From: Escherichia coli
GTDB lineage: Bacteria > Pseudomonadota > Gammaproteobacteria > Enterobacterales > Enterobacteriaceae
Assembly (NCBI RefSeq): GCF_050920415.1
Contig: NZ_CP169309.1
DNA length: 64,000 nt
Reading direction: 5' to 3' (one strand)
Shown: positions 1 through 64,000 of the stretch, in pieces
Layout: every line of letters starts with the position of its first letter
How positions within the stretch are numbered: position 1 is the stretch's first letter
The notes under the pieces: generated by a model
What the model was told of the DNA's origin: nothing
Seen by the model: the letters and a program-made list of their open reading frames with translations, nothing else
Databases searched by the model: none
Position numbers and translations under genes: made by a program

Positions 1-12251: not shown

Positions 12252-12614
12252 ATGTTTCTAAACTATTTCGCGTTGGGAGTGCTGATCTTCGTCTTTCTGG
12301 TGATTTTTTATGGAATCATCGCGATACATGACATCCCTTATCTGATTGCCAAAAAGCGCAATCACCCCCATGCCGACGCTATTCATACGGCGGGCTGGGT
12401 GAGCCTGTTTACTCTGCATGTTATCTGGCCGTTCCTGTGGATCTGGGCGACGCTCTATCAACCGGAGCGTGGCTGGGGTATGCAGTCACATGTTGCGTCG
12501 CAGGAGAAAGCGACTGACCCGGAAATCGCCGCACTTTCTGACCGAATTTCCCGGCTGGAGCATCAACTCGCCGCCGAGAAAAACGCTGACTATTCCACGT
12601 TCCCGGAGATCTAA
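12252..12614 (+). CDS. yibI: Small inner-membrane protein YibI (YiaW paralogue)
   Basis: [45 protein letters not shown]...; paralogue of the ORF at 36942; immediately upstream of the HlyD-like gene as in K-12. Confidence 0.75.
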
Positions 12615-13296
12615 TTATGGATCTGTTGATTGTTTTAACTTACGTGGCGCTGGCATGGGCGGTCTTTAAAATCTTCCGTATTCCGGTGAATCAGTGGACG
12701 CTGGCGACGGCGGCGCTGGGAGGCGTTTTTCTGGTAAGCGGTTTGATTTTGTTGATGAACTACAACCACCCTTACACTTTTACCGCACAGAAAGCGGTGA
12801 TTGCTATTCCCATCACGCCACAGGTGACGGGGATCGTGACTGAAGTCACTGACAAGAATAATCAGCTTATTCAGAAGGGCGAGGTGCTTTTTAAGCTCGA
12901 CCCGGTACGTTATCAGGCGCGAGTCGACAGACTTCAGGCTGACCTGATGACGGCGACGCATAATATAAAGACGCTGCGCGCGCAGCTCACTGAAGCGCAA
13001 GCCAATACCACCCAGGTTTCAGCGGAGCGTGACCGCTTGTTTAAAAATTATCAACGTTACCTGAAAGGCAGCCAGGCGGCGGTAAATCCGTTCTCAGAAC
13101 GTGATATCGACGATGCGCGGCAGAATTTTCTCGCGCAGGATGCGCTGGTGAAAGGTTCGGTGGCGGAACAGGCGCAAATCCAGAGCCAGCTCGACTGTCA
13201 GCGCCAATGATATAAGACAGTAATTCACCATTTGGATTGTCCGCTCCACCCAACATGTTGTTTCCTTAAGGTTCCTACACCACAAAGGGAACACTC

Positions 13297-14343
13297 ATGC
13301 TGAGCAGAGAGGACTTTTACATGATAAAGCAAATGCGCCAGCAAGGTGCGTATATTGTTGATATTGCCACTCAGGTTGGTTGCTCTGAGCGGACTGTCAG
13401 ACGGTACCTGAAATACCCGGAACCTCCGGCCAGAAAAACACGCCACAAAATGGCCAAACTCAAGCCGTTCATGGACTATATCGACATGCGTCTGGCTGAG
13501 AATGTCTGGAACGGCGAGGTCATCCTGGCGGAAATCAAAGCGATGGGTTATACCGGTGGCCGTTCCATGTTGCGTTACTACATCCAGCCCAAACGTAAGA
13601 TGCGGCCATCGAAGAAAACGGTTCGCTTCGAAACTCAGCCCGGTTACCAGCTACAGCATGACTGGGGAGAAGTTGAGGCTGAGGTTGCCGGGCAACGATG
13701 CAGGGTTAACTTCGCGGTTAATACGCTGGGGTTCTCACGTCGCTTCCATGTCTTCGCGGCACCAAAGCAGGATGCTGAACATACCTATGAGTCACTGGTC
13801 CGCGCCTTTCGCTACTTCGGCGGCAGCGTGAAAACCGTGCTGGTCGATAACCAGAAAGCCGCAGTGCTGAAAAATAACAACGGGAAGGTGGTGTTCAACT
13901 CCGGGTTCCTGCTGCTGGCCGATCACTATGGCTTCCTGCCACGGGCCTGCCGTCCACGAAGGGCCAGAACCAAAGGTAAGGTGGAACGGATGGTGAAATA
14001 CCTCAAGGAAAACTTCTTCGTCCGGTACCGCCGGTTCGACAGCTTCGCCCATGTTAATCAGCTACTGGAGCAGTGGATGGCTGACGTTGCCGACAGGCGG
14101 GAACTTCGCCAGTTCAGGCAGACACCGGAACAGCGCTTCACGCAGGAACAGGTGCATCTGCAGGCGCTGCCAGGTACGGACTTCGATACCAGCTACTTCG
14201 ATATCCGTCATGTCTCCTGGGATGGCTATATCGAGGTTGGCGGGAACCGTTACAGCGTGCCGGAAAGCCTGTGTGGCCAGCCGGTATCAATACGGATCTC
14301 GCTGGATGATGAACTGCGATTTACAGTAATGAGCAACAGGTAG
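13297..14343 (+). CDS. istA: IS21-family transposase IstA, apparently frameshifted near its 3' end
   Basis: HTH N-terminus and DDE-like core. The ORF stops at 14343, but another frame continues ...[13 protein letters not shown] to a TGA at 14466-14468 that overlaps the istB ATG, the usual istA/istB junction. Confidence 0.7.
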   Translation: MLSREDFYMIKQMRQQGAYIVDIATQVGCSERTVRRYLKYPEPPARKTRHKMAKLKPFMDYIDMRLAENVWNGEVILAEIKAMGYTGGRSMLRYYIQPKRKMRPSKKTVRFETQPGYQLQHDWGEVEAEVAGQRCRVNFAVNTLGFSRRFHVFAAPKQDAEHTYESLVRAFRYFGGSVKTVLVDNQKAAVLKNNNGKVVFNSGFLLLADHYGFLPRACRPRRARTKGKVERMVKYLKENFFVRYRRFDSFAHVNQLLEQWMADVADRRELRQFRQTPEQRFTQEQVHLQALPGTDFDTSYFDIRHVSWDGYIEVGGNRYSVPESLCGQPVSIRISLDDELRFTVMSNR

Positions 14344-14455
14344 CATCGCACCGTCTCTGTTCGGCTGTATACGGCTGGCAGACCGTGCCGGAGCATCACG
14401 CCCCACTCTGGCAGCAGGTCAGTCAGGTGGAACACAGGCCGTTGAGTGCCTATGA

Positions 14456-15262
<807 letters not shown>

Positions 15263-15884
15263 TGACCAATAGCGGACATTAAAAATGGCGAAAAACGGCC
15301 AATAATCTTGGCGTTGACACGACAGTATGGTTAACGGTGAGCAGTCGCAGATTGTCAGCTTAAGGGCGCAGCTTACCGAAGCGAAATATAACCTTGAGCA
15401 GACCGTCATTCGCGCGCCGAGCAATGGCTACGTTACTCAGGTACTGATCCGCCCAGGTACATACGCAGCTGCCTTGCCGCTACGTCCGGTGATGGTTTTC
15501 ATCCCCGAGCAAAAACGGCAAATTGTCGCCCAATTTCGGCAGAACTCGCTGTTACGTCTGAAACCCGGCGATGATGCGGAAGTAGTGTTTAACGCGCTAC
15601 CTGGGCAGGTGTTCCACGGCAAACTGACTAGTATTTTACCTGTCGTGCCAGGTGGTTCGTATCAGGCGCAGGGGGTACTGCAATCATTAACCGTCGTACC
15701 CGGCACGGACGGTGTGCTGGGAACCATCGAACTGGACCCTAACGCTGATATCGATGCTTTACCCGACGGCATCTACGCCCAGGTGGCAGTTTACTCCGAC
15801 CATTTCAGCCATGTTTCGGTGATGCGGAAGGTGCTGCTAAGAATGACCAGTTGGATGCATTATCTTTATTTGGATCATTGAGGG

Positions 15885-16450
15885 GGGCGGGGGAGATTAT
15901 GGAACTTTGCTCCTTGTAAGGACTAATTATTTTTGCATATTACTTCATTGGCTGCGATGATTTTTCTTTAATATTCATTAGGTTGAGAAGTTCTTGATGA
16001 GTGTGCTCTCATTGGATTTTTTATCCGTCTTGTTCTGCCGCAGGATCAGACTATACATCGTCGAGATCGCAATGATTATGAATTGTTCCTCTGCGACGAT
16101 GCTAATCAAAAAAGTGCTGGAGTGCTTTTCCATCTATTGCGATGATGGTTTTATTATCTGAAGAATGACAGTCACACATCCAGCTAATAAAGAACTCGTG
16201 AAATTTTCCAGGACTGATACAGGACACAACTCTGGTAATGATATCGTGAATAGGAATACCATATTAAAAATCACCATATTGCTTCAACAAATCGAGATGA
16301 GTCTCACCAGAATCCTCTATATCTTCCCATCCTTCAGCTCCGGAAATGATGGCGAAAATAATCAGCACTAGGATATCTGATAATTTATACTCTACTTTCC
16401 AGACTTGTCTGTAATCGGGACAGTAGAAATATGCTCCATTAATTTTTTAA
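15885..16450 (-). pseudogene. Degenerate H-repeat (ISAs1-family) transposase remnant
   Basis: Minus-strand translation gives [11 protein letters not shown]..., then after stops and frameshifts ...AIDGKALQ...RRRGTIH...ELLNLMNIKEK, matching H-rpt transposase motifs as I recall them. Confidence 0.5.
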
Positions 16451-16915
16451 GTTCCATTTTTTCTCCTTGTTTATGTAAGGAGTGTCTGAATATATATAAG
16501 CTATGAAAACACTTATTAAATAATAAGGGATATCTTGATTATTGGACATTTAGTGCTAATTGTTTAGTGCAAAAAATCGGCGTTATATGGTCTTTACCTT
16601 TATTACCCTTGCTGTTTTCCTCCAGCCTATGAAAAGCCAGCTTCAGTAAATCGTACCGCCCGAACATTGTAAGATACAATTTACTGACAACTTAGTACAT
16701 TATTAATATCACATTTAAGCTTTTTTTTCAGATTATAAAGCCTGTCCACTTTATAATCTTTGCAATTATAAACGTATTCTTTTTTTGTTTTCATATCAAT
16801 GACACTAACCCCTCGCATGTTACTACCGTTGTCGTAATTGCTAAACACGGAGTACTTATATCCACTTTGAATAAAACTAACGCTAAAGTAATCCGTTTGA
16901 AATCTGGAGTAATGA

Positions 16916-17128
16916 TTATAAAAAATCCTGAATACATTGGTCCATCTGAAATGAATTGAAATTTATCCCATGCTGACTATTCATTTCATAAATCAACGTT
17001 TCACCAAAACTTGTTAATGACAAAGTTCCTTTGGATGTATTACATAAAAAATAATTATTTCCTGCGTTTAGAGTCCAGGGAATTCCAGATAAAAAAATAA
17101 AAATTAATGCTCTATCTATATTGCTCAT
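16916..17128 (-). CDS. Hypothetical small protein downstream of the orphan toxin fragment; possible immunity-gene remnant
   Basis: 70-aa ORF whose start overlaps the end of the orphan toxin ORF; AT-rich; no recognisable motif. Confidence 0.25.
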   Translation of the reverse strand: MSNIDRALIFIFLSGIPWTLNAGNNYFLCNTSKGTLSLTSFGETLIYEMNSQHGINFNSFQMDQCIQDFL

Positions 17129-18290
17129 AATTAGCCCTTATTCTGTCATCATATCCTCGCTGACTTTGCCCATTATAACATAGAGCAAAGTTAAGCCAAT
17201 CTTTATCTCTAATAGCACGCAATAATACAGGATTAGATTTTATGAAGTTAATGAATGCCGCCAGATGGTTTTTCTCTGACTCTGAAATCGATATTATAAA
17301 CTCTTCGGGCGAAGAGTACCCGGCAGCTTGGTAATTTGAAGCCAATATCTGAAATTTACCCCACGATGCCGATTTAAGCGCAGCTTGCTTATCTAAAACA
17401 TATGCACGAAGTAATTTTTGATATTGCTCCGATCGTGTTCCATAACCGCCAGAACGGCTGTTGGAAATATCAGGTTGAGAATCATACACACCATTCGTAT
17501 ATCGATGGAAATGATGTCTTTCAAAAAGAATTGAGGGGACGTAATCATCTTCTTGTTCAAATTTAAAATAGCTACCGGAACTACCAGTTTCAGTTTTTGC
17601 AACAGCTTTAATTGCAGCCACTTCGCATTGTAGTGTCCTTGCAGCATTTTCATAGTCTGCATCATCAATGGTATCTCCGTTATAAAATCGTAAAAATTCC
17701 AATGGAATAAGTTCATTATTTACAGGAGTTTTTGGGTAATTGCTATTATTAATAGCATTCAAAAACACAACCGGATGAAAATGCCACACAGCATCATCAC
17801 TATTAAACGGAGACACCCCGCTCATCCACTCCAGATCCAGCTGCCACTTTTCACAGTATGCCACTTCCTCGGGTCCAGATCTTTATAAAACCCTTCCCAG
17901 CGTCCCGTCGAGCGACCGCCGTACCACTCGCTGTGGTGTCTGACTGTCAGACGATTCACCACATTTCTCACCAGTGGTTCACGCACGGTCAGCGCCTGTC
18001 TGATCTCTTCCTCCGTCACTTTTCCATCACCGTCCTGATCCATACCCGCCATCAGCTCACGATAAAAGGGCGGTACCTGCTCATACAGCCACTCATCTCC
18101 CTGTTCTGCGGCACGGCTTATTGAGTCAAACGCTTCCGGCACCCATCCTTCGTACGGGCTGTACGTCATGTCACCGCTGCTGTTCTCCTCCAGCGGCTGA
18201 AAACCCAGCTTCAGTAAATCATACTGTCCGGCCTCTTCAACATCCTTCTGTGGCAGCCAGCCGGTTCCGGTGATATTAAGCCGCCTCTGG
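17112..18290 (-). pseudogene. Orphan 3' fragment of a VgrG-linked effector paralogue: EF-hand linker plus an alternative C-terminal muramidase-like domain, frameshifted near 17860
   Basis: ORFs 17822-18391 and 17112-17864 are collinear with residues about 383-556 of the 829-aa effector at 19290-21779 (NITGTGWLPQKDVEEAGQ...DQDGDGKVTEEE...AYCEKWQLDLEWMSGVSPFNSDDAVWHFHPVVFL), then diverge into a different C-terminal domain (...FERHHFHRYT...SWGKFQILASNY...). Confidence 0.55.
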
Positions 18291-18572
18291 TTTCCTTTTA
18301 ATAAAGCACTCGTGAAATTTTGCAGGACTGATACAGGATACAACTCTGGCAATGGTATCGTGAACAGGAATACCATTATCAAAATCACCATATTGCTTCA
18401 AAAAATCGAGATGTGTTTCCCCAAAATCCTCTATATCTTCCCAGCCTTCTGCACCCGAAATAACGGCACAAATAGTCAACAGTAGAATATCCGATAATTT
18501 ATGTTGCACTTTCCAGGCTTGTCTGTAATCGGGGATAATAGAAATATGTCCCATCAATTTTTTAAGTTCCAT
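18276..18572 (-). pseudogene. H-repeat (ISAs1-family) transposase N-terminal fragment, about 90 codons, fused to the orphan toxin fragment
   Basis: [60 protein letters not shown]... matches the N-terminus of H-rpt transposases; a second copy with its upstream sequence is repeated at about 16150-16600. Confidence 0.6.
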
Positions 18573-18873
18573 TTTGTTCTCCTTAATTATGTAAGGAGTA
18601 TTTGATCATGTATAAGCAATAAAAAACAGCTTTAGGTAATGAGGAATATCTCAATTTTCAAACATAAAATGCGAATTGTCTAGTACAAAAAAGCAGCGTT
18701 ACGTGATCTTTCCCTGCCTGCCTGTACGATATCCCTCAAAAATAATTTTCCAGTCAGTTATTCATGTCTAACTTAAAATCATAAAACATTTAAATTAATA
18801 ATAAACAAATTCAACCTAGTCGCATTATTATTTTAATAACACAGCATCGATTTCATAAAAAACTGCACAATGG

Positions 18874-19284
18874 TCATCCAGTCCATTTGCAATCAGTACC
18901 ATCATCATTATATGCCTCAATATTTTCTTCAAACTCAGTTGTTTTCCCACTTATTGATTTATAATGAAACAAATTAAATCTTGCACCTTGTGTGGAAACA
19001 ACATACAACCCATTAATTTTTCCATTTACAACCTCGCTCCATGCATAAGAAAATTCAGAAGGCCTGTCATCGAAAGTCACTTCTAATTTATTTATAAACG
19101 CAAGAGGTATAAATTTTGAGGATTTCTCATAAATCACATAACCTAAAAAAATATCGCCAGACGATATTTCAACAAACTTTAAATTTGTTTTCCCAGCGCT
19201 AAAACAGCCTACCGTTGTTTGTTGTTTAGCCAATAAACAACAAGGCACCAAACAAAACAGTAAAACCAATAAGTTAACTTTCAT
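18874..19284 (-). CDS. Small secreted protein, putative immunity protein for the effector at 19290-21779
   Basis: N-terminal Sec-type signal peptide MKVNLLVLLFCLVPCCLLA; GGAG ribosome-binding site; starts 5 bp after the effector stop; AT-rich. Confidence 0.5.
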   Translation of the reverse strand: MKVNLLVLLFCLVPCCLLAKQQTTVGCFSAGKTNLKFVEISSGDIFLGYVIYEKSSKFIPLAFINKLEVTFDDRPSEFSYAWSEVVNGKINGLYVVSTQGARFNLFHYKSISGKTTEFEENIEAYNDDGTDCKWTG

Positions 19285-19289
19285 ATCAA

Positions 19290-21779
19290 TTACTCCAGTT
19301 CAGTTATTCGTCTCTCTACAAATGTGGATATATTCCTTTTTTCTATTCCATATACTTTTCTATCACCCTCACGCCCTTCCTGAGGAAACGGATGCAGGTC
19401 AATTAATTCTTTCGCCCTTCTATAACCTTTTAATGCTTCTTCGTTACTCTTGATCGTCCCTCTTCGGGAGCTATCAGGATCATGCCATATCCCCCATCCC
19501 AAAGCATATACTTTATTATCATATACGTCACTATCATCAAACAAGAAATCGTCGTTCATTGCTTTCTGATTTAAATGCTCGGCAGCAAGTGAGGTAACCA
19601 ATTTATTAAATATCGACAACCGTTCATCATAATGATTATACCCTCCATTAATCACTGCTGTAATTTTATTAAAATCATCATTTTTAGCATCTTCATTTAT
19701 TCTTTTGAATATATTGAAATACCAAAACGCAGATAATACGCAATGTGGGGAGGATATAAGTTTATCTCTTGCGGAATCTGAAGATGTTACGTCCTCATTG
19801 ATATATTCCCCATAGGCGGTGTAATTACTTTCCCCTGTAACTTGTATTAAGCCTCGGCCATACCACGGACTATATGAAGCTGATTCACCATTAATTTCTT
19901 TGGTATATCTAAAATAACCGCTCTCGTGAATAATTTGAGCAAGAAAATGGGCTTTTTCTCTACAAGTGGTCATACCAAACCGAATAAACCCTGCATTTAT
20001 ATCGTAGAGGTACCTTTTGAGAAGACCTTCACTTACTGCAGGAGCAACTTTTTTTAATTCATCTAATGTTATATCTCTGTTGCAAGCACACACAGATTTG
20101 GAATTAATAGCGTCCAAAAACACAACCGGATGAAAATGCCACACAGCATCATCACTATTAAACGGAGATACCCCGCTCATCCACTCCAGATCCAGCTGCC
20201 ACTTCTCACAGTATGCCACTTCCTCTGTGTCCAGATCTTTATAAAATCCTTCCCACCGCCCTGTCGAGCGCCCTCCGTACCATTCGCTGTGGTGTTTAAC
20301 TATCAGATGATTCACCACATTTCTCACCAGTGGTTCACGCACGGTCAGCGCCTGTCTGATCTCTTCCTCCGTCACTTTTCCATCACCGTCCTGATCCATA
20401 CCCGCCATCAGCTCACGATAAAAGGGCGGTACCTGCTCATACAGCCACTCATCTCCCTGTTCTGCGGCACGGCTTATTGAGTCAAACGCTTCCGGCACCC
20501 ATCCTTCGTACGGGCTGTACGTCATGTCACCGCTGCTGTTCTCCTCCAGCGGTTGAAAACCCAGCTTCAGTAAATCATACTGTCCGGCCTCTTCAACATC
20601 CTTTTGTGGCAGCCAGCCGGTTCCGGTGATATTAAACCACCACTGCTGCGATTCATCCGTGATCGGTGTCGTGGCTTCCCGCGGAAGAACGCGCTGAGCA
20701 CCCAGTGTGGCTGCGGTTGCGGTAAATACCTCCTGTCCCGGAACGGCCTGCCGGGTGTATAAAATTATCCCTTTTGGTGCCAGAACAGTCCGTTTTTCTC
20801 CCTTAACGCCTGCCGGGTTGGATAAGAACTTTGGCATATTCGGGTCTGTACTCAGAACCTCCAGATGGACGAACCACTCGCGCTCAATCTCACCGCTTCC
20901 CTCGCCAGGATAATCCTCGCATCCCATAAATCCGACCGGTGTTCCGGCACTGACTTTCCACTCTTCCGTTTCGTCGACCGTCTGTACCGAGTCAAAAATG
21001 CCTTTTGCCTTCGCCTTCTGCATCCACTCAGGCATCAGCATCTGTATTTCGCCATCTGACTCCATCAGATCCGGATCCAGGGTCACCCAGTACTGCTCAT
21101 TCCCCGGTTTATTGCCTTCCAGCAGGCGAACCAGTCCGAATGTCGTCAGGACCGGCTGGCCGTTATTGGTCACGTAAAAACGTCCGGTCCGGGATGACAC
21201 AAACCGATCTCCCGCATTAAGTGTCCTGTTTCCGCTGATTTTCGGGGGTATCCAGTACGTGGCATGATCTCCGCTTTCCTGCCCCTCGGGAAGGCCGTTC
21301 TTTCCCGGGATGTATCGGTGCAGCAATATGCCACCATGCCCGGTTTTAACTTTATAGCAGGGGGAGCCGGGATAATCGTTCACCGGGGCCAGATGCATAT
21401 AGAGACAGTAAAATTCCAGCCAGCTTTCTTTTTTTTGCGGGTCTGGCTGGCACTGCGATTTCACCAGAACAAATGTGCTGCTGTAACGGAGTTGCTGCCC
21501 TTTGTAGGTGCCTTTCAGGTAATCATTATTTATCCGGTACGCCGCAATGGTGCCATCGGCCATAAACTGAAGAGGAACCGGTTCTCCGGTAGCGGCGGTA
21601 TCCGGTTTCAGGGCTGATAACGGATTAGACACGTCACTGATATGTATCCCGCCGTGCCACAGCCCGTTTCCACCCAGCAGCCAGGTTCCGTGCGCTTCTT
21701 TGTCAATAAGCCGCATTATCTCATCCAGCGAGCGAAACTCTTTGCCTTCTTTATCCCTGATGGGATGGCTGATTTTCAT
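19290..21779 (-). CDS. VgrG-linked multidomain putative T6SS effector (829 aa): N-terminal M23-like region, EF-hand loop, C-terminal GH19-like glycoside hydrolase
   Basis: Starts 9 bp after the vgrG stop. WHGGIHI, LYMHL and GTPVGFMG...FVHLEV resemble M23 (lysostaphin/LytM) motifs; DQDGDGKVTEEE is a canonical 12-residue EF-hand loop; AHFLAQIIHESG...YGRGLIQVTGESNY resembles GH19 signatures. No signal peptide. Confidence 0.6.
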   Translation of the reverse strand: MKISHPIRDKEGKEFRSLDEIMRLIDKEAHGTWLLGGNGLWHGGIHISDVSNPLSALKPDTAATGEPVPLQFMADGTIAAYRINNDYLKGTYKGQQLRYSSTFVLVKSQCQPDPQKKESWLEFYCLYMHLAPVNDYPGSPCYKVKTGHGGILLHRYIPGKNGLPEGQESGDHATYWIPPKISGNRTLNAGDRFVSSRTGRFYVTNNGQPVLTTFGLVRLLEGNKPGNEQYWVTLDPDLMESDGEIQMLMPEWMQKAKAKGIFDSVQTVDETEEWKVSAGTPVGFMGCEDYPGEGSGEIEREWFVHLEVLSTDPNMPKFLSNPAGVKGEKRTVLAPKGIILYTRQAVPGQEVFTATAATLGAQRVLPREATTPITDESQQWWFNITGTGWLPQKDVEEAGQYDLLKLGFQPLEENSSGDMTYSPYEGWVPEAFDSISRAAEQGDEWLYEQVPPFYRELMAGMDQDGDGKVTEEEIRQALTVREPLVRNVVNHLIVKHHSEWYGGRSTGRWEGFYKDLDTEEVAYCEKWQLDLEWMSGVSPFNSDDAVWHFHPVVFLDAINSKSVCACNRDITLDELKKVAPAVSEGLLKRYLYDINAGFIRFGMTTCREKAHFLAQIIHESGYFRYTKEINGESASYSPWYGRGLIQVTGESNYTAYGEYINEDVTSSDSARDKLISSPHCVLSAFWYFNIFKRINEDAKNDDFNKITAVINGGYNHYDERLSIFNKLVTSLAAEHLNQKAMNDDFLFDDSDVYDNKVYALGWGIWHDPDSSRRGTIKSNEEALKGYRRAKELIDLHPFPQEGREGDRKVYGIEKRNISTFVERRITELE

Positions 21780-21788
21780 GTTCAGTCC

Positions 21789-23990
21789 TTATCGTGAGAA
21801 TCTTCCCGGCCGTTGTGGCGGTACCTTATCCTGCTGGGGAGGATCAAAGGCTTCCTGTACATTTTTCCGTGGTGGCTCCGCCCCTTCAGTTCCAGGTCCG
21901 CCATTGTCATAATCTGCCAGCGCTTTCAAAACCGCCGGTCGTAGTGTCGGCACCGGCGTTCCCGGACTACCGCCGCTATTGAGATTGATTTTCGGCCCGA
22001 CGATGTCCACGCCCCCTGAATGGATGACCACAAACGAACCACCCACCTTCAGGGTGATTTTACCGCCACTCTCCAGTACGATTTCATCCCGGACCTTCAT
22101 TCCCAGCGCACCGGTAATCTTCCTCGCCAGGTCGCCCTTCACCTCCAGACTGTGCGTTCCCTCCACCAGACTGATATGGTTCCCCGTCGTCTTATGCTCC
22201 TGCTTCCCTTCCACCGTCACTTTACGGTCGTTTCTGACATACAGGCCGTCATCGTGACTCACGCTCACCGTCCGGTCATTCGTCACCTTCAGCGTCTGGT
22301 CATTACGTACCGTTATGCGCCGGTCGTTCGCCACCGTGATACTCTGGTCGTGGCCCCCTTCTTTTCTGGTGCCGACCTCAACCGTCTGCCCCTTCACCAC
22401 CCTTATCTTCTGGTCGTTACCGATGGTCTCCGTATGGTCATGCTTCACGTCCGTCGTCCGGTCGTTAAGCACCTCCGTGTCCATGTTCTTCTGCGCGTGG
22501 ATATACACCTGCTCACTGTCCGTCGCATCCTCGAAACGCAGTTCATTAAAGCCGCTTCCTTTATAGGTCTTCGAGCGGATGGTCATCTGCGTCCGCGTGC
22601 CCGGTAAATCCCCCGGTGAACGGTTATCTTCATGGTAGGTCCGCCCCGTCACAATGGGCTGGTCCGGGTCGCCGTTCAGAAAGTCCACTATCACTTCCTG
22701 ACCCACACGCGGTATCGCCAGATTGCCGAACCCCGGTCCCGCCCATGCCTGCGACACCCGTATCCAGCATGAACTCTCCTCCGTCATCCCGTGATAACGG
22801 TCCCAGTGAAACTTCACCCGTACCCGGCCATGCTCGTCGCAGAATATCTCCTCGCCCTTCGGCCCGGTCACGATGGCACTCTGCGGGCCGTCCACCTTCG
22901 GCTTCGGCAGGGGCTGTGAGCGCCAGGTCCGGTCTGCCGGGATGACCGTGATATGGTTACTCAGTGTCGTTCCCCTCCCCTGGCTCCCGTGCAGCGCCTG
23001 CGGCTGGCTCCCCGTCAGCGTGCTGCTCACCACCTGCCACTCACGGTTCGGGTTCGCTCCCTGTACCGGATGCCCCGTCAGGGTGAACCGCCGTCCCGGC
23101 CACAGCGCCGGGGAGTTACTGATACCTGTGGCGGTTTCAGCACTGTTACGCAGCCCTTCCAGCCGGTAGCGGGTAAAGTCCTGACCATGCTGCTCGTCCT
23201 TGTAGCGCCCCGGCCAGTCCAGGATTTTGTACTGCTTCAGTTGCTCGTTGAGGTTTTCAGCATCCTCAATGTAAATACCCGGCCAGTCCGGCACCTTAAA
23301 CGTGTGGTCTTTTGAACGCACCTGCGAGGGCCGCACCTGCGCCTGGTAGCGGAACAGGCTGATGCACGCCGTCGTCACCTCACGGGTGTTCGGGTTAAAC
23401 GGTATCTCCCCGTACACCGGCAGGCCCGCCACATCATCGCACAGCGTGAGCGTCTGCTCCGGGCTGTCGTCAGCGTATCTGTCATAAAAGAAGATGCCTT
23501 CCTCCGCCCACAGCCGGGTCAGAAACGCCAGGTCGCTTTCACCGTACTGGACGCAGAACTCCCGTGCCGGGTGGCTCTCATAAAAGCGCGGCGTCCACTG
23601 CGTCACTCCGTCCTCGTTTAACAGCGTGGCGGAGATGGCCTGAATGTCCTGCTGCTGGAAGATTCGGTAGTTCTGCCGCAGCCCGCTGCGCCACAGGGGC
23701 GGGCGTATCTGAAGGTGGTACTGCATCTGCCAGCCGTTGTGCTCCTTCATGCCTAACCCCGACACCACACCGCTCACATAACGCAGCGCCGTGCCACCCT
23801 GCCAGATGGTCAGCACGGCCCCCTTCTCCAGCAGCTTCTCCGCCGTCTGGCGGAACGAGTCGCTGGCAACGTCCACATCCAGGACGAACGGCGATGAGTA
23901 TGCCTGCGTGAGGCGGAAATCCACCACCGCGAACGTCTCCGGCACCAGTCCGTCCACCGTCAGCGTAAAACGCAGCCCTTTTAATGACAT
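21789..23990 (-). CDS. vgrG: Type VI secretion spike protein VgrG (733 aa)
   Basis: MSLKGLRFTLTVDGL... N-terminus, gp27/gp5-like core with beta-helix repeats (VRNDQTLKVTNDRTVSVSHDD...), GGAGG-type RBS. Confidence 0.9.
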   Translation of the reverse strand: MSLKGLRFTLTVDGLVPETFAVVDFRLTQAYSSPFVLDVDVASDSFRQTAEKLLEKGAVLTIWQGGTALRYVSGVVSGLGMKEHNGWQMQYHLQIRPPLWRSGLRQNYRIFQQQDIQAISATLLNEDGVTQWTPRFYESHPAREFCVQYGESDLAFLTRLWAEEGIFFYDRYADDSPEQTLTLCDDVAGLPVYGEIPFNPNTREVTTACISLFRYQAQVRPSQVRSKDHTFKVPDWPGIYIEDAENLNEQLKQYKILDWPGRYKDEQHGQDFTRYRLEGLRNSAETATGISNSPALWPGRRFTLTGHPVQGANPNREWQVVSSTLTGSQPQALHGSQGRGTTLSNHITVIPADRTWRSQPLPKPKVDGPQSAIVTGPKGEEIFCDEHGRVRVKFHWDRYHGMTEESSCWIRVSQAWAGPGFGNLAIPRVGQEVIVDFLNGDPDQPIVTGRTYHEDNRSPGDLPGTRTQMTIRSKTYKGSGFNELRFEDATDSEQVYIHAQKNMDTEVLNDRTTDVKHDHTETIGNDQKIRVVKGQTVEVGTRKEGGHDQSITVANDRRITVRNDQTLKVTNDRTVSVSHDDGLYVRNDRKVTVEGKQEHKTTGNHISLVEGTHSLEVKGDLARKITGALGMKVRDEIVLESGGKITLKVGGSFVVIHSGGVDIVGPKINLNSGGSPGTPVPTLRPAVLKALADYDNGGPGTEGAEPPRKNVQEAFDPPQQDKVPPQRPGRFSR

Positions 23991-24145
23991 GATGACCTCC
24001 CTGGTATTGCTACAGGAAAAAGTAATTAACCGATATTGACCGTACCTTCTGATATTCTCTCACTGATTCATTATCTGTATTTCCCATGAACATTCTCATT
24101 TCAACAGGAAAACCAACGAATTGTAGCCATGACAATAAGTTAACA

Positions 24146-25060
24146 TTAATAATTCCTCAACGAATAAGGAGGAGATGCCCTGTCCCCATCAATAGTAACC
24201 ACGACCTGATTTGATCTTATTTTGAATATATTATCATTACCGCCATGATAGCCAAATCGTGCTAAAAAATCCTGAAATAGACCAGGTCCTCTATAAGGTC
24301 CACAGATTCTCCAAACCCGCCACTCCTCTATGCCATACGTTATTTTATCTATAGGATTAGTACACTCTCTTTCTGCCCGCCAGTTCATAATAGAAAGAAA
24401 ATACTCATATATATATTGTTCTGCAAACCACTCTTGATTAACTATTGTAAATTCTACCGTCCCTATATTATAACGATGAATGCCCGGTAAAAAGGCATAA
24501 TAATCGTTCAATGTGACATCAAAGGATAGCTCTTTCCCTGGTAATATCTCGCGCCAAACAGATTTACTTTTCCATTCACCAAAGCTACATTTTGTTTTTT
24601 TTAAAAAATCCAACTGAATGTTATCCATTATCGGTATAAACACACCACTACACAAGGAAGAGTAAGGCCCGCCGTTAACGTCAAGAGGAAGAGTTAGTCG
24701 ATGAACAAAATAAGATCCCTGGCTTTTATTCGATAAAACCACTGCAGCTGCTACAATATTTTCTTTCTGATGCACGGAAAGATGAAGATATATTTTATTT
24801 TTATCCTGATTATACTGACTCTCATTTTTACTGATAGTATAATATTGAAAAACAGCATAGGCTGAAAGATCATCATAATAATCATAATAATTAAGCCTTG
24901 TCGGTTCTACACGAGGATAGACACCAAGTTTTTCCATTACTCCATTCCAATGTAACTTCCCATATCTGTAATGAACCGCATAATCGCCAGAGATATCATA
25001 AGCAAATATTGGATGCACCCAAGAAAAAAAAGCAATAAAAACAATCCATCTAGCAAGCAT
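24146..25060 (-). CDS. Secreted protein with Sec signal peptide, putative immunity protein for the HExxH effector
   Basis: Start placed at the ATG at 25058-25060 (strong GGGGGAG RBS), giving MLARWIVFIAFFSWVHPIFA as signal peptide; 25 bp after the effector stop. Confidence 0.5.
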   Translation of the reverse strand: MLARWIVFIAFFSWVHPIFAYDISGDYAVHYRYGKLHWNGVMEKLGVYPRVEPTRLNYYDYYDDLSAYAVFQYYTISKNESQYNQDKNKIYLHLSVHQKENIVAAAVVLSNKSQGSYFVHRLTLPLDVNGGPYSSLCSGVFIPIMDNIQLDFLKKTKCSFGEWKSKSVWREILPGKELSFDVTLNDYYAFLPGIHRYNIGTVEFTIVNQEWFAEQYIYEYFLSIMNWRAERECTNPIDKITYGIEEWRVWRICGPYRGPGLFQDFLARFGYHGGNDNIFKIRSNQVVVTIDGDRASPPYSLRNY

Positions 25061-25084
25061 ATACTCCCCCGTCAAATAAAAGCA

Positions 25085-25930
25085 TCAATATGGTACAGGA
25101 ATCTCGAAATAACGTTCGATATTATATGCATTCTGAAACAGTTCTGATTTTTTATCATTTTTTAATTTAGTGGCATGAGCAATATATTCGTCACCTGTAC
25201 TATACTCTATATCTACCGGCATATCTTCCGTCCACATGCCTCCAAACTTAAGTGAATCCCCGTACCTTATAAAGTGAGATAGTTCATGGCAGAGTGTCGA
25301 TGCCTTAGAGTTTTCCCCAGTGAATGGCCTATCTATAAATCTTTGTCCTATAGTTATACTTACCAAACTTTTAAAGCTTCCAGATTTTACACCCAAAATC
25401 TGATCGTAAGTTACATTGGCAGCATAAGCGTCATTATCTGTACAATTCACAAAGTTACCAATTTTGGGCCTGATTACGTCTTTGTCAACATATTCATTAC
25501 CCCCTTTGTCATTAAGAACAAGATTACAATTGGCATCACGTTTGAGGAAATGGTCATGAACGGTAACGTCTACACAATCACCTTCCACAGATAATTCCCC
25601 ACATATCTCATACAGGCGAGTAACGCCATTTCTCATATAATCCCTTGCCTTTATATTCTCTGTAAACAGAGTATTACGCCCCCCGAAAGGGAACTTTAAT
25701 TTAATATAAGTATTTCCATCAATGCCAAATATATTTATAAATTCCTGATTTTGTTCCGCCCCCCATTTATCACCAAGATCTTCTACTCTTTTTTTCAATA
25801 CAGCCATCTGCGCCTTCAGAGCCTCTCTCATCATTATTTTAAAATCATTAGTAATTTTCCCCTCCTTTAAAACTACACACTGTTCACCACTCTGGCTTTT
25901 TCCGCTCGTACTACCCTTTTCATCTCCCAT
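25085..25930 (-). CDS. VgrG-linked putative zinc-metallopeptidase-like effector (281 aa, HExxH)
   Basis: CHELSHF (HExxH) at residues 215-219, with a possible downstream Asp ligand in STGDEY; hydrophilic N-terminus with no signal peptide; AAGGAGGA RBS; 81 bp after the vgrG stop. Confidence 0.5.
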   Translation of the reverse strand: MGDEKGSTSGKSQSGEQCVVLKEGKITNDFKIMMREALKAQMAVLKKRVEDLGDKWGAEQNQEFINIFGIDGNTYIKLKFPFGGRNTLFTENIKARDYMRNGVTRLYEICGELSVEGDCVDVTVHDHFLKRDANCNLVLNDKGGNEYVDKDVIRPKIGNFVNCTDNDAYAANVTYDQILGVKSGSFKSLVSITIGQRFIDRPFTGENSKASTLCHELSHFIRYGDSLKFGGMWTEDMPVDIEYSTGDEYIAHATKLKNDKKSELFQNAYNIERYFEIPVPY

Positions 25931-26011
25931 ATAAATCCTCCTTGGTATATATTTTCACTACAAACCCTGTTCCATTTATGCAAAAACACGCCAATTACAG
26001 GCGGTCACTCT

Positions 26012-28324
26012 CTATTCATTAATCCCTCCCCATATCATATCGATATTCAAATGCAACAATCTGACGTCTATTGTCTGCTCGCTGTCAGTGGTGAATATTT
26101 CCGTATACCCATCCTTATCCGTTTCTCCGCGGGTCTGCGTGCCGTCCTCAAAGAAGGCAATGTAGCGTGTCTCTGAATACGGTATCCCGTCATCGTCTGT
26201 AAAATGGAACTGGAGAGTATATTTTTCAGGGTTCTCATCATCATTCTCATCCTCCAGCGCCTCCAGTACAACCGGTTGCAGCGTCGATACTGGCGTCCCC
26301 GGACCTCCCCCACCATTCAGGTTTATCTTCGGCCCCACTATATCCACGCCGCCAGAGTGTATCACCACGAACGAACCGCCCGCTTTCAGGCTTATCTGGC
26401 TGCTGCTCTCCAGCACGATATCCCCGTCCACCTTTATCCCCAGCGCGCCACTCACCTTCTCCGCCAGGTCACCCTTCACCTCCAGGCTGTGTTTCCCCTC
26501 CACCAGGCTGATATGGTTTCCCGTCGTCTTATGCTCCTGCTTCCCTTCCACCGTCACTTTACGGTCGTTTCTGACATACAGGCCGTCATCGTGACTCACG
26601 CTCACCGTCCGGTCATTCGTCACCTTCAGCGTCTGGTCATTACGTACCGTTATGCGCCGGTCGTTCGCCACCGTGATACTCTGGTCGTGACCCCCTTCTT
26701 TTCTGGTGCCGACCTCAACCGTCTGCCCCTTCACCACCCTTATCTTCTGGTCGTTACCGATGGTCTCCGTATGGTCATGCTTCACGTCCGTCGTCCGGTC
26801 GTTAAGCACCTCCGTGTCCATGTTCTTCTGCGCGTGGATATACACCTGCTCACTGTCCGTCGCATCCTCGAAACGCAGTTCATTAAAGCCGCTTCCTTTA
26901 TAGGTCTTCGAGCGGATGGTCATCTGCGTCCGCGTGCCCGGTAAATCCCCCGGTGAACGGTTATCTTCATGGTAGGTCCGCCCCGTCACAATGGGCTGGT
27001 CCGGGTCGCCGTTCAGAAAGTCCACTATCACTTCCTGACCCACACGCGGTATCGCCAGATTGCCGAACCCCGGTCCCGCCCATGCCTGCGACACCCGTAT
27101 CCAGCATGAACTCTCCTCCGTCATCCCGTGATAACGGTCCCAGTGAAACTTCACCCGTACCCGGCCATGCTCGTCGCAGAATATCTCCTCACCCTTCGGC
27201 CCGGTCACGATGGCACTCTGCGGGCCGTCCACCTTCGGCTTCGGCAGCGGCGCGTGACGCCACGTCCTGTCTGCCGGTATCACCTCAAACTGATTGCTCA
27301 GTGTCGTCCCTTCACCGTGACTCCCGTGCAGCGCCTGCGGCTGTTCTCCCCGCAGTGTGCTTCCCACAACCTGCCATTCCCGGTTCAGCGTCGCTGACGG
27401 ATGGCCCGTCAGCCGGAACCGCGTTCCCGGCCACAGCCGCGCCGTGTTACACACCCCGCTCGCCGTCTCCGCCCCGTTCCGCCACCCTTCCGTCTGGTAA
27501 CGCGCAAAATCCTGGCCATGCTGCTCATCCTTGAAACGCCCCGGATAATCAAATATCTCGTACTGCGTTCCCTGTCCGTTCAGGCTCTCCCCGTCATGGC
27601 TGTAGTACCCCGGCCACCCCGGCGTTTTGAACGTATAATCCTGCGTCTCCACCGACGCCACGCTTATCTGCGCACGGTAACGGAAGTCGCGGATGTACTC
27701 TGTCGTGCCTCCGGTCGTGGTATTCGGGTTAAACGCCAGCGCCCCCATTCCCGTCAGCCCCGCCACGTCATCACACACCGCCAGCTTCTGTTCCGGCCCG
27801 TCCTGACTGCAGCGTTCATAAAAGAAGATACCTTCCTCCGCCCACAGCCGGGTCAGGAATGTCAGGTCGCTCTCCCCGTACTGCACGCAGAACTCCCGCG
27901 CCGGGTGCGCCTCATAGAACAGCGGCATCCACGCCGTCACCCCGTTCTCTTCAAGAAGCTGCGCTGATATCGTCTGAATGTCCTGCTGCTGGAAGATACG
28001 GAAGTTCTGCCGTAACCCTGCCCGCCACAGCGGCGGGCTGATGCTCAGGGAATAACGCATCTGCCAGTCGTTGTTCTCACCGAGCTGCACCTCTGTCACG
28101 ATACCGCTGACGTAACGCTGTGCAGTGTCGCCCTGCCAGACCGTCAGCACCGCGCTTTTCTCCAGAAAATCTTCTGCCGTCAGGTCAGACAGTCCGCTGG
28201 CGATATCCACATCCAGGATGAACGGTGTGCAGTGGTGCTGGTACAGACGGAAGCTCACCACCGCCGTCGCCATCTCCACAATACCGTCCACCGACAGCGT
28301 GAAACGTAATCCTTCTGCTGCCAT
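26012..28324 (-). CDS. vgrG: Type VI secretion spike protein VgrG with a divergent acidic C-terminal extension (about 770 aa)
   Basis: Start set at MAAEGLRFTLSVDG (ATG at 28322-28324); core nearly identical to the vgrG at 21789-23990; C-terminal 100 aa (...EDENDDENPEKYTLQFHFTDDDGIPYSE...) is unique. Confidence 0.9.
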   Translation of the reverse strand: MAAEGLRFTLSVDGIVEMATAVVSFRLYQHHCTPFILDVDIASGLSDLTAEDFLEKSAVLTVWQGDTAQRYVSGIVTEVQLGENNDWQMRYSLSISPPLWRAGLRQNFRIFQQQDIQTISAQLLEENGVTAWMPLFYEAHPAREFCVQYGESDLTFLTRLWAEEGIFFYERCSQDGPEQKLAVCDDVAGLTGMGALAFNPNTTTGGTTEYIRDFRYRAQISVASVETQDYTFKTPGWPGYYSHDGESLNGQGTQYEIFDYPGRFKDEQHGQDFARYQTEGWRNGAETASGVCNTARLWPGTRFRLTGHPSATLNREWQVVGSTLRGEQPQALHGSHGEGTTLSNQFEVIPADRTWRHAPLPKPKVDGPQSAIVTGPKGEEIFCDEHGRVRVKFHWDRYHGMTEESSCWIRVSQAWAGPGFGNLAIPRVGQEVIVDFLNGDPDQPIVTGRTYHEDNRSPGDLPGTRTQMTIRSKTYKGSGFNELRFEDATDSEQVYIHAQKNMDTEVLNDRTTDVKHDHTETIGNDQKIRVVKGQTVEVGTRKEGGHDQSITVANDRRITVRNDQTLKVTNDRTVSVSHDDGLYVRNDRKVTVEGKQEHKTTGNHISLVEGKHSLEVKGDLAEKVSGALGIKVDGDIVLESSSQISLKAGGSFVVIHSGGVDIVGPKINLNGGGGPGTPVSTLQPVVLEALEDENDDENPEKYTLQFHFTDDDGIPYSETRYIAFFEDGTQTRGETDKDGYTEIFTTDSEQTIDVRLLHLNIDMIWGGINE

Positions 28325-28539
28325 ATAAACCCCATAGCTACCGCACTCATAGTGCAAACCATACGGGCTTATAAGAAAGGCTTAAGTGAGATATCTGCCA
28401 GATAGCAACTATTAGGAAAATATTTATATCACCATGATAAATATGTGATTTATTGGGAGATAACAAACCATCAACATTTTCTGCCCTTTTTCCCATCACC
28501 AGGCCATACTGATATTTTTCCTCGCACAAAGGACTCGGC

Positions 28540-29148
28540 ATGAAACTCGTCGGTAGCTACACCAGCCCGTTTGTACGCAAACTTTCTATTCTGTTGTTAG
28601 AAAAGGGCATAACTTTCGAATTTATTAATGAACTGCCCTATAACGCGGACAACGGCGTGGCGCAATTTAACCCGTTAGGGAAAGTGCCGGTGCTGGTGAC
28701 CGAAGAGGGCGAATGTTGGTTTGATTCGCCGATCATCGCTGAATATATTGAATTAATGAATGTCGCTCCGGCGATGTTGCCGCGCGATCCGCTGGAGTCG
28801 TTGCGAGTGCGCAAAATTGAGGCGCTGGCGGATGGCATTATGGATGCCGGGCTGGTATCGGTGCGTGAACAGGCGCGTCCGGCGGCGCAGCAGTCTGAAG
28901 ATGAATTGTTACGCCAGCGGGAGAAAATCAACCGCAGTCTGGATGTGCTGGAAGGATATCTGGTCGATGGCACGCTCAAAACCGATACGGTCAATCTGGC
29001 GACTATCGCCATTGCCTGTGCCGTCGGATATCTCAATTTCCGCCGCGTTGCGCCAGGCTGGTGTGTCGACCGCCCACACTTAGTCAAACTGGTCGAAAAC
29101 CTGTTTAGCCGCGAAAGTTTTGCCCGCACCGAACCGCCAAAGGCTTGA
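28540..29148 (+). CDS. yibF: Glutathione S-transferase-like protein YibF (202 aa)
   Basis: [28 protein letters not shown]... thioredoxin-like GST N-terminal domain; upstream of selA as in K-12. Confidence 0.85.
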
Positions 29149-29245
29149 TGCGCGATATGTCCTCCTGACCCATCTCACGTTACAATCCGTGGTTATGTTA
29201 AACGCCCTTCTCCGTGTGAGAGGGCCTTGATCAACCAGGTTTCCT

Positions 29246-30637
29246 ATGACAACCGAAACGCGTTCCCTCTATAGTCAACTTCCGGCTATTGATCGCTTAT
29301 TGCGCGATAGCTCTTTCCTTTCTTTGCGTGATACCTATGGTCACACCCGCGTGGTGGAGTTGCTGCGTCAGATGCTTGACGAAGCGCGAGAAGTGATTCG
29401 TGACAGCCAGACGCTACCCGCGTGGTGTGAAAACTGGGCGCAAGAAGTTGATGCCCGGTTGACGAAAGAGGCGCAAAGCGCGCTGCGTCCGGTGATCAAC
29501 CTGACGGGAACCGTGCTGCATACCAACCTTGGGCGAGCTTTACAGGCGGAAGCCGCGGTGGAGGCTGTTGCGCAGGCTATGCGTTCGCCAGTAACCCTCG
29601 AATACGATCTGGACGACGCCGGACGCGGACATCGCGATCGGGCGCTGGCGCAGCTGCTGTGCCGTATTACGGGGGCGGAAGATGCCTGTATCGTTAATAA
29701 CAATGCGGCGGCGGTCTTGTTGATGTTGGCGGCCATTGCCAGCGGGAAAGAGGTTGTGGTTTCTCGCGGTGAACTGGTGGAGATTGGCGGTGCGTTTCGT
29801 ATTCCCGATGTTATGCGCCAGGCAGGCTGCACACTACACGAAGTGGGGACCACCAACCGCACGCACACTAATGATTATCGTCAGGCGGTGAATGAAAATA
29901 CCGCTCTGTTGATGAAAGTACATACCAGTAACTACAGCATTCAGGGGTTCACCAAAGCGATAGATGAAGCTGAACTGGTGGCGCTCGGCAAAGAGCTGGA
30001 TGTTCCCGTAGTGACTGACTTAGGCAGCGGCTCGCTGGTCGATCTTAGCCAGTACGGTTTGCCGAAAGAGCCAATGCCGCAGGAGTTGATTGCGGCGGGC
30101 GTCAGTCTGGTGAGCTTCTCCGGCGACAAGCTGTTAGGCGGGCCGCAGGCAGGAATTATTGTTGGTAAAAAAGAGATGATCGCCCGCCTGCAAAGCCATC
30201 CACTGAAGCGTGCATTACGCGCGGATAAAATGACCCTCGCGGCGCTGGAAGCCACGTTGCGTCTTTATTTACACCCTGAGGCGCTGAGTGAAAAATTACC
30301 GACCCTGCGTCTGCTTACCCGCAGCGCAGAGGTCATTCAAATCCAGGCACAACGTTTACAGGCCCCCCTTGCCGCACATTACGGCGCGGAGTTTGCGGTA
30401 CAGGTTATGCCATGTCTTTCGCAGATTGGCAGTGGTTCGCTGCCGGTTGATCGCCTGCCGAGCGCGGCATTAACGTTTACACCCCATGATGGACGCGGTA
30501 GCCACCTTGAGTCATTAGCCGCCCGCTGGCGTGAATTGCCAGTGCCGGTGATTGGTCGTATTTATGACGGACGATTGTGGCTGGATTTACGCTGCCTTGA
30601 AGATGAGCAACGGTTTTTGGAGATGTTGTTGAAATGA
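29246..30637 (+). CDS. selA: L-seryl-tRNA(Sec) selenium transferase (463 aa)
   Basis: 463 aa; overlaps selB start (ATGA); PLP-lysine context [13 protein letters not shown]. Confidence 0.9.
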
Positions 30638-32478
30638 TTATTGCGACTGCCGGACACGTTGACCACGGCAAAACAACCTTATTGCAGGCGATTACTGGCG
30701 TAAATGCCGACCGTCTGCCGGAAGAAAAAAAGCGCGGCATGACCATCGATCTCGGCTATGCCTACTGGCCGCAGCCGGATGGTCGTGTTCCGGGTTTTAT
30801 CGACGTTCCCGGTCATGAAAAGTTTCTTTCCAACATGCTGGCGGGCGTCGGGGGTATCGATCACGCGCTGTTGGTGGTGGCGTGCGATGACGGCGTGATG
30901 GCACAGACCCGTGAGCATCTGGCGATTTTACAGCTGACCGGTAACCCGATGCTGACCGTGGCGCTGACCAAAGCCGATCGCGTGGACGAAGCGCGTGTTG
31001 ATGAGGTTGAACGCCAGGTAAAGGAGGTACTGCGGGAATACGGTTTTGCTGAGGCAAAACTGTTTATCACCGCAGCAACCGAAGGCCGGGGAATTGATGC
31101 CCTGCGCGAGCATCTGCTTCAGTTACCAGAGCGTGAACACGCCAGCCAACATAGCTTCCGCCTCGCTATCGACCGTGCTTTTACCGTAAAAGGTGCCGGG
31201 CTGGTCGTCACCGGTACGGCGTTAAGTGGGGAAGTGAAGGTAGGCGATTCACTCTGGCTGACTGGTGTAAATAAACCGATGCGCGTGCGTGCGCTGCATG
31301 CGCAAAATCAGCCAACAAATGCAGCTCATGCCGGGCAGCGTATTGCGCTTAACATCGCGGGTGATGCGGAAAAAGAGCAGATTAACCGTGGCGACTGGCT
31401 GCTTGCCGATGCGCCGCCGGAGCCGTTCACACGGGTGATTGTCGAGCTTCAAACCCATACACCGCTGACCCAGTGGCAGCCGCTGCATATTCACCACGCC
31501 GCCAGCCACGTCACGGGACGCGTTTCGCTGCTGGAAGATAACCTTGCCGAGCTGGTGCTCGACACCCCGTTATGGCTGGCAGATAACGATCGCCTGGTGC
31601 TGCGCGATATCTCGGCCCGCAACACGCTGGCGGGGGCGCGCGTGGTGATGCTTAACCCGCCGCGTCGCGGTAAGCGTAAGCCGGAATATCTGCAATGGCT
31701 GGCGTCTCTTGCACGGGCGCAGAGCGATGCCGATGCGTTAGCTATTCATCTGGAACGCGGAACGGTTAACCTTGCTGATTTCGCCTGGGCGCGCCAGCTC
31801 AACGGCGAAGGGATGCGTGAACTGCTGCAGCAACCGGGCTATATTCAGGCCGGTTACAGCTTGCTGAATGCACCGGTTGCCGCTCGTTGGCAGCGGAAAA
31901 TTCTCGATACCCTGGCGACTTATCATGAGCAGCATCGCGATGAACCAGGTCCTGGGCGCGAGCGTCTGCGGCGCATGGCGTTGCCAATGGAAGATGAAGC
32001 GCTGGTGCTGTTGCTGATTGAAAAGATGCGCGAAAGCGGCGACATCCTCAGTCATCACGGTTGGCTGCATCTGCCGGATCATAAAGCGGGATTCAGCGAA
32101 GAGCAGCAGGCTATCTGGCAAAAAGCGGAGCCGCTGTTTGGTGACGAGCCGTGGTGGGTGCGTGACCTGGCAAAAGAGACGGGAACCGACGAGCAGGCAA
32201 TGCGTTTGACGCTACGCCAGGCGGCCCAACAGGGGATAATCACTGCGATCGTCAAAGATCGTTATTACCGTAACGATCGGATTGTCGAATTTGCCAATAT
32301 GATCCGCGATCTCGATCAGGAATGTGGTTCAACCTGCGCGGCGGATTTCCGCGATCGCTTAGGTGTAGGCCGAAAGCTGGCAATTCAAATTCTGGAATAT
32401 TTTGACCGTATTGGCTTTACGCGTCGCCGTGGAAATGATCATTTATTGCGCGACGCATTATTATTTCCCGAAAAATAA
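30634..32478 (+). CDS. selB: Selenocysteine-specific elongation factor SelB (614 aa)
   Basis: GTPase P-loop [16 protein letters not shown] at the N-terminus, 614 aa. Confidence 0.9.
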
Positions 32479-32536
32479 GGGAATGATTAATTCATAATAA
32501 ATATGAATTAATACAAAGTTCTTATTAATGTTAAGG

Positions 32537-32573
32537 AAGCACGTTATTTGATGAATGTAACGTGCTTTTTATT
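32537..32573 (+). terminator. Rho-independent terminator after selB
   Basis: Inverted repeat aagcacgtta...taacgtgctt followed by a T-run (tttttatt). Confidence 0.55.
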
Positions 32574-32667
32574 AAAAATATTTTAATAAACGGTAATGTT
32601 GATCATATTTTCAAATGAAAATCCTCAGTAAGCTGCCCGCCCTTTTTTACACTTTCAGGAGTGTGTT

Positions 32668-33819
32668 ATGGCAGCTTCAACCTTTTTTATTCCTTCCGTG
32701 AATGTTATCGGCGCTGATTCATTGAATGATGCAATGAATATGATGGCAGATTATGGATTTACCCGTACCTTAATTGTCACTGACAATATGTTAACGAAAT
32801 TGGGTATGGCGGGCGATGTGCAAAAAGCACTGGAAGAGCGCAATATTTTTAGCGTTATTTATGATGGCACCCAGCCTAACCCAACCACGGAAAACGTCGC
32901 CGCAGGTTTGAAATTACTTAAAGAAAATAATTGCGATAGCGTAATATCCCTGGGCGGTGGTTCTCCGCACGACTGTGCAAAAGGTATTGCGCTGGTTGCA
33001 GCCAACGGCGGTGACATCCGCGATTATGAAGGCGTTGACCGCTCTGCAAAACCGCAGTTGCCGATGATCGCCATCAACACCACTGCGGGTACTGCATCAG
33101 AAATGACTCGTTTCTGCATCATCACCGACGAAGCTCGTCACATCAAAATGGCGATTGTTGATAAGCACGTGACTCCGCTGCTTTCTGTCAATGACTCCTC
33201 GCTGATGATCGGTATGCCGAAGTCACTGACCGCTGCAACGGGTATGGATGCCTTAACGCACGCTATCGAAGCGTATGTGTCTATTGCCGCCACGCCGATC
33301 ACCGACGCTTGCGCACTGAAAGCGGTGACCATGATTGCCGAAAACCTGCCGTTAGCCGTTGAAGATGGCAGCAATGCTAAAGCGCGTGAAGCAATGGCTT
33401 ACGCTCAGTTCCTCGCGGGTATGGCGTTCAACAACGCATCTCTGGGTTATGTTCATGCGATGGCGCACCAGCTGGGCGGTTTCTACAACCTGCCGCACGG
33501 TGTATGTAACGCCGTTCTGCTGCCGCATGTTCAGGTATTCAACAGCAAAGTCGCTGCTGCGCGTCTGCGTGACTGCGCTGCTGCGATGGGTGTTAACGTG
33601 ACAGGTAAAAATGACGCAGAAGGTGCAGAAGCCTGCATCAATGCCATCCGTGAACTGGCGAAGAAAGTGAATATCCCGGCAGGCTTGCGTGACCTGAACG
33701 TGAAAGAAGAAGATTTCGCGGTACTGGCGACCAATGCCCTGAAAGATGCCTGCGGCTTTACTAACCCGATTCAGGCAACTCACGAAGAAATTGTGGCGAT
33801 TTATCGCGCGGCGATGTAA
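32668..33819 (+). CDS. yiaY: Iron-containing alcohol dehydrogenase YiaY (383 aa)
   Basis: Group III Fe-ADH motifs ([11 protein letters not shown]; histidine cluster [10 protein letters not shown]). Confidence 0.85.
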
Positions 33820-34019
33820 TCATCATTCCCACAATGGCTGGCTAATTGTCAGCCATTTTTTCAACTCTCTCAAAATTTGCGATTTTTGAGAGAGTTTTAG
33901 TTATCTCTGTAATCCTTGCCCGTAAATTCGTGATAGCCGTCGTAAAGCTATCACCAGCTGGCGAAGATTTCGCCAGTCACGTCTACCCTTGTTATACCTC
34001 ACACCGCAAGGAGACGATC

Positions 34020-35558
34020 ATGACCAATAATCCCCCTTCAGCACAGATTAAGCCCGGCGAGTATGGTTTCCCCCTCAAGTTAAAAGCCCGCTACGACAAC
34101 TTTATTGGCGGCGAATGGGTAGCCCCTGCCGACGGCGAGTATTACCAGAACCTGACGCCGGTGACCGGGCAGCTACTGTGCGAAGTGGCGTCTTCGGGCA
34201 AACGAGACATCGATCTGGCGCTGGATGCTGCGCATAAAGTGAAAGATAAATGGGCGCATACTTCGGTGCAGGATCGCGCGGCGATTCTGTTTAAGATTGC
34301 CGATCGAATGGAGCAGAACCTCGAACTTTTAGCGACGGCTGAAACCTGGGATAACGGCAAACCCATTCGCGAAACCAGTGCTGCTGATGTACCGCTGGCG
34401 ATTGACCACTTCCGCTATTTCGCCTCGTGTATTCGGGCGCAGGAAGGCGGTATTAGCGAAGTGGATAGCGAAACCGTGGCTTATCACTTCCACGAACCGT
34501 TAGGCGTGGTGGGGCAGATTATCCCGTGGAACTTCCCGCTGTTGATGGCGAGCTGGAAAATGGCTCCCGCGCTGGCGGCGGGCAACTGTGTGGTGCTGAA
34601 ACCCGCACGTCTTACCCCGCTTTCTGTACTGCTGCTAATGGAAATCGTTGGTGATTTACTGCCGCCGGGCGTGGTGAACGTGGTTAACGGCGCTGGTGGG
34701 GAAATTGGCGAATATCTGGCGACCTCGAAACGCATCGCCAAAGTGGCGTTTACCGGCTCAACGGAAGTGGGCCAACAAATTATGCAGTACGCCACGCAAA
34801 ATATTATTCCGGTAACCCTGGAACTGGGCGGCAAGTCGCCAAATATCTTCTTTGCTGATGTGATGGATGAAGAAGATGCCTTTTTCGATAAAGCGCTGGA
34901 AGGCTTTGCACTGTTTGCTTTTAACCAGGGCGAAGTTTGCACCTGTCCAAGTCGTGCCTTAGTGCAGGAGTCAATCTACGAACGCTTTATGGAGCGCGCC
35001 ATCCGCCGTGTCGAAAGCATTCGCAGCGGTAACCCGCTCGATAGCGTGACGCAAATGGGGGCGCAGGTTTCTCACGGGCAACTGGAAACCATCCTCAATT
35101 ACATTGATATCGGTAAAAAAGAGGGTGCTGACGTGCTCACCGGTGGGCGGCGCAAGCTGCTGGAAGGCGAACTGAAAGACGGCTACTACCTCGAACCGAC
35201 GATTCTGTTTGGTCAGAATAATATGCGCGTGTTCCAGGAAGAAATTTTTGGTCCGGTGCTGGCGGTAACCACCTTCAAAACGATGGATGAGGCGCTGGAG
35301 CTGGCGAACGACACGCAATATGGCCTGGGGGCTGGTGTCTGGAGCCGCAACGGTAATCTGGCCTATAAGATGGGGCGCGGTATTCAGGCAGGGCGCGTGT
35401 GGACCAACTGTTATCACGCTTACCCGGCACATGCGGCGTTTGGCGGCTACAAACAATCAGGTATCGGCCGTGAAACCCACAAGATGATGCTGGAGCATTA
35501 CCAGCAAACCAAGTGCCTGCTGGTGAGCTACTCAGATAAACCGTTGGGGCTGTTCTGA
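34020..35558 (+). CDS. aldB: Aldehyde dehydrogenase B (512 aa)
   Basis: Start at ATG 34020 ([17 protein letters not shown]..., AAGGAG RBS); ALDH signature ELGGKSP and catalytic Cys in [10 protein letters not shown]. The longer upstream ORF from 33846 is not used. Confidence 0.9.
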
Positions 35559-35835
35559 TGTAAGAAGCTGGTCGCATCGGGTATTCATTGCCTGATGCGA
35601 CGCTTTCGCGTTTTACCAATTCAAATGTCTACGTCTTGAATGACTGAATATTGATTGAACTTAATTACGAGTCTCCTCGCATCTTTTCAACAAGTTACTG
35701 CACACCGTTATTCTTCTTCCGAACGGCATTCCTGAGTCAACTTTATCTCCCTGACGGCCCATATAAATCGCGCTATCGTGATTGTTATTGCTAAGTGTGT
35801 GTGTATCGTGTGTATAATCATGGAAGGGCAGGGAT

Positions 35836-36021
35836 GTGAAAAGTGCAGACGTGATCGCCATCCTGAAGCAGCATGGCTGGGAACATATTCGAACCCGTGG
35901 TAGTCATCATCAGTTCCGCCACCCTGTCCATCCGGGTCTGGTGACGGTTCCGCACCCTAAAAAAGATATTAAGCCCGGTACGCTGGCGCAAATTGGGCGT
36001 CAGGCTGGTTTAACATTTTAA
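35836..36021 (+). CDS. hicA: HicA-family toxin (YcfA-like mRNA interferase), 61 aa, GTG start
   Basis: MKSADVIAILKQHGWEHIRTRGSHHQFRHPVHPGLVTVPHPKKDIKPGTLAQIGRQAGL matches the HicA pattern (GSHhqf...vtvPhH.kdlk.gtl..I..qaGl). Confidence 0.7.
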   Translation: MKSADVIAILKQHGWEHIRTRGSHHQFRHPVHPGLVTVPHPKKDIKPGTLAQIGRQAGLTF

Positions 36022-36037
36022 AATTTCAGGAGGCAAT

Positions 36038-36448
36038 ATGTTTTATCCCGCCTATATCCACAGTGATCCTGACGGCAGCGCCAGCGGTTTTTTCCCTGAT
36101 GTTCCAGGCTGTTATTTTGCTGGTGATACGCTGGACAACGCTTTCCAGGATGCGCGAAGTGCACTGGTCGCGCACTTCGAAACCTTATGCGAGATGAATG
36201 AAGAGTTGCCGCTTCCAGGCTCTGTGGAAACACATCTGGTCCAGCGTGCGCAGGACTTTATTGGCGGGCAATGGTTGCTGGTGGATATCAATATGAATCA
36301 GTTCGAAGGTCGGGCTGAACGTATCAATATTACGATGCCGAAAAGATTACTGAACAAGATTGATACCTACGTGCGCAATAACCCAGACTACGCCAACAGA
36401 AGTGCGTTTCTGGCGGAAGCTGCCCGGCGTGTATTGCCGGGCGTTTAA
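36038..36448 (+). CDS. hicB: HicB-family antitoxin with C-terminal ribbon-helix-helix domain (136 aa)
   Basis: Starts 17 bp after hicA; N-terminal HicB fold; C-terminal INITMPKRLLNKIDTYVRNNPDYANRSAFLAEAARRVL has RHH character. Confidence 0.65.
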   Translation: MFYPAYIHSDPDGSASGFFPDVPGCYFAGDTLDNAFQDARSALVAHFETLCEMNEELPLPGSVETHLVQRAQDFIGGQWLLVDINMNQFEGRAERINITMPKRLLNKIDTYVRNNPDYANRSAFLAEAARRVLPGV

Positions 36449-36780
36449 TCTCGCGTTTCGATGGTGAGCGGGCGGACCAGGCTGTACAGCCACAGACCAA
36501 AACAAGCGATGGTGCCAATCACCACGGTGAGGAACACACTGACTGACAGGCCTGCAAGCAATCCCGCAGGCAGGGCCAGCAGGCCGTGGATCACGGTGTC
36601 GTTCCATCTCACCTGATCGTAGCCAAACATGCCTAAAACGCCGCAAACCAGACCGTAAATCACCATTGGTGTTCCGAGGCCAATCAGCAATAAACGGTAG
36701 ATAATTGAAGGTTTAATACGCTTTATCTGTACTGTGGATGTTTTACTGGGGTTATTCATTAGTTTGGTCAATAGTTCCAT
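36445..36780 (-). CDS. Small inner-membrane protein, about 110 aa, 2-3 predicted TM helices
   Basis: Hydrophobic segments IIYRLLLIGLGTPMVIYGLVCGVLGMF and LLALPAGLLAGLSVSVFLTVVIGTIACFGLWLY; convergent with hicB, stop codons overlap; start codon uncertain. Confidence 0.4.
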   Translation of the reverse strand: MELLTKLMNNPSKTSTVQIKRIKPSIIYRLLLIGLGTPMVIYGLVCGVLGMFGYDQVRWNDTVIHGLLALPAGLLAGLSVSVFLTVVIGTIACFGLWLYSLVRPLTIETRD

Positions 36781-36941
36781 TATTTCAATATGATAAACCT
36801 CGACCTGTTGAAAAGCCAGGTAGCACACTTCAGAAAGTATATAAAAAACAATATGTCGTTATATAAATAAGGAAATTGCACTGCATCATGGCATTTCATA
36901 ATATGCGTTAATTGTTCTTTTTTATATTCTCTGAGGGAAAT

Positions 36942-37265
36942 ATGTTCCTGGACTATTTTGCACTGGGAGTGCTTATTTTTGTATTTCTGGTGATATTCTA
37001 TGGGATTATTATTTTACATGATATTCCCTACCTGATTGCTAAAAAACGTAATCATCCTCATGCCGACGCCATTCATGTTGCTGGTTGGGTGAGTCTTTTT
37101 ACGCTGCATGTTATCTGGCCATTTTTGTGGATTTGGGCCACGCTTTACCACCCGGAGCGGGGATGGGGAATGCAAAACCATGACTCCTCCGTTGTGCAAC
37201 TACAACAGCGTATTGCCGGGCTGGAGAAACAGCTCGCCGACATCAAATCCTCTTCTGCCGAGTAA
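36942..37265 (+). CDS. yiaW: Small inner-membrane protein YiaW (107 aa)
   Basis: Start at [15 protein letters not shown]... (GAGGGA RBS); paralogue of YibI; directly upstream of yiaV. Confidence 0.8.
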
Positions 37266-37270
37266 TACTT

Positions 37271-38407
37271 ATGGATTTACTGATTATTTTGACCTATGTG
37301 GCTTTCGCATGGGCAATGTTTAAGATCTTCAAAATTCCTGTAAATAAATGGACCATTCCCACCGCGGCCCTGGGTGGCATATTTATTGTCAGCGGTCTAA
37401 TTCTGTTAATGAACTATAACCATCCGTATACCTTTAAAGCGCAAAAAGCGGTTATTTCTATTCCTGTTGTCCCGCAGGTGACAGGCGTGGTGATCGAAGT
37501 GACGGACAAGAAAAATACGCTGATTAAAAAAGGTGAGGTGCTATTTCGACTGGACCCGACGCGTTATCAGGCGCGGGTGGATCGGCTGATGGCGGATATC
37601 GTTACCGCAGAACATAAACAGCGGGCGTTGGGCGCAGAGTTAGATGAGATGGCGGCGAATACTCAGCAGGCAAAGGCCACGCGGGATAAATTCGCTAAAG
37701 AGTACCAGCGTTACGCACGCGGCAGCCAGGCGAAAGTAAACCCGTTTTCAGAACGCGATATTGATGTGGCGCGGCAAAATTATCTGGCGCAGGAAGCCTC
37801 CGTAAAGTCATCGGCGGCGGAACAAAAACAGATCCAGAGCCAGCTGGATAGCCTGGTGTTGGGTGAACATTCTCAAATCGCCAGCCTGAAAGCGCAGCTC
37901 GCGGAAGCAAAATATAACCTTGAGCAGACGATAGTGCGTGCGCCGAGCGATGGTTATGTGACCCAAGTGCTGATTCGTCCGGGTACCTATGCCGCATCGC
38001 TGCCGCTACGTCCTGTGATGGTGTTTATACCCGATCAGAAACGACAAATTGTGGCGCAGTTCCGTCAGAACTCCTTGCTGCGACTGGCTCCCGGCGATGA
38101 TGCGGAAGTGGTGTTTAATGCTCTGCCAGGTAAGGTATTCAGCGGTAAGCTGGCATCCATTAGTCCAGCTGTTCCCGGCGGAGCTTATCAGTCGACCGGC
38201 ACCTTACAGACGTTAAACACAGCACCGGGTTCAGATGGCGTTATCGCGACCATTGAACTGGATGAGCACACTGAGTTGAGCGCTTTACCAGACGGTATTT
38301 ACGCCCAGGTGGCGGTTTACTCTGATCATTTCAGCCATGTCTCGGTGATGCGCAAAGTGCTGTTACGCATGACCAGTTGGGTGCATTACCTTTATCTCGA
38401 TCATTAA
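37271..38407 (+). CDS. yiaV: HlyD-family membrane fusion protein YiaV (378 aa)
   Basis: N-terminal TM helix, coiled-coil region and beta-barrel; intact paralogue of the IS-disrupted yibH. Confidence 0.85.
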
Positions 38408-39378
38408 TCTTCGCTTTCCGCCGCTTGTTCAGGCCGCAGTTGCTGCGACTGAGCAAGCTGGTGGCGAATTTCACGCAGCATTTCATCCAGCACATACTGG
38501 ACCCGCCAGGGCTGGTATTCCCGTTTACGGAAGATAGCCACCAGATCCAGCCACCATTCATACGGTTGCTGAAAGCAGGGCACCAGCGTGCCGTCTTGCA
38601 GGTCGCTCTGCACACTTTTGTCTGGCGCAAACACAATCCCCAGGTGATTTCGTGCCAGCTCCAGCGCCGATTGCGTGTTGTCGCAAACGTAATTTCCCTT
38701 CACGCGATAATCCCGCACCTCTTTACTCCCGGCGACGTTGAAGCGCCAGATATTCGCGTCGTCGATCATCATCGAGTCGATCAAAATACAGGAGTGATGT
38801 TCGAGTTCGTCAGGACGGCTAATGGGATGTTTCTCAAGATAGCGCTGACTGGCATAAGCGGTTACGGCATATTGCGTAATAAAACTGGCAACCAGCGATT
38901 CATCTTTTGGTGGAGCATAGCTGATTAAAACATCACAATCATCGGGAAATTCGACACCTTCATAAAAGGCATTACGCTCAAGATTGCAGGTTTTTAGCGA
39001 TAAGGTGATATCACCGATATCTTTAATTTTATCGATAACATGTTTGGATAAATAGGTAATTATGCCGGTTGGGGCGTAGATGGTGACCCGACCACGTTTC
39101 TCATGCTTATAATCTGCAATAAAATTATTAAGTTGCTCGTTTCTGTCCAGCATGTCGTTGATGTACGGTAACAGCGCGGTACCAAAAGGTGTGAGCATCA
39201 GCTGCCGGGTGGTTCGGTCAAAGACTTTTAAACCTACTTTTGATTCAAAATCAGCAAGATATTTGCTGACGTTGGCCTGTGCGAATCCAAGTACAGTCGC
39301 GGCATGGCTGATATTTTCACTGGCAGCGATTACCGAGATAATTTTTAACTCCCGGTACTTAAGTTGTAATTTTGTCAT
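38404..39378 (-). CDS. yiaU: LysR-family transcriptional regulator YiaU (324 aa)
   Basis: N-terminal LysR HTH ([41 protein letters not shown]); divergent from yiaT. Confidence 0.85.
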
Positions 39379-39501
39379 CGCAACAGCCCAATTATATATA
39401 ATTTTATATATTACTATATAAATATGAATCTTGCACCGGAGAAATTGTAAGCATTATTATGCCGACTCTTTTTTATCTTATTTTAAAATGGAATACCGGA
39501 C

Positions 39502-40242
39502 ATGTTAATTAACCGCAATATTGTGGCGTTATTTACGTTGCCTTTTATGGCAAGCGCTACTGCTTCTGAATTATCCATTGGTGCTGGTGCAGCTTATAAT
39601 GAATCGCCTTATCGTGGTTATAATGAAAATACAAAGGCAATTCCGCTGATTAGTTATGAAGGTGATTCTTTTTATGTTCGTCAGACCACGTTAGGTTTTA
39701 TTCTGTCGCAAAGTGAAAAAAATGAACTTAGCCTGACCGCATCCTGGATGCCGCTGGAATTTGACCCTGCAGATAATGACGATCATGCCATGCAACAGCT
39801 TGATAAGCGTGATAGTACGGCTATGGCGGGGGTTGCCTGGTATCACCACGAGCGTTGGGGAACCGTGAAAGCCTCTGCGGCTGCGGACGTTCTGGATAAC
39901 AGCAACGGCTGGGTGGGGGAGCTATCGGTATTTCACAAAATGCAGATAGGTCGCCTGTCGCTGACACCTGCACTGGGCGTTCTCTATTATGACGAGAATT
40001 TCAGTGACTATTACTATGGCATTTCAGAGAGTGAGTCCCGTCGTAGCGGTCTGGCAAGTTATTCCGCGCAGGATGCCTGGGTGCCCTATGTCAGCCTGAC
40101 GGCAAAATACCCGATAGGAGAGCACATCGTATTGATGGCGAGTGCCGGATACAGCGAGCTGCCGGAAGAGATTACCGACAGCCCGATGATTGATCGTAAT
40201 GAGAGTTTTACCTTTGTCACCGGCGTGAGCTGGCGTTTTTAA
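39502..40242 (+). CDS. yiaT: Outer-membrane protein YiaT (MipA/OmpV family, 246 aa)
   Basis: Signal peptide then beta-strand-rich sequence ending in an aromatic C-terminus (...VSWRF). Confidence 0.85.
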   Translation: MLINRNIVALFTLPFMASATASELSIGAGAAYNESPYRGYNENTKAIPLISYEGDSFYVRQTTLGFILSQSEKNELSLTASWMPLEFDPADNDDHAMQQLDKRDSTAMAGVAWYHHERWGTVKASAAADVLDNSNGWVGELSVFHKMQIGRLSLTPALGVLYYDENFSDYYYGISESESRRSGLASYSAQDAWVPYVSLTAKYPIGEHIVLMASAGYSELPEEITDSPMIDRNESFTFVTGVSWRF

Positions 40243-40289
40243 TTTACCGGTGGATGTCGGTGCGGCTGGCCTACGCTCTCGCACTGACC

Positions 40290-40370
40290 TTCAGGCTTGA
40301 TAAGACGCGTTAAGCGTCGCATCAGGCAATGTGCACCCTACGTTGGATGCGGCGCGAGCGCCTTATCCAA
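40290..40370. repeat. REP/BIME elements
   Basis: gcttgataagacgcgttaagcgtcgcatcaggc and ggatgcggcgcgagcgccttatcc palindromes. Confidence 0.6.
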
Positions 40371-40371
40371 C

Positions 40372-42342
40372 CTACGGATGGCAATGCTTTTCCTCATTCA
40401 CCCAGATCCGCATTTCGCCTTCACCCCGGTTAGCCCAGCTAAACCACGGGATAAATGTCAGAGTTTGCGGCTGGCGTTTGGCTGGCGCGCTGTCGTAATG
40501 CCACAGCGGTTGCTGCTCTGGATTGCTCTGTTCATACCGGTAACCCGGTGCCTGGATTAAGATCTTATGGCGGAACAATCCATTACCTTCAAATGTCGTA
40601 AATGGCGCATCGGCGGGCAGCCACAGGTTATGCAGTGACTCGCCGTTGTCGGCCTGTTCCAGGCAATACACCAGCGGGCCGCGCTGAATCGCCACTTTTC
40701 CGGCGACGTGACGCACCAGCGGGTTACCGTAAACGCGACGTACCGGCATTGGCAAAGTCAGATTCAGCGTGTCGCCCTCCTGCCATTCGCGGGTAATGTG
40801 CAAATACCCTTTACGAATATCCTGCTCGACCTCTTCCCCATTCAATGTAATCTGCGGCTGTGTGCACCAGTCCGGCAGACGTAAAGCCAGCGTATGACGC
40901 ACCGGCTGGGGCGATTCAACCGCAATTGTCACCTGTTCCTGCCACGGATAGTTTCCGCTAACCCGCAGACGCAGCGTGCCATTTTCTACCGGCACTTCCA
41001 TGCTGTTTCCTGCGTAGATGTTGATATACAACGCATCTTCACGCGGCGTGTAGAGATAATGACCAATCGAGGTTAGCACGCGGGCGATATTTGGCGGACA
41101 ACAAGCGCAACCAAACCAACGCTGGCGGATCGGCTTAACGTGATCGTAGATATGGTTGAATTTCAGCGATTTTGGATGTACTTCCAGCGGATTCACATAG
41201 AAGAAATGTTTGCCATCCAGCGCCATGCCGCCGAGCACGGTGTTGTACAGTGCGCGCTCCATCACATCGGCATATTGACTGTCGCCTTCCATTTCCAGCA
41301 TTCGCCGGGCGAACATCATCAGGCCGATGGAAGCACAGCTTTCGGCGTATACCGTGTCATTCGGCAGATCGTAATCGCTGCTGAACGCTTCGCCGCTGCT
41401 TTGTGAGCCAATGCCGCCGGTAATATATAACTGACGCTGGGCCATATTGTTCCACAGCCGCAGGCAGTCCTGACGCTTGCTTTCATCGTGACTTAAACGC
41501 GCGAGATGCGCGACGCCGGTCATCAGGTAGACAAAACGTACCGCGTGACCAATGGCAGTTTGCTGCTGTGCGATGGGCAAATGTGCCTGGCTGTAGGCTT
41601 TGTCTTTCACCATCCACGCCGGGCCGTAGGTGTGCCAGTGCGAGGTCTGCCCGCGCTTTTCATATTCCTGGTCGTAATAGTGCGGTTGCGCACCACGCTG
41701 TTCGACAAAATAGTTCGTCAGCGCCAGGTAGCGCGGCTCTTCGGTCACTTCATATAGGCGCATTAGTGCCAGTTCAATTTCCGGGTGACCAGGATAACCG
41801 TGTAACTTACTTTCACCTGGACCAAATACGCTGTCGATATGATCGGCCAGACGGCAAACCACTTCCAGCAAGCGCCGCTTGCCCGTGGCCTGGAAGAAGG
41901 CGACTCCGGCTTCAATCAGATGACCGGCGCAGTAAAGTTCATGACACTCCGCCAGATTGCTCCAGCGTTCTTCGGGCGTTTTTACCGTAAAGTAAGTATT
42001 GAGATAGCCATCTTCGCACTGGGCGGAAGCGACCAGTTCGATTACCTCGTCAGCAGTTTTTTCCAGTTCGGCATCCGGCTTCTGGCACAGCGACCAGGCT
42101 ACCGCTTCCAGCCATTTGGCGACGTCGCTGTCCTGAAACACCATCCCGTAAAATTCACCGTCTTGCAGTCCTGCGGCAATGCGAAAGTTTTCAATCGCAT
42201 GGCTGGGTTCCGCTTCTGGGATACGATCGTTCAAGGCATCCCACTGATAAGGAATCACCACGTCGCGGACCAGTTGTTGGTACTGACCGAGGAACGGATC
42301 GCTGACCGTCAGTTTATGCAGATCGACTTCCGAAATGTTCAT
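40372..42342 (-). CDS. Glycoside hydrolase, GH127-like (DUF1680 family, beta-L-arabinofuranosidase-type), about 656 aa
   Basis: Start at MNISEVDLHKL (AAGGAG RBS); Cys-rich motif WFGCACCPPN typical of GH127 as I recall it; 10 bp downstream of the transporter gene. Confidence 0.65.
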   Translation of the reverse strand: MNISEVDLHKLTVSDPFLGQYQQLVRDVVIPYQWDALNDRIPEAEPSHAIENFRIAAGLQDGEFYGMVFQDSDVAKWLEAVAWSLCQKPDAELEKTADEVIELVASAQCEDGYLNTYFTVKTPEERWSNLAECHELYCAGHLIEAGVAFFQATGKRRLLEVVCRLADHIDSVFGPGESKLHGYPGHPEIELALMRLYEVTEEPRYLALTNYFVEQRGAQPHYYDQEYEKRGQTSHWHTYGPAWMVKDKAYSQAHLPIAQQQTAIGHAVRFVYLMTGVAHLARLSHDESKRQDCLRLWNNMAQRQLYITGGIGSQSSGEAFSSDYDLPNDTVYAESCASIGLMMFARRMLEMEGDSQYADVMERALYNTVLGGMALDGKHFFYVNPLEVHPKSLKFNHIYDHVKPIRQRWFGCACCPPNIARVLTSIGHYLYTPREDALYINIYAGNSMEVPVENGTLRLRVSGNYPWQEQVTIAVESPQPVRHTLALRLPDWCTQPQITLNGEEVEQDIRKGYLHITREWQEGDTLNLTLPMPVRRVYGNPLVRHVAGKVAIQRGPLVYCLEQADNGESLHNLWLPADAPFTTFEGNGLFRHKILIQAPGYRYEQSNPEQQPLWHYDSAPAKRQPQTLTFIPWFSWANRGEGEMRIWVNEEKHCHP

Positions 42343-42352
42343 CTTGTGCTCC

Positions 42353-43753
42353 TTAAGGCTGTACATGACGCTGACGCAGGTCGCTAGCAATGCGTGACAT
42401 CATAGGGTTATTGAGTTTGCAAAAGCGGATCGCCATCGCCAGCAGCAGGTGGAACAGCGCAGGCAGCAATGTTTCCATCGCTGCGATCCCGCCAAGCGAA
42501 CTGGCGGTCTGGTTTTCCACGCCTGGCTGGTAGGCGACAAAAATAAACAGCAGGCTGATGATCCCGGCGCTGGAGGCCCAGGCCAGCTTGATGAAAAACA
42601 GATTGAAGGCGAAGTTCATGCCGGAAGAACGTACGCGGGTTTTCCACTCGCCGTAGTCATCGGCAAAGGCCATCAATGAGAAGTGCAATGGCAATGTGAA
42701 GCCAAGAATCACGCCATTACCAAGGATCACCGCCAGCCACAGCGTTTGATAAGCCGGGCCAGAAGGCAGGAACCACATCAACACCGCCAGCGCGGCGAGG
42801 AGCAGGTTGGTGTAGTAGTAAATTTTGACGGTATCGAAACGTCGCGTTAACGGGCTGACAATCACCGAGCCGATAATGGAGGCGAAGGTGACCATAGTGA
42901 AGAACAGCGACGTGTAGCCCGTACTGCCTTGTAAGACGTAGGTAATGAAGTACATATACCCACCGCCGCGAATATTAAAGACGTTAATCAGCAGGAAAGA
43001 CATGACCAGCATCAGCAGCAGTTGGTCGTTGTTTCGCAGCCCGGCAAGATGTTCGCGCAGGGTAAATTTCCCCATTGTGGAGAGTGGCACCCGTTCACGA
43101 ACCCAGAAGAAACAGCACAGGAACATCACCACAGCGATGGCGCACAGCACGCCGACGCCCAGTTGATAGCCGCGCGCGGCATTACCCTGACCGAAGAGAT
43201 CCACCATCCACGGCAGGCCAACCGAAACCAGAAATCCCGCTACGCCGCAGAGAACGAATCGCCAGGACTGGCAGGAGATCACTTCATTGTGGCGGGTGGT
43301 CATGGTGTTGATCAGCGCGCAGTACGGCACGTTGATGGCGGTATAACCGACTGAAAGGAGCAGGTAAGTGCCGAACGCCCAGGCGATTTTTACTCCCATG
43401 CTGGCATCTGGCACGGTGAACGTCAGGATGCCGATAATGCCGATGGGAATGGCAATCCACAACTGCCACGGACGAAAGCGCCCCCAGCGACTTTGCGTCC
43501 GGTCGGCAATGACGCCCATCACCGGGTCGGAGATGGCATCAAACACGCGCAGTGCAATAAACAGCGTGCCGACCAGCGCCGGAGTTAAGCCAAAAACGTC
43601 GGTGTAGAAAAAGGTGAGAAAGTTCATGATCAGGCAAGTTATGACGGTGCCGCCAGCGTCACCCAGGCCGTAGCCTATTTTTTCCCGTACAGATAACGCG
43701 TCGTCAATTTTACCTTTAGCGATATCAGCGGTGGTAATCGGTGTAGAGGTCAT
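42353..43753 (-). CDS. GPH-family (MelB-like) glycoside/cation symporter, about 466 aa
   Basis: 12-TM profile; N-terminal [35 protein letters not shown] and the D/R-rich loop-helix motifs typical of the GPH family. Confidence 0.7.
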
Positions 43754-43978
43754 AGATATTCCTCGCAAATAGAGAGCATTTTTTTGTTTTATTGCAATGA
43801 CCTGATTAATTTCGCCGTTATCTGGAATATCAACAAGGCGAGAAAAGAGTAAAAAAAGGTGACGATTCCGACCTGAATTTAAAAGTGTGAATTGGATCAG
43901 GTGAAATTAATGTTTTTGATTAATAATCAAAAGGTAATGTGTTTAATCATTAATGAATAAGCGGGAAATTACATATCA

Positions 43979-44794
43979 ATGCTCGAATTATCCATGACGT
44001 TACCGATTAAAGTGCAAAATGGTGGATTATTTATTTCCCGTGGCGTAGGGAGGCATCCGGCAAGGCGGCTGGAGTCATGGGAAATTATCTTTGTCGAAAA
44101 AGGTCGATTAGCGATTCAGGAAGAAGAGCGGATATTTCTGGTCGATGCGGGAGAGAGTTTATTACTCTGGCCGAACCGACAGCATGTTGGGGTAGAGGAT
44201 TTTCCCGCCGATCTCAAATTTTACTGGCTGCATTTTGAGGTTAAAGCGCCGGATAGCGACCCGCGCTGGCTCACTCATCTTAGTGTGCCGCAACAAACGA
44301 AGGTTGCCGATCCGCAGGCGCTGGTGGCCCTGTTTCGCCAGTTCTTAAGCGAACAGGAAAAGCATCAACGCACTCCGGCGCTGGAGTTTATTGTGCTGCT
44401 GATTTTGCAGCAACTCACCCGTGACGCGCGTCTTGATGAACAGGCCGATGCCGCAGGTACCACGCTTGCCTGGAAAGCGCAGAAACTGATCCGCACGCAA
44501 TATCATCGCCCGCTTTCCACTGCGCTTTTAGCCCGCGAGCTGTACTGCAATGCCGATTATCTTGGGCGCGTCTATCGGCGGGTGTTTCATCTGACGTTAA
44601 CAGAAGCAATCCACCGCCAGCGGGTGCGCGAAGCCGAAAAGCTGTTAATTAGCGAAGCGCGATCGCTCACGGAAGTGGCGGCGTTGTGCGGGTTTAATGA
44701 CGTTGGCTATTTCCGGCAGATTTTTCGCAAACACACCGGTTTAACGCCAGCTGCGTGGAAGCGACGTTACAGCAAGGAACATATCAATTCGTAG
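43979..44794 (+). CDS. AraC/XylS-family transcriptional regulator (271 aa)
   Basis: C-terminal double-HTH AraC signature (...TEVAALCGFNDVGYFRQIFRKHTGLTPAAWKRRY); divergent from the transporter/hydrolase operon. Confidence 0.75.
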   Translation: MLELSMTLPIKVQNGGLFISRGVGRHPARRLESWEIIFVEKGRLAIQEEERIFLVDAGESLLLWPNRQHVGVEDFPADLKFYWLHFEVKAPDSDPRWLTHLSVPQQTKVADPQALVALFRQFLSEQEKHQRTPALEFIVLLILQQLTRDARLDEQADAAGTTLAWKAQKLIRTQYHRPLSTALLARELYCNADYLGRVYRRVFHLTLTEAIHRQRVREAEKLLISEARSLTEVAALCGFNDVGYFRQIFRKHTGLTPAAWKRRYSKEHINS

Positions 44795-44825
44795 TGCCGG
44801 GGCAATGAAGCCCCGGCGTGAGAGA

Positions 44826-45521
44826 TTACTGCCCGTAATAGGCATTGGCCCCATGTTTACGCAGGTAGTGCTTATCCAGCAGTTCGTTTTGCATCGCAGG
44901 GAGCTGCGGCGCAAGCTGGCGCGAGAACAGGCCCATATAGGCGCACTCTTCCAGCACTACGGCATTATGCACCGCATCGGCGGCGTTTTTTCCCCAGGCG
45001 AACGGGCCGTGAGAATGCACCAGTACCGCCGGGATTTGTGCCGGACTCCTGCCGCGTTCTTCGAAAGTTTCAATGATCACTTCGCCGGTCTGATATTCAT
45101 ATTCGCCGTTAATCTCCTCTACGGTCATCTGTCGCGTGCAGGGGATGGCACCATAGAAATAATCGGCGTGCGTGGTGCCCCAGGCGGGGAGATCCAGCCC
45201 GGCCTGTGACCAGATGGTGGCGTGGCGCGAGTGGGTATGCACAATGCCACCGATTTCGGCATAGCGACGGTAAAGCGCCAGATGCGTTGGCGTATCGGAC
45301 GAGGGCTTTTTGCTACCTTCCACCACCTTGCCGCTGGCTATCTCAACCACCACCATATCGTCGGCGGTCATCACGTCGTACTCGACGCCGGAAGGCTTAA
45401 TTACCATCCATTGCCGCGTCTCGTCTACCGCACTGACATTGCCCCAGGTAAACGTCACCAGATGGTGAGCGGGAAGCGCCAGATTTGCCGCCAGTACGTC
45501 GGCTTTCAGTTGTTCTAACAT
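44826..45521 (-). CDS. sgbE: L-ribulose-5-phosphate 4-epimerase (231 aa)
   Basis: Class II aldolase/epimerase motifs (HTHS...; [12 protein letters not shown]); last gene of the yiaK-sgbE cluster. Confidence 0.85.
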
Positions 45522-46375
45522 ATAAATCCAGCCTCCTGCATACGCGCTTCAATCCAGCGCCGTGCCTGAATAATCTCCAGCACCGGCTCTTTGGCTTTTT
45601 CGGTCCACATCTCAATCAGAAATGATCCGCGATAGTTCAGTTCATGCAGCGTTTTGAAGATACCAACGAAATCGACGCAGCCTTCGCCAAACGGCACGTC
45701 GCGGAACTGTCCGGGGCTATGCTCGGTCACTGGCTGGGTATCTTTCAGGTGGATGGCGGCGATACGGTCAATGCCCAGTTTCAGTTCAGCGGGAACATCA
45801 TTGCCCCAGGCGCTAAGGTTGCCGACGTCCGGGTAGACGGTGAACCACGGCGAGGCGAGCATCTCGTCCCACTTTTTCCATTTGCTGATGGAGTTCATAA
45901 ACGAGGTATCCATAATCTCCACCGCCAGCATTACTTGTGATGCCGCCGCCTGTTCGACAGCCCACGTCAGCCCTTCAGCAAAACGTTGCCGGGTACCTTC
46001 GTCATGGTCTTCGTAATAGACGTCGTAGCCCGCCAGTTGAATGGTGCGAATACCGAGATCGCGCGCCAGGCGAATCGCTTTGCTCATGATCTCCCGCGCC
46101 CGTTCGCGCACCGCCTCGTCCCGGCTGCCAAAAGGAAAACGGCGATGGGCAGACAGACACATTGACGGAATGGTAACACCCGTTTCGATCATCGCGGTGA
46201 CCAGCGAGGCACGTTGCGCGGCGCTCCAGTCAAGGCGTGACAGCCGTTCATCGGTTTCATCCACCGACATTTCGACAAAATCAAAGCCACAGCTTTTCGC
46301 CAGCACCAGCCGCTCGGGCCAGGAGAGATCTTTCGCCAGTGCTTTTTCATAAATCCCTAACGGATGATTACGCAC
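45515..46375 (-). CDS. sgbU: L-xylulose-5-phosphate 3-epimerase (286 aa, GTG start)
   Basis: TIM-barrel sugar-phosphate epimerase; start assigned at GTG ([13 protein letters not shown]...), overlapping the sgbH stop. Confidence 0.8.
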
Positions 46376-47030
46376 GCGCGCCTCCCCAGATAGCGTCGAT
46401 TTGCGCATGGAAGTCGGCAGCTACCTGTGCCGGATTTGCTGCGCCTGCCAGCGCCCGCCCGGCAATAAACGCTTTCACGCGGATATCTTTAAACAGCGGC
46501 AGGTCAGCAGGCGTAATCCCGCCGGTAATGGAAAGCTCAAGGCCGATATCGGAAAGCGCCTTCATGCGTGCCAGATCGGCTTCGCCCCACTGTTGCCCGC
46601 TGGCTTGCGCGTCACGGCCACGATGATAAATGGCCTGCCGCACGCCAATACGATGCCAGTCGCGGGCGTCGTCCAGCGTCCAGTTACCAAAAAGCTCTAT
46701 CTGGATTTCACCACCGCAGCGTTGCGCCATTGCGTGGCCTTTTTCTACCGTCGCGAGCGGTGCAGCGCAGATGATGGTCATCCAGTTAGCGCCTGCGCCA
46801 AACGCCTGTTGCGCGAGCGTTTCACCAGCATCGGCGACCTTCCAGTCAGCAACGATGATTTTGTCCGGGCACTGTTCGCGCAAGGCTTTCACCGCGCCAA
46901 GCCCTTCGTTTAAACAGAGAATGGTGCCCGCTTCGACGATATCGACGCTGTCTTTTAACAGCGCAACGTCGCGCTGTGCGGCTTCAAGTGATGAGTGGTC
47001 GAGGGCCAGTTGCAGAAGTGGTCTGCTCAT
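46368..47030 (-). CDS. sgbH: 3-keto-L-gulonate-6-phosphate decarboxylase (220 aa)
   Basis: OMP-decarboxylase-like fold ([18 protein letters not shown]...); 220 aa. Confidence 0.85.
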
Positions 47031-48523
47031 AATGTGTTCTCCTTAACGCGGGCATGAAAGCCCTGTAGTGCGGCAATGAGGTGCTGATAGCGTTGGTATT
47101 TTTGTTGGTAAAGCTGATGGGCGGTCATATCCGGTAACAGGGTGCGCACCGGGTGCTGTTGATCGCGCTGGGCTTCGCTGAAATCGCGATAAACACCGGT
47201 GCCGACGCGGGCTGCAAGCGCCGCGCCAAAACAGCCCGTTTCTTGCACCTGCGGCAGTTCGATACGCAGTCCGCTAACGTCCGCCAGCATTTGCATCCAG
47301 ACATCGGAGTGCGCCGGGCCGCCAGTGACGCGCAGGGTGTGCACATCAGTAAAACGTTCGCGCATCCGGTTGAGGTGGGTCATATGGCTGAACACCACGC
47401 CTTCATAAATGGCCTGCAACAGGTGTGCGCGGGTGTGAATGGCCTGCATCCCGTAGAAACCGCTGGTCATCTCGAGTCCGGCGTTGCTGCCGTACAGGAA
47501 CGGCAGGAAAAAGAGATCGCCACCGGCTTTCGGTAAGCTGGCAACAGCCTGGTTGATCTCTGCAAACGAGATTTCTCCCCACTGCGCGGTAAACCATTCG
47601 AGATTGCCGGAAGAGGTAGGGCTGGCTTCGTGAACGATAAATTCACCGTCGTTAACGTAGCGGCCATAGACATACGGATGCGCTTCACCGCCACCTAAAC
47701 CGCTGGTTATGCCGCTGGTCACCGCCCAGGTCCCCATCACCGCATTGAGGGTAAATTCGTCTTCGATTCCGGCGCAGAGTGCGGTAGAAACCACATCAAA
47801 CAGGCCGCCGACAACGGGCGTACCCGCTTTCAGACCGGTCAGTGCGGCTGTCTGAGCGGTGATTTCCCCGCAGATTTCGGCAGATCCAACAACAGGCGGC
47901 AGGGCGTGATTGATTTCACTGATCCCCAGCCAGTTGGTGAGGCACGGGTCATATTCCCCGCGACTCATGTTGTAGAGATTGGATTCGGAAATATTGCTCT
48001 CTTCGCAGCCTTTGACACCGGTTAAACACCAGCGCAGGTAGTCGTGCGTCATCATCACGCAGCCAATTTGCGCGTAGCGTTCTGGTTCGTGTTCTTTCAG
48101 CCAGCGTAACAGCGACACCGGATGCCCGGTCCACAAGGTTTGTCGGGTCAGCGGGTAGAGTTTTTCCGGGATGTTATCTTCCTGCCAGCGACGAACGATT
48201 TCCATCGCCCGGCGATCCGAGGACAAAATGGCGTTACCGAGCGGCTTGTCGTTTTTATCCAGCAAAAACAAGCCCTTTCCCTGTGCGGAGATACCGATGC
48301 CGACAATTTGCTCTCCGCTAACGCTGGAATGGGTAAGCAGGGCGCGAATGACAGCCATGCAGCATTGCCACAGTTCTTCTATATCGCGCTCTGCCCAGCC
48401 TGGCTGCGGGCTTAATGCGCACAGCGGCAGGCGCTGCACGCCTGCCTCCCAGCCTTCGCGGTCATACAGTCCGGCTTTTAGCCAGCTTCCGCCACAATCT
48501 AACCCCAGCCAGTATTGCGTCAT
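47027..48523 (-). CDS. lyxK: L-xylulose kinase (498 aa)
   Basis: FGGY-family carbohydrate kinase, 498 aa, syntenic. Confidence 0.85.
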   Translation of the reverse strand: MTQYWLGLDCGGSWLKAGLYDREGWEAGVQRLPLCALSPQPGWAERDIEELWQCCMAVIRALLTHSSVSGEQIVGIGISAQGKGLFLLDKNDKPLGNAILSSDRRAMEIVRRWQEDNIPEKLYPLTRQTLWTGHPVSLLRWLKEHEPERYAQIGCVMMTHDYLRWCLTGVKGCEESNISESNLYNMSRGEYDPCLTNWLGISEINHALPPVVGSAEICGEITAQTAALTGLKAGTPVVGGLFDVVSTALCAGIEDEFTLNAVMGTWAVTSGITSGLGGGEAHPYVYGRYVNDGEFIVHEASPTSSGNLEWFTAQWGEISFAEINQAVASLPKAGGDLFFLPFLYGSNAGLEMTSGFYGMQAIHTRAHLLQAIYEGVVFSHMTHLNRMRERFTDVHTLRVTGGPAHSDVWMQMLADVSGLRIELPQVQETGCFGAALAARVGTGVYRDFSEAQRDQQHPVRTLLPDMTAHQLYQQKYQRYQHLIAALQGFHARVKENTL

Positions 48524-48526
48524 GGC

Positions 48527-49513
48527 TTATTGCACCTCATCCACGGCTTTCAGCAGTTCATCGCCCTGCGGAACATCTTTTACAAACATGTCGCGGACCT
48601 GAGTACCCAGTACGTCGCTAAAGGCTTTGCGATCAAGTTCGGTGATGACTTCCACGCCAGCGTCTTTCATGCCGTCGATGATTTTTTGCTGATTTTCGGC
48701 GACCAATTTGCGCTGGTAATTACCCGCTTCTTGCGCAGATGAAATTAGCGCTTGCTGGAACTCCGGGCTTAAGCCATCAAACTTCGCTTTGTTGATCACC
48801 ACCAGAAGTGGGGAATAGGCATGGTGCGTCAGAGAAAGGTACTTCTGCACTTCATAAAATTTGGCTGACCAGACGACGTTGATCGGGTGTTCCTAAGCGT
48901 CGATAGTGCGCGTTTCCAGCCCGGTATAGACTTCGGCAAATGGCATCGGAATCGGGTTAGCGCCAAAGACTTTGAATGCGGCGATATTCATCGGGCTATT
49001 GTTGGTGCGTATTTTCAGCCCTTTCAGGTCGGCAGGTGTTTTAACTGGCTGGCGTGAGTTGGTGACATCGCGCCAGCCGTTTTCCCAGTAGGCCAGTACT
49101 TTCAGTCCCTTACCTTCAAGGGAGGCCTTCAGTTCATCGCCGACTTTGCCGTCGAGTGTTTTATGCGCGTGGGCGGTATCGCGGAACAGGAAAGGAACAT
49201 CAAGCAGGTTCATCACAGGTGATAATCCGGCAAAGTTATTCGAGCCAGACATCTCCATATCAATAGTGCCGCCACGCACGCCGCTGATCATCGCTTGTGC
49301 GTTGCCGAGAGTACTGTCCGGGAACAGTTTTAATTTCAGCTCGCCTTTGGTTCTCTCCTGTAATAATTCATTAAATTTTTTCGCTGCAATATGTTGTGAG
49401 TCGGTTTGTGAGGTTTCATAACCGAAACGTAATGATTGTGCCGCCAGCGAAGACGTACTGAATGCAGCGAGGCCAGCAATGAATAATGCGTAGGTTACAG
49501 AGCGTAATTTCAT
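48527..49513 (-). pseudogene. yiaO: TRAP-transporter solute-binding protein YiaO with an in-frame amber stop
   Basis: The 987-bp frame (328 codons, the length I recall for K-12 YiaO) is intact except for TAG at 48893-48895 (minus strand), giving ...TRTIDA*EHPINVVW; the codon replaces the Gln of the conserved TRAP-SBP D-x-Q-E-x-P motif. Confidence 0.75.
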
Positions 49514-49525
49514 TATATTTTCCTT

Positions 49526-50803
49526 TTAATTAATCCATTTCAACGGGAGGATGATGAGATCGGGAATAAAAACAAATAAGGCTAATAAGGAATATAAAAC
49601 CAGGACGTAAGGGAAAACGCCTCTGACTGCATCATCGAATTTGAGTTTAGCCACCCCTGAAATAACGTTAAGCACATTACCGATAGGCGGTGTAATTAAG
49701 CCGATTGAGCAGTTGATGATAAACATGACTCCGAAGTAAATCGGATCGATTCCTGCCTCTTTAACTAAAGGCATTAATACCGGGGTAAGAATTAACACCG
49801 TCGGCGTTAAATCCATTACCATACCGACTATCAAAATCGCCACCATAATGACGATAAACAGCAGACGCGGTGAATCGACCAACGGTTGCAGTAAATCAGA
49901 AACCATCATCGGCAATTCAGCAATGGTAATCAGCCAGGCAGAAACTTGTGCCGAGGCCACCAGAAACATCACCACTGAGGTGGTTTTCGCCGCGCCAATG
50001 AGTACATGCCAAAGTGTAGCGAAGGTCATTTCACGGTAAATAACTGTGGCGACAAACAACGCATAGAAAGCAGCAACGGCCCCGGCTTCGGTAGGGGTAA
50101 ACAGACCGGAGCGAAAGCCGCCAATAATAATGACCGGAAGAAATAGCGCCCAGATACCGGAAACAAAAGATTGCCAGATTTCTCGTTTCGTTGCTTTTTG
50201 CTGACGGGGTAAATTAAGACGACTGGCCTGCCACCACCAGGTGAGCATCAGCGTTGCGCCCATCATAATGCCTGGGGCAATACCCGCCATAAACAACTTA
50301 CTGATGGATAATCCGCTGGAAACACCGAAGATAATAAACGGAATGGAAGGGGGAATAATTGGCGCGATAATGCCGCCAGAGGCAATCAGCCCCGCAGCCC
50401 GGTTGACCGGGTAGTTAGCGCTGCGCATCATCGGCACTAATAGCGCGGCAACGGCGGCGGTATCCGCAACAGCAGAACCGGAAAGGCTCGCCATAATCAT
50501 TGCCGCCAGCACGCCGACGTAGCCCAGCCCGCCTGGTTTATGCCCCACCAGTTTCATCGGCAGGTCAACAATGCGTTTTGATAAGCCGCCCGCATTCATG
50601 ATTTCACCCGCCAGTACAAAGAACGGAATCGCCAGCAGGGAGAAGCTGTCAGCACCGTTTACCAGCGTTTGCGCCATGATCTGGACATCAAACATATCCA
50701 GCCAGAACATAAGCGCCGCCCCGCACAACAGTAGCGACCAGGCAATAGGCAAACCGATGGCAATGCCACCCAACAGGCAGCCCAGAAAAATCAGCACAGC
50801 CAT
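49526..50803 (-). CDS. yiaN: TRAP transporter large permease (425 aa)
   Basis: DctM-like polytopic membrane protein, 425 aa. Confidence 0.85.
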   Translation of the reverse strand: MAVLIFLGCLLGGIAIGLPIAWSLLLCGAALMFWLDMFDVQIMAQTLVNGADSFSLLAIPFFVLAGEIMNAGGLSKRIVDLPMKLVGHKPGGLGYVGVLAAMIMASLSGSAVADTAAVAALLVPMMRSANYPVNRAAGLIASGGIIAPIIPPSIPFIIFGVSSGLSISKLFMAGIAPGIMMGATLMLTWWWQASRLNLPRQQKATKREIWQSFVSGIWALFLPVIIIGGFRSGLFTPTEAGAVAAFYALFVATVIYREMTFATLWHVLIGAAKTTSVVMFLVASAQVSAWLITIAELPMMVSDLLQPLVDSPRLLFIVIMVAILIVGMVMDLTPTVLILTPVLMPLVKEAGIDPIYFGVMFIINCSIGLITPPIGNVLNVISGVAKLKFDDAVRGVFPYVLVLYSLLALFVFIPDLIILPLKWIN

Positions 50804-50805
50804 GA

Positions 50806-51279
50806 TTAAGCTCCTTGCGGTGGCGGCGTTAGAGAATTGCTACGCGTGATGAGTTGATATAAAAGGCGCAGCTCAAAGAATGCGATAACGAGGCTGGTGG
50901 GCAGACAAGCGGCATACATCAGGCCGATGGGCAAGCCGAGGATCGGTGAATAATCGCTCCAGTCCTGAATTGTTTTTAGCGTTGCGCCCCAGGCCAGTGC
51001 GCCACAAATAAATAAGATTAAGGAGTGGGTAACCAGAGCGACTCGTCGCTGCCACGCGGGGGAGAGTTTCTCCACCAGAAAGGTAACCTGAACGTGGGCG
51101 TTATCCATAAAAGCCACAATCGCGCCAATAAAGGTTAACCAGACAAATAAATAGCGCGACAATTCATCTACAGATAAAATACTTGTCTGAAAACCATATC
51201 TTAAAATAATGTTTATAAACACAATACAGGAAAGTACGGCGAGATTAATCGCCAGTATTGCTTCAAGTATTTTTTTCAT
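50806..51279 (-). CDS. yiaM: TRAP transporter small permease (157 aa)
   Basis: DctQ-like, 4 TM helices, 157 aa. Confidence 0.85.
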
Positions 51280-51386
51280 AGCTATTCCTTGAGGCTATGT
51301 TTGTCATAATTCAAGTTGCATGTGCAGCAACCTGAATTATTAATATAGTTAGAGCAATAACATTACCCAGGCGTTCTGGTGTTCGA

Positions 51387-51857
<471 letters not shown>

Positions 51858-51865
51858 TTATCTCC

Positions 51866-52864
51866 TTATAACGCCTGGATTTTTGCCCATACGCTGTCAT
51901 CAACGGTAATACCGTTACGGCGGTTTTCTGCCAGCAGGGTGGTAAATTCGTGGCCGGGTAAGCGAATGGCCTGGTTTTCATCGGCGCGTTCAGCGGTAGT
52001 AACATAATCCATGATGCGTTGCAGCTTGGCATCGCGGGTGGGGCCGTCGATCAATTTATCCACTTCGATGGCGATAAAGATTTGCGAAACACCGTATTCG
52101 TCGCTGTTATCCTGGGTGACTTCAGCAACTGACGCGCCGTCAGAAAGAAGAGTAGCGATCATATCCAATACGATCGACATACCGGAACCTTTCCAGTAAC
52201 CCATTGGCAAAATACGGCGATTTTTCTCGATTACACCAGGTTCTTTGGTGAGGTTGCCTTCATCGTCAAAGCCGCCATCGACCGGTAACTGACGGCCCGC
52301 CAGGCGGTTAACTTCTAACATGCCATAAGAGAACATCGACATCGACATATCGACCATAGTGATCGGCGTGGAAGGAATTGCGACGATCAGCGGGTTAGTG
52401 CCGATGCGACACTCTTTTGCGCCCCACGGCGGCATTACGGCGATGGAGTTGGTCCAGCAAATGCCAATATAGCCTTTTTCCGCCGCCTGCCAGCCGTAGC
52501 TGCCGCCGCGCATCCAGTGGTTGGCATTACGCAACGCCACCAGACCAATACCGTGATCGGCAGCCAGTTCAATGGCGCGATCCATCATCTTTTTCGCCGT
52601 CAGATTGCCGATTGAACGCTGGGCGTCCCACTGTTCAATTGCGCCGAGGCTGGTTATACGTTTGGGTTGGGCATCAGGAATGATATCGCCGTTTTCCAGT
52701 TGTTGAATGAAACGAGGGAAACGGTTGACGCCGTGAGAATAAACGCCGGATTCGGTGGTGCGGGCGAACATTTCGGCACAGGCATCAGCCGTTTCGCTGT
52801 CAACGCCGCGTGAAATTAAGACTCGATTAAAGGCTGCTTTTAACTGCTCAAATGTCACTTTCAA
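51866..52864 (-). CDS. yiaK: 2,3-diketo-L-gulonate reductase (332 aa)
   Basis: Ldh2-family oxidoreductase, 332 aa, first gene of the cluster. Confidence 0.85.
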
Positions 52865-53064
52865 CCCTGGCTTCCTTGTTTTTTTGATCGCTTTTTTGGT
52901 TTAAAATTTCAATATGCGAAATCTGATTTCAAATATATCGATCGCTTTTTAACAAAGCAATCTGATTGATGAATTTCAAAAAACTTAAAAATCAATCGGT
53001 TATAAATTATCTGTCGAGATCGTGAACTACGACACACTTTGCGCTACCATCAGGACGCGACAAA

Positions 53065-53913
53065 ATGGGGAAAGAAGTGATGGGAAAAAAAGAGAACGAG
53101 ATGGCGCAGGAAAAAGAGCGTCCAGCCGGAAGCCAGAGTCTGTTTCGCGGGTTGATGCTGATTGAGATTTTGAGCAACTATCCAAATGGTTGCCCGCTGG
53201 CGCATCTCTCGGAGCTGGCAGGTTTAAATAAGAGTACCGTCCATCGCTTATTGCAGGGATTACAGTCCTGCGGCTATGTGACCACCGCGCCCGCCGCAGG
53301 GAGTTACCGCCTGACTACCAAATTTATTGCCGTCGGGCAGAAGGCGCTGTCTTCGCTGAATATCATTCATATCGCCGCTCCGCATCTTGAGGCACTGAAC
53401 ATCGCCACTGGTGAAACCATTAACTTCTCCAGCCGCGAAGACGATCACGCTATTTTGATTTATAAGCTGGAACCCACGACCGGGATGCTGCGAACCCGAG
53501 CTTATATAGGCCAGCATATGCCGCTCTACTGTTCCGCAATGGGCAAGATCTATATGGCGTTTGGTCACCCGGACTACGTGAAGTCATACTGGGAAAGCCA
53601 TCAGCATGAGATCCAGCCGTTAACCCGCAATACCATTACCGAGCTGCCCGCGATGTTCGACGAACTGGCGCACATTCGTGAAAGCGGAGCGGCGATGGAC
53701 AGAGAAGAAAACGAACTCGGCGTCTCCTGTATTGCTGTTCCGGTGTTTGATATTCATGGGCGGGTGCCGTACGCCGTGTCGATTTCTCTTTCGACATCAC
53801 GTCTGAAACAGGTGGGGGAGAAAAATCTCCTGAAACCACTGCGTGAAACCGCGCAGGCTATTTCTAATGAACTGGGATTTACTGTCAGGGACGACCAGGG
53901 CGCGATCACATAA
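53065..53913 (+). CDS. yiaJ: IclR-family transcriptional repressor YiaJ (282 aa)
   Basis: IclR HTH (LAELAGLNKSTVHRLLQGL) and C-terminal effector domain; divergent from yiaK. Confidence 0.85.
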   Translation: MGKEVMGKKENEMAQEKERPAGSQSLFRGLMLIEILSNYPNGCPLAHLSELAGLNKSTVHRLLQGLQSCGYVTTAPAAGSYRLTTKFIAVGQKALSSLNIIHIAAPHLEALNIATGETINFSSREDDHAILIYKLEPTTGMLRTRAYIGQHMPLYCSAMGKIYMAFGHPDYVKSYWESHQHEIQPLTRNTITELPAMFDELAHIRESGAAMDREENELGVSCIAVPVFDIHGRVPYAVSISLSTSRLKQVGEKNLLKPLRETAQAISNELGFTVRDDQGAIT

Positions 53914-54008
53914 CGCTCTGGACAAGTGCCAAAACTTTAACATTTCCTTCGTTGGATCAAAGCAGTAGAGACGCGCTCTCTGGCACTCTGCTGTTTTAGT
54001 GCAAAGGA

Positions 54009-54488
54009 GTGATCATGAACCGGTTTATTATTGTGGATGCGACGAAATGTATCGGTTGCCGTACCTGTGAAGTGGCTTGCGCAGTGTCGCATCAGGAGAA
54101 TCAGGATTGCGCTGCGTTGTCACCCGGTGAGTTTATTTCGCGTATTCGTGTCATTAAAGATCATACTTACACCACGGCAGTAGCCTGTCATCAGTGTGAA
54201 GATGCACCGTGCGCAAATGTGTGCCCTGTTGACGCGATAAGTCGCGAACATGGGCATATTTTCGTTGAACAATCACGTTGTATTGGCTGTAAAAGCTGTA
54301 TGCTGGCTTGCCCGTTTGGTGCGATGGAGGTCGTTTCTTCACGCACAAAGGCGAGGGCGATTAAGTGCGATCTGTGCTGGCATCGGGCGACGGGACCGGC
54401 CTGTGTTGAAGCTTGCCCAACACAAGCGTTGCAATGCATGGATGTCGAGAAAGTGCAGCGGCATCGGCTACGGCAGCAGTCTGTTTGA
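54009..54488 (+). CDS. ysaA: 4Fe-4S ferredoxin-type protein YsaA
   Basis: Multiple CxxCxxCxxxCP clusters (CIGCRTCEVAC; CHQCEDAPCANVCP; CIGCKSCMLACP). Confidence 0.8.
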   Translation: MIMNRFIIVDATKCIGCRTCEVACAVSHQENQDCAALSPGEFISRIRVIKDHTYTTAVACHQCEDAPCANVCPVDAISREHGHIFVEQSRCIGCKSCMLACPFGAMEVVSSRTKARAIKCDLCWHRATGPACVEACPTQALQCMDVEKVQRHRLRQQSV

Positions 54489-54529
54489 AACGTTTTTCCG
54501 GCGTTTTTTAACGCAGGAATAGTGCGCTT

Positions 54530-54575
54530 TGTTTATGCCGGATGCGGCTTAAACGCCTTATCCGGCCTACAAATT
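54530..54575. repeat. REP element
   Basis: gccggatgcggcttaaacgccttatccggcctacaa. Confidence 0.6.
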
Positions 54576-54604
54576 ATTCCAAATTCAATATATTGCAGAA
54601 ATGA

Positions 54605-55897
<1,293 letters not shown>

Positions 55898-55917
55898 CGT
55901 AGTGCATCAGGCAATTT

Positions 55918-57171
55918 TTAATGACTTTCAGCCCAGGCGCGTTCAATCTCTTCCGCCAGAATCTTCACCCCCGCTTCAATTTTATCCGGCTCCGGCACGT
56001 AGTTCATACGCATACATTGATGTGTATGTGGCCACGGTTTATCCAGCCCTGGGAAGAAGTTGTGCCCCGGCACCATCAGCACGCCCCGTGCTTTCAGGCG
56101 CTGGTAGAGCTGCTCGGTCGTAATTGGCAAATCCTTAAACCATAGCCAGAGGAAAATGGCTCCTTCCGGTTTATGAATCAGGCAGCGATCTTCCGGTAAA
56201 TAGCGGCGAATGATAGCGATAGTTTCCTGAACACGTTGGTAGTAAAACGGTTTGATGACTGTTTCAGACAGGCGCAGCAGATCGTTACGCTTAATCATTT
56301 CACACATCATCGCTGGACCAATACCGCCAGGTGCCAGGCTGATAATGCCGTTCATATTGGTGATGGCGGTGATGATTTTTTCATTGGCGATGATAATGCC
56401 GCAGCGGGAGCCTGGTAGACCCAGCTTGGAAAGACTCATGCACAGTACGATATTCGGATTCCACAGCGGGCGCGCTTCGCTGAAGATGATCCCCGGGAAC
56501 GGGACGCCATAAGCGTTATCAATCACCAGCGGAATGCCGTGCTGATTCGCCAGTGCGTCCAGTTTCAATAATTCTTCGTCAGTAATCACATTGCCTGTTG
56601 GATTCGTCGGTCGGGAGACGCAAATCATCCCGGTTTCTTCGCCAATATGCAGATGCTCAAAATCGACGTGGTATTTAAACTGGCCTTCCGGCAGCAGTTC
56701 AATATTCGGACGCGCAGAGACAAACAGATCTTCTTCCAGTCCGGCGTCAGCGTAGCCAATGTATTCCGGTGCCAGCGGGAACAGCACTTTTTTGACCCGA
56801 CCATCGGCACGGCGTCCGGCGAACAGATTAAATAAGTAGAAAAACGCGCTCTGGCTGCCGTTTGTTAGTGCAATATTCTGTGGTTCGATATCCCAACCCA
56901 ACTTCTCGCGTAGCATTCCGGCAAGCAGTGTGAGTAGCTCCGTTTTCCCCTGTGGACCGTCGTAATTGCACAGTGCATCAGTCGCTTTGCCACTTTCCAG
57001 CATGTCGGTCAGTAGCGTCTGGAAGTAGTCCTGCATTTCCGGGATCTGCGCTGGATTACCGCCGCCGAGCATAATCGCGCCAGGCGTGCGTAAACCGTCG
57101 TTCAGATCTTCCATCAGCAGCGTAATGCCGGAGTGGCGGGTAAATTTGTCACCAAAAAGGGAGAATGTCAT
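55918..57171 (-). CDS. avtA: Valine-pyruvate aminotransferase (417 aa)
   Basis: Start at MTFSLFGDKF (ATG 57169-57171); class I aminotransferase with PLP-lysine context SLSKLGLPG. Confidence 0.85.
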   Translation of the reverse strand: MTFSLFGDKFTRHSGITLLMEDLNDGLRTPGAIMLGGGNPAQIPEMQDYFQTLLTDMLESGKATDALCNYDGPQGKTELLTLLAGMLREKLGWDIEPQNIALTNGSQSAFFYLFNLFAGRRADGRVKKVLFPLAPEYIGYADAGLEEDLFVSARPNIELLPEGQFKYHVDFEHLHIGEETGMICVSRPTNPTGNVITDEELLKLDALANQHGIPLVIDNAYGVPFPGIIFSEARPLWNPNIVLCMSLSKLGLPGSRCGIIIANEKIITAITNMNGIISLAPGGIGPAMMCEMIKRNDLLRLSETVIKPFYYQRVQETIAIIRRYLPEDRCLIHKPEGAIFLWLWFKDLPITTEQLYQRLKARGVLMVPGHNFFPGLDKPWPHTHQCMRMNYVPEPDKIEAGVKILAEEIERAWAESH

Positions 57172-57348
57172 AGCGGGATATCTGTCGAACTCTGTAGCAA
57201 GGAAGGTAACAATAACGCTACATTTGCTGGGGTGCAAATCGGTCTGTTGAAGTGGGAGCGGTGCTTTATCCTGCAACGCTGATTAGGGCTGACATTTTAT
57301 CCTGGTTGGCGGCTTCCCGATGTACTCACGAACGGGAAGCCGGAAACG

Positions 57349-59379
57349 TTACTGTTGCCCCGCCCAGACGACCAGCACTTTATCGTCGTCATGCTCACGA
57401 ACAAAGCCGTAGCCCTGCTTCAGCGAAAGTGTCGTTTGTTTGCCCGCGCCAATTGCGGGATGGCGGGCGCGGAACTGGCTGATTTTCTGCCAGTGCGCGA
57501 CGCTAGCGGCAGATTTACCGCTAACATCCTGCCAGTTCATATCCGAACGCGTGCCTTGCAGCGGATCAGAACCGGTAGGACCGAACGGACGAGAGGATTC
57601 ATCACCATAAAAGATTTGTACTGCACCTGGCGCTAATAACAATAACTCTGCTGCTTTGTCGCCCCCTTCACGAAACAAACGAGTATCATGCGACGAAAGA
57701 TAGCTCAACACGTTGAAATCCTGCAATTTCTCTGCCATTTGCTGCCAGGTCGTATCCATCTGCGCCAGACAATCGACTGCTTTAGCCGCCTGCTCCTGAT
57801 AATCGAAATTGATCATCGCATCGAAGCCGTGGCGATAGTAGTCACTTTGCATCACGCCGTGGCCCCAGGCTTCACCGGTCATCCAGAACGGTTTGTCATC
57901 TAACGCTTTATCGGGATTCGCTTTTTTCCATTCGACAAGCGCGGCGCTGGCTTCGGTTTTCAGTTGCTGCCAGGCGGGCAACTCAACATGCTTGGCGGTA
58001 TCGACCCGAAAACCATCAATTCCGTAGTCACGGACCCACTGGCTTAACCAATGGGTTAAGTAATCTCGAGGGGTAAAGCCGTCAATGGCTTTAGCGTGGG
58101 TATCCGTTTTGTTGTTATAGAACACTGGCAGGCCAGAAGCGGTAGTTGATTCGGTTTTGATATCCGGTAAAAAGGCCAGCGACATGGTGAGATCGTCAAA
58201 TCCAGGATTGTCGTAGTCGCCGATATCCGTTCTGATCCAGTTTTTTCCCCACCATTTATCCCAGCCTGTTTTGTCGCTGAAATTAATGTAATCGTTAAAG
58301 CTATGCCAGGTTTGTCCGGCGGCGGGCTTCCAGTCGCTCCAACGGTCACCTAACGTTTTTTTCACTTCGTCACCAGAAAGATATAACGCGCCAAACTGAT
58401 ACTCCTGCATATCCGCCAGTGTGGCATAGCCGGTGTGGTTCATCACGACATCAAAGAGAATACGAATACCGCGCTGATGCGCGCTATCAACCAGCGTCCG
58501 TAGATCGGCTTCGCTGCCCATATTGGCATCAAGATTCGTCCAGTCCTGGGTGTAATAACCGTGGTAGGCATAATGCGGGAAATCGCCTTTTGTACCGCCA
58601 CCGACCCAGCCGTGAATTTGCTCAAATGGGGCACTTATCCATAAAGCATTGACGCCCAGCTGCTGGAGGTAATCCAGTTTGTTGGTCAGGCCGCGTAAAT
58701 CGCCGCCGTGAAAAGTGCCAATTTCTGCCATACCGTCTTTATGACGTCCGTAACTCTGGTCATTACTGGGATCGCCGTTTTCGAAACGATCTGTCAGCAC
58801 GAAGTAAACCGTGGCGTTATGCCAGTCGAAAGGGGCGGATGTGTCAGTTTCTGCCCGTTCCAGCAGGAGTAAACCGTTGCTGGTGGCAGCGGGTTGTAAC
58901 GTTATTTGACCGTTCTTCACTATCGCAATTTGCTGGCTGTAATAATCCCGGACTGCGGCTCCCTCCGGAAAAGTGGCGCTGACATCCAGTGTGAGCGGTA
59001 ATCCATCCCATTTCGGGCATTCACGGACCAGGCTTGCTACCGGTTCGACGGTGTTCTGGATGGAAATCATCAATGTTGGTGTACCGGAGCGGGTGTCTAG
59101 TTGCAGCGTATATTCGCCGTCCCTGAACAATCGCCATTGAGGTGGCGTGTTGCTACAAGGTTGCAGGGAAAGCATCTGATTGAGTTTTATCGCATCCGCA
59201 GGCTGCCAGCACTGTTGGTCAAAATTTAGCGTTAGTGGACGCGTACCTTTGGGCAACTGCGCGTGGCTGACAAATGTTCCCGTTCCCTGTTCGCTAAAGG
59301 CAGGGAACCCCGGAGAAGTCCAGCTGGCGGCAACGGCGAAGCCAGGAAGGAGTGTCAGAAAACAGGCGGCGAGTTTCAT
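57349..59379 (-). CDS. malS: Periplasmic alpha-amylase (676 aa)
   Basis: Signal peptide MKLAACFLTLLPGFAVA; GH13 catalytic regions (GFRVDTAKH; FVDNHD-like SSHD). Confidence 0.9.
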   Translation of the reverse strand: MKLAACFLTLLPGFAVAASWTSPGFPAFSEQGTGTFVSHAQLPKGTRPLTLNFDQQCWQPADAIKLNQMLSLQPCSNTPPQWRLFRDGEYTLQLDTRSGTPTLMISIQNTVEPVASLVRECPKWDGLPLTLDVSATFPEGAAVRDYYSQQIAIVKNGQITLQPAATSNGLLLLERAETDTSAPFDWHNATVYFVLTDRFENGDPSNDQSYGRHKDGMAEIGTFHGGDLRGLTNKLDYLQQLGVNALWISAPFEQIHGWVGGGTKGDFPHYAYHGYYTQDWTNLDANMGSEADLRTLVDSAHQRGIRILFDVVMNHTGYATLADMQEYQFGALYLSGDEVKKTLGDRWSDWKPAAGQTWHSFNDYINFSDKTGWDKWWGKNWIRTDIGDYDNPGFDDLTMSLAFLPDIKTESTTASGLPVFYNNKTDTHAKAIDGFTPRDYLTHWLSQWVRDYGIDGFRVDTAKHVELPAWQQLKTEASAALVEWKKANPDKALDDKPFWMTGEAWGHGVMQSDYYRHGFDAMINFDYQEQAAKAVDCLAQMDTTWQQMAEKLQDFNVLSYLSSHDTRLFREGGDKAAELLLLAPGAVQIFYGDESSRPFGPTGSDPLQGTRSDMNWQDVSGKSAASVAHWQKISQFRARHPAIGAGKQTTLSLKQGYGFVREHDDDKVLVVWAGQQ

Positions 59380-59766
59380 GGCGGATGAGTCCTTATTGCT
59401 GCGATTTCAGACAGTTTGCCAGCGATAAGCCAGACAAAACTCATCCCTGAGCGGTAAGTCCACAGGATGAGAAGCAAGGGTGAGCGATCGCGCGCAAAAA
59501 ACGGCCGAATTTTGCGATAAACCCCACATTTTCTGCGATTTAGCGCCAATCTGAATCGTTAACACGTGACATAGTTTCAGATTTGGACTATTCCTTGGGG
59601 TGCTCTTGACGGCTATTTTTGATATGATTTGAGATTCAACTCTCAAATTTGTGAAAAATATAAGGTGTTGGAATGTAGACTGGCCCCCTGAATCTCCAGA
59701 CAACCAGTATCACTTAAATAAGTGATAGTCTTAATACTAGTTTTTAGACTAGTCATTGGAGAACAG

Positions 59767-60132
59767 ATGATTGATGTCTTAGGGCCGGAGAAACGCAGAC
59801 GGCGTACCACACAGGAAAAGATCGCAATTGTTCAGCAGAGCTTTGAACCGGGGATGACGGTCTCCCTCGTTGCCCGGCAACATGGTGTAGCAGCCAGCCA
59901 GTTATTTCTCTGGCGTAAGCAATACCAGGAAGGAAGTCTTACTGCTGTCGCCGCCGGAGAACAGGTTGTTCCTGCCTCTGAACTTGCTGCCGCCATGAAG
60001 CAGATTAAAGAACTCCAGCGCCTGCTCGGCAAGAAAACGATGGAAAATGAACTCCTCAAAGAAGCCGTTGAATATGGACGGGCAAAAAAGTGGATAGCGC
60101 ACGCGCCCTTATTGCCCGGGGATGGGGAGTAA
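59767..60132 (+). CDS. insC: IS2 OrfA (InsC-like), 121 aa
   Basis: [53 protein letters not shown]... (HTH plus leucine zipper). Confidence 0.85.
60084..60090 (+). other. IS2 programmed -1 ribosomal frameshift heptamer (AAAAAAG)
   Basis: aaaaaag at 60084-60090, in the orfA/orfB overlap. Confidence 0.6.
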
Positions 60133-60995
60133 GCTTAGTCAGCCGTTGTCTCCGGGTGTCGCGTGCGCAGTTGCACGTCATTCTCAGACGAACCGATGAC
60201 TGGATGGATGGCCGCCGCAGTCGTCACACTGATGATACGGATGTGCTTCTCCGTATACACCATGTTATCGGAGAGCTGCCCACGTATGGTTATCGTCGGG
60301 TATGGGCGCTGCTTCGCAGACAGGCAGAACTTGATGGTATGCCTGCGATCAATGCCAAACGTGTTTACCGGATCATGCGCCAGAATGCGCTGTTGCTTGA
60401 GCGAAAACCTGCTGTACCGCCATCGAAACGGGCACATACAGGCAGAGTGGCCGTGAAAGAAAGCAATCAGCGATGGTGCTCTGACGGGTTCGAGTTCTGC
60501 TGTGATAACGGAGAGAGACTGCGTGTCACGTTCGCGCTGGACTGCTGTGATCGTGAGGCACTGCACTGGGCGGTGACTACTGGCGGCTTCAACAGTGAAA
60601 CAGTACAGGACGTCATGCTGGGAGCGGTGGAACGCCGCTTCGGCAACGATCTTCCGTCGTCTCCAGTGGAGTGGCTGACGGATAATGGTTCATGCTACCG
60701 GGCTAATGAAACACGCCAGTTCGCCCGGATGTTGGGACTTGAACCGAAGAACACGGCGGTGCGGAGTCCGGAGAGTAACGGAATAGCAGAGAGCTTCGTG
60801 AAAACGATAAAGCGTGACTACATCAGTATCATGCCCAAACCAGACGGGTTAACGGCAGCAAAGAACCTTGCAGAGGCGTTCGAGCATTATAACGAATGGC
60901 ATCCGCATAGTGCGCTGGGTTATCGCTCGCCACGGGAATATCTGCGGCAGCGGGCTTGTAATGGGTTAAGTGATAACAGATGTCTGGAAATATAG
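60090..60995 (+). CDS. insD: IS2 OrfB (InsD-like) DDE transposase, 301 aa, normally expressed as an OrfAB fusion by -1 frameshifting
   Basis: DDE catalytic core (...WCSDGFEF...LTDNGSCY...E at [12 protein letters not shown]); overlaps orfA in the -1 frame. Confidence 0.85.
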
Positions 60996-61034
60996 GGGCA
61001 AATCCAGAATGATTAAATCCGACCAGGAGACCTG

Positions 61035-61859
61035 ATGATTTTGACTCCCATACGACGATATGGGGCGATGATTCTTATGTTACTCACTCTGGTGTTTTCG
61101 AGTGAGGTGTTAGCGAAGACGCACACAACAACAGCGAGTCAAAAGTCCCACTTAACTAAAGCTAGTAATAAACAGGTAAGCAGTAAACAAGAGTATTCTC
61201 GCAATAGTGCAAAGAGTAGTTCACTTCCTGATTTGCGAAAATACCCTTCCGGAACACCAAGGAAAAAAGCGTTTCTCCGGACCGTAATGCCTTACATTAC
61301 CAGCCAAAATGCGGCCATTACTGCGGAACGTAACTGGCTCATTTCAAAACAGTATCAGGGCCAATGGTCACCTGCTGAGCGTGCGCGTCTGAAAGACATC
61401 GCCAAACGCTACAAGGTGAAGTGGTCCGGTAATACGCGAAAAATCCCGTGGAATACCTTGCTTGAACGCGTAGACATTATTCCTACCAGTATGGTGGCGA
61501 CGATGGCTGCAGCAGAAAGCGGTTGGGGAACGTCGAAGCTGGCGCGTAGCAACAACAACCTATTCGGCATGAAGTGCATGAAAGGACGTTGTACCAATGC
61601 GCCGGGTAAAGTGAAGGGGTACTCACAGTTCAGTTCTGTCAAAGAATCGGTGAGCGCCTATGTCACTAACCTGAATACTCACCCGGCTTACTCTTCGTTC
61701 CGTAAATCGCGTGCACAGCTGCGTAAAGCGGATCAGGAAGTGACTGCCACAGCGATGATTCACAAGCTGAAGGGCTACTCGACCAAAGGGAAGAGTTATA
61801 ACAACTACCTGTTCGCAATGTACCAGGATAACCAACGGTTAATCGCGGCGCATATGTAA
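61035..61859 (+). CDS. bax: Bax protein (glucosaminidase-domain protein), 274 aa
   Basis: N-terminal signal/TM segment, 274 aa, K-12 syntenic position between malS and xylR. Confidence 0.8.
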   Translation: MILTPIRRYGAMILMLLTLVFSSEVLAKTHTTTASQKSHLTKASNKQVSSKQEYSRNSAKSSSLPDLRKYPSGTPRKKAFLRTVMPYITSQNAAITAERNWLISKQYQGQWSPAERARLKDIAKRYKVKWSGNTRKIPWNTLLERVDIIPTSMVATMAAAESGWGTSKLARSNNNLFGMKCMKGRCTNAPGKVKGYSQFSSVKESVSAYVTNLNTHPAYSSFRKSRAQLRKADQEVTATAMIHKLKGYSTKGKSYNNYLFAMYQDNQRLIAAHM

Positions 61860-61872
61860 TTGCATTTCCTCG

Positions 61873-61910
61873 AGCCTTATCCGACTTGTCAGTCGGATAA
61901 GGCTTTTGCT
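61873..61910 (+). terminator. Rho-independent terminator after bax
   Basis: agccttatccgac / gtcggataaggct stem with a 6-nt loop, followed by tttt. Confidence 0.6.
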
Positions 61911-61966
61911 CGCATCAGGTGGTTGTGCTGAGTTACCTGATGCGACGCCGACAATTCTCATCATCG

Positions 61967-63145
61967 CTACAACATGACCTCGCTATTTACATCGCGATAC
62001 TCTTTTGGTGTCGTGTCATATGCTTTTTTAAAAACAGAGTAGAAATATTGCAGCGATGGATAACCGCACATTTGCGATATCTCATTGATCGACAAGGTGG
62101 TTGAAATCAGCAGACTGCGCGCTTTCTCCAACTTCTCGGCATGAATCATGGCATGGATGGTTTCACCCACCTCTTCTTTAAAACGCTTCTCAAGATTGGA
62201 GCGCGAGATCCCGACCGCATCGAGTACCTGATCCACTTTAATCTCTTTACAGGCGTGATTACGAATGTAATGCATGGCCTGAATAACGGCGGGATCGGTC
62301 AGCGAGCGGTAATCTGTTGAGCGCCGTTCAATGACGCGAACTGGTGGGACCAAAATCCGCTGTAGCGGCATTTCTTCTTTATCTAATAATCGATGCAACA
62401 GTTTTGCCGCCTGATATCCCATTTGCCGTGCGCCCTGAGCGACCGAAGAAAGGGCGACACGCGATAGATAGCGGGTCAGTTCTTCGTTATCGATGCCAAT
62501 CACACATAATTTTTCCGGCACAGGAATATGCAGATGTTCGCATACTTGCAAAATGTGCCGCGCCCGGGCGTCGGTAACGGCAATGATCCCGGTTTGCGGC
62601 GGCAGCGTTTGTAGCCAGTCTGCCAGCCGATTTTGTGCGTGTTGCCAGTTCTCTGGCGCTGTTTCTAACCCCTGATAAACCACTCCGCGATACTTTTCTT
62701 CGGCGACAAGCTGACGGAAAGCATATTCGCGTTCAGTGGCCCAACGTTTGCCGCTTGATTCCGGAAGACCATAAAAAGCAAAGCGGTTAACGCCTTTCTC
62801 TTTTAAATGCAAAAATGCGCTTTCAACCAGCGCATAGTTATCGGTGGCAATGTAATGAACGGGTGGGTAACTTTCGGCAAGGTGATACGAGCCACCAACC
62901 CCAACAATGGGGACGTCGACGTTAGCCAGCGCTTGCTCGATTTGTTTGTCGTCGAAGTCGGCAATGACGCCATCTCCTAACCAGTCCTTGATTTTATCAA
63001 TGCGGGCGCGGAAATCTTCTTCAATGAAAATATCCCATTCCGATTGTGACGCCTGTAAATATTCCCCTACGCCTTCTACTACCTGCCGGTCATAGGCTTT
63101 ATTGGCATTGAACAGTAATGTGATGCGGTGACGTTTAGTAAACAT
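61967..63145 (-). CDS. xylR: Xylose operon transcriptional activator XylR (392 aa)
   Basis: Periplasmic-binding-protein-like N-domain plus C-terminal AraC HTH (...EISQMCGYPSLQYFYSVFKKAYDTTPKEYR). Confidence 0.9.
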   Translation of the reverse strand: MFTKRHRITLLFNANKAYDRQVVEGVGEYLQASQSEWDIFIEEDFRARIDKIKDWLGDGVIADFDDKQIEQALANVDVPIVGVGGSYHLAESYPPVHYIATDNYALVESAFLHLKEKGVNRFAFYGLPESSGKRWATEREYAFRQLVAEEKYRGVVYQGLETAPENWQHAQNRLADWLQTLPPQTGIIAVTDARARHILQVCEHLHIPVPEKLCVIGIDNEELTRYLSRVALSSVAQGARQMGYQAAKLLHRLLDKEEMPLQRILVPPVRVIERRSTDYRSLTDPAVIQAMHYIRNHACKEIKVDQVLDAVGISRSNLEKRFKEEVGETIHAMIHAEKLEKARSLLISTTLSINEISQMCGYPSLQYFYSVFKKAYDTTPKEYRDVNSEVML

Positions 63146-63222
63146 GGTTCTTTTCCTGCTGAATCATGCAAAAACTCAAAACCGGTAATACGTTACCGGC
63201 TTTGAGAAAATTTTTATCAAAA

Positions 63223-64000
63223 TCAAGAACGGCGTTTGGTTGCGGAGTCCATCCATACTGCCAGCAACAGAATCGCACCTTTAACGATATACTGCCAGAA
63301 GGTCGGTACATCCATCATACTCATGCCGTTATCCAGTGAAGCCATGATGAATGCCCCCATTACTGCTCCGGCCACGCTCCCGACTCCGCCTGCCAGGCTG
63401 GTTCCGCCAATCACGCAGGCGGCAATTGCGTCCAGCTCAGCGATATTCCCCGCAGAAGGTGAACCTGCGCCAAGGCGTGAACTAAGGATTAACCCAGCGA
63501 TAGCGACCATTAATCCGTTAATAGCGAATACGGCAAGTTTGGTGCGTTCAACGTTAATCCCGGAGAGACGTGCCGCTTCCAGATTGCCGCCGATGGCATA
63601 AATGCGTCTTCCAAATGCCGTCCGCGTTGCCATAAACATTCCGCCGAGTAACAGCAACGTCAGCAGCAGTACAGGAGTGGGAACGCCACGGTAATCATTC
63701 AAAAGCCAGATTGCGCCTAAGACGATAATCGCCGTTAATGCCTGGCGGCCGACAACTGCGGTAGAGGCCGGAGACTGCAAACCCAAAGCCTGACGGCGCA
63801 TTCTTCCGCGCCATTGCCAGCCAACAAAAGCCATTAAGCCAAGCGCGCCAATGATGAAGCCGGTGCTGGCAGGTAGATAGCTTTGCCCAATTTGTGACAT
63901 CGCGGCACTGGTGGGGGAAACCGTCGTGCCGTTGGTGATGCCAATGAGTATGCCGCGAAATGCCAACATGCCCGCAAGGGTGACAATAAATGAAGGGACT
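63223..64000 (-). CDS. xylH: Xylose ABC transporter permease, C-terminal part (gene runs off the window end)
   Basis: Polytopic membrane protein with the ABC-permease EAA-like loop; downstream of xylR by synteny. Confidence 0.8.

Follow-up and report, generated by a model that had tools for sequence, protein, structure and literature searches.

A transthyretin-like domain with a variable tail at the C-terminus of an Escherichia coli VgrG as a probable docking site for an M35-like effector

The window considered here, i.e., the whole stretch of 64 kb of DNA that was analysed, contains two vgrG genes in an orphan vgrG island of Escherichia coli (at the rhsA locus), and raises the question of how the encoded spike proteins are connected to their cargo. 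As originally predicted, neither of the two cassettes includes an adaptor gene: the gaps between the cassette genes measure 81, 9, 155, 9, and 5 bp, no other minus-strand ORF of at least 60 aa fits into them, no Pfam match to DUF4123, DUF1795, or DUF2169 was obtained with any cassette protein, and the non-VgrG cassette proteins matched no NCBIfam family. We consider it probable (roughly 70%) that the 3' end of the first gene, vgrG-A, codes for a built-in adaptor, and that an M35-like effector is docked as cargo on a transthyretin-like (TTR) domain and a following tail. This reading would explain how the island arms the T6SS with two periplasm-acting toxins without any adaptor genes. The gain in knowledge is incremental, because cargo docking by C-terminal TTR domains of VgrG proteins is already established, and the VgrG-A TTR/M35 case is well supported as an ordinary instance of this known type. 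A possible new element is the combination of a generic TTR socket with a variable specificity tail. All features described below are located on the minus strand.

The two VgrG paralogues

Both vgrG (tssI) genes are complete, as had been claimed: vgrG-A (26012..28324, 770 aa, with an ATG start codon at 28324) and its TTR-free paralogue vgrG-B (21789..23990, 733 aa) are represented by intact ORFs, their products both match TIGR03361 with E values of about 1e-177 (1.8e-177 for VgrG-A), and the RefSeq annotation of E. coli MFDS1022581 lists tssI genes at identical coordinates. VgrG-A contains the gp27-like base, the OB-fold, and the gp5-like beta-helix of a VgrG/TssI spike in this order, followed by a linker, the TTR domain, and the tail. 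The corresponding Pfam matches are Phage_GPD (aa 33-328, E 1.6e-75), Phage_base_V (aa 385-451), and Gp5_trimer_C (aa 468-622), and a match to VgrG1 (4mtk, 8.6e-92) was obtained in the PDB. The Pfam model DUF2345 reached merely an E value of 0.34 (aa 558-665), and the DUF2345-extended architecture (COG4532) known from VgrG1 of EAEC and from VgrG2b is absent. Such an extension is present in the VgrGs of Klebsiella, PAR, and Phytobacter; as VgrG-A lacks it, the protein should be regarded as a gp5-type spike bearing a grafted TTR domain.

The "near-identical core" previously ascribed to the two paralogues is restricted to a central tract of 728 bp with 2 mismatches, as identified by exact-block matching (26520..27247, equivalent to 22183-22910 in vgrG-B), which covers about aa 360-602 and probably represents a gene-conversion tract. 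Elsewhere, the relationship is mosaic, with about 53-88% identity per 60-nt window in the N-terminal gp27 part, 72-77% in the final rungs of the beta-helix, and 79% over the 697 aa of the protein alignment. The C-terminal sequences had been quoted correctly and are indeed different, the tails being unrelated by alignment. The extension of VgrG-A is absent from VgrG-B, as stated, but comprises about 75-80 aa (aa ~690-770) instead of 100, because the alignment with the paralogue reaches up to aa 695/696; the net difference in length is 37 aa. Consequently, the range 26012-26330 (aa 665-770) assigned to the extension still includes about 25 residues common to VgrG-B, and only its remainder is specific for VgrG-A.

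The C-terminal extension of VgrG-A and the adjoining genes

As read from the sequence, the beta-helix of VgrG-A is connected to the TTR domain by an acidic linker (aa 688-701, 26222..26263, EALEDENDDENPEK). It is probably flexible, showing pLDDT values of 52-75 in both structural models, and homologous VgrGs contain longer acidic linkers of Gly, Ser, Asp, and Glu in the equivalent position. The linker is followed by the conserved core of the TTR-like beta-sandwich (aa 702-743, 26096..26221), which is 91-93% identical to the TTR cores of the VgrGs from strains UTI89, M11957, and ABU83972, and by a variable 3' segment (aa 744-770, 26015..26095), consisting of the last two TTR strands and a 14-aa tail (LHLNIDMIWGGINE). 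These final 14 residues (aa 757-770, 26015-26056) are poorly ordered in AF2 models. The tails end with …LLHLNIDMIWGGINE in the window type and with …LLFANDDFLSMEGHYGR in the UTI89 type, and the variable 3' segment of vgrG-A was found at the DNA level in only 3 of 5426 E. coli genomes. A scan for promoters and terminators between 23900 and 28600 yielded counts close to those of shuffled sequences and was uninformative.

The extension belongs to a family of 91 representatives at E <= 1e-3, most of them located at VgrG C-termini, and a chance match can therefore be dismissed. The profile of this family matches the TTR domain of VgrG1 from EAEC (6sjl_A, residues 781-831, E 3e-9) and that preceding the metallopeptidase of VgrG2b (6h56_A, residues 8-67, E 3.5e-10). 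Searches with the single extension sequence gave no Pfam match and a best E value of 0.59 with phmmer against the PDB, and a word-indexed homologue search returned short contig-end fragments only. The modelled domain is a small beta-sandwich superposing on the TTR domain of VgrG1, which is also its best structural match. Profile homology and fold therefore agree with the original prediction of a transthyretin-like domain as in some E. coli VgrGs, which passed every test that was run, and it is well supported that the extension represents a small TTR-like domain plus a short tail of variable sequence, a type of element for which the attachment of a toxin to the spike has been described before.

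A close functional precedent is the VgrG1-Tle1 pair of EAEC (PDB 6SJL/6SK0; Flaugnatti et al. 2016 and 2020), for which PMC10715212 and PMC9860674 summarise that the C-terminal TTR domain binds the phospholipase Tle1; in the former, an N-terminal strand of Tle1 is described to complement the TTR domain. Both VgrG1 and VgrG-A carry a homologous C-terminal TTR-like beta-sandwich on a flexible linker, and in both cases the cargo effector is encoded beside vgrG in the absence of a separate adaptor. They differ in that VgrG1 contains a DUF2345 extension and flanking helices providing secondary contacts to Tle1, both of which are missing in VgrG-A. Moreover, the cargo in EAEC is a Tle lipase, whereas that predicted for VgrG-A is an M35-like metallopeptidase. 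In VgrG-A, the last TTR strand (E67-72 in the fused model described below) is succeeded by about 14 residues, compared to 10 residues after the matched stretch in 6SJL.

The predicted cargo effector, an M35-like zinc metallopeptidase of 281 aa (25085..25930), is encoded 81 bp downstream of vgrG-A with no ORF in between. Its assignment is based on the family alignment, on profile matches to M35 structures (2x3a, 3.6e-5; 1g12, 4.4e-5), and on the fused model, whose matches include AsaP1 (E 5.6e-5) and an M35 peptidase from Grifola (1ge6, target-normalised TM-score 0.75). An HExxH zinc site is thus present within an M35-like catalytic fold, with the motif HELSH at aa 215-219 invariant in the family alignment, as are the pattern C-H-E-x-S-H and the motif YNIERYF. 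In the position of the GTxDxxYG motif with the Asp serving as third ligand, the window effector contains GGMWTED and most homologues GGMGTDD, which is aspzincin-like but non-canonical. No match was obtained in Pfam or NCBIfam, and the name given by PGAP to an orthologue is "M35 family metalloendopeptidase." The N-terminus is rich in Ser, Thr, Gly, and Lys and is predicted to contain beta-strands.

VgrG2b of Pseudomonas aeruginosa (6H56; PMC6899460) likewise contains a homologous TTR domain, located between its spike part and a metallopeptidase toxin of the HExxH type, and a kinship of the two peptidases was considered. None was detected with either single sequences or profiles against 6h56, and the cassette was therefore not treated as a "split VgrG2b," despite the homologous TTR domains. 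The peptidase of VgrG2b is a TTR-fused, thermolysin-like gluzincin (DUF4157), whereas that of the window is M35-like and encoded by a separate gene. The immunity protein of VgrG2b is periplasmic and synthesized with a signal peptide (PMC6899460), and a similar arrangement is suggested here by the next gene of the cassette (24146..25060), coding for 304 aa from the RefSeq start with a hydrophobic, signal-like N-terminal segment. This product is probably the periplasmic immunity protein for the M35-like effector, as judged from its sequence features and homologues: it shows 32% identity to the products of the genes following the M35 effectors in ABU83972 (E 5e-30) and M11957 (2e-21), and 45% to the immunity protein of E. 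coli PAR. It has no match in Pfam. For an M35-like effector of a B2 E. coli, toxicity has been reported to be restricted to periplasmic targeting (PMC7904677).

Pairing and co-variation of VgrG ends and effectors

A gene for an M35-like protein directly follows a TTR-ending VgrG in all 19 intact cassettes examined, regardless of the spike clade. These include strains M11957, NC101, UTI89, and ABU83972, where a "peptidase M35" and then a hypothetical gene come directly after a VgrG sharing this TTR core, and the same VgrG(TTR)-M35 order occurs in two E. coli PAR cassettes and one Salmonella cassette. In a genome scan seeded solely with the effector alignment, all intact M35-like genes (11 of 11, from Phytobacter, Buttiauxella, Trabulsiella, Citrobacter, Escherichia sp., and Rahnella) turned out to be directly preceded by a TTR-ending VgrG ORF. 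The genes of the 19 intact cassettes either overlap or are separated by 0-91 bp, and no gene is inserted between vgrG and effector in any of them; the cognate effector is thus encoded directly downstream, without a separate adaptor gene, in the window as well as in all of these cassettes. The spikes of Phytobacter, Rahnella, and PAR belong to another VgrG clade of the DUF2345 type (about 25% identity), and since the pairing extends across clades, the unit of TTR domain, effector, and immunity protein appears to be portable between scaffolds.

Experimental data on a related module are available from E. coli PAR, where the effector has been shown to be toxic, to be counteracted by its immunity protein, and to bind to a C-terminal VgrG fragment (PMC10673891). 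The fragment, termed "DUF2345-PAR," interacts with M35-PAR and thereby links it to VgrG-PAR (PMC10673891). It corresponds to an ORF of 250 aa, which forms the C-terminal part of a VgrG interrupted by a frameshift, and ends in the same TTR family with a tail of type I; it also includes rungs of the beta-helix, so the binding is not pinned to either the TTR domain or the tail. Compared to the module of the window, TTR plus tail are 65%, the effectors 47%, and the immunity proteins 45% identical, whereas the PAR module resides on a T6SS-2-type, DUF2345-bearing spike that is split by the frameshift and only 25% identical to the intact VgrG-A. The authors credited DUF2345 rather than the TTR domain or tail with the binding, and equated the effector with the metallopeptidase of VgrG2b (PMC10673891). 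As their adaptor fragment contains both TTR and tail, these may be the real docking part. A probable cargo-docking role of the VgrG-A extension is supported by the strict co-occurrence in gene order across genera and two VgrG clades, and by the published PAR pull-downs (PMC10673891).

The divergence among the effectors follows that of the last ~27 residues of VgrG (aa 744-770) and not that of the TTR core. In 15 non-redundant, phylogenetically related pairs, M35 divergence correlated with that of the last 22 aligned VgrG residues (Spearman 0.60, p 0.0002), but not with that of the TTR core (Spearman 0.09, p 0.21), and the Mantel rho values ranged over two runs from 0.53 to 0.60 for the tail (p <= 0.0005) and from 0.02 to 0.09 for the core. 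Accordingly, the window tail is identical in the Salmonella cassette holding the closest effector (59% identical), whereas the TTR core is 93% identical to that of M11957, a UTI89-type cassette whose effector shares merely about 43% identity. The GC content decreases along the same path, from 0.60 (spike) via 0.49 (TTR core) and 0.39 (tail) to values of 0.37 and 0.36 for the genes of the M35-like effector and the immunity protein, respectively. On this comparative evidence, aa 744-770 of VgrG-A are regarded as the candidate specificity element, and the co-variation provides a cheap rule by which the cargo specificity of VgrG proteins may be predicted or engineered from their last ~27 residues.

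Docking model, alternative explanations, and the second cassette

In the proposed arrangement, the built-in adaptor of VgrG-A would consist of the short acidic flexible linker, a TTR-like beta-sandwich of ~55 residues, and the 14-residue tail, and would carry the M35-like zinc metallopeptidase encoded 81 bp downstream. Going beyond the fold and homology, gene order, co-occurrence, co-variation, and composition shown above, we infer that both proteins bind each other physically and that, by analogy to VgrG1-Tle1, the N-terminal strand(s) of the effector may complete the TTR sheet (fold complementation), which would allow up to three effectors to be attached laterally to the trimeric spike. A generic socket would be provided by the conserved TTR core, and aa 744-770, which most likely give a second, allele-specific contact, would form one exchangeable module together with the effector and immunity genes. 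The effector would probably act in the periplasm of the prey and be neutralised by the adjoining signal-peptide-bearing protein. An AF2 model of a TTR-linker-M35 fusion, built from a paired alignment and evaluated for secondary structure and pLDDT only, is consistent with this arrangement (pLDDT 81.6, pTM 0.77): effector residues 7-11 and 20-25 become beta-strands (block mean pLDDT about 85 and 78), and both the first and the last strand of the TTR domain are longer.

A two-site recognition has been described for VgrG17-Tae17 of Acinetobacter baumannii, where the TTR domain and residues just beyond it (G1069, W1075) are both needed (PMC11796386). VgrG-A is proposed to resemble this system, in which a TTR-like sandwich completed by an effector strand is combined with an essential post-TTR segment containing Gly and Trp, and the C-terminus of VgrG is acidic in both cases. 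The spike and the effector of that system, a peptidoglycan hydrolase, are unrelated to the window pair, and the N-terminus of the window effector is not clearly basic. Charge complementarity between an acidic VgrG end and a basic effector N-terminus was considered as a further determinant; it is seen in several homologues, whose 30 N-terminal residues carry net charges of +2 to +8, but not in the window pair, with a net charge of -1, and was not retained as an argument.

The same patterns may be viewed differently if the TTR domain docks the effector and the variable ~27 residues play no part in recognition, being co-inherited with the effector and immunity genes by linkage, with homologous recombination anchored 5' in the conserved TTR core. 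The 91-93% identity of the TTR cores among Escherichia cassettes with three different tails and effector subtypes fits this explanation, as do the onset of the GC drop inside the TTR domain, the likeness to C-terminal toxin displacement in Rhs and CDI loci, and the final six residues of VgrG-A, which are still disordered (pLDDT below 50) in the fused model. We nevertheless regard it as less likely than not, since the type-I tail (…RLL[HSN][QL][NS]IDM[ILV]xGG[VI]x[E]) is conserved, with identities of 62-91% between Escherichia, Salmonella, Phytobacter, Buttiauxella, and Trabulsiella. In the same comparisons, identity has fallen to 40-59% for the effectors and to 53-84% for the cores. The retention of the tail under these circumstances indicates purifying selection, and the residues just past the TTR domain of VgrG17 are essential for delivery (PMC11796386).

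Loading of the effector by an adaptor or chaperone whose gene is located elsewhere in the genome (of the DUF4123, DUF1795/EagR, DUF2169, or Tec/Tap type), leaving at most a secondary contact to the TTR domain, appears improbable. Such genes are sometimes unlinked, and the window covers 64 kb of the genome, but the direct succession of vgrG and effector in the 19 intact cassettes and the binding of M35-PAR by the VgrG C-terminal fragment alone during co-expression in E. coli (PMC10673891) argue against this. Still less probable is a function of the Ig/TTR-like domain as a spike decoration with another role, such as binding of PAAR or a cap, adhesion to the prey, or spacing, which would explain neither why the domain is strictly paired with a single effector family nor why this pair is portable between spike clades; moreover, PAAR binding in EAEC is independent of the TTR domain (PMC10715212).

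Extending the docking of the M35-like effector on TTR domain and tail to Enterobacterales in general, we tentatively suggest, at less than even odds, a two-part code in which a generic TTR socket is combined with a hypervariable post-socket tail deciding which allele is loaded. The socket would accept a Ser/Thr/Gly/Lys-rich N-terminal strand common to unrelated toxins (M35-like, Ntox44, and others), and the tail of ~15-27 residues would be swapped together with the effector and immunity genes via recombination inside the TTR domain. If this were true, the last ~25 residues of a VgrG could reveal its effector specificity, which could then be re-programmed by a swap of these residues, and a PPxRxGRxSR-like motif of VgrG-B would represent a second, TTR-independent tail code used across unrelated spikes.

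The specific tail of VgrG-B (aa ~692-733, 21792..21917) comprises about 40 aa with an abundance of Pro and charged residues, is unrelated to that of VgrG-A, does not represent a TTR domain, and ends with VPPQRPGRFSR. A similar terminal motif closes 785-aa VgrGs of the DUF2345 type that precede members of the same effector family in Klebsiella, Cronobacter, Yokenella, and Rahnella. The PPxRxGRxSR-like motif is viewed as the candidate site for docking of the predicted effector of this cassette via its conserved N-terminal region, a protein of 829 aa (19290..21779). It is followed by a gene for a 136-aa protein with a signal-like N-terminus (18874..19284), which gave no family matches and, from its position and sequence, is probably the immunity protein. 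The effector itself consists of a conserved N-terminal region of ~517 aa and a GH19/endolysin-like C-terminal toxin, with an EF-hand at aa 455-479, matches to PHROG endolysins at aa 536-747, and a weak match to GH19, and its 223 homologues carry various peptidoglycan hydrolases as their C-termini.

Organization of the two cassettes

The window corresponds to the chromosomal rhsA locus of E. coli, situated between yibH and yibF, and RefSeq annotation of strain MFDS1022581 agrees with every gene coordinate. Two T6SS cargo cassettes are arranged head to tail on its minus strand. Cassette A consists of vgrG-A (26012-28324; 770 aa, with Pfam gp27, OB, and gp5 domains) and the genes for a 281-aa HExxH protein (25085-25930) and a ~304-aa protein with a signal-like N-terminus (24146-25060), and cassette B of vgrG-B (21789-23990; 733 aa) and the genes for an 829-aa protein (19290-21779) and a 136-aa protein (18874-19284). 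Both VgrGs match TIGR03361 (~1e-177), and NCBIfam yields no match for the other cassette proteins. The original prediction that both cassettes lack an adaptor gene holds, as the gaps of 81, 9, 155, 9, and 5 bp contain no spare ORF and Pfam assigns none of the cassette proteins to an adaptor family. Past cassette B lie remnants of ISAs1 and orphaned toxin fragments. In the same island of the related strain RMDEC465, a third cassette (3010-5426 of the extracted locus L001) starts with a truncated vgrG, followed by genes for an effector with an S-type pyocin domain and for bacteriocin immunity; it is missing in the window, so cassettes turn over rapidly at this locus. The yibH-like HlyD-family gene (12617-15881) is split by the IS21-like element ISEc62 (istA/istB 13297-15262), whose istB copy carries a frameshift in the corresponding RefSeq record, and a gene for a YadA-like trimeric autotransporter adhesin of ~1650 aa (560-5536), unrelated to the VgrG finding, lies near the left end.

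VgrG-A and VgrG-B share 79% identity over 697 residues, and their genes form a mosaic at the DNA level. The near-identical core claimed for them is confined to the middle third (~aa 360-602), where a 728-bp tract (26520-27247 and 22183-22910, respectively) is the same save two bases, but does not extend to the flanks, which are ~65-70% identical in the gp27 half and 72-77% in the last helix rungs. This tract looks like the trace of a recent gene conversion between the neighbouring spike genes. The C-terminal extensions are indeed unrelated beyond ~aa 690, but the private part of VgrG-A comprises ~80 residues rather than the ~100 proposed: aa 688-701 form an acidic linker, aa 702-756 a structured domain, and the last 14 residues a tail. 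VgrG-B ends in a tail of its own of ~40 residues, in which Pro and charged residues are abundant.

The VgrG-A extension and its M35-like effector

As a single sequence, the VgrG-A extension matches nothing in Pfam and the PDB. Among 1.84 billion representatives searched exhaustively, there are 91 relatives, nearly all of them at the C-terminal end of VgrGs from several clades and sometimes in tandem. A profile built from a 76-sequence alignment of this family (A1) matches the transthyretin-like domain (TTR) of EAEC VgrG1 (6sjl_A residues 781-831, E 3e-9) and the TTR-like segment opening the crystal structure of the VgrG2b effector domain (6h56_A residues 8-67, E 3.5e-10), and the guess that the extension is transthyretin-like is therefore correct. 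Unlike EAEC VgrG1, VgrG-A lacks a DUF2345 extension (E 0.34).

The 281-aa effector is not recognised by Pfam or NCBIfam. Its family alignment (A2) shows C-H-E-x-S-H as an invariant motif, together with a GGMGTDD-like segment and, at the C-terminus, a YNIERYF motif, and the resulting profile matches the M35 peptidases AsaP1 (2x3a) and Grifola peptidyl-Lys endopeptidase (1g12) at ~4e-5. The modelled fold resembles the same structures, and PGAP labels an orthologue 'M35 family'. The next gene is homologous to those following other M35-like effectors (32-45% identity), and the hydrophobic, signal-like N-terminus of its ~304-aa product fits a periplasmic immunity protein. An M35-like effector of a B2 E. 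coli is toxic only upon periplasmic export (PMC7904677).

Effector motifs alone were used to seed a scan of 100,044 species genomes; it returned 12 loci, and all intact M35-like genes (11/11; from Phytobacter, Buttiauxella, Trabulsiella, Citrobacter, Escherichia sp., and Rahnella) are located directly downstream of a VgrG ORF with the family TTR at its end. The same order is found in two cassettes of E. coli PAR and one of Salmonella. The spikes of Phytobacter, Rahnella, and PAR belong to a separate DUF2345-type clade with ~25% identity to VgrG-A; therefore, the TTR-effector-immunity unit moves between scaffolds, in effect a natural swap experiment. More distant TTR-bearing VgrGs precede other toxins, one with Ntox44, and thus the TTR as such is not M35-specific. 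Among 5426 complete E. coli genomes, the TTR-core DNA (26100-26242) is present in 645 and the last ~88 bp of vgrG-A in only 3. Strains M11957, NC101, UTI89, and ABU83972 encode, at another chromosomal site than that of the window, a VgrG of 801 aa whose TTR core is 91-93% identical, with a 'peptidase M35' and a hypothetical gene immediately downstream.

Binding data exist for the PAR effector. M35-PAR is toxic, is neutralised by the next gene, and binds a separately encoded 'DUF2345-PAR' serving as bridge to the spike VgrG-PAR (PMC10673891). In the PAR genome, 'DUF2345-PAR' turned out to be a 250-aa ORF at the C-terminal end of a vgrG disrupted by a frameshift, terminating with the family TTR and a type-I tail (TIDVRLLNQNIDMILGGVHE); the effectors of PAR and the window are 47% identical and the immunity proteins 45%. 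Because 'DUF2345-PAR' is such a vgrG end, a VgrG C-terminus of this family binds an M35 effector, with helix, TTR, and tail present together in the fragment. The activity of the 'stand-alone DUF2345 adaptor' may thus reside in the TTR and tail rather than in DUF2345. The frameshifted gene (NZ_CP012379.1 2970120-2972637; 10120-12637 of locus L030) is a pseudogene in RefSeq.

In EAEC, Tle1 contributes its N-terminal strand to the VgrG1 TTR by fold complementation; this TTR is carried on a flexible linker (PMC10715212, PMC9860674). With the paired alignment A3 as input, VgrG-A aa 685-770 were modelled in fusion with the effector via a Gly-Ser linker. The model (pLDDT 81.6, pTM 0.77) contains beta-strands at effector residues 7-11 and 20-25 (block mean pLDDT ~85 and ~78), longer first and last TTR strands, and six disordered residues at the VgrG end. 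Read from strand and pLDDT changes only, the model is no more than suggestive of fold complementation. Effectors downstream of TTR-VgrGs have a similar Ser/Thr/Gly/Lys-rich start regardless of toxin type, and this segment, a strand in the fused model, may represent a generic plug complementing the TTR. Examples of such starts are STSGK, STKGT, NTTKGK, and ITKGF, preceding M35-like, Ntox44, or unknown toxins (window, 25850-25930; L026, from 3645; L027, from 3197; L028, from 5938). The proposed role of the VgrG-A extension as internal cargo adaptor is supported, the window representing a fresh instance of a known mechanism.

Variable tails and their possible role in effector specificity

The VgrG ends sort into tail types matching the effector subtypes. 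Type I (…RLLHLNIDMIWGGINE) occurs in the window, Salmonella, Phytobacter, B. izardii, T. guamensis, and PAR, and further types are …LLFANDDFLSMEGHYGR (UTI89), …LLTNDYYIFEVNCNEHQ (ABU83972), …PDFDTxWG… (Citrobacter, Buttiauxella), and short tails ending …W. Over 15 non-redundant pairs, divergence among the effectors is correlated with divergence in the 22 aligned residues at the VgrG end (Spearman 0.60, permutation p 0.0002), but not with TTR-core divergence (0.09, p 0.21). The GC content falls stepwise along the cassette: the spike has 0.60, the TTR core 0.49, the tail 0.39, the effector 0.37, and the immunity gene 0.36. Evolutionarily, aa 744-770 are thus part of the effector module.

Pure linkage, with recombination breakpoints inside the TTR, is a serious rival explanation of the co-variation of tails and effectors. 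Against it, type-I tails are 62-91% identical across genera, whereas the respective effectors fall to 40-59%. The pattern of tails, effectors, and GC content fits a two-site model like that of VgrG17-Tae17, which requires both the TTR and the residues immediately behind it (G1069, W1075; PMC11796386). The only possibly new element is the combination of a conserved socket with a variable tail, along with a TTR-effector-immunity module that is portable between spike clades.

VgrG-B and its 829-aa effector

The VgrG-B tail is not a TTR. Its effector is a polymorphic toxin that opens with a conserved region of ~517 residues (44-99% identity), and homologues are present in Klebsiella, Salmonella, Citrobacter, Enterobacter, Cronobacter, and others. 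The ends attached to this region are peptidoglycan hydrolases of varied kinds (GH19, N-acetylmuramidase, GH108, pesticin-like, CHAP, lysozyme). Among seven loci examined, six have a VgrG ahead of the effector gene, and one, of a distant homologue, has none. Five of the six encode a 785-aa DUF2345-type VgrG with the same 9-nt spacing as in the window, and the sixth (Salmonella) a gp5-type VgrG with an apparently shifted frame at its end. The five end with …VPPRRRGRISR, …SPPQRGRFSR, …KGKMSR, …TGKLSG, and …TGNISK (L018, L019, L022, L023, L024; VgrG ends at ~2991), compared to …VPPQRPGRFSR in VgrG-B. These VgrGs (from Klebsiella, Cronobacter, Yokenella, and Rahnella) are unrelated to VgrG-B, and their basic ends resemble that of VgrG-B (21792-21830), which may constitute a short linear docking motif. 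Similar ends preceding the same effector family, albeit in few examples, support the idea that the extension of VgrG-B is a candidate for cargo recognition as well.

The GC content of the effector gene drops from 0.53 to 0.38 at ~aa 517, the start of the toxin domain. Past an ISAs1 remnant, aa 382-517 recur as an orphan copy (97% identical) joined to another toxin end, an N-acetylmuramidase/endolysin-like domain, and the following 70-aa ORF might encode its immunity protein; together these pieces occupy 17822-18391, 17112-17864, and 16916-17128. Similar arrays of orphan toxins are seen at Rhs and CDI loci. Just upstream of the toxin junction, aa 455-479 (20343-20417) contain a calcium-binding EF-hand motif (Pfam E 4.8e-4), which is kept in the orphan fragment (17822-18169), named 'EF-hand domain-containing protein' in RefSeq.

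Follow-up and report, generated by a model that had tools for sequence, protein, structure and literature searches.

A predicted hicAB toxin–antitoxin operon with a ribbon-helix-helix type HicB between aldB and yiaW of Escherichia coli

In the window, i.e., the whole 64,000-nucleotide stretch of Escherichia coli DNA that was analysed, three ORFs are situated between the end of aldB (35558) and the annotated start of yiaW (36942). The first two very probably constitute an intact chromosomal type II toxin–antitoxin operon, a canonical autoregulated hicAB whose HicB antitoxin is RHH-type (ribbon-helix-helix; class 4). It is an ordinary, known kind of system, and both proteins are already named as HicA and HicB family members in RefSeq. 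The 7.3 kb surrounding the locus is identical in E. coli MFDS1022581 (NZ_CP169399.1), where RefSeq lists the first product, WP_000833473.1, as a HicA family toxin, the second, WP_000499744.1, as a HicB family antitoxin and the third, WP_001064341.1, as a hypothetical protein. The names of the pair come from automatic annotation, and other E. coli carry the same two proteins at this locus as well. A survey published in 2016 (PMC4861877) took the toxin entry WP_000833473.1 as a query for HicA of E. coli, and a functional study of this hicAB orthologue was not found in the literature searched.

Organization of the locus

The toxin gene hicA (35836–36021, plus strand) begins with GTG and encodes a HicA-family toxin of 61 aa, a predicted mRNA interferase. 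The antitoxin gene hicB (36038–36448, plus strand) begins with ATG, is preceded by a strong AGGAGG, and encodes a HicB antitoxin of 136 aa. Both genes lie on the same strand in a bicistronic order with hicA upstream, and the spacer between them measures 16 nt (36022–36037), not the 17 bp given in a preliminary description of this DNA. The third ORF (36445–36759, minus strand) encodes a membrane protein of 104 aa with two predicted helices, adjacent to the toxin–antitoxin module and outside it. Its TAA (36445–36447 on the minus strand) and the TAA of hicB (36446–36448) have two nucleotides in common within the sequence TTTAA (36444–36448). The presence of all three ORFs between aldB and yiaW at the places first described, and a convergent gene with overlapping stop codons, are thereby confirmed. 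The neighbours of the pair in the window are aldB, the membrane-protein gene and yiaWVUT, and defence genes are absent from these flanks. A scan of 35400–37100 against Rfam returned no RNA family.

The HicA toxin

The domain search proposed in the preliminary description returned the expected family for each protein. Residues 4–59 of HicA align with positions 2–58 of the 58-position Pfam model PF07927 (HicA_toxin, E 2.1e-23), and residues 3–129 of HicB align with positions 1–123 of the 123-position model PF15919 (HicB_lk_antitox, E 9.1e-36). In NCBIfam, no family was found for HicA, and HicB gave only a sub-threshold match of residues 94–130 to a nickel-responsive regulator model. In a sequence search of the PDB, HicA aligns end to end with Burkholderia pseudomallei HicA (4C26/6G26, E 1e-16), with weaker matches to 9SVK, 4P78_C and 1WHZ. 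From these alignments, HicA is predicted to be dsRBD-like and small (about 60 aa), in agreement with the solved HicAs.

HicA toxins are recognized by a conserved Gly in the β1–β2 turn together with one conserved His in β2; in Streptococcus pneumoniae HicA, His36 is essential for RNase activity, and this histidine is conserved across HicAs (PMC6159526). The HicA of the window carries the motif Gly22-Ser23-His24, and its His24 aligns with an Ala of the 4C26 chain. The GTG start and its surroundings (GGGATGTGAA) are invariant across E. coli, the Escherichia cryptic clade, Enterobacter and Pseudescherichia, and the same GTG is the start in RefSeq. The Pfam match, the full-length alignment with 4C26/6G26 and the RefSeq start all agree with the original assignment of a 61-aa HicA-type toxin with a GTG start.

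Compared with two contigs of cryptic-clade Escherichia (L006 and L005), both genes of the pair are under strong purifying selection. The dN/dS of hicA is 0.07 against L006, a value (3 non-synonymous against 12 synonymous changes) that speaks for selection on the function of the protein, and the dN/dS of hicB is 0.07 against L006 and 0.06 against L005.

The HicB antitoxin

Over its full length, the sequence of HicB matches the RHH-type 6G1N (E 3e-25) and HicB3 4P78 (E 2e-21, residues 1–132), and residues 94–133 align with the C-terminal domains of both. The AlphaFold model of HicB (pLDDT 88, 26 homologues used) contains an N-domain of three strands (residues 2–9, 15–18 and 26–29), two helices (32–52 and 63–73) and a further strand (78–83). 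In the C-domain of the model, an extended segment (94–100) is followed by two helices (102–114 and 121–135). The ribbon of an RHH fold forms only in the dimer.

In a Foldseek search, the HicB model was matched over 133–134 columns by 4P7D, 6G26 and 6G1N and over just 88 columns by the HTH-type 6HPB; its full-length matches were RHH-type HicBs only. With the N-domain structures 6G1C and 4P78_A, the rmsd is 1.8–2.5 Å. Taken together, HicB is predicted to comprise a partial RNase H-like N-domain (about residues 1–90) and a ribbon-helix-helix C-domain (about residues 94–135). An HTH C-domain of the K-12 type (class 3) was not found, as 6HPB and 6U0I match the N-domain of HicB only. A 136-aa HicB with an RHH-like C-terminus had been described at the outset, and Pfam, the alignments with 6G1N and 4P78, and the AlphaFold and Foldseek results concur with it. 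Since Pfam, the alignments with solved structures and the fold search all agree, the earlier interpretation of the pair as HicA and an RHH-type HicB is supported in every respect that was tested.

Upstream region and 3' hairpin

The region immediately upstream of hicA (35750–35835, plus strand) is conserved and represents a candidate promoter and HicB operator. Within it, block A, GCGCTATCGTG (35770–35781, plus strand), has the conserved form GCGCTA(T/A)(C/T)GTG. Block B, GTGTGTATCGTGTGTATAATC (35799–35819, plus strand), contains a tandem GTGTGTAT and a perfect TATAAT (35813–35818), and across the genera it reads GTGTGTAT(C/G)(G/A)TGTGTATAATC. A Shine–Dalgarno-like GGAAGG follows (35821–35826, plus strand). 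Amid flanking sequence that diverges, blocks A and B, the GGAAGG and the context of the GTG are kept in E. coli, the Escherichia cryptic clade, Enterobacter and Pseudescherichia. Judged by this conservation, the two blocks may include the promoter and the operator bound by HicB. A consensus promoter scan upstream of hicA found no canonical sigma-70 site; the best –35 element is TTGCTA (35788–35793), 19 nt from the –10. Likewise, an inverted-repeat search of the hicA promoter found no clean palindrome.

The TATAAT sits 17 nt ahead of the GTG of hicA. If it is the –10 element, the leader would be approximately 10 nt long and would start inside the presumed Shine–Dalgarno sequence. In K-12 hicAB, the transcript from the P2 promoter gives HicB, not HicA (PMC10865869). 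Speculatively, the short leader recalls this P2 promoter.

At the end of hicB, a GC-rich hairpin with a 9-bp stem (36421–36443, plus strand) is followed by TTTAAT and appears terminator-like in the scan. The hairpin forms in the RNA fold, and the z-score of the 66-nt stretch is only –1.8. It is possibly a weak, putative terminator of the hicAB transcript.

Proposed mechanism

By analogy with the studied HicAB systems, whose regulation and neutralization have been modelled (PMC10865869), a common transcript of hicA and hicB would arise from the conserved region immediately ahead of them. HicA, with a small dsRBD fold, would act as a ribosome-independent RNase using His24, and the partial RNase H-like N-domain of HicB would bind HicA and block its active site. 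The HicB dimer, formed through the C-terminal RHH domain, would repress the operon at the conserved blocks overlapping the TATAAT. Depletion of HicB or an excess of HicA would then release free HicA, which would cleave mRNA and lead to growth arrest. The RNase activity, the neutralization, the autoregulation, the operator and the trigger are all extrapolated here from studied relatives, namely the systems of B. pseudomallei, Yersinia pestis, S. pneumoniae and K-12. Established by the present analysis are the structure of the genes, their domain and fold assignments, the catalytic motif, purifying selection and the distribution.

Distribution and possible role

Among the 5426 complete genomes of E. 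coli searched, 505 have the pair intact, with at least 80% of hicAB matched. In each it lies on the chromosome, and the matches listed show identities of about 99% or higher. In most carriers, hicB is joined directly to a GH127-MFS-AraC block, and the membrane-protein gene and yiaWVUT are lost. In some carriers (E. coli E50-type), an HSDR_N 'type I restriction endonuclease' gene is situated between aldB and hicA. With both yiaWVUT and the GH127 block present, the window shows the region at its fullest; most lineages of E. coli possess derivatives of it that have undergone deletions.

Outside E. coli, two contigs of cryptic-clade Escherichia contain hicA-hicB, the convergent membrane-protein gene and yiaW in the same order. 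In Pseudescherichia vulneris, the order is aldB-hicA-hicB-avtA, and in Enterobacter it is aldB-yiaU-yiaT-hicA-hicB-HSDR_N-GH127-MFS, both without the membrane-protein gene. The identity to the proteins of Pseudescherichia and Enterobacter is 74–75% for HicA, 76–77% for HicB and 94.5% for AldB. The occurrence of hicAB in the neighbourhood of aldB in several enteric genera indicates a long-standing resident, maintained by vertical descent or by repeated exchange. An insertion of hicAB between aldB and the membrane-protein gene within Escherichia was also considered and was withdrawn in view of the 74–77% identical pairs in the same neighbourhood of Pseudescherichia and Enterobacter. An older arrangement with all of these genes, from which lineages lost different parts, accounts for the pattern no less well. 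Among mobile elements, the plasmid search gave no close copy of hicAB, the apparent hits being 4.9-Mb chromosomes filed as plasmids, and the phage search gave no close copy either, with HicB relatives at most 43% identical.

These distributions bear on the role of the operon. Abortive-infection defence against phages, in which infection would deplete HicB or activate HicA and translation would be shut down, is compatible with the mechanism proposed above, and as the actual role of this pair it is conceivable, if rather unlikely. Such a role has been proposed for HicA modules from their genomic contexts (PMC10865869), and it is in line with the patchy presence of the pair within E. coli and with the HSDR_N gene that adjoins it in Enterobacter and in E50-type strains. 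However, defence genes are missing from the flanks in the window, no PADLOC model matches any of the three proteins, and close copies were found neither on plasmids nor in phages. Moreover, mobile defence islands do not typically stay linked to a single chromosomal neighbourhood over long times, as this pair has.

A broader combination of claims is clearly unlikely to hold as a whole: that hicAB is a long-resident, largely vertically inherited pair with a host function, that it is expressed from a near-leaderless transcript favouring HicB, and that the adjacent gene belongs to a widespread uncharacterised membrane family. When read for a host function, hicAB in the aldB neighbourhood of the Enterobacteriaceae would be neither a transient selfish cassette nor a defence cassette.

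The scar in K-12 and loss of the pair

All that matches in roughly 3400 other E. coli genomes, among them those of K-12, BL21, W and C, is a 49-bp segment from the hicB 3' end. In the alignment with K-12, the stretch 35618–36363 of the window is missing and about 90 nt stand in its place, which we take to contain a REP element. The last ~85 bp of hicB are kept in K-12 and carry a 12-bp deletion, which takes out one arm of the 3' hairpin. Furthermore, the membrane-protein gene of K-12 has an in-frame deletion of 171 bp between two ACCAG-containing repeats, and its remnant is the annotated 47-aa ORF MNNSSK...YGLVRPLTIETRD. The preliminary description knew of no genes in K-12 at the corresponding site. 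This is right as regards hicAB, which is absent, and wrong as regards the interval itself, where the ~85-bp hicB relic and the annotated 47-aa ORF remain. Thus, the aldB–yiaW interval of K-12 is a scar consisting of a hicB relic and a truncated membrane-protein gene instead of an empty interval, which explains the annotated 47-aa ORF.

Such widespread loss raises the alternative that the pair is an attenuated or domesticated remnant, in which HicA is ineffective and HicB acts mainly as a transcription factor, or that it is neutral cargo nearing loss. The hicB relics of 49–85 bp in about 3400 genomes agree with this alternative, as do two variants from outside E. coli. In the cryptic-clade strain Escherichia sp. 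E1V33, hicA is frameshifted beside an intact hicB, and in Pseudescherichia HicA, the conserved Gly22 is replaced by Glu. Both suggest that toxin activity has not always been retained in the lineage. The frameshift of E1V33 may be a sequencing error, as it falls in an A6 run and the assembly is a draft. In the window, however, both ORFs are intact, the catalytic motif is present, and the low dN/dS of hicA speaks against decay; the remnant interpretation is therefore considered very unlikely for this pair, and an intact toxin–antitoxin operon is retained as the preferred interpretation.

The convergent membrane-protein gene

The ATG at 36759 (104 aa) is backed by conservation as the start of the membrane-protein gene and is also the start of RefSeq WP_001064341.1. 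From this start, the dN/dS is 0.13 over 315 nt, and in the 69 nt upstream of 36759 there are 11 changes relative to the cryptic-clade copies, mostly non-synonymous. The longer starts, ATG at 36780 (111 aa) and GTG at 36828, were rejected on conservation; the codon at 36780 is GTG in the cryptic clade. Hence the convergent ORF first described is real, with its start most likely at 36759 and not at 36780. In the AlphaFold model (mean pLDDT 84), two helices (residues 17–44 and 59–95) are connected by a short hairpin loop, and the second helix is unusually long. Hydropathy also gives two helices, so that of the two to three transmembrane segments originally claimed, two is the better estimate.

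A word-indexed search gave matches in Escherichia alone, while an exhaustive HMMER search extended the family to 169 clusters (E<=0.001), most of them 95–125 aa long. In the alignment of this family, Gly27, Gly59 and Gly88-Leu89 are invariant, and Gly46, Asn53 and Trp90 are near-invariant. Neither Pfam nor NCBIfam nor PADLOC assigned a family to the membrane protein; in Pfam, it and 34 family members gave nothing beyond chance-level matches. The Foldseek search of its model against the PDB gave nothing better than E = 1. Its nearest relatives come from a cluster whose named members are Citrobacter amalonaticus/farmeri (57% identity) and from Franconibacter (52% identity). It is, consequently, a real gene encoding a two-helix protein of an unnamed family. 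This family is sizeable, and K-12 carries just a gutted 47-aa version of its member.

The gene and hicAB are distributed independently. A full-length membrane-protein gene occurs in 27 E. coli genomes, at most 15 of which have the full layout of the window (hicAB and the membrane-protein gene), and strain 6409 has the full-length gene with hicAB missing. Convergent to aldB and without hicAB, the gene was also found on a 681-bp Citrobacter-type metagenome contig and on two Franconibacter contigs, and remoter family members occur in unrelated contexts. That the membrane-protein gene occurs elsewhere without hicAB, and hicAB without it, points to a separate, older neighbour of aldB and not to a part of the module. 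A single system of three components, in which the membrane protein would serve as a sensor, an effector or a third partner and would be coupled to the pair through the overlapping 3' ends, might be read from the 2-nt overlap of the stop codons, the layout kept in the two cryptic-clade contigs and the lack of an assigned function or family for the membrane protein, but it is largely refuted by these independent distributions, namely the full layout in only 15 of the 505 hicAB-bearing E. coli genomes, strain 6409, the Franconibacter and Citrobacter-type genes abutting aldB, the Pseudescherichia and Enterobacter pairs without the gene and the unrelated contexts of remoter members, so that the expected co-occurrence was not seen and this system is rejected as extremely improbable. 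The best guess is that the product is a small inner-membrane protein unlinked to HicAB and that its gene is decaying in most E. coli.

Comparison with known HicAB systems

The locus adds no new kind of toxin–antitoxin system. In about 9% of its complete genomes, E. coli has a second hicAB, a paralogue of the K-12 pair whose HicB is RHH-type. What modest value remains concerns the scar left in K-12, the synteny across genera and the family of membrane proteins that has no name.

The HicAB of K-12 (6HPB, 6HPC; class 3) belongs to the same family and has the same operon order, hicA then hicB, and the N-domain of its HicB has the same fold (88 columns). In contrast, K-12 HicB has a helix-turn-helix C-domain (PMC10865869). 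The sequence match between 6HPB and the HicB of the window is confined to residues 1–66 (E 1e-5), and K-12 HicA is absent from the PDB matches of the toxin at E<0.01. The two pairs are paralogues and not alleles, in accordance with the initial remark that this pair differs from the K-12 hicAB.

In the scheme of Gerdes 2024, class 4 comprises the hicAB systems with an RHH HicB (PMC10865869). The predicted RHH C-domain places the hicAB of the window in this class, like the systems of B. pseudomallei and Yersinia pestis. In the case of Y. pestis, HicB3 (4P78, 4P7D) is of the RHH type and is the top Foldseek match to the HicB described here (133 columns), but HicA3 is a weaker match (E 1e-4), and HicA3-HicB3 forms a separate paralogous lineage in another genus.

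The HicAB of B. pseudomallei (4C26, 6G1C, 6G1N, 6G26) has the same order and sizes of genes. About half of the HicA residues are identical in the alignment, and the Gly-Ser-His is common to both toxins. The identity between the HicBs is about 35% in the fold alignment, and both are alike in the partial RNase H N-domain and the RHH C-domain. However, host and locus differ, and the divergence between the sequences is considerable. It is only in the B. pseudomallei system that toxicity, binding to DNA and derepression dependent on HicA have been measured (summarized in PMC10865869). As an RHH-type hicAB resident in E. coli, the present pair offers an easy comparison partner for the B. pseudomallei system.

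The hicAB locus in K-12 and related genomes

In K-12 and approximately 3400 other complete E. coli genomes, the locus between aldB and yiaW is a scar, which was delineated by comparing window positions 36365-36759 with the K-12 locus (L002:2910-3212). Approximately 85 bp of the 3' end of hicB are left in the K-12 scar, with a 12-bp deletion within them, and the convergent membrane-protein gene has undergone a 171-bp in-frame deletion bounded by ACCAG-containing repeats. The annotated 47-aa ORF of K-12 (WP_001066080.1) is thus explained as the membrane-protein gene carrying this deletion in the scar.

In its full-length form, this gene (window 36445-36759, minus strand) encodes a 104-aa protein, a member of an unnamed family of two-helix membrane proteins of approximately 100 aa, which comprises 169 clusters (E<=0.001). 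Residues G27, G59, and G88-L89 are invariant in the family, and G46, N53, and W90 are near-invariant; the Pfam, NCBIfam, and PADLOC models gave no match to the protein.

At the hicA start, the GGGATGTGAA context shows no variation across the four genera or groups compared (E. coli, the Escherichia cryptic clade, Enterobacter, and Pseudescherichia). An out-of-frame ATG followed directly by TGA (ATGTGA, window 35834-35839) overlaps the GTG start codon. In Escherichia sp. E1V33 of the cryptic clade, a 1-nt deletion in hicA (L005:4816-4992), apparently situated in the A6 run (CCTAAAAAAGAT), yields a frameshifted product of 58 aa beside an intact hicB. The frameshift reflects either inactivation of the toxin or a homopolymer sequencing error, the assembly being a draft. 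The syntenic HicA of Pseudescherichia vulneris (L020:3800-3985) reads RVRESHHQF, with Glu where the Gly-Ser-His motif has its conserved Gly; judged from this substitution, the protein may be an attenuated toxin.

Insertion elements and other features of the window

An IS2-like element (window ~59700-61030) is located between malS and bax and contains two overlapping transposase ORFs (59722-60132 and 60090-60995); the otherwise collinear genome of E. coli MFDS1022581 lacks it. A copy of IS621 is situated at ~54715-55693, and the IS21-family element ISEc62 (~13297-15262) interrupts yibH. Between yibH and yibF, the region ~17100-28324 resembles a cluster of effector islands for type VI secretion, containing two orphan vgrG/tssI genes (21789-23990 and 26012-28324). 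Hypothetical proteins are encoded downstream of both genes, and ISAs1 fragments flank a gene pair encoding an N-acetylmuramidase and an EF-hand protein in this region. The gene yiaO (window 48527-49513) codes for the 2,3-diketo-L-gulonate-binding protein of a TRAP transporter. The reference genome, to which the window is identical across these positions, lists it as a pseudogene containing an internal stop.

The aldB-sgbE interval

The window contains both yiaW-yiaV-yiaU-yiaT and a block encoding a GH127 glycosidase, an MFS transporter, and an AraC regulator (together 36942-44794; the GH127 block at ~40372-44794). The other lineages examined possess either yiaWVUT or the GH127 block, not both, or have hicAB joined straight to GH127. 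Because the lineages differ in this content, the aldB-sgbE interval is a deletion-prone variable region, and its fullest form is that of the window.

Follow-up and report, generated by a model that had tools for sequence, protein, structure and literature searches.

Related systems for glycoside uptake and hydrolysis

The HypBA1 system of Bifidobacterium longum JCM 1217 is built, like the E. coli module described here, around a cytoplasmic GH127 enzyme with a three-domain layout, and both would share the same logic, in which a small beta-L-arabinofuranosyl saccharide is imported and then split in the cell. In Bifidobacterium, a GH121 beta-L-arabinobiosidase additionally acts outside the cell, and import is through an ABC transporter whose binding protein recognizes beta-Ara2; the E. 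coli module, by contrast, lacks an extracellular enzyme and combines a GPH cation symporter with an AraC-type regulator. Another GH127 enzyme, from Geobacillus stearothermophilus (4QJY/4QK0, which we take to be the Ara127N of the crystallization report), resembles the E. coli protein from end to end and shares the FxCACCPPN motif with it. Unlike E. coli, G. stearothermophilus is a Gram-positive thermophile, and its GH127 gene presumably belongs to a large L-arabinan utilization cluster with ABC transport rather than to a three-gene GPH/AraC unit.

The genetic organization of the module has its own parallels in the divergent melR/melAB locus and in the yicJ-yicI and yagG-yagH pairs, where a GPH symporter is likewise co-transcribed with a cytoplasmic glycosidase. 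As in the module, the mel locus includes a divergently transcribed AraC-family gene, whose product MelR is an activator acting at melAB together with CRP (PMC13304739). The differences concern the glycosidase, which belongs to GH127 in the module and to GH4, GH31, or GH43 in the mel, yic, and yag pairs, and the gene order, since in the module the transporter gene comes first. The module is an ordinary, uncharacterized member of well-understood families.

Organization of the locus

The window, a stretch of 64,000 nucleotides from the E. coli contig NZ_CP169309.1, carries the module between yiaT and sgbE. Genes in the following list come from ORF calls and RefSeq annotation, the ORF list of the window being in agreement with what RefSeq annotates in a near-identical record; the control region and the hairpin were read from the sequence.

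39502-40242, plus strand: yiaT
40293..40377, no strand: BIME-like inverted REP pair, flanked by yiaT and the GH127 3′ end
42342..40372, minus strand: GH127 glycoside hydrolase gene, 656 aa
42343-42352, minus strand: intercistronic gap of 10 nt, from the transporter stop to the hydrolase ATG
43753..42353, minus strand: GPH:cation symporter gene (annotated as an MFS/GPH transporter), 466 aa
43754..43978, no strand: divergent control region, 225 bp
43979..44794, plus strand: AraC/XylS-family regulator gene, 271 aa
44796..44817, no strand: perfect 8-bp GC hairpin, GCCGGGGC-AATGAA-GCCCCGGC
44826-45521, minus strand: sgbE (annotated as araD; equal to yiaS)

The original prediction of an operon formed by a GPH symporter and a GH127-like hydrolase 10 bp apart is borne out by the coordinates and the 10-nt gap, with the transporter gene first and the hydrolase gene second. 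The Shine-Dalgarno sequence of the hydrolase, AAGGAG, lies within the 3′ end of the transporter gene, just upstream of the gap. The longest mechanical ORF of the hydrolase (672 aa) opens with a TTG at 42390, an unlikely start; the ATG at 42342 is favored, being backed by the Shine-Dalgarno sequence, by PGAP, and by homologues that align from residue 1.

The GH127 hydrolase

The hydrolase matches PF07944 (residues 12-427, E = 1.4e-111), PF20736 (438-532), and PF20737 (534-649), that is, the catalytic (alpha/alpha)6, middle, and C-terminal beta domains of GH127. Its closest solved structure is 4QJY, the Geobacillus beta-L-arabinofuranosidase (E = 1e-236, 791 bits, residues 11-650), with about 55% of 630 aligned residues identical, while HypBA1 (3WKW; E = 3.4e-153, residues 11-648) scores far lower in HMMER, at 515 bits. 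Given these matches, the GH127 assignment put forward earlier stands, no assignment to an unrelated family having been seen, and the predicted WFGCACCPPN motif is present at residues 409-418.

Residues E318, E334, C336, C414, and C415 of the hydrolase align to the identical HypBA1 residues E322, E338, C340, C417, and C418. Likewise conserved are HypBA1 H142, H194, and H270, presumably the sugar-binding active-site histidines. Judging from this alignment, the Cys3-Glu zinc site, the Cys nucleophile, and the Glu acid/base, roles described for the HypBA1 residues (PMC8106489), are kept in the E. coli enzyme. The hydrolase is cytoplasmic; neither a signal peptide nor a hydrophobic segment was found in it (maximum KD19 1.21). 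It is predicted to be a non-reducing-end beta-L-arabinofuranosidase, and beta-L-arabinofuranosides are the most likely substrate class of the module.

It is also conceivable, if rather unlikely, that the operon is a real, selected uptake-hydrolysis unit whose GH127 enzyme has another specificity and a product other than L-arabinose, acting on some other furanoside, on an aceric-acid-type or 3,6-anhydro-D-galactose-type substrate, or on a host or microbial glycoside. GH127 is polyspecific, as exemplified by the BT1003 aceric acid hydrolase (5MQO) and by carrageenan-related GH127 enzymes (PMC5698469), which count in favor of this possibility, as does the fact that the sole NCBIfam model matched by the hydrolase is the aceric acid hydrolase equivalog NF049879. 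The score is, however, 456 bits, less than half of the cutoff of 950, with the best stretch at residues 252-649, so far under the cutoff that this identity was rejected. BT1003 (324 bits) and 6EX6 (393 bits) align to residues ~250-648 only, whereas both beta-L-arabinofuranosidases align end to end (515-791 bits), and the identity of all catalytic, zinc, and histidine residues with those of HypBA1 also argues for the beta-L-arabinofuranosidase. Moreover, in enterics that lack the machinery for the upstream degradation steps, a cytoplasmic enzyme is an implausible candidate for aceric acid or anhydrogalactose substrates. The response of the Salmonella orthologue to lactulose is a further point for another specificity: up-regulation of the Salmonella GH127 gene with this sugar, which is not an arabinoside, represents the sole expression data found, and it may reflect catabolite de-repression. 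In the searchable literature, no published assay of, or other experiment with, a GH127 enzyme from E. coli or another enterobacterium was found, nor any on the transporter or the regulator from these bacteria.

The transporter, the regulator, and the control region

The transporter matches NCBIfam TIGR00792 over the whole profile (1-437 of 437) with 333 bits (cutoff 231) and has multiple hydrophobic segments across residues 53-447, as expected of a polytopic membrane protein; by its profile match, it is a member of the GPH:cation symporter family (glycoside-pentoside-hexuronide; TC 2.A.2). Its best subfamily matches are YagG (357 bits vs. a cutoff of 610) and PRK11462 (325 vs. 836), and neither of these identities, nor MelB (209 vs. 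456) or the glucuronide transporter (194 vs. 528), could be accepted. Thus, the transporter scores as a distinct paralogue of the named GPH transporters, and because it falls below all equivalog cutoffs, its substrate is unreadable from the sequence, which leaves some room for the other specificities considered above.

The regulator has an N-terminal AraC-like cupin sensor (PF02311, residues 26-132, E = 1.5e-8) and a C-terminal double helix-turn-helix (PF12833, residues 184-263, E = 4e-19; PF00165 matches too). As had been predicted, it is of AraC type and its gene diverges from the transporter gene, across an AT-rich spacer of about 40% GC. It is not AraC itself (61 bits vs. an equivalog cutoff of 208) and stays under every NCBIfam equivalog cutoff. 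Since the two proteins fall below the MelB, YagG, MelR, and AraC cutoffs, they are paralogues, presumably with different ligands.

A phylogenetic footprint of the control region, built from 72 aligned intergenic regions, revealed blocks conserved across ~70 species. The elements proposed, candidate promoter hexamers included, are as follows.

43929-43915: palindrome TTGATTATTAATCAA, nearer the regulator gene (footprint)
43900-43885, towards the transporter gene: CRP-like site CCTGA-N6-TCACA, conserved across genera
43877-43847, towards the transporter gene: conserved block (footprint)
43838-43831, towards the transporter gene: CCTTGTTG, overlapping the candidate -35 (footprint)
43833-43828, towards the transporter gene: candidate -35 TTGATA
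43810-43805, towards the transporter gene: candidate -10 ATTAAT

Conservation suggests for these blocks the putative roles of promoter, CRP site, and activator sites. A simple promoter scan of the control region detected no consensus sigma-70 promoter, which fits activator dependence.

Conservation across Enterobacteriaceae

In a sample of 80 species loci retrieved from representative genomes, the GPH and GH127 genes are adjacent in 73, and the full GPH/GH127/AraC-type trio is found in 68. In other species, too, the module often occupies the slot between sgbE and yiaT, as it does in Citrobacter, Enterobacter, Lelliottia, and Huaxiibacter; both junctions are visible at nine loci. Elsewhere, the recurrent neighbors, identified by eye, are aldB, selAB, yibF, yiaY, avtA, malS, ysaA, and bax; these are core genes unrelated to the module, and they match the E. 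coli neighborhood. The module always lies within malS…selAB surroundings. Altogether, the trio occupies the same slot or neighborhood across dozens of enterobacterial genera. Its dS values to Citrobacter, Salmonella, and Enterobacter are comparable with those of sgbE and yiaT. Within E. coli and between genera, dN/dS is 0.02-0.16 (transporter 0.02-0.07, hydrolase 0.03-0.08, regulator 0.05-0.16), again like the flanking genes, and all three genes of the module are under purifying selection. The module is an old, widely conserved, ancestral enterobacterial locus, which has been deleted in the K-12 lineage.

The low dN/dS values speak against the view that the module is decaying in this strain, a relic that no longer functions. 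Such a view could appeal to the loss of the module from half of E. coli genomes, to the neighboring gene yiaO, a pseudogene in this strain, and to the repeated deletion of adjoining genes in other lineages. But none of the three ORFs is broken or shortened, their ribosome-binding sites are intact, conservation of the promoter blocks extends across genera, and the true relic, that of K-12, looks different, with 10.5% divergence and many amino-acid changes in its GH127 piece. Decay in this strain is therefore very improbable.

Distribution in E. coli and loss in K-12

Of the complete E. coli genomes, 5,426 in all, 2,313-2,324 (~43%) carry an intact module, always chromosomal and in a single copy, in such unrelated lineages as BL21, O157:H7, and ST131. 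At the corresponding site, K-12 retains a 190-bp in-frame internal GH127 fragment (residues ~558-620, 89.5% identity) and, from the AraC-type gene, the final 104 bp, with a GGCTGG microhomology at the join; this scar occurs at at least 95% identity in ~2,480 E. coli genomes (~46%). The K-12 pseudogenes ysaC and ysaD are remnants of the module, non-functional fragments, and the K-12 gene order yiaS-ysaC…ysaD-yiaT (PMC12361893) suggests that ysaC corresponds to the AraC-type end and ysaD to the GH127 piece. As the "empty" site of K-12 holds module fragments, there was a loss in K-12 and not a gain here, and about half of E. coli, including K-12, have lost the module by deletion.

The module had been described in the original prediction as strain-specific and inserted between yiaT and sgbE, which would make it a sugar-utilization island recently acquired by horizontal transfer. 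Its absence from K-12 and roughly half of E. coli genomes is in line with such an origin, and so are the REP elements on one border and the position of the locus in a structural-variation hotspot, with hicAB variants and the yiaK-sgbE operon lost in O157-like genomes. But its presence in nearly half of complete genomes and in most species loci does not agree with strain specificity, and insertion, which the remnants in K-12 and the synteny across genera already refute, is given next to no credence. Moreover, the GC content of the module (0.52-0.58) is that of the flanks, as is its dS, no integrase or transposase is annotated within 36.9-49.5 kb, and no att-like repeats flank the module, the sole repeats being ordinary REPs. 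What holds of the earlier sugar-module reading is the families, the operon, and, as the most likely one, the substrate class; strain specificity and insertion do not.

Proposed function

All this makes it probable that enterobacteria have in this module a self-contained catabolic unit, inherited vertically, that serves to use a small beta-L-arabinofuranosyl saccharide. The identity of the substrate, the direction of regulation, a dependence on CRP, and an ecology of cross-feeding are what we infer. A di- or oligosaccharide or a glycoside with beta-L-arabinofuranose at its non-reducing end, for example, beta-L-Araf-(1,2)-L-Ara freed by other microbes from hydroxyproline-rich glycoproteins or arabinans of plants, would pass the outer membrane and be brought in by the GPH symporter. 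A point against this scheme is that no extracellular enzyme generating the substrate is encoded near the module. In the cytoplasm, the GH127 enzyme would split the saccharide by means of the Cys nucleophile in its Cys3-Glu zinc site, with the L-arabinose product entering the araBAD pathway. The AraC-type regulator would detect the sugar by its cupin domain and, probably together with CRP, switch on the weak transporter-hydrolase promoter from sites upstream of and overlapping the -35.

It is possible, albeit doubtful, that the module gives E. coli and other enterics an unrecognized cross-feeding route on beta-L-arabinofuranosyl disaccharides, and that the split between intact and scar genomes shapes fitness. 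If so, the disaccharides would be freed from dietary extensins and arabinans by bifidobacteria or Bacteroides, and the intact/scar polymorphism would be a real determinant of fitness in gut or plant niches. In one comparative study, the GH127 gene is reported to co-segregate with the epithelial invasiveness of IBD isolates (PMC11879602).

K-12, the laboratory reference, represents the derived state, with ysaC and ysaD as what remains of the operon. Since K-12 has lost the module, K-12-based knowledge is without a catabolic unit that is kept, under purifying selection, across Enterobacteriaceae as well as in such major pathogenic lineages as O157:H7 and ST131. K-12 as a natural null and BL21 as a natural positive form a ready pair for studying beta-L-arabinofuranoside use by enterics.

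REP elements and the 3′ hairpin

The REP elements predicted on the yiaT side were recovered as an inverted pair, in which an REP-like arm at 40293-40323 pairs with the REP core at 40345-40368, one of five copies in the window where shuffles give 0 expected. The pair matches Rfam naRNA4 (RF02564), an REP/BIME-derived family, at 67.8 bits, above the gathering score of 59.5, and the GH127 stop codon TAG (40372-40374) falls within the second REP. On the opposite side of the module, the GC hairpin lies within the 31 nt that separate sgbE from the regulator gene converging on it. It has no T-run beside it on either strand, the terminator scan made no call, and the hairpin is still present in the K-12 scar.

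Organization of the locus

The window is E. coli chromosome. The segment 39400–45600 is 100% identical to E. coli strain MFDS1022581, and the annotation of a near-identical record corresponds one-to-one with the window coordinates in the module region.

Genes of the module (40372–44794) and its neighbours, from ORFs and record annotation
39502–40242, plus strand: yiaT
42342..40372, minus strand: GH127 hydrolase gene
43753..42353, minus strand: GPH/MFS transporter gene
43979–44794, plus strand: AraC-family regulator gene
45521..44826, minus strand: sgbE

The transporter and hydrolase genes are separated by 10 nt, with the ribosome-binding site of the latter (AAGGAG) lying within the end of the former, and the regulator gene diverges from the transporter gene across an AT-rich spacer of 225 bp. 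An inverted REP pair (40293–40377) separates yiaT from the hydrolase gene, whose stop codon is inside the REP. The core of one REP occurs in five copies in the window (none expected by chance), and the pair scores above the gathering threshold of naRNA4, a REP-derived Rfam family and the sole real match of the Rfam scan of 39.4–45.6 kb; the CRISPR-DR16 and c4 matches there are below threshold and are attributed to chance. ORFs, annotation and REP/Rfam matches thus agree in all details with the original prediction in its description of the locus (coordinates, gene order, 10-nt gap, divergent regulator, hydrolase motif and REP).

The convergent regulator gene and sgbE are 31 nt apart, and between them lies a perfect GC hairpin of 8 bp that lacks a T-run (44796–44817), a candidate transcript end or stabiliser. 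The hairpin is still present at the corresponding K-12 site.

An ancestral locus deleted in the K-12 lineage

The same prediction had regarded the three genes as a strain-specific insertion, and this view is refuted by their distribution, remnants in K-12, synteny, GC content, synonymous divergence and the lack of mobility genes. The 4-kb module core is found in 2,313–2,324 of 5,426 complete E. coli genomes (at least 95% identity), BL21, O157:H7 and ST131 among them, and in these carriers it is always chromosomal and single-copy. K-12 aligns to the window at 39400–40269, then at 40480–40669, and again from 44691 onward. The middle piece comes from within the hydrolase gene (190 bp, 89.5% identity), and its in-frame translation corresponds to residues ~558–620 with many substitutions; the last piece opens with the 104 bp that end the regulator gene. 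Both are partial pseudogenes in the RefSeq annotation, and the published gene order yiaS-ysaC…ysaD-yiaT (PMC12361893) indicates that the hydrolase and regulator pieces correspond to ysaD and ysaC, respectively. One deletion junction lies at a GGCTGG microhomology. The same scar is shared by about 2,480 genomes at no less than 95% identity, pointing to one old deletion allele; E. coli is split roughly half and half between the intact and scarred forms.

Beyond E. coli, scanning a single genome for each species yielded 263 relatives, and the best 80 of these were examined as loci. The transporter gene is immediately upstream of the hydrolase gene in 73 of the 80, and the full trio with a divergent regulator is present in 68. 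Of the five two-gene loci lacking a regulator, four are truncated and one is a paralogue, and the seven hydrolase-only loci are six from Bradyrhizobium and one from Buttiauxella with the transporter gene lost. Among the same best 80 loci, the regulator gene directly adjoins sgbE in 24 and the hydrolase gene directly adjoins yiaT in 20, with both junctions as in the window in nine (Citrobacter, Enterobacter, Lelliottia, Huaxiibacter). ORF clustering across the 80 loci, with flanking genes identified by eye from representative sequences, revealed as recurrent flanks elsewhere aldB, yiaY, selAB, yibF, avtA, malS, ysaA and bax, which form the window's own chromosomal neighbourhood. These recurrent neighbours, to which mtlA also belongs, are core genes only; they are strong evidence for conserved synteny, and the clustering found no co-conserved glycan-degrading partners, hence no clue to the substrate.

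The GC content of the module is indistinguishable from that of its flanks, at synonymous sites it has diverged from Citrobacter, Salmonella, Klebsiella and Enterobacter to an extent similar to sgbE and yiaT, and no mobility genes are annotated at the module in the near-identical record. Taken with the prevalence in E. coli, the K-12 remnants and the cross-genus synteny, this means that the locus was almost certainly present in the ancestor of a large share of the Enterobacteriaceae and was deleted in the K-12 lineage. All three genes are intact, and their dN/dS values of 0.02–0.16, within E. coli and between genera, are similar to those of neighbouring core genes.

The idea that the module works together with the adjacent yiaK-sgbE operon was rejected, as O157-like genomes keep the module without the operon and many genera carry it without an adjoining sgbE. 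In the O157-like E. coli strain 1613 (L083, 7580–8537), the whole yiaK…sgbE operon is deleted and only a yiaJ 3′ fragment is left next to the AraC-type gene; in Escherichia whittamii (L004, 4624–6364), sgbU and the regulator gene have no sgbE between them and the module is intact. A hicAB toxin–antitoxin pair with a hypothetical gene lies between aldB and yiaW in the window (35836–36759), and in E. coli strain WR3-3 (L084, 3306–3918) hicAB directly adjoins the GH127 gene, yiaW-yiaT being absent. With yiaK-sgbE lost in O157-like genomes and hicAB replacing yiaT-yiaW elsewhere, the module region is a rearrangement hotspot.

Enterobacteriaceae bacterium MGYG-HGUT-00110 carries, besides a canonical trio (L031), a paralogous GPH–GH127 pair on a second contig (L082), 70% identical and without a divergent regulator. 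The GH127 proteins of Bradyrhizobium spp. (L073–L077, L079) share 72% identity with the E. coli enzyme, compared with only ~55% for the Geobacillus structure. Their genes lack GPH and AraC partners, and the adjacent genes, for a PAS sensor kinase and a peptidase-like protein, are uninformative. Gene transfer between Bradyrhizobium and Enterobacteriaceae may account for the likeness.

The GH127 hydrolase and its specificity

The hydrolase matches all three GH127 Pfam domains and bears the WFGCACCPPN motif at residues 409–418. It aligns end to end with two GH127 β-L-arabinofuranosidases of known structure, Geobacillus 4QJY (E = 1e-236, ~55% identity) and Bifidobacterium HypBA1 (E = 3e-153). HypBA1 is a cysteine glycosidase with E322 as the acid/base, C417 as the nucleophile and E338, C340, C417 and C418 as zinc ligands (PMC8106489). 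In the alignment, E322, E338, C340, C417 and C418 correspond to identical residues of the hydrolase, E318, E334, C336, C414 and C415. Also conserved are H142, H194 and H270 of HypBA1, three active-site histidines with a role in sugar binding. No hydrophobic segment was found in the hydrolase, so the enzyme is cytoplasmic.

The main rival reading accepts a real operon and gives its GH127 enzyme another specificity. Bacteroides GH127 enzymes of other specificity do match the hydrolase, the match being limited to its C-terminal two-thirds; with the NCBIfam model for aceric acid hydrolase, whose cutoff is 950, the score is 456. Such a different specificity appears unlikely, and a β-L-arabinofuranoside is the probable substrate class.

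Transporter, regulator and control region

The transporter matches the whole GPH profile above the family cutoff and falls under those set for MelB, YagG, PRK11462 and the glucuronide transporter. The regulator combines an AraC-like cupin sensor domain with a double HTH; NCBIfam model scores and domain searches rejected its identity with AraC, RhaS/R or MelR. Pfam, NCBIfam and structure alignments thus uphold the families first proposed (GH127, GPH symporter, AraC-type).

Alignment of 72 intergenic regions revealed strongly conserved blocks in the control region.

Putative elements of the control region, from conservation, all read towards the transporter gene
43900–43885: CRP-like site CCTGA-N6-TCACA
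43877–43847: 31-bp conserved block, candidate activator site
CCTTGTTG: overlaps the candidate −35
43810–43805: candidate −10, ATnAAT

Class II activation by an AraC-family protein with an upstream CRP site is known from araBAD, rhaBAD and melAB, and the block spacing here resembles that layout. This regulatory reading is based on the phylogenetic footprint instead of the consensus scan, which found no promoter, and no strong sigma-70 promoter, in the control region; this negative result fits activator dependence. The four terminator-like matches of the scan were dismissed, all lying within the regulator gene.

Proposed function

The GPH symporter would import a small saccharide with a non-reducing β-L-arabinofuranose, and the cytoplasmic cysteine glycosidase would split it into L-arabinose, destined for araBAD, and an aglycone. 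On sensing the sugar, the AraC-type protein would activate the operon, subject to catabolite control. The module genes are arranged as in other GPH–glycosidase operons. Because no extracellular substrate-generating enzyme is encoded at the E. coli locus, substrates would need to be supplied by plant turnover or by other microbes, e.g., through bifidobacterial GH121, which releases β-L-Araf-(1,2)-L-Ara (PMC8106489).

The literature search turned up no biochemical or genetic work on the enterobacterial GH127, transporter or regulator. It returned a comparative genomics study of AIEC that associates the GH127 gene with how invasive IBD isolates are (PMC11879602), a transcriptome in which the Salmonella orthologue was induced by growth medium with lactulose (PMC13304739), and a CAZyme count table, none with biochemistry. 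The module is an annotated, experimentally uncharacterised and otherwise ordinary member of the GH127, GPH and AraC/XylS families. The K-12 reference strain is a natural deletion mutant for it, and the intact-versus-scar split offers an easy experimental handle on β-L-arabinofuranoside use by enterics.

Other features of the window

Within the yiaK-sgbE operon, yiaO (TRAP substrate-binding protein; 48527–49513, minus strand) has an internal stop at codon 207 and is a pseudogene per RefSeq in the near-identical record. The longest sgbU ORF (45515–46408, minus strand, 297 aa) begins 11 codons ahead of the annotated start (286 aa) and overlaps sgbH; the extension probably reflects no more than an upstream in-frame ATG.

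Between malS and bax (59676–61006) is an insertion of 1,331 bp carrying IS2-type InsC/InsD ORFs; it shows a 5-bp junction overlap consistent with target duplication and is missing from the otherwise near-identical NZ_CP169399.1. According to the annotation of the matching record, ISEc62 (IS21 family) interrupts a yibH-like HlyD-family gene (~12617–18572); in the regions ~12617–18572 and 54715–55695, it also records a small island bordered by ISAs1 transposase fragments and an IS621 copy between ysaA and avtA. Between yibH and yibF (~17100–28324), two vgrG/tssI genes, ~83% identical to each other, with downstream hypothetical genes form orphan type VI secretion vgrG islands.

Follow-up and report, generated by a model that had tools for sequence, protein, structure and literature searches.

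An in-frame amber codon in the gene for the periplasmic binding protein of a TRAP transporter raises the question of whether the stop is a real and inherited lesion, and what it leaves of the sugar-acid import system to which the gene belongs. The system concerned, YiaMNO, is to our knowledge the sole well-studied TRAP importer of sugar acids in E. coli. Within the window, by which we mean the whole stretch of 64,000 nucleotides that was analysed, a frame of 328 codons runs on the minus strand from an ATG at position 49513 to a TAA at 48529-48527. Translation gives T-I-D-A-[stop]-E-H-P around a TAG at codon 207, which is the only internal stop; the frame holds no other stop and no indel. An in-frame amber at 48893-48895, in a yiaO frame of 987 bp otherwise intact and of the correct length, had been noted in the original prediction. 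Both points are confirmed: translation and the list of open reading frames put the TAG exactly there, and the frame has the 987 nt of K-12 yiaO, with no further stop or indel. An in-frame stop is either present or absent, so that a pattern due to chance does not come into question.

The interrupted gene is yiaO because it has the K-12 gene order, equal length, 92.6% DNA identity and only 13 residue differences. The order is yiaJ followed by yiaK-yiaL-yiaM-yiaN-yiaO-lyxK-sgbH-sgbU-sgbE, with yiaO located between yiaN and lyxK; K-12 yiaO (b3579) likewise lies beside yiaJ/plaR in the yiaKLMNO-lyxK-sgbHUE operon and spans 987 nt. The 13 substitutions relative to K-12 YiaO are conservative (315 of 328 residues identical, stop excluded; nucleotide identity as above), whereas codon 207, CAG in K-12, reads TAG in the window and leaves a product of only 206 residues. 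With Gln207 restored, the protein matches positions 1-285 of the 286 in the model of the Pfam family DctP (PF03480; E=5.5e-108), and scores 371.5 bits against NCBIfam TIGR00787, for which the cut-off is 175. Genes for the two permease subunits, yiaM (DctQ, PF04290) and yiaN (DctM, PF06808), are found immediately upstream. The earlier assignment to yiaO thus holds on K-12 synteny, on the few residue differences besides the stop and on the DctP match. K-12 YiaO binds 2,3-diketo-L-gulonate (Thomas et al. 2006, as cited in PMC7660916), and its family assignment also follows literature cited in that article.

As read from translation, profile matches and K-12 synteny, the yiaO pseudogene, encoding a DctP-type periplasmic binding protein of the YiaMNO TRAP transporter, occupies 48527..49513 on the minus strand. 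The premature TAG at codon 207, ancestrally CAG (Gln), lies at 48893..48895, the mutated base being window position 48895. Upstream of it, the coding part of the truncated product (48896..49513, minus strand) specifies 206 aa, which include the signal peptide and amount to the first 63% of the protein; in the list of open reading frames the same 206-aa frame is given as 48893..49513 on the minus strand, with the stop counted in. The untranslated 3' part beyond the stop (48527..48892, minus strand) measures 366 nt, i.e., 121 sense codons and the TAA. It contains an in-frame ORF of 107 aa (48527-48850, minus strand) that starts with GTG at codon 222 and is at times called as a separate gene by gene callers. 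In the window's ORF list we found no plus-strand ORF of at least 60 aa that overlaps the amber site, and Rfam gave no match at this site. Selenocysteine or pyrrolysine recoding of codon 207 was considered and rejected on established knowledge: selenocysteine recoding uses UGA together with a SECIS element, and the pyl system is, as far as we know, absent from E. coli.

A stop at codon 207 of 328 removes 122 of the 328 residues, the C-terminal 37% of the protein. The 206-aa fragment spans positions 1-177 of the 257 positions of the TIGR00787 profile, and the downstream fragment matches positions 194-257 with a score under the cut-off. The affected codon lies in a motif of DctP proteins with the form D-[GA]-Q-E-[NH]-P, which reads D-A-[stop]-E-H-P in the window; in the closest solved relatives (4p9k, 4pdh and 4p47), D-G-Q-E-N-P is aligned with the D-A-Q-E-H-P of YiaO. 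The original prediction had stated that this motif requires Gln. The codon does lie in the motif, but "requires" is too strong, as in an alignment of 150 diverse representatives of less than 50% pairwise identity, 124 of 147 sequences (84%) have Gln in the column of residue 207 and some of the remainder have Glu, Leu or Ala. The neighbouring motif columns hold Asp in 140/147, Glu in 131/147 and Pro in 129/146. It is the truncation, and not the identity of the lost residue, that counts in yiaO.

What the truncation takes away can be gauged by comparison with Haemophilus influenzae SiaP (2cex, 3b50), which belongs to the same fold family (E=2.9e-44); SiaP has sialic acid as its ligand, and the comparison is used for this purpose only. 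Arg169 of YiaO (in L-K-I-R-T) aligns with the conserved carboxylate-binding Arg147 of SiaP and, counted from this conserved Arg, Gln207-Glu208-His209 of YiaO align with Gln185-Glu186-Asn187. In SiaP, Glu186 and Asn187 are part of a hydrogen-bond network around the ligand and the hinge, and with the exchange E186Q or N187Q the Kd rises about 100-fold, from 16.6 nM to some 1.4-1.8 µM; His209 and the hinge residues 211-212 are situated farther downstream than Asn187 (PMC4089482). By alignment, the lost part of YiaO includes the equivalents of SiaP Glu186, Asn187 and His209. We infer that the 206-aa YiaO would be unable to form a two-lobed binding protein and, given the size of the truncation, that YiaO is almost certainly dead as a periplasmic binding protein.

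A TRAP transporter needs its binding protein to function, which leaves full-length YiaM and YiaN without a partner. Judged from the sequence, yiaO is very probably a recent, inherited nonsense pseudogene that provides no working binding protein, and uptake of 2,3-diketo-L-gulonate by YiaMNO would be lost with it. In the course of events that we propose, one C>T transition would have changed the CAG of Gln207 to amber, and release factor 1 would terminate translation at codon 207 to yield a 206-residue fragment. This fragment would be devoid of the C-terminal 37% of the DctP fold, and so of the equivalents of SiaP Glu186, Asn187 and His209, of the remaining hinge and of what this stretch contributes to both lobes. 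A functional periplasmic binding protein would then be missing, the intact YiaM and YiaN would be partnerless, and 2,3-diketo-L-gulonate could no longer enter via YiaMNO; expression of lyxK-sgbHUE might be reduced as well, by lost coupling or Rho-dependent polarity. The allele would have a single origin, on a haplotype of the Escherichia clade I type in which yiaK had already acquired its weaker TTG start, and would have spread by descent.

The origin of the stop can be traced among close relatives. Codon 207 is CAG in all intact alleles examined. The yiaO gene of GCA_020145685.1 differs from that of the window at a single base, sense position 619 (C instead of T), with 3 nt differences across the 10,987 bp compared; at loci L006 and L017 the difference in yiaO is confined to sense position 619, where both have C. 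The substitution is a C>T transition on the coding strand, corresponding to G>A at window position 48895 on the plus strand. A single C-to-T change had been proposed as the origin of the stop, and the intact allele that differs at just this position bears this out; the comparison with related strains that was also suggested, once run, gave CAG in the intact relatives and TAG in a sister genome. A Dcm deamination hot spot at codon 207 was tried as an explanation and rejected: the ancestral context GCTCAGGAA is not CCWGG, so that no special mutational hot spot is present at this codon. The gene is matched in 4858 of 5426 complete RefSeq E. coli genomes (megablast), and two of the matches listed show at least 99% identity to the yiaO of the window, namely MFDS1022581 (100%, TAG) and N96 (99.4%, CAG). 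In MFDS1022581 (NZ_CP169399.1), yiaO is identical including the TAG, and the surrounding 43.7 kb are 99.98% identical, with 8 mismatches and 2 gaps; an IS2-like insertion of 1331 bp is present in the window only. Because of this insertion, the 8 mismatches and the 2 gaps, the two are separate genomes, and by these measures the window is another isolate of the lineage of MFDS1022581. The near-identity of the 10-kb haplotypes that carry the TAG allele suggests that it has a single origin.

The other genes of the operon have kept their length. On the minus strand, the window encodes intact yiaN (49526..50803; TRAP large permease, 425 aa), yiaM (50806..51279; TRAP small permease, 157 aa) and yiaL (51387..51854; 155 aa), a full-length yiaK with a TTG start (51866..52864; 2,3-diketo-L-gulonate reductase, 332 aa), intact lyxK (47027..48523; L-xylulokinase, 498 aa), and full-length sgbH (46368-47030), sgbU (45515-46375) and sgbE (44826-45521). 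The IclR-type operon repressor gene yiaJ/plaR (53065..53913) is intact and divergent, on the plus strand. Apart from yiaK and yiaO, all of these (yiaL, yiaM, yiaN, lyxK, sgbH, sgbU, sgbE and yiaJ) are as long as in K-12, and the annotation of MFDS1022581 gives them as intact. The claim that yiaMN and the downstream genes remain intact is correct insofar as all are full length, but they are intact in sequence only and the operon is not pristine, for yiaK starts with TTG (52864-52862, minus strand). At this position ATG is present in K-12, in N96 and in four other relatives. The carriers of TAG, namely the window, MFDS1022581 and GCA_019569295.1, share the TTG start with two genomes that have CAG in yiaO, GCA_020145685.1 and an ENA assembly, so that the ATG>TTG change in yiaK came before the CAG>TAG change in yiaO. 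Besides the window and MFDS1022581, these TTG genomes are draft or metagenome assemblies. The TTG start probably lowers translation of yiaK, the first gene of the operon, and in this order of changes the erosion of the operon is apparently a two-step one, with the yiaK start codon affected first and yiaO by the amber second. Downstream of the amber, the ATG of lyxK is located 3 nt past the natural stop of yiaO, from which the amber lies 366 nt upstream. It is plausible that lyxK-sgbHUE expression is lowered by lost translational coupling or by Rho-dependent polarity; the first ~90 nt past the amber contain 22 C and 15 G, a mild C excess that is uninformative as to a Rho site.

Decay of yiaO beyond the stop itself was not apparent in comparison with K-12. 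There are 73 nt differences to the K-12 gene, 61 of them at third codon positions, and the 13 amino-acid substitutions all recur in the intact sister allele. This indicates that yiaO was still under purifying selection in the very recent past and that the stop has not been followed by decay. The operon from yiaK to sgbE (44826-52864) has 92.6-96.4% DNA identity to K-12 and is as a whole more diverged than most genes of the flanks, where identity is mostly 96-98.8%. In the flanks, yiaJ, yiaT-yiaV, bax and xylR are 97.3-98.8% identical to K-12, and ysaA, yiaW, aldB, malS and avtA 94.3-96.7%. Alleles of yiaO at least 95% identical to that of the window occur in about 30 of the 4858 complete genomes, among the matches listed. 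This pattern suggests that the yia operon is a deeply diverged haplotype or an old recombination tract.

Loss of yiaO is a recurrent event in the species. No yiaO match was obtained by megablast in 568 of the 5426 complete E. coli genomes (~10%). Products of yiaO of 224-238 aa are recorded in E. coli and Shigella, each on tens to hundreds of contigs; these truncations (P0002-P0006) concern the same gene and have independent ends near codons 220-238, but they derive from other mutations (frameshifts or stops) in a K-12-like allele, and the codon-207 amber is not among them. Some of these truncated products may be partial genes at contig ends. Four of the products (P0003-P0006), from E. coli and Shigella sonnei genomes, are truncated near codons 220-227, and one 224-aa form is present on 189 contigs. 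Recurrent loss and the changed yiaK start point to relaxed selection on a dispensable and often-lost yia operon. That the loss of YiaO was instead adaptive and has been selected, which would explain why the TAG allele outnumbers its intact parent haplotype, seems unlikely. The TAG allele is found in 85 index blocks as opposed to 31 for the intact protein of otherwise identical sequence, the operon carries a second weakening change in the yiaK TTG start, and yiaO has been truncated repeatedly and independently in other lineages. However, block counts reflect the sampling of clones and not fitness, and recurrent loss together with ~10% absence is equally expected under relaxed selection. We know of no phenotype that would favour the loss of YiaO.

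A stop codon need not abolish a product entirely. Basal readthrough of UAG in E. coli is in the order of 0.01-1%, and low-level near-cognate readthrough of yiaO is possible. That the amber is on this account leaky and not null, with near-cognate decoding by tRNA-Gln(CUG) that inserts the original Gln, is in our judgement improbable. A leaky allele would supply a little wild-type YiaO, in amounts that vary with growth state or release factor 1 level, and would make a low-level importer out of one with high capacity; in that case, selection would preserve yiaMN and the remainder of yiaO in the lineage.

Slightly less probable again is that the codon is read through to an extent that keeps the transporter working, by a supE-type tRNA-Gln with a CUA anticodon or by an efficient near-cognate tRNA, again with a leaky allele as the outcome. 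Suppression by tRNA-Gln would regenerate exactly the wild-type YiaO, and the rest of yiaO as well as yiaMN are undecayed, although the latter is equally expected if the mutation is very young. The genomic context speaks against a suppressor of this kind. The window contains no tRNA gene, and in the 99.98%-identical MFDS1022581 all four tRNA-Gln genes have wild-type anticodons (two UUG and two CUG): ARAGORN gave UUG, UUG, CAU, CUG and CUG for glnU-glnW-metU-glnV-glnX, in which the glnX-glnV cluster was located by gene-order walking. The exact supE44 tRNA sequence is present in 155 of 5423 complete genomes, and the 15 of these 155 matches that were listed are all laboratory strains or bear laboratory-strain names. 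This check covered suppressors of the Gln-inserting type. A recent nonsense pseudogene remains the preferred reading of yiaO over any form of readthrough.

We regard it as very improbable that the TAG is an error of sequencing, assembly or polishing in a yiaO that is truly intact with CAG. The one-base difference from an otherwise identical intact allele would fit such an error, as would the presence of the TAG haplotype in just 1 of the 4858 yiaO-bearing complete E. coli genomes in RefSeq, a count that refers to the exact haplotype. Yet the window and MFDS1022581 are two distinct genomes that both have TAG, and the exact 206-aa product is recorded on 49 contigs (85 index blocks), whose sources were deposited years apart and include draft genomes at NCBI, SRA runs assembled by Logan, and E. 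coli M863. The site is outside any homopolymer and, with the ancestral sequence GCTCAGGAA, does not form a CCWGG Dcm site. The restored 328-aa protein with Gln207 is itself an exact public sequence, in the 31 index blocks mentioned above. As independent assemblies carry the same base, the amber is not a sequencing error; resequencing to CAG, which the original prediction had named as the result that would speak against it, is in effect answered by these many TAG assemblies. On these comparisons, the stop in yiaO is a real, recent, inherited and lineage-specific nonsense mutation that makes the gene a pseudogene.

The stop is also already known in public annotation. In MFDS1022581, yiaO (ACE00D_RS00790) is flagged by PGAP as a pseudogene with "internal stop", and the truncated product of E. 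coli M863, the same 206 aa as predicted from the window, is deposited in GenBank as a "DctP family" protein (EGB61413.1). M863 serves as a strain of Escherichia clade I (PMC4182557). Among the papers searched, none contained "yiaO" together with "pseudogene".

Reassembly of a working binding protein from the 206-aa and 107-aa polypeptides of a split yiaO is barely conceivable: both pieces are predicted by gene callers and each matches DctP, but the 107-aa ORF starts at codon 222 and so omits residues 207-221 with Q-E-H-P, it lacks a signal peptide and would remain cytoplasmic, it scores below the family cut-off, and we know of no case in which a split TRAP binding protein reassembles.

With yiaO as a nonsense pseudogene, the lineage is predicted to be unable to take up the ascorbate breakdown product 2,3-diketo-L-gulonate through YiaMNO. 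It would add one further case of yia operon erosion in natural Escherichia. The role of YiaMNO in vivo is still poorly understood, and the TAG and CAG sisters, which are about 3 bases apart in 11 kb, form a natural pair with which this role could be probed. Both the amber at codon 207 and the TTG start of yiaK could be used as lineage markers. Beyond correct annotation the significance is small, as this is ordinary gene loss.

The window shows several other differences in gene content. The IS2-like insertion, located between malS and bax (59676-61006), encodes OrfA of 136 aa and OrfB of 301 aa and was very recently acquired, since it is absent from the 99.98%-identical MFDS1022581. A copy of IS621 (IS110 family) is situated at about 54610-55885 between ysaA and avtA; it is common to MFDS1022581 and absent from N96 and K-12. 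Between yiaT and sgbE, at about 40370-44800, the window carries three kinds of intact gene, which encode a GH127 glycoside hydrolase, an MFS transporter and a regulator of the AraC family, where K-12 has just the short pseudogene remnants ysaC and ysaD. The aldB-yiaW interval (about 35836-36760) contains a hicA/hicB toxin-antitoxin pair and a small hypothetical gene, all of which K-12 lacks at this position. Both selA and selB are found inside the window, which we judge to be a coincidence relative to the yiaO stop. The sole Rfam match of the window is naRNA4 (RF02564, a REP-derived nucleoid-associated RNA; 67.8 bits) at 40294-40372 on the minus strand. Finally, the region at about 16000-28300 harbours two vgrG/tssI modules (type VI secretion tip) with downstream hypothetical genes, and includes an internal duplication of ~83% identity (21917-23972 and 26254-28306) as well as remnants of an ISAs1 transposase.

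Follow-up and report, generated by a model that had tools for sequence, protein, structure and literature searches.

In the stretch of Escherichia coli DNA analysed here (64 kb in all, hereafter the window), a complete copy of IS2 lies within the predicted leader of the baxL-bax operon and physically cuts the operon off from its conserved promoter, from the 5' part of the leader and from the ribosome-binding site of baxL. On balance, we think it probable that this insertion has taken bax off its native control, leaving its expression strongly reduced and deregulated, and that the neighboring malS gene is untouched.

By every criterion that could be tested the element is IS2, a member of the IS2 group of the IS3 family. 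Its parts, and the junctions that it forms with the chromosome, are as follows:

59676-61006, plus strand: IS2 proper, complete, 1331 bp, from T59676 (TAGACTGG...) to A61006 (...GCAAATCCA)
59676..59717, plus strand: IRL, 42 bp, from terminus alignment and the published description (PMC3299598)
59723..59731, plus strand: a feature of the left part of IS2, from the sequence, positioned according to PMC3299598
59767-60132, plus strand: insC (orfA), 121 aa, with Pfam HTH_Tnp_1 (1.8e-19)
60084-60090, plus strand: A6G (A AAA AAG), programmed -1 frameshift site, in the orfA register (PMC3299598, PMC3219604)
60090-60995, plus strand: insD (orfB), 301 aa, with Pfam rve (1.1e-18), rve_3 and HTH_21
60966..61006, plus strand: IRR, 41 bp, from terminus alignment
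59671-59675: target-site duplication GAATG, left copy
61007-61011: target-site duplication GAATG, right copy
59673..59678, plus strand: junction-made start-stop ATGTAG (M*), in which the duplicated baxL ATG runs straight into the TAG with which IRL opens

IRL and IRR align with a single 1-bp difference in length, matching the IS2 ends described in PMC3299598, and orfA and orfB overlap in the 0 and -1 frames, joined by the A6G slippery site. At the nucleotide level the element differs from IS2A of K-12 MG1655 at 4 of 1331 positions (99.7% identity), one of these substitutions being at IRL position 32, and both proteins, InsC and InsD, are identical to those of K-12 IS2A (insC1/insD1) with zero residue changes. 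No second copy of IS2 was found elsewhere in the window. The direct repeat flanking the element is exactly 5 bp long, as flanks of 6-11 bp mismatch. The last base of IS2 is 29 bp from the bax ATG (61035) and only 2 nt from the start codon of baxL (61009-61011), which falls within the right copy of GAATG; on the other side, the first base of IS2 is 297 bp from the malS ATG (59379, minus strand). An earlier note on this DNA, made from the letters alone, had described clear IS2 ends, intact reading frames, an intact A6G heptamer, a 5-bp GAATG duplication and a position 29 bp upstream of bax. Each of these descriptions holds: the repeats are those published for IS2, the reading frames encode the K-12 proteins, the heptamer is in the correct orfA frame, and two copies of GAATG stand where the empty site has a single one. 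Its span for the insertion (59670..61011) does contain IS2 and also takes in one G and both GAATG repeats.

Removing IS2 and one GAATG in silico yields a malS-bax spacer of 600 bp that is 100% identical to that of two E. coli genomes. A comparison with the uninterrupted spacer in other strains, as the earlier note had proposed, covered 5,426 complete E. coli genomes: 5,420 have the empty site without interruption, the other 6 lack an intact empty site, and none of the 5,426 matched a 400-bp query across the left IS2 junction. Likewise, a 30-nt pattern spanning the right junction had zero exact matches in a collection of species-representative genomes and in metagenome contigs, and our literature search found no earlier report of any IS insertion at malS/bax. 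The nearest relative, MFDS1022581 (a food isolate from Korea), is ~99.99% identical and has the site empty. The window is collinear with this genome: the ~56 kb compared hold 6 substitutions and 4 single-base indels, and apart from IS2 the two show no structural difference. The alignment is broken precisely where IS2 begins and ends, its two parts overlapping by 5 bp. The insertion thus appears to be recent and private to this strain among the genomes searched. Both the perfect empty site restored by in silico excision and the break of the relative's alignment at the IS2 ends place the insertion far above chance. A misplaced copy of this repeated element at the malS-bax locus is highly improbable: the many identical IS2 copies of the lineage can confuse short-read assemblies, but a misjoin would leave no target-site duplication behind, and here a precise one of 5 bp is found together with IS2 termini that are exact and an empty site that is perfect after in silico excision.

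The same IS2 variant is matched at 100% in 20 chromosomal and 11 plasmid places in MFDS1022581 (~31 copies); among genomes that carry IS2 the median is 4 places. With its ends, the GAATG duplication, the reading frames and A6G all intact, the copy in the window is plausibly competent for transposition, as the earlier note had also supposed, and this view is supported by the ~31 identical copies in the relative and by the presence/absence polymorphism between genomes that are ~99.99% identical.

The DNA into which IS2 has inserted carries the baxL-bax leader, whose parts now lie on the two sides of the element:

59620-59628, plus strand: predicted extended -10, TGaTATGAT (TGATATGAT), of the native baxL-bax promoter, recognised by the conserved pattern TGnTAnnnT
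59662-59667, plus strand: baxL Shine-Dalgarno sequence AAGGTG, from the sequence, orphaned by the IS2 that stands between it and baxL
61009-61035, plus strand: baxL upstream ORF (uORF; K-12 b4794), MIKSDQET*, 8 codons, from annotation, identical to K-12
61025-61029, plus strand: bax Shine-Dalgarno sequence AGGAG, from the sequence, within baxL, intact and invariant in the 80-species alignment
61035..61859, plus strand: bax, 274 aa, Glucosaminidase domain, intact (ORF, Pfam)
61046 (bax +12) and 61201 (bax +167), plus strand: positions of the K-12 premature 3' ends (Term-seq), mapped from the PMC7815308 supplement

The reading frame of baxL is intact and its stop codon overlaps the bax ATG (TGATG), and 1336 bp of inserted DNA now part it from its Shine-Dalgarno sequence, 5' leader and promoter. 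BaxL has been detected as a tagged protein, and changing its start codon to a stop raises expression of a bax-lacZ fusion (Weaver et al., bioRxiv 10.1101/511675). In LB there is little full-length baxL-bax mRNA; CspD raises its level, and a cspD mutant has less of it during slow growth (PMC9765468, PMC11648934). Term-seq mapped premature 3' ends at K-12 positions 3737166 and 3737011 (Adams et al. 2021, PMC7815308 supplement), and the equivalents of both lie downstream of IS2 and are kept. Bax is a putative peptidoglycan glucosaminidase.

To place the insertion within this operon we aligned bax loci from 80 species-representative Enterobacteriaceae genomes. An intact baxL uORF (M-x-x-S-D-Q-E-T, ending in a stop that shares bases with the bax ATG in TGATG or TAATG) is present in 74 of the 80 species, and the stretch AAGGTGTTGGAATG, which holds the IS2 target, is almost invariant among them. 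Further upstream, TGnTAnnnT occurs at -79/-78 from the bax ATG in all 80 species, and its n base takes all four nucleotides; a fixed TGnTAnnnT with a free n base marks an extended -10 promoter, here a predicted one. The predicted native start is near 59634-59636, and this promoter now reads into IS2. Given the conserved extended -10 at 59620-59628, we infer that the bax promoter lies on the malS side of the element and that IS2 sits ~40 nt into the transcribed baxL-bax leader. That location is supported independently by translation of baxL, since its Shine-Dalgarno sequence must then be part of the mRNA. The Cappable-seq and SMRT-Cappable-seq supplements hold no entry for bax or malS start sites at this locus in the coordinates of either genome version. 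The start of a published northern probe, at -63 from the bax AUG, fits the predicted start, and we discounted it since that paper placed its other probes as arbitrary windows of 200 nt.

We also considered a leader hairpin that would end at the Term-seq 3' end and be split by IS2. A single-sequence fold did place one arm on either side of the element, but a slightly different fragment folded otherwise (z = -2.06), and RNAalifold over the 80 species gave only a weak consensus, of -6.5 kcal/mol with a covariation term of -0.3 and compensatory changes in 2 of 12 pairs, so we do not claim a conserved hairpin. The conservation of the baxL-bax leader, as far as the alignment speaks, is at the level of primary sequence.

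These positions bear directly on the claim of the earlier note that IS2 separates the malS and bax promoters. Both the predicted bax promoter and the baxL Shine-Dalgarno sequence are on the malS side of the element, and the target is a deeply conserved leader (baxL in 74/80 species, the extended -10 in 80/80), so that the label "between divergent promoters" would be wrong for this insertion. On the malS side the relevant features are:

57349..59379, minus strand: malS, periplasmic alpha-amylase, 676 aa, intact (ORF; annotated in collinear relatives)
59441-59446 (malS sense) and 59465-59470 (opposite sense): MalT-box cores GGATGA, from a motif scan, marking the predicted position of the malS promoter

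Expression of malS is MalT-dependent (PMC10223318). Between the MalT-box cores, which lie 62-91 bp from the malS ATG, and IS2 there are at least 205 bp, and malS keeps the whole of its 296-bp upstream stretch; therefore an effect on malS is unlikely, and the gene is probably unaffected by IS2. It is very improbable, then, that IS2 alters malS, bax or both simply by separating two divergent promoters or by removing an activator site. The element does lie in the malS-bax intergenic region, and the 296 bp still attached to malS hold further conserved blocks, but no MalT box is farther than ~90 bp from the malS ATG, and IS2 stands only 2 nt from the baxL ATG with the conserved bax promoter and the baxL Shine-Dalgarno sequence behind it.

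The sequence of events that we favor is the following. A transposition-competent IS2 would recently have hit the baxL-bax leader, duplicating GAATG and with it the baxL start codon. To the left of the element, the extended -10, part of the 5' leader and the baxL ribosome-binding site would now lead into IRL and an immediate ATG-TAG; to the right, the intact baxL-bax with the bax Shine-Dalgarno sequence would have IS2 sequence alone ahead of it. As the promoter, the 5' leader and the baxL Shine-Dalgarno sequence are stranded to the left of IS2, bax would have lost both native transcriptional control and control through the leader. RNA started at the native promoter would enter IS2 at IRL and cross 1.3 kb largely untranslated in the orfB frame, and, by analogy with classical IS polarity, the most likely net effect would be strongly reduced and deregulated bax expression. 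What bax transcription remained would come from IS2, whether by reading through out of the element's interior or by use of a hybrid promoter, TGGAAA-17-AATGAT, formed at its right end. Transcripts from the latter would begin within baxL and so would escape the uORF, which, following Weaver et al., should favor translation of bax. The malS gene and its MalT-dependent promoter would be untouched.

The hybrid promoter deserves separate attention, as IS2 insertions are well documented as sources of outward transcription. An outward -35 in IRR, the right end of IS2, has been described (PMC3219604, PMC9330008), and in the IS2 minicircle a 1-bp junction sets this -35 at the obligatory 17 bp from its partner, a -10 in IRL (PMC3299598, PMC3219604). 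The resulting minicircle-junction promoter, Pjunc, is described as powerful (PMC3299598, PMC3219604), and the first hexamer of IRL, TAGACT, is its -10. The candidate elements at the bax junction are:

60985-60990, plus strand: outward -35 TGGAAA in IRR, facing bax and identical to the Pjunc -35, placed by the published geometry rule
61008-61013, plus strand: candidate -10-like AATGAT, a 4/6 match that includes the critical A2 and T6, exactly 17 bp from TGGAAA

AATGAT is the only flank hexamer at 17 bp, and spacings of 16 and 18 bp give matches of only 1/6 and 2/6. In total the candidate TGGAAA-17-AATGAT matches at 8/12 positions, which equals Pjunc (TGGAAA-17-TAGACT) and is below the threshold of 9/12 used in our consensus promoter scan; that scan, run over 59300-61200, accordingly returned zero promoters at 9/12 or better, as well as zero terminators on the plus strand. 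A transcript from the candidate would start near 61019-61022, about 7 nt downstream of the -10-like hexamer and inside baxL, past its AUG and before the bax Shine-Dalgarno sequence. For IS2-ampC, a hybrid promoter formed by this right end of IS2, with a 20-fold increase, is reported in PMC9330008 (citing Jaurin & Normark 1983), and acrEF and neoR are given there as further cases of IS2 activation (PMC9330008). The suggestion of the earlier note that IS2 can make outward hybrid promoters is thus in agreement with the literature, and a candidate at the proper 17-bp spacing is present here. A material contribution of this promoter to bax expression is an appreciable possibility, well short of an even one.

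The reading that competes most directly with strong reduction goes further and holds that the hybrid promoter drives bax constitutively from inside baxL, at or above the native level and independently of both the uORF and the leader. Much of what has just been described speaks for it: the outward -35 in IRR needs a 17-bp spacer and finds at that distance a single hexamer, with A2 and T6; the 8/12 match is that of a promoter described as powerful; IS2-ampC (20-fold), acrEF and neoR are precedents (PMC9330008); the predicted start at 61019-61022 lies downstream of the baxL AUG and upstream of the bax Shine-Dalgarno sequence; and loss of baxL translation is known to raise bax-lacZ (Weaver et al., bioRxiv 10.1101/511675). 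Yet AATGAT is without the conserved first T of a -10, and next to IS2 it is not preceded by an extending TG; our consensus scan finds zero promoters at the junction, and the sites of premature 3' ends (bax +12 and +167) are still present, so that we regard constitutive expression of this kind as rather unlikely. More speculative still, and to be entertained only with caution, is the extension of this idea to a natural uORF-bypass allele, in which constitutive Bax would replace the conserved arrangement of promoter, uORF and CspD-sensitive attenuation, and which may have been selected in a lineage where IS2 is expanding.

It is also conceivable, if improbable, that the insertion is nearly neutral, with bax driven either by a proximal promoter (TTGTGA-17-TGgAATGAT) in which IS2 has only exchanged one weak -35 for another, or by sufficient read-through. 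The native TTGTGA-17-AATGAT with its upstream TG is indeed promoter-like, which tells against strong reduction, since IS2 would have swapped only the -35 if this were the main bax promoter; similarly, no intrinsic terminator on the plus strand was seen in IS2, so that transcripts from the native promoter may read through. But baxL is translated and regulates bax, which implies that the functional transcripts start upstream of baxL, all 80 species conserve the upstream extended -10, and the insertion takes from the proximal candidate its TG extension. Loss of native control with strongly reduced and deregulated bax expression therefore remains the reading that we prefer. If the outcome is loss of bax function, it would be unremarkable, given that bax is dispensable in nature: in Shigella sonnei, lineages 2 and 3 are fixed for a ~22-kb deletion that takes in xylFGH, xylR, bax, baxL and malS (PMC12795559).

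Viewed from the side of the element, the event adds one insertion to those of a lineage in which IS2 is multiplying. Viewed from the side of the operon, the strain and MFDS1022581, with its empty site, form a natural near-isogenic pair for the role of the baxL leader in bax expression, and the same pair could show whether the outward -35 of IS2 works with a weak resident -10.

Set beside known systems, the element itself is closest to K-12 IS2A, with which it shares the length of 1331 bp, IRL and IRR of 42 and 41 bp, A6G, the 5-bp duplication and 99.7% nucleotide identity; it differs from IS2A in its four base substitutions, in being a variant shared by the ~31 MFDS1022581 copies, and in its site, which was found in no other genome searched. 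The right junction resembles those of IS2-ampC, acrEF and neoR in that the end of IS2 provides a low-match outward -35 located 17 bp from a resident -10-like hexamer upstream of a gene. In those cases the insertions were selected for raised expression and the effect was shown experimentally, whereas at bax the candidate -10 (AATGAT) is weaker, and the insertion has also removed the native promoter and leader. With Pjunc the candidate shares the TGGAAA -35, the mandatory 17-bp spacing and the 8/12 match, but its -10 is the chromosomal AATGAT rather than the TAGACT of IRL, and it lies at a fixed chromosomal junction rather than at the transient junction of a circle. Finally, when compared with the native baxL-bax operon (Weaver et al. 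2019; Adams et al. 2021; Morita et al. 2022 and 2025), the interrupted locus keeps MIKSDQET, the TGATG overlap, the bax Shine-Dalgarno sequence and the 3'-end positions intact, but the uORF is left without its adjacent Shine-Dalgarno sequence, its 5' leader and its promoter. As an event, an IS that lands between a gene and its promoter, and that may bring a fusion promoter of its own, is of a textbook kind; what is new is the site, unseen in any other genome searched, the recognition of the target as the conserved baxL leader, and the uORF-bypass geometry of the candidate promoter.

Immediately 3' of the conserved extended -10 of baxL-bax lies an inverted repeat, TTGAGA-N6-TCTCAA (window 59629-59646), baxL being the 8-codon uORF ahead of bax. 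The repeat is retained in most of the 80 Enterobacteriaceae species compared, and the changes seen in its arms include compensatory ones (GAGG/CCTC, GCGA/TCGC) and some of the G.U type. Two readings are possible: it could serve as an operator that overlaps the start site, or it could form a stem in the RNA, and the second would require transcription to begin upstream of the predicted position. The repeat is located on the upstream side of IS2, with its linkage to the promoter preserved.

A block 5' of the bax -10 (59560-59612) is also strongly conserved across the 80 species, with the motifs GTGACATAGTTTC.GA.TTGGACTATT... and GTGCTCTTGA. The hexamer at 59606-59611 within it reads TTGACG in the window, as against a perfect TTGACA in K-12, where the spacing to TATGAT is only 11 bp.

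Intact baxL is missing in six of the 80 species representatives (L007, L047, L054, L060, L062 and L067; positions ~1170-1201), the lesions being either a premature stop codon (ATGATTTAA) or the replacement of ATG by ACG, AAG or ATA, and the remaining leader sequence is retained in all six. These loci are natural uORF-less variants and, as such, could inform the function of baxL.

Elsewhere in the window, comparison with the nearest relative, strain MFDS1022581, concerned the following features:

~54715-55693, minus strand: a copy of IS621 (IS110 family), flanked by ysaA and avtA
~13297-15262, plus strand: ISEc62, IS21-like, interrupting a yibH-like HlyD-family gene
In both strains: YadA-like adhesin gene (1658-aa product)
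In both strains: two cassettes of tssI/vgrG, the type VI secretion tip gene, adjoining yibF-selAB

Four single-base indels distinguish the window from MFDS1022581, and each of them falls within an IS transposase gene. The IS621 copy differs from its MFDS1022581 counterpart by two substitutions (54860-54861) and by the loss of one base near 54953 and of another near 55089; these differences break its transposase frame, the longest ORF being 215 aa vs 326 aa, and could reflect either decay or sequencing error. In ISEc62, istA carries a 1-bp deletion near 14317 relative to MFDS1022581, and istB has one additional A within the A-run at 14552, which leaves it open (265 aa); the MFDS1022581 istB is annotated as frameshifted.

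The accessory genes that the two strains have in common, listed above, lie at 560-5536 (minus strand) and ~17100-28400, and the tssI/vgrG cassettes among them contain internal ~83%-identical repeats as well as ISAs1 remnants.
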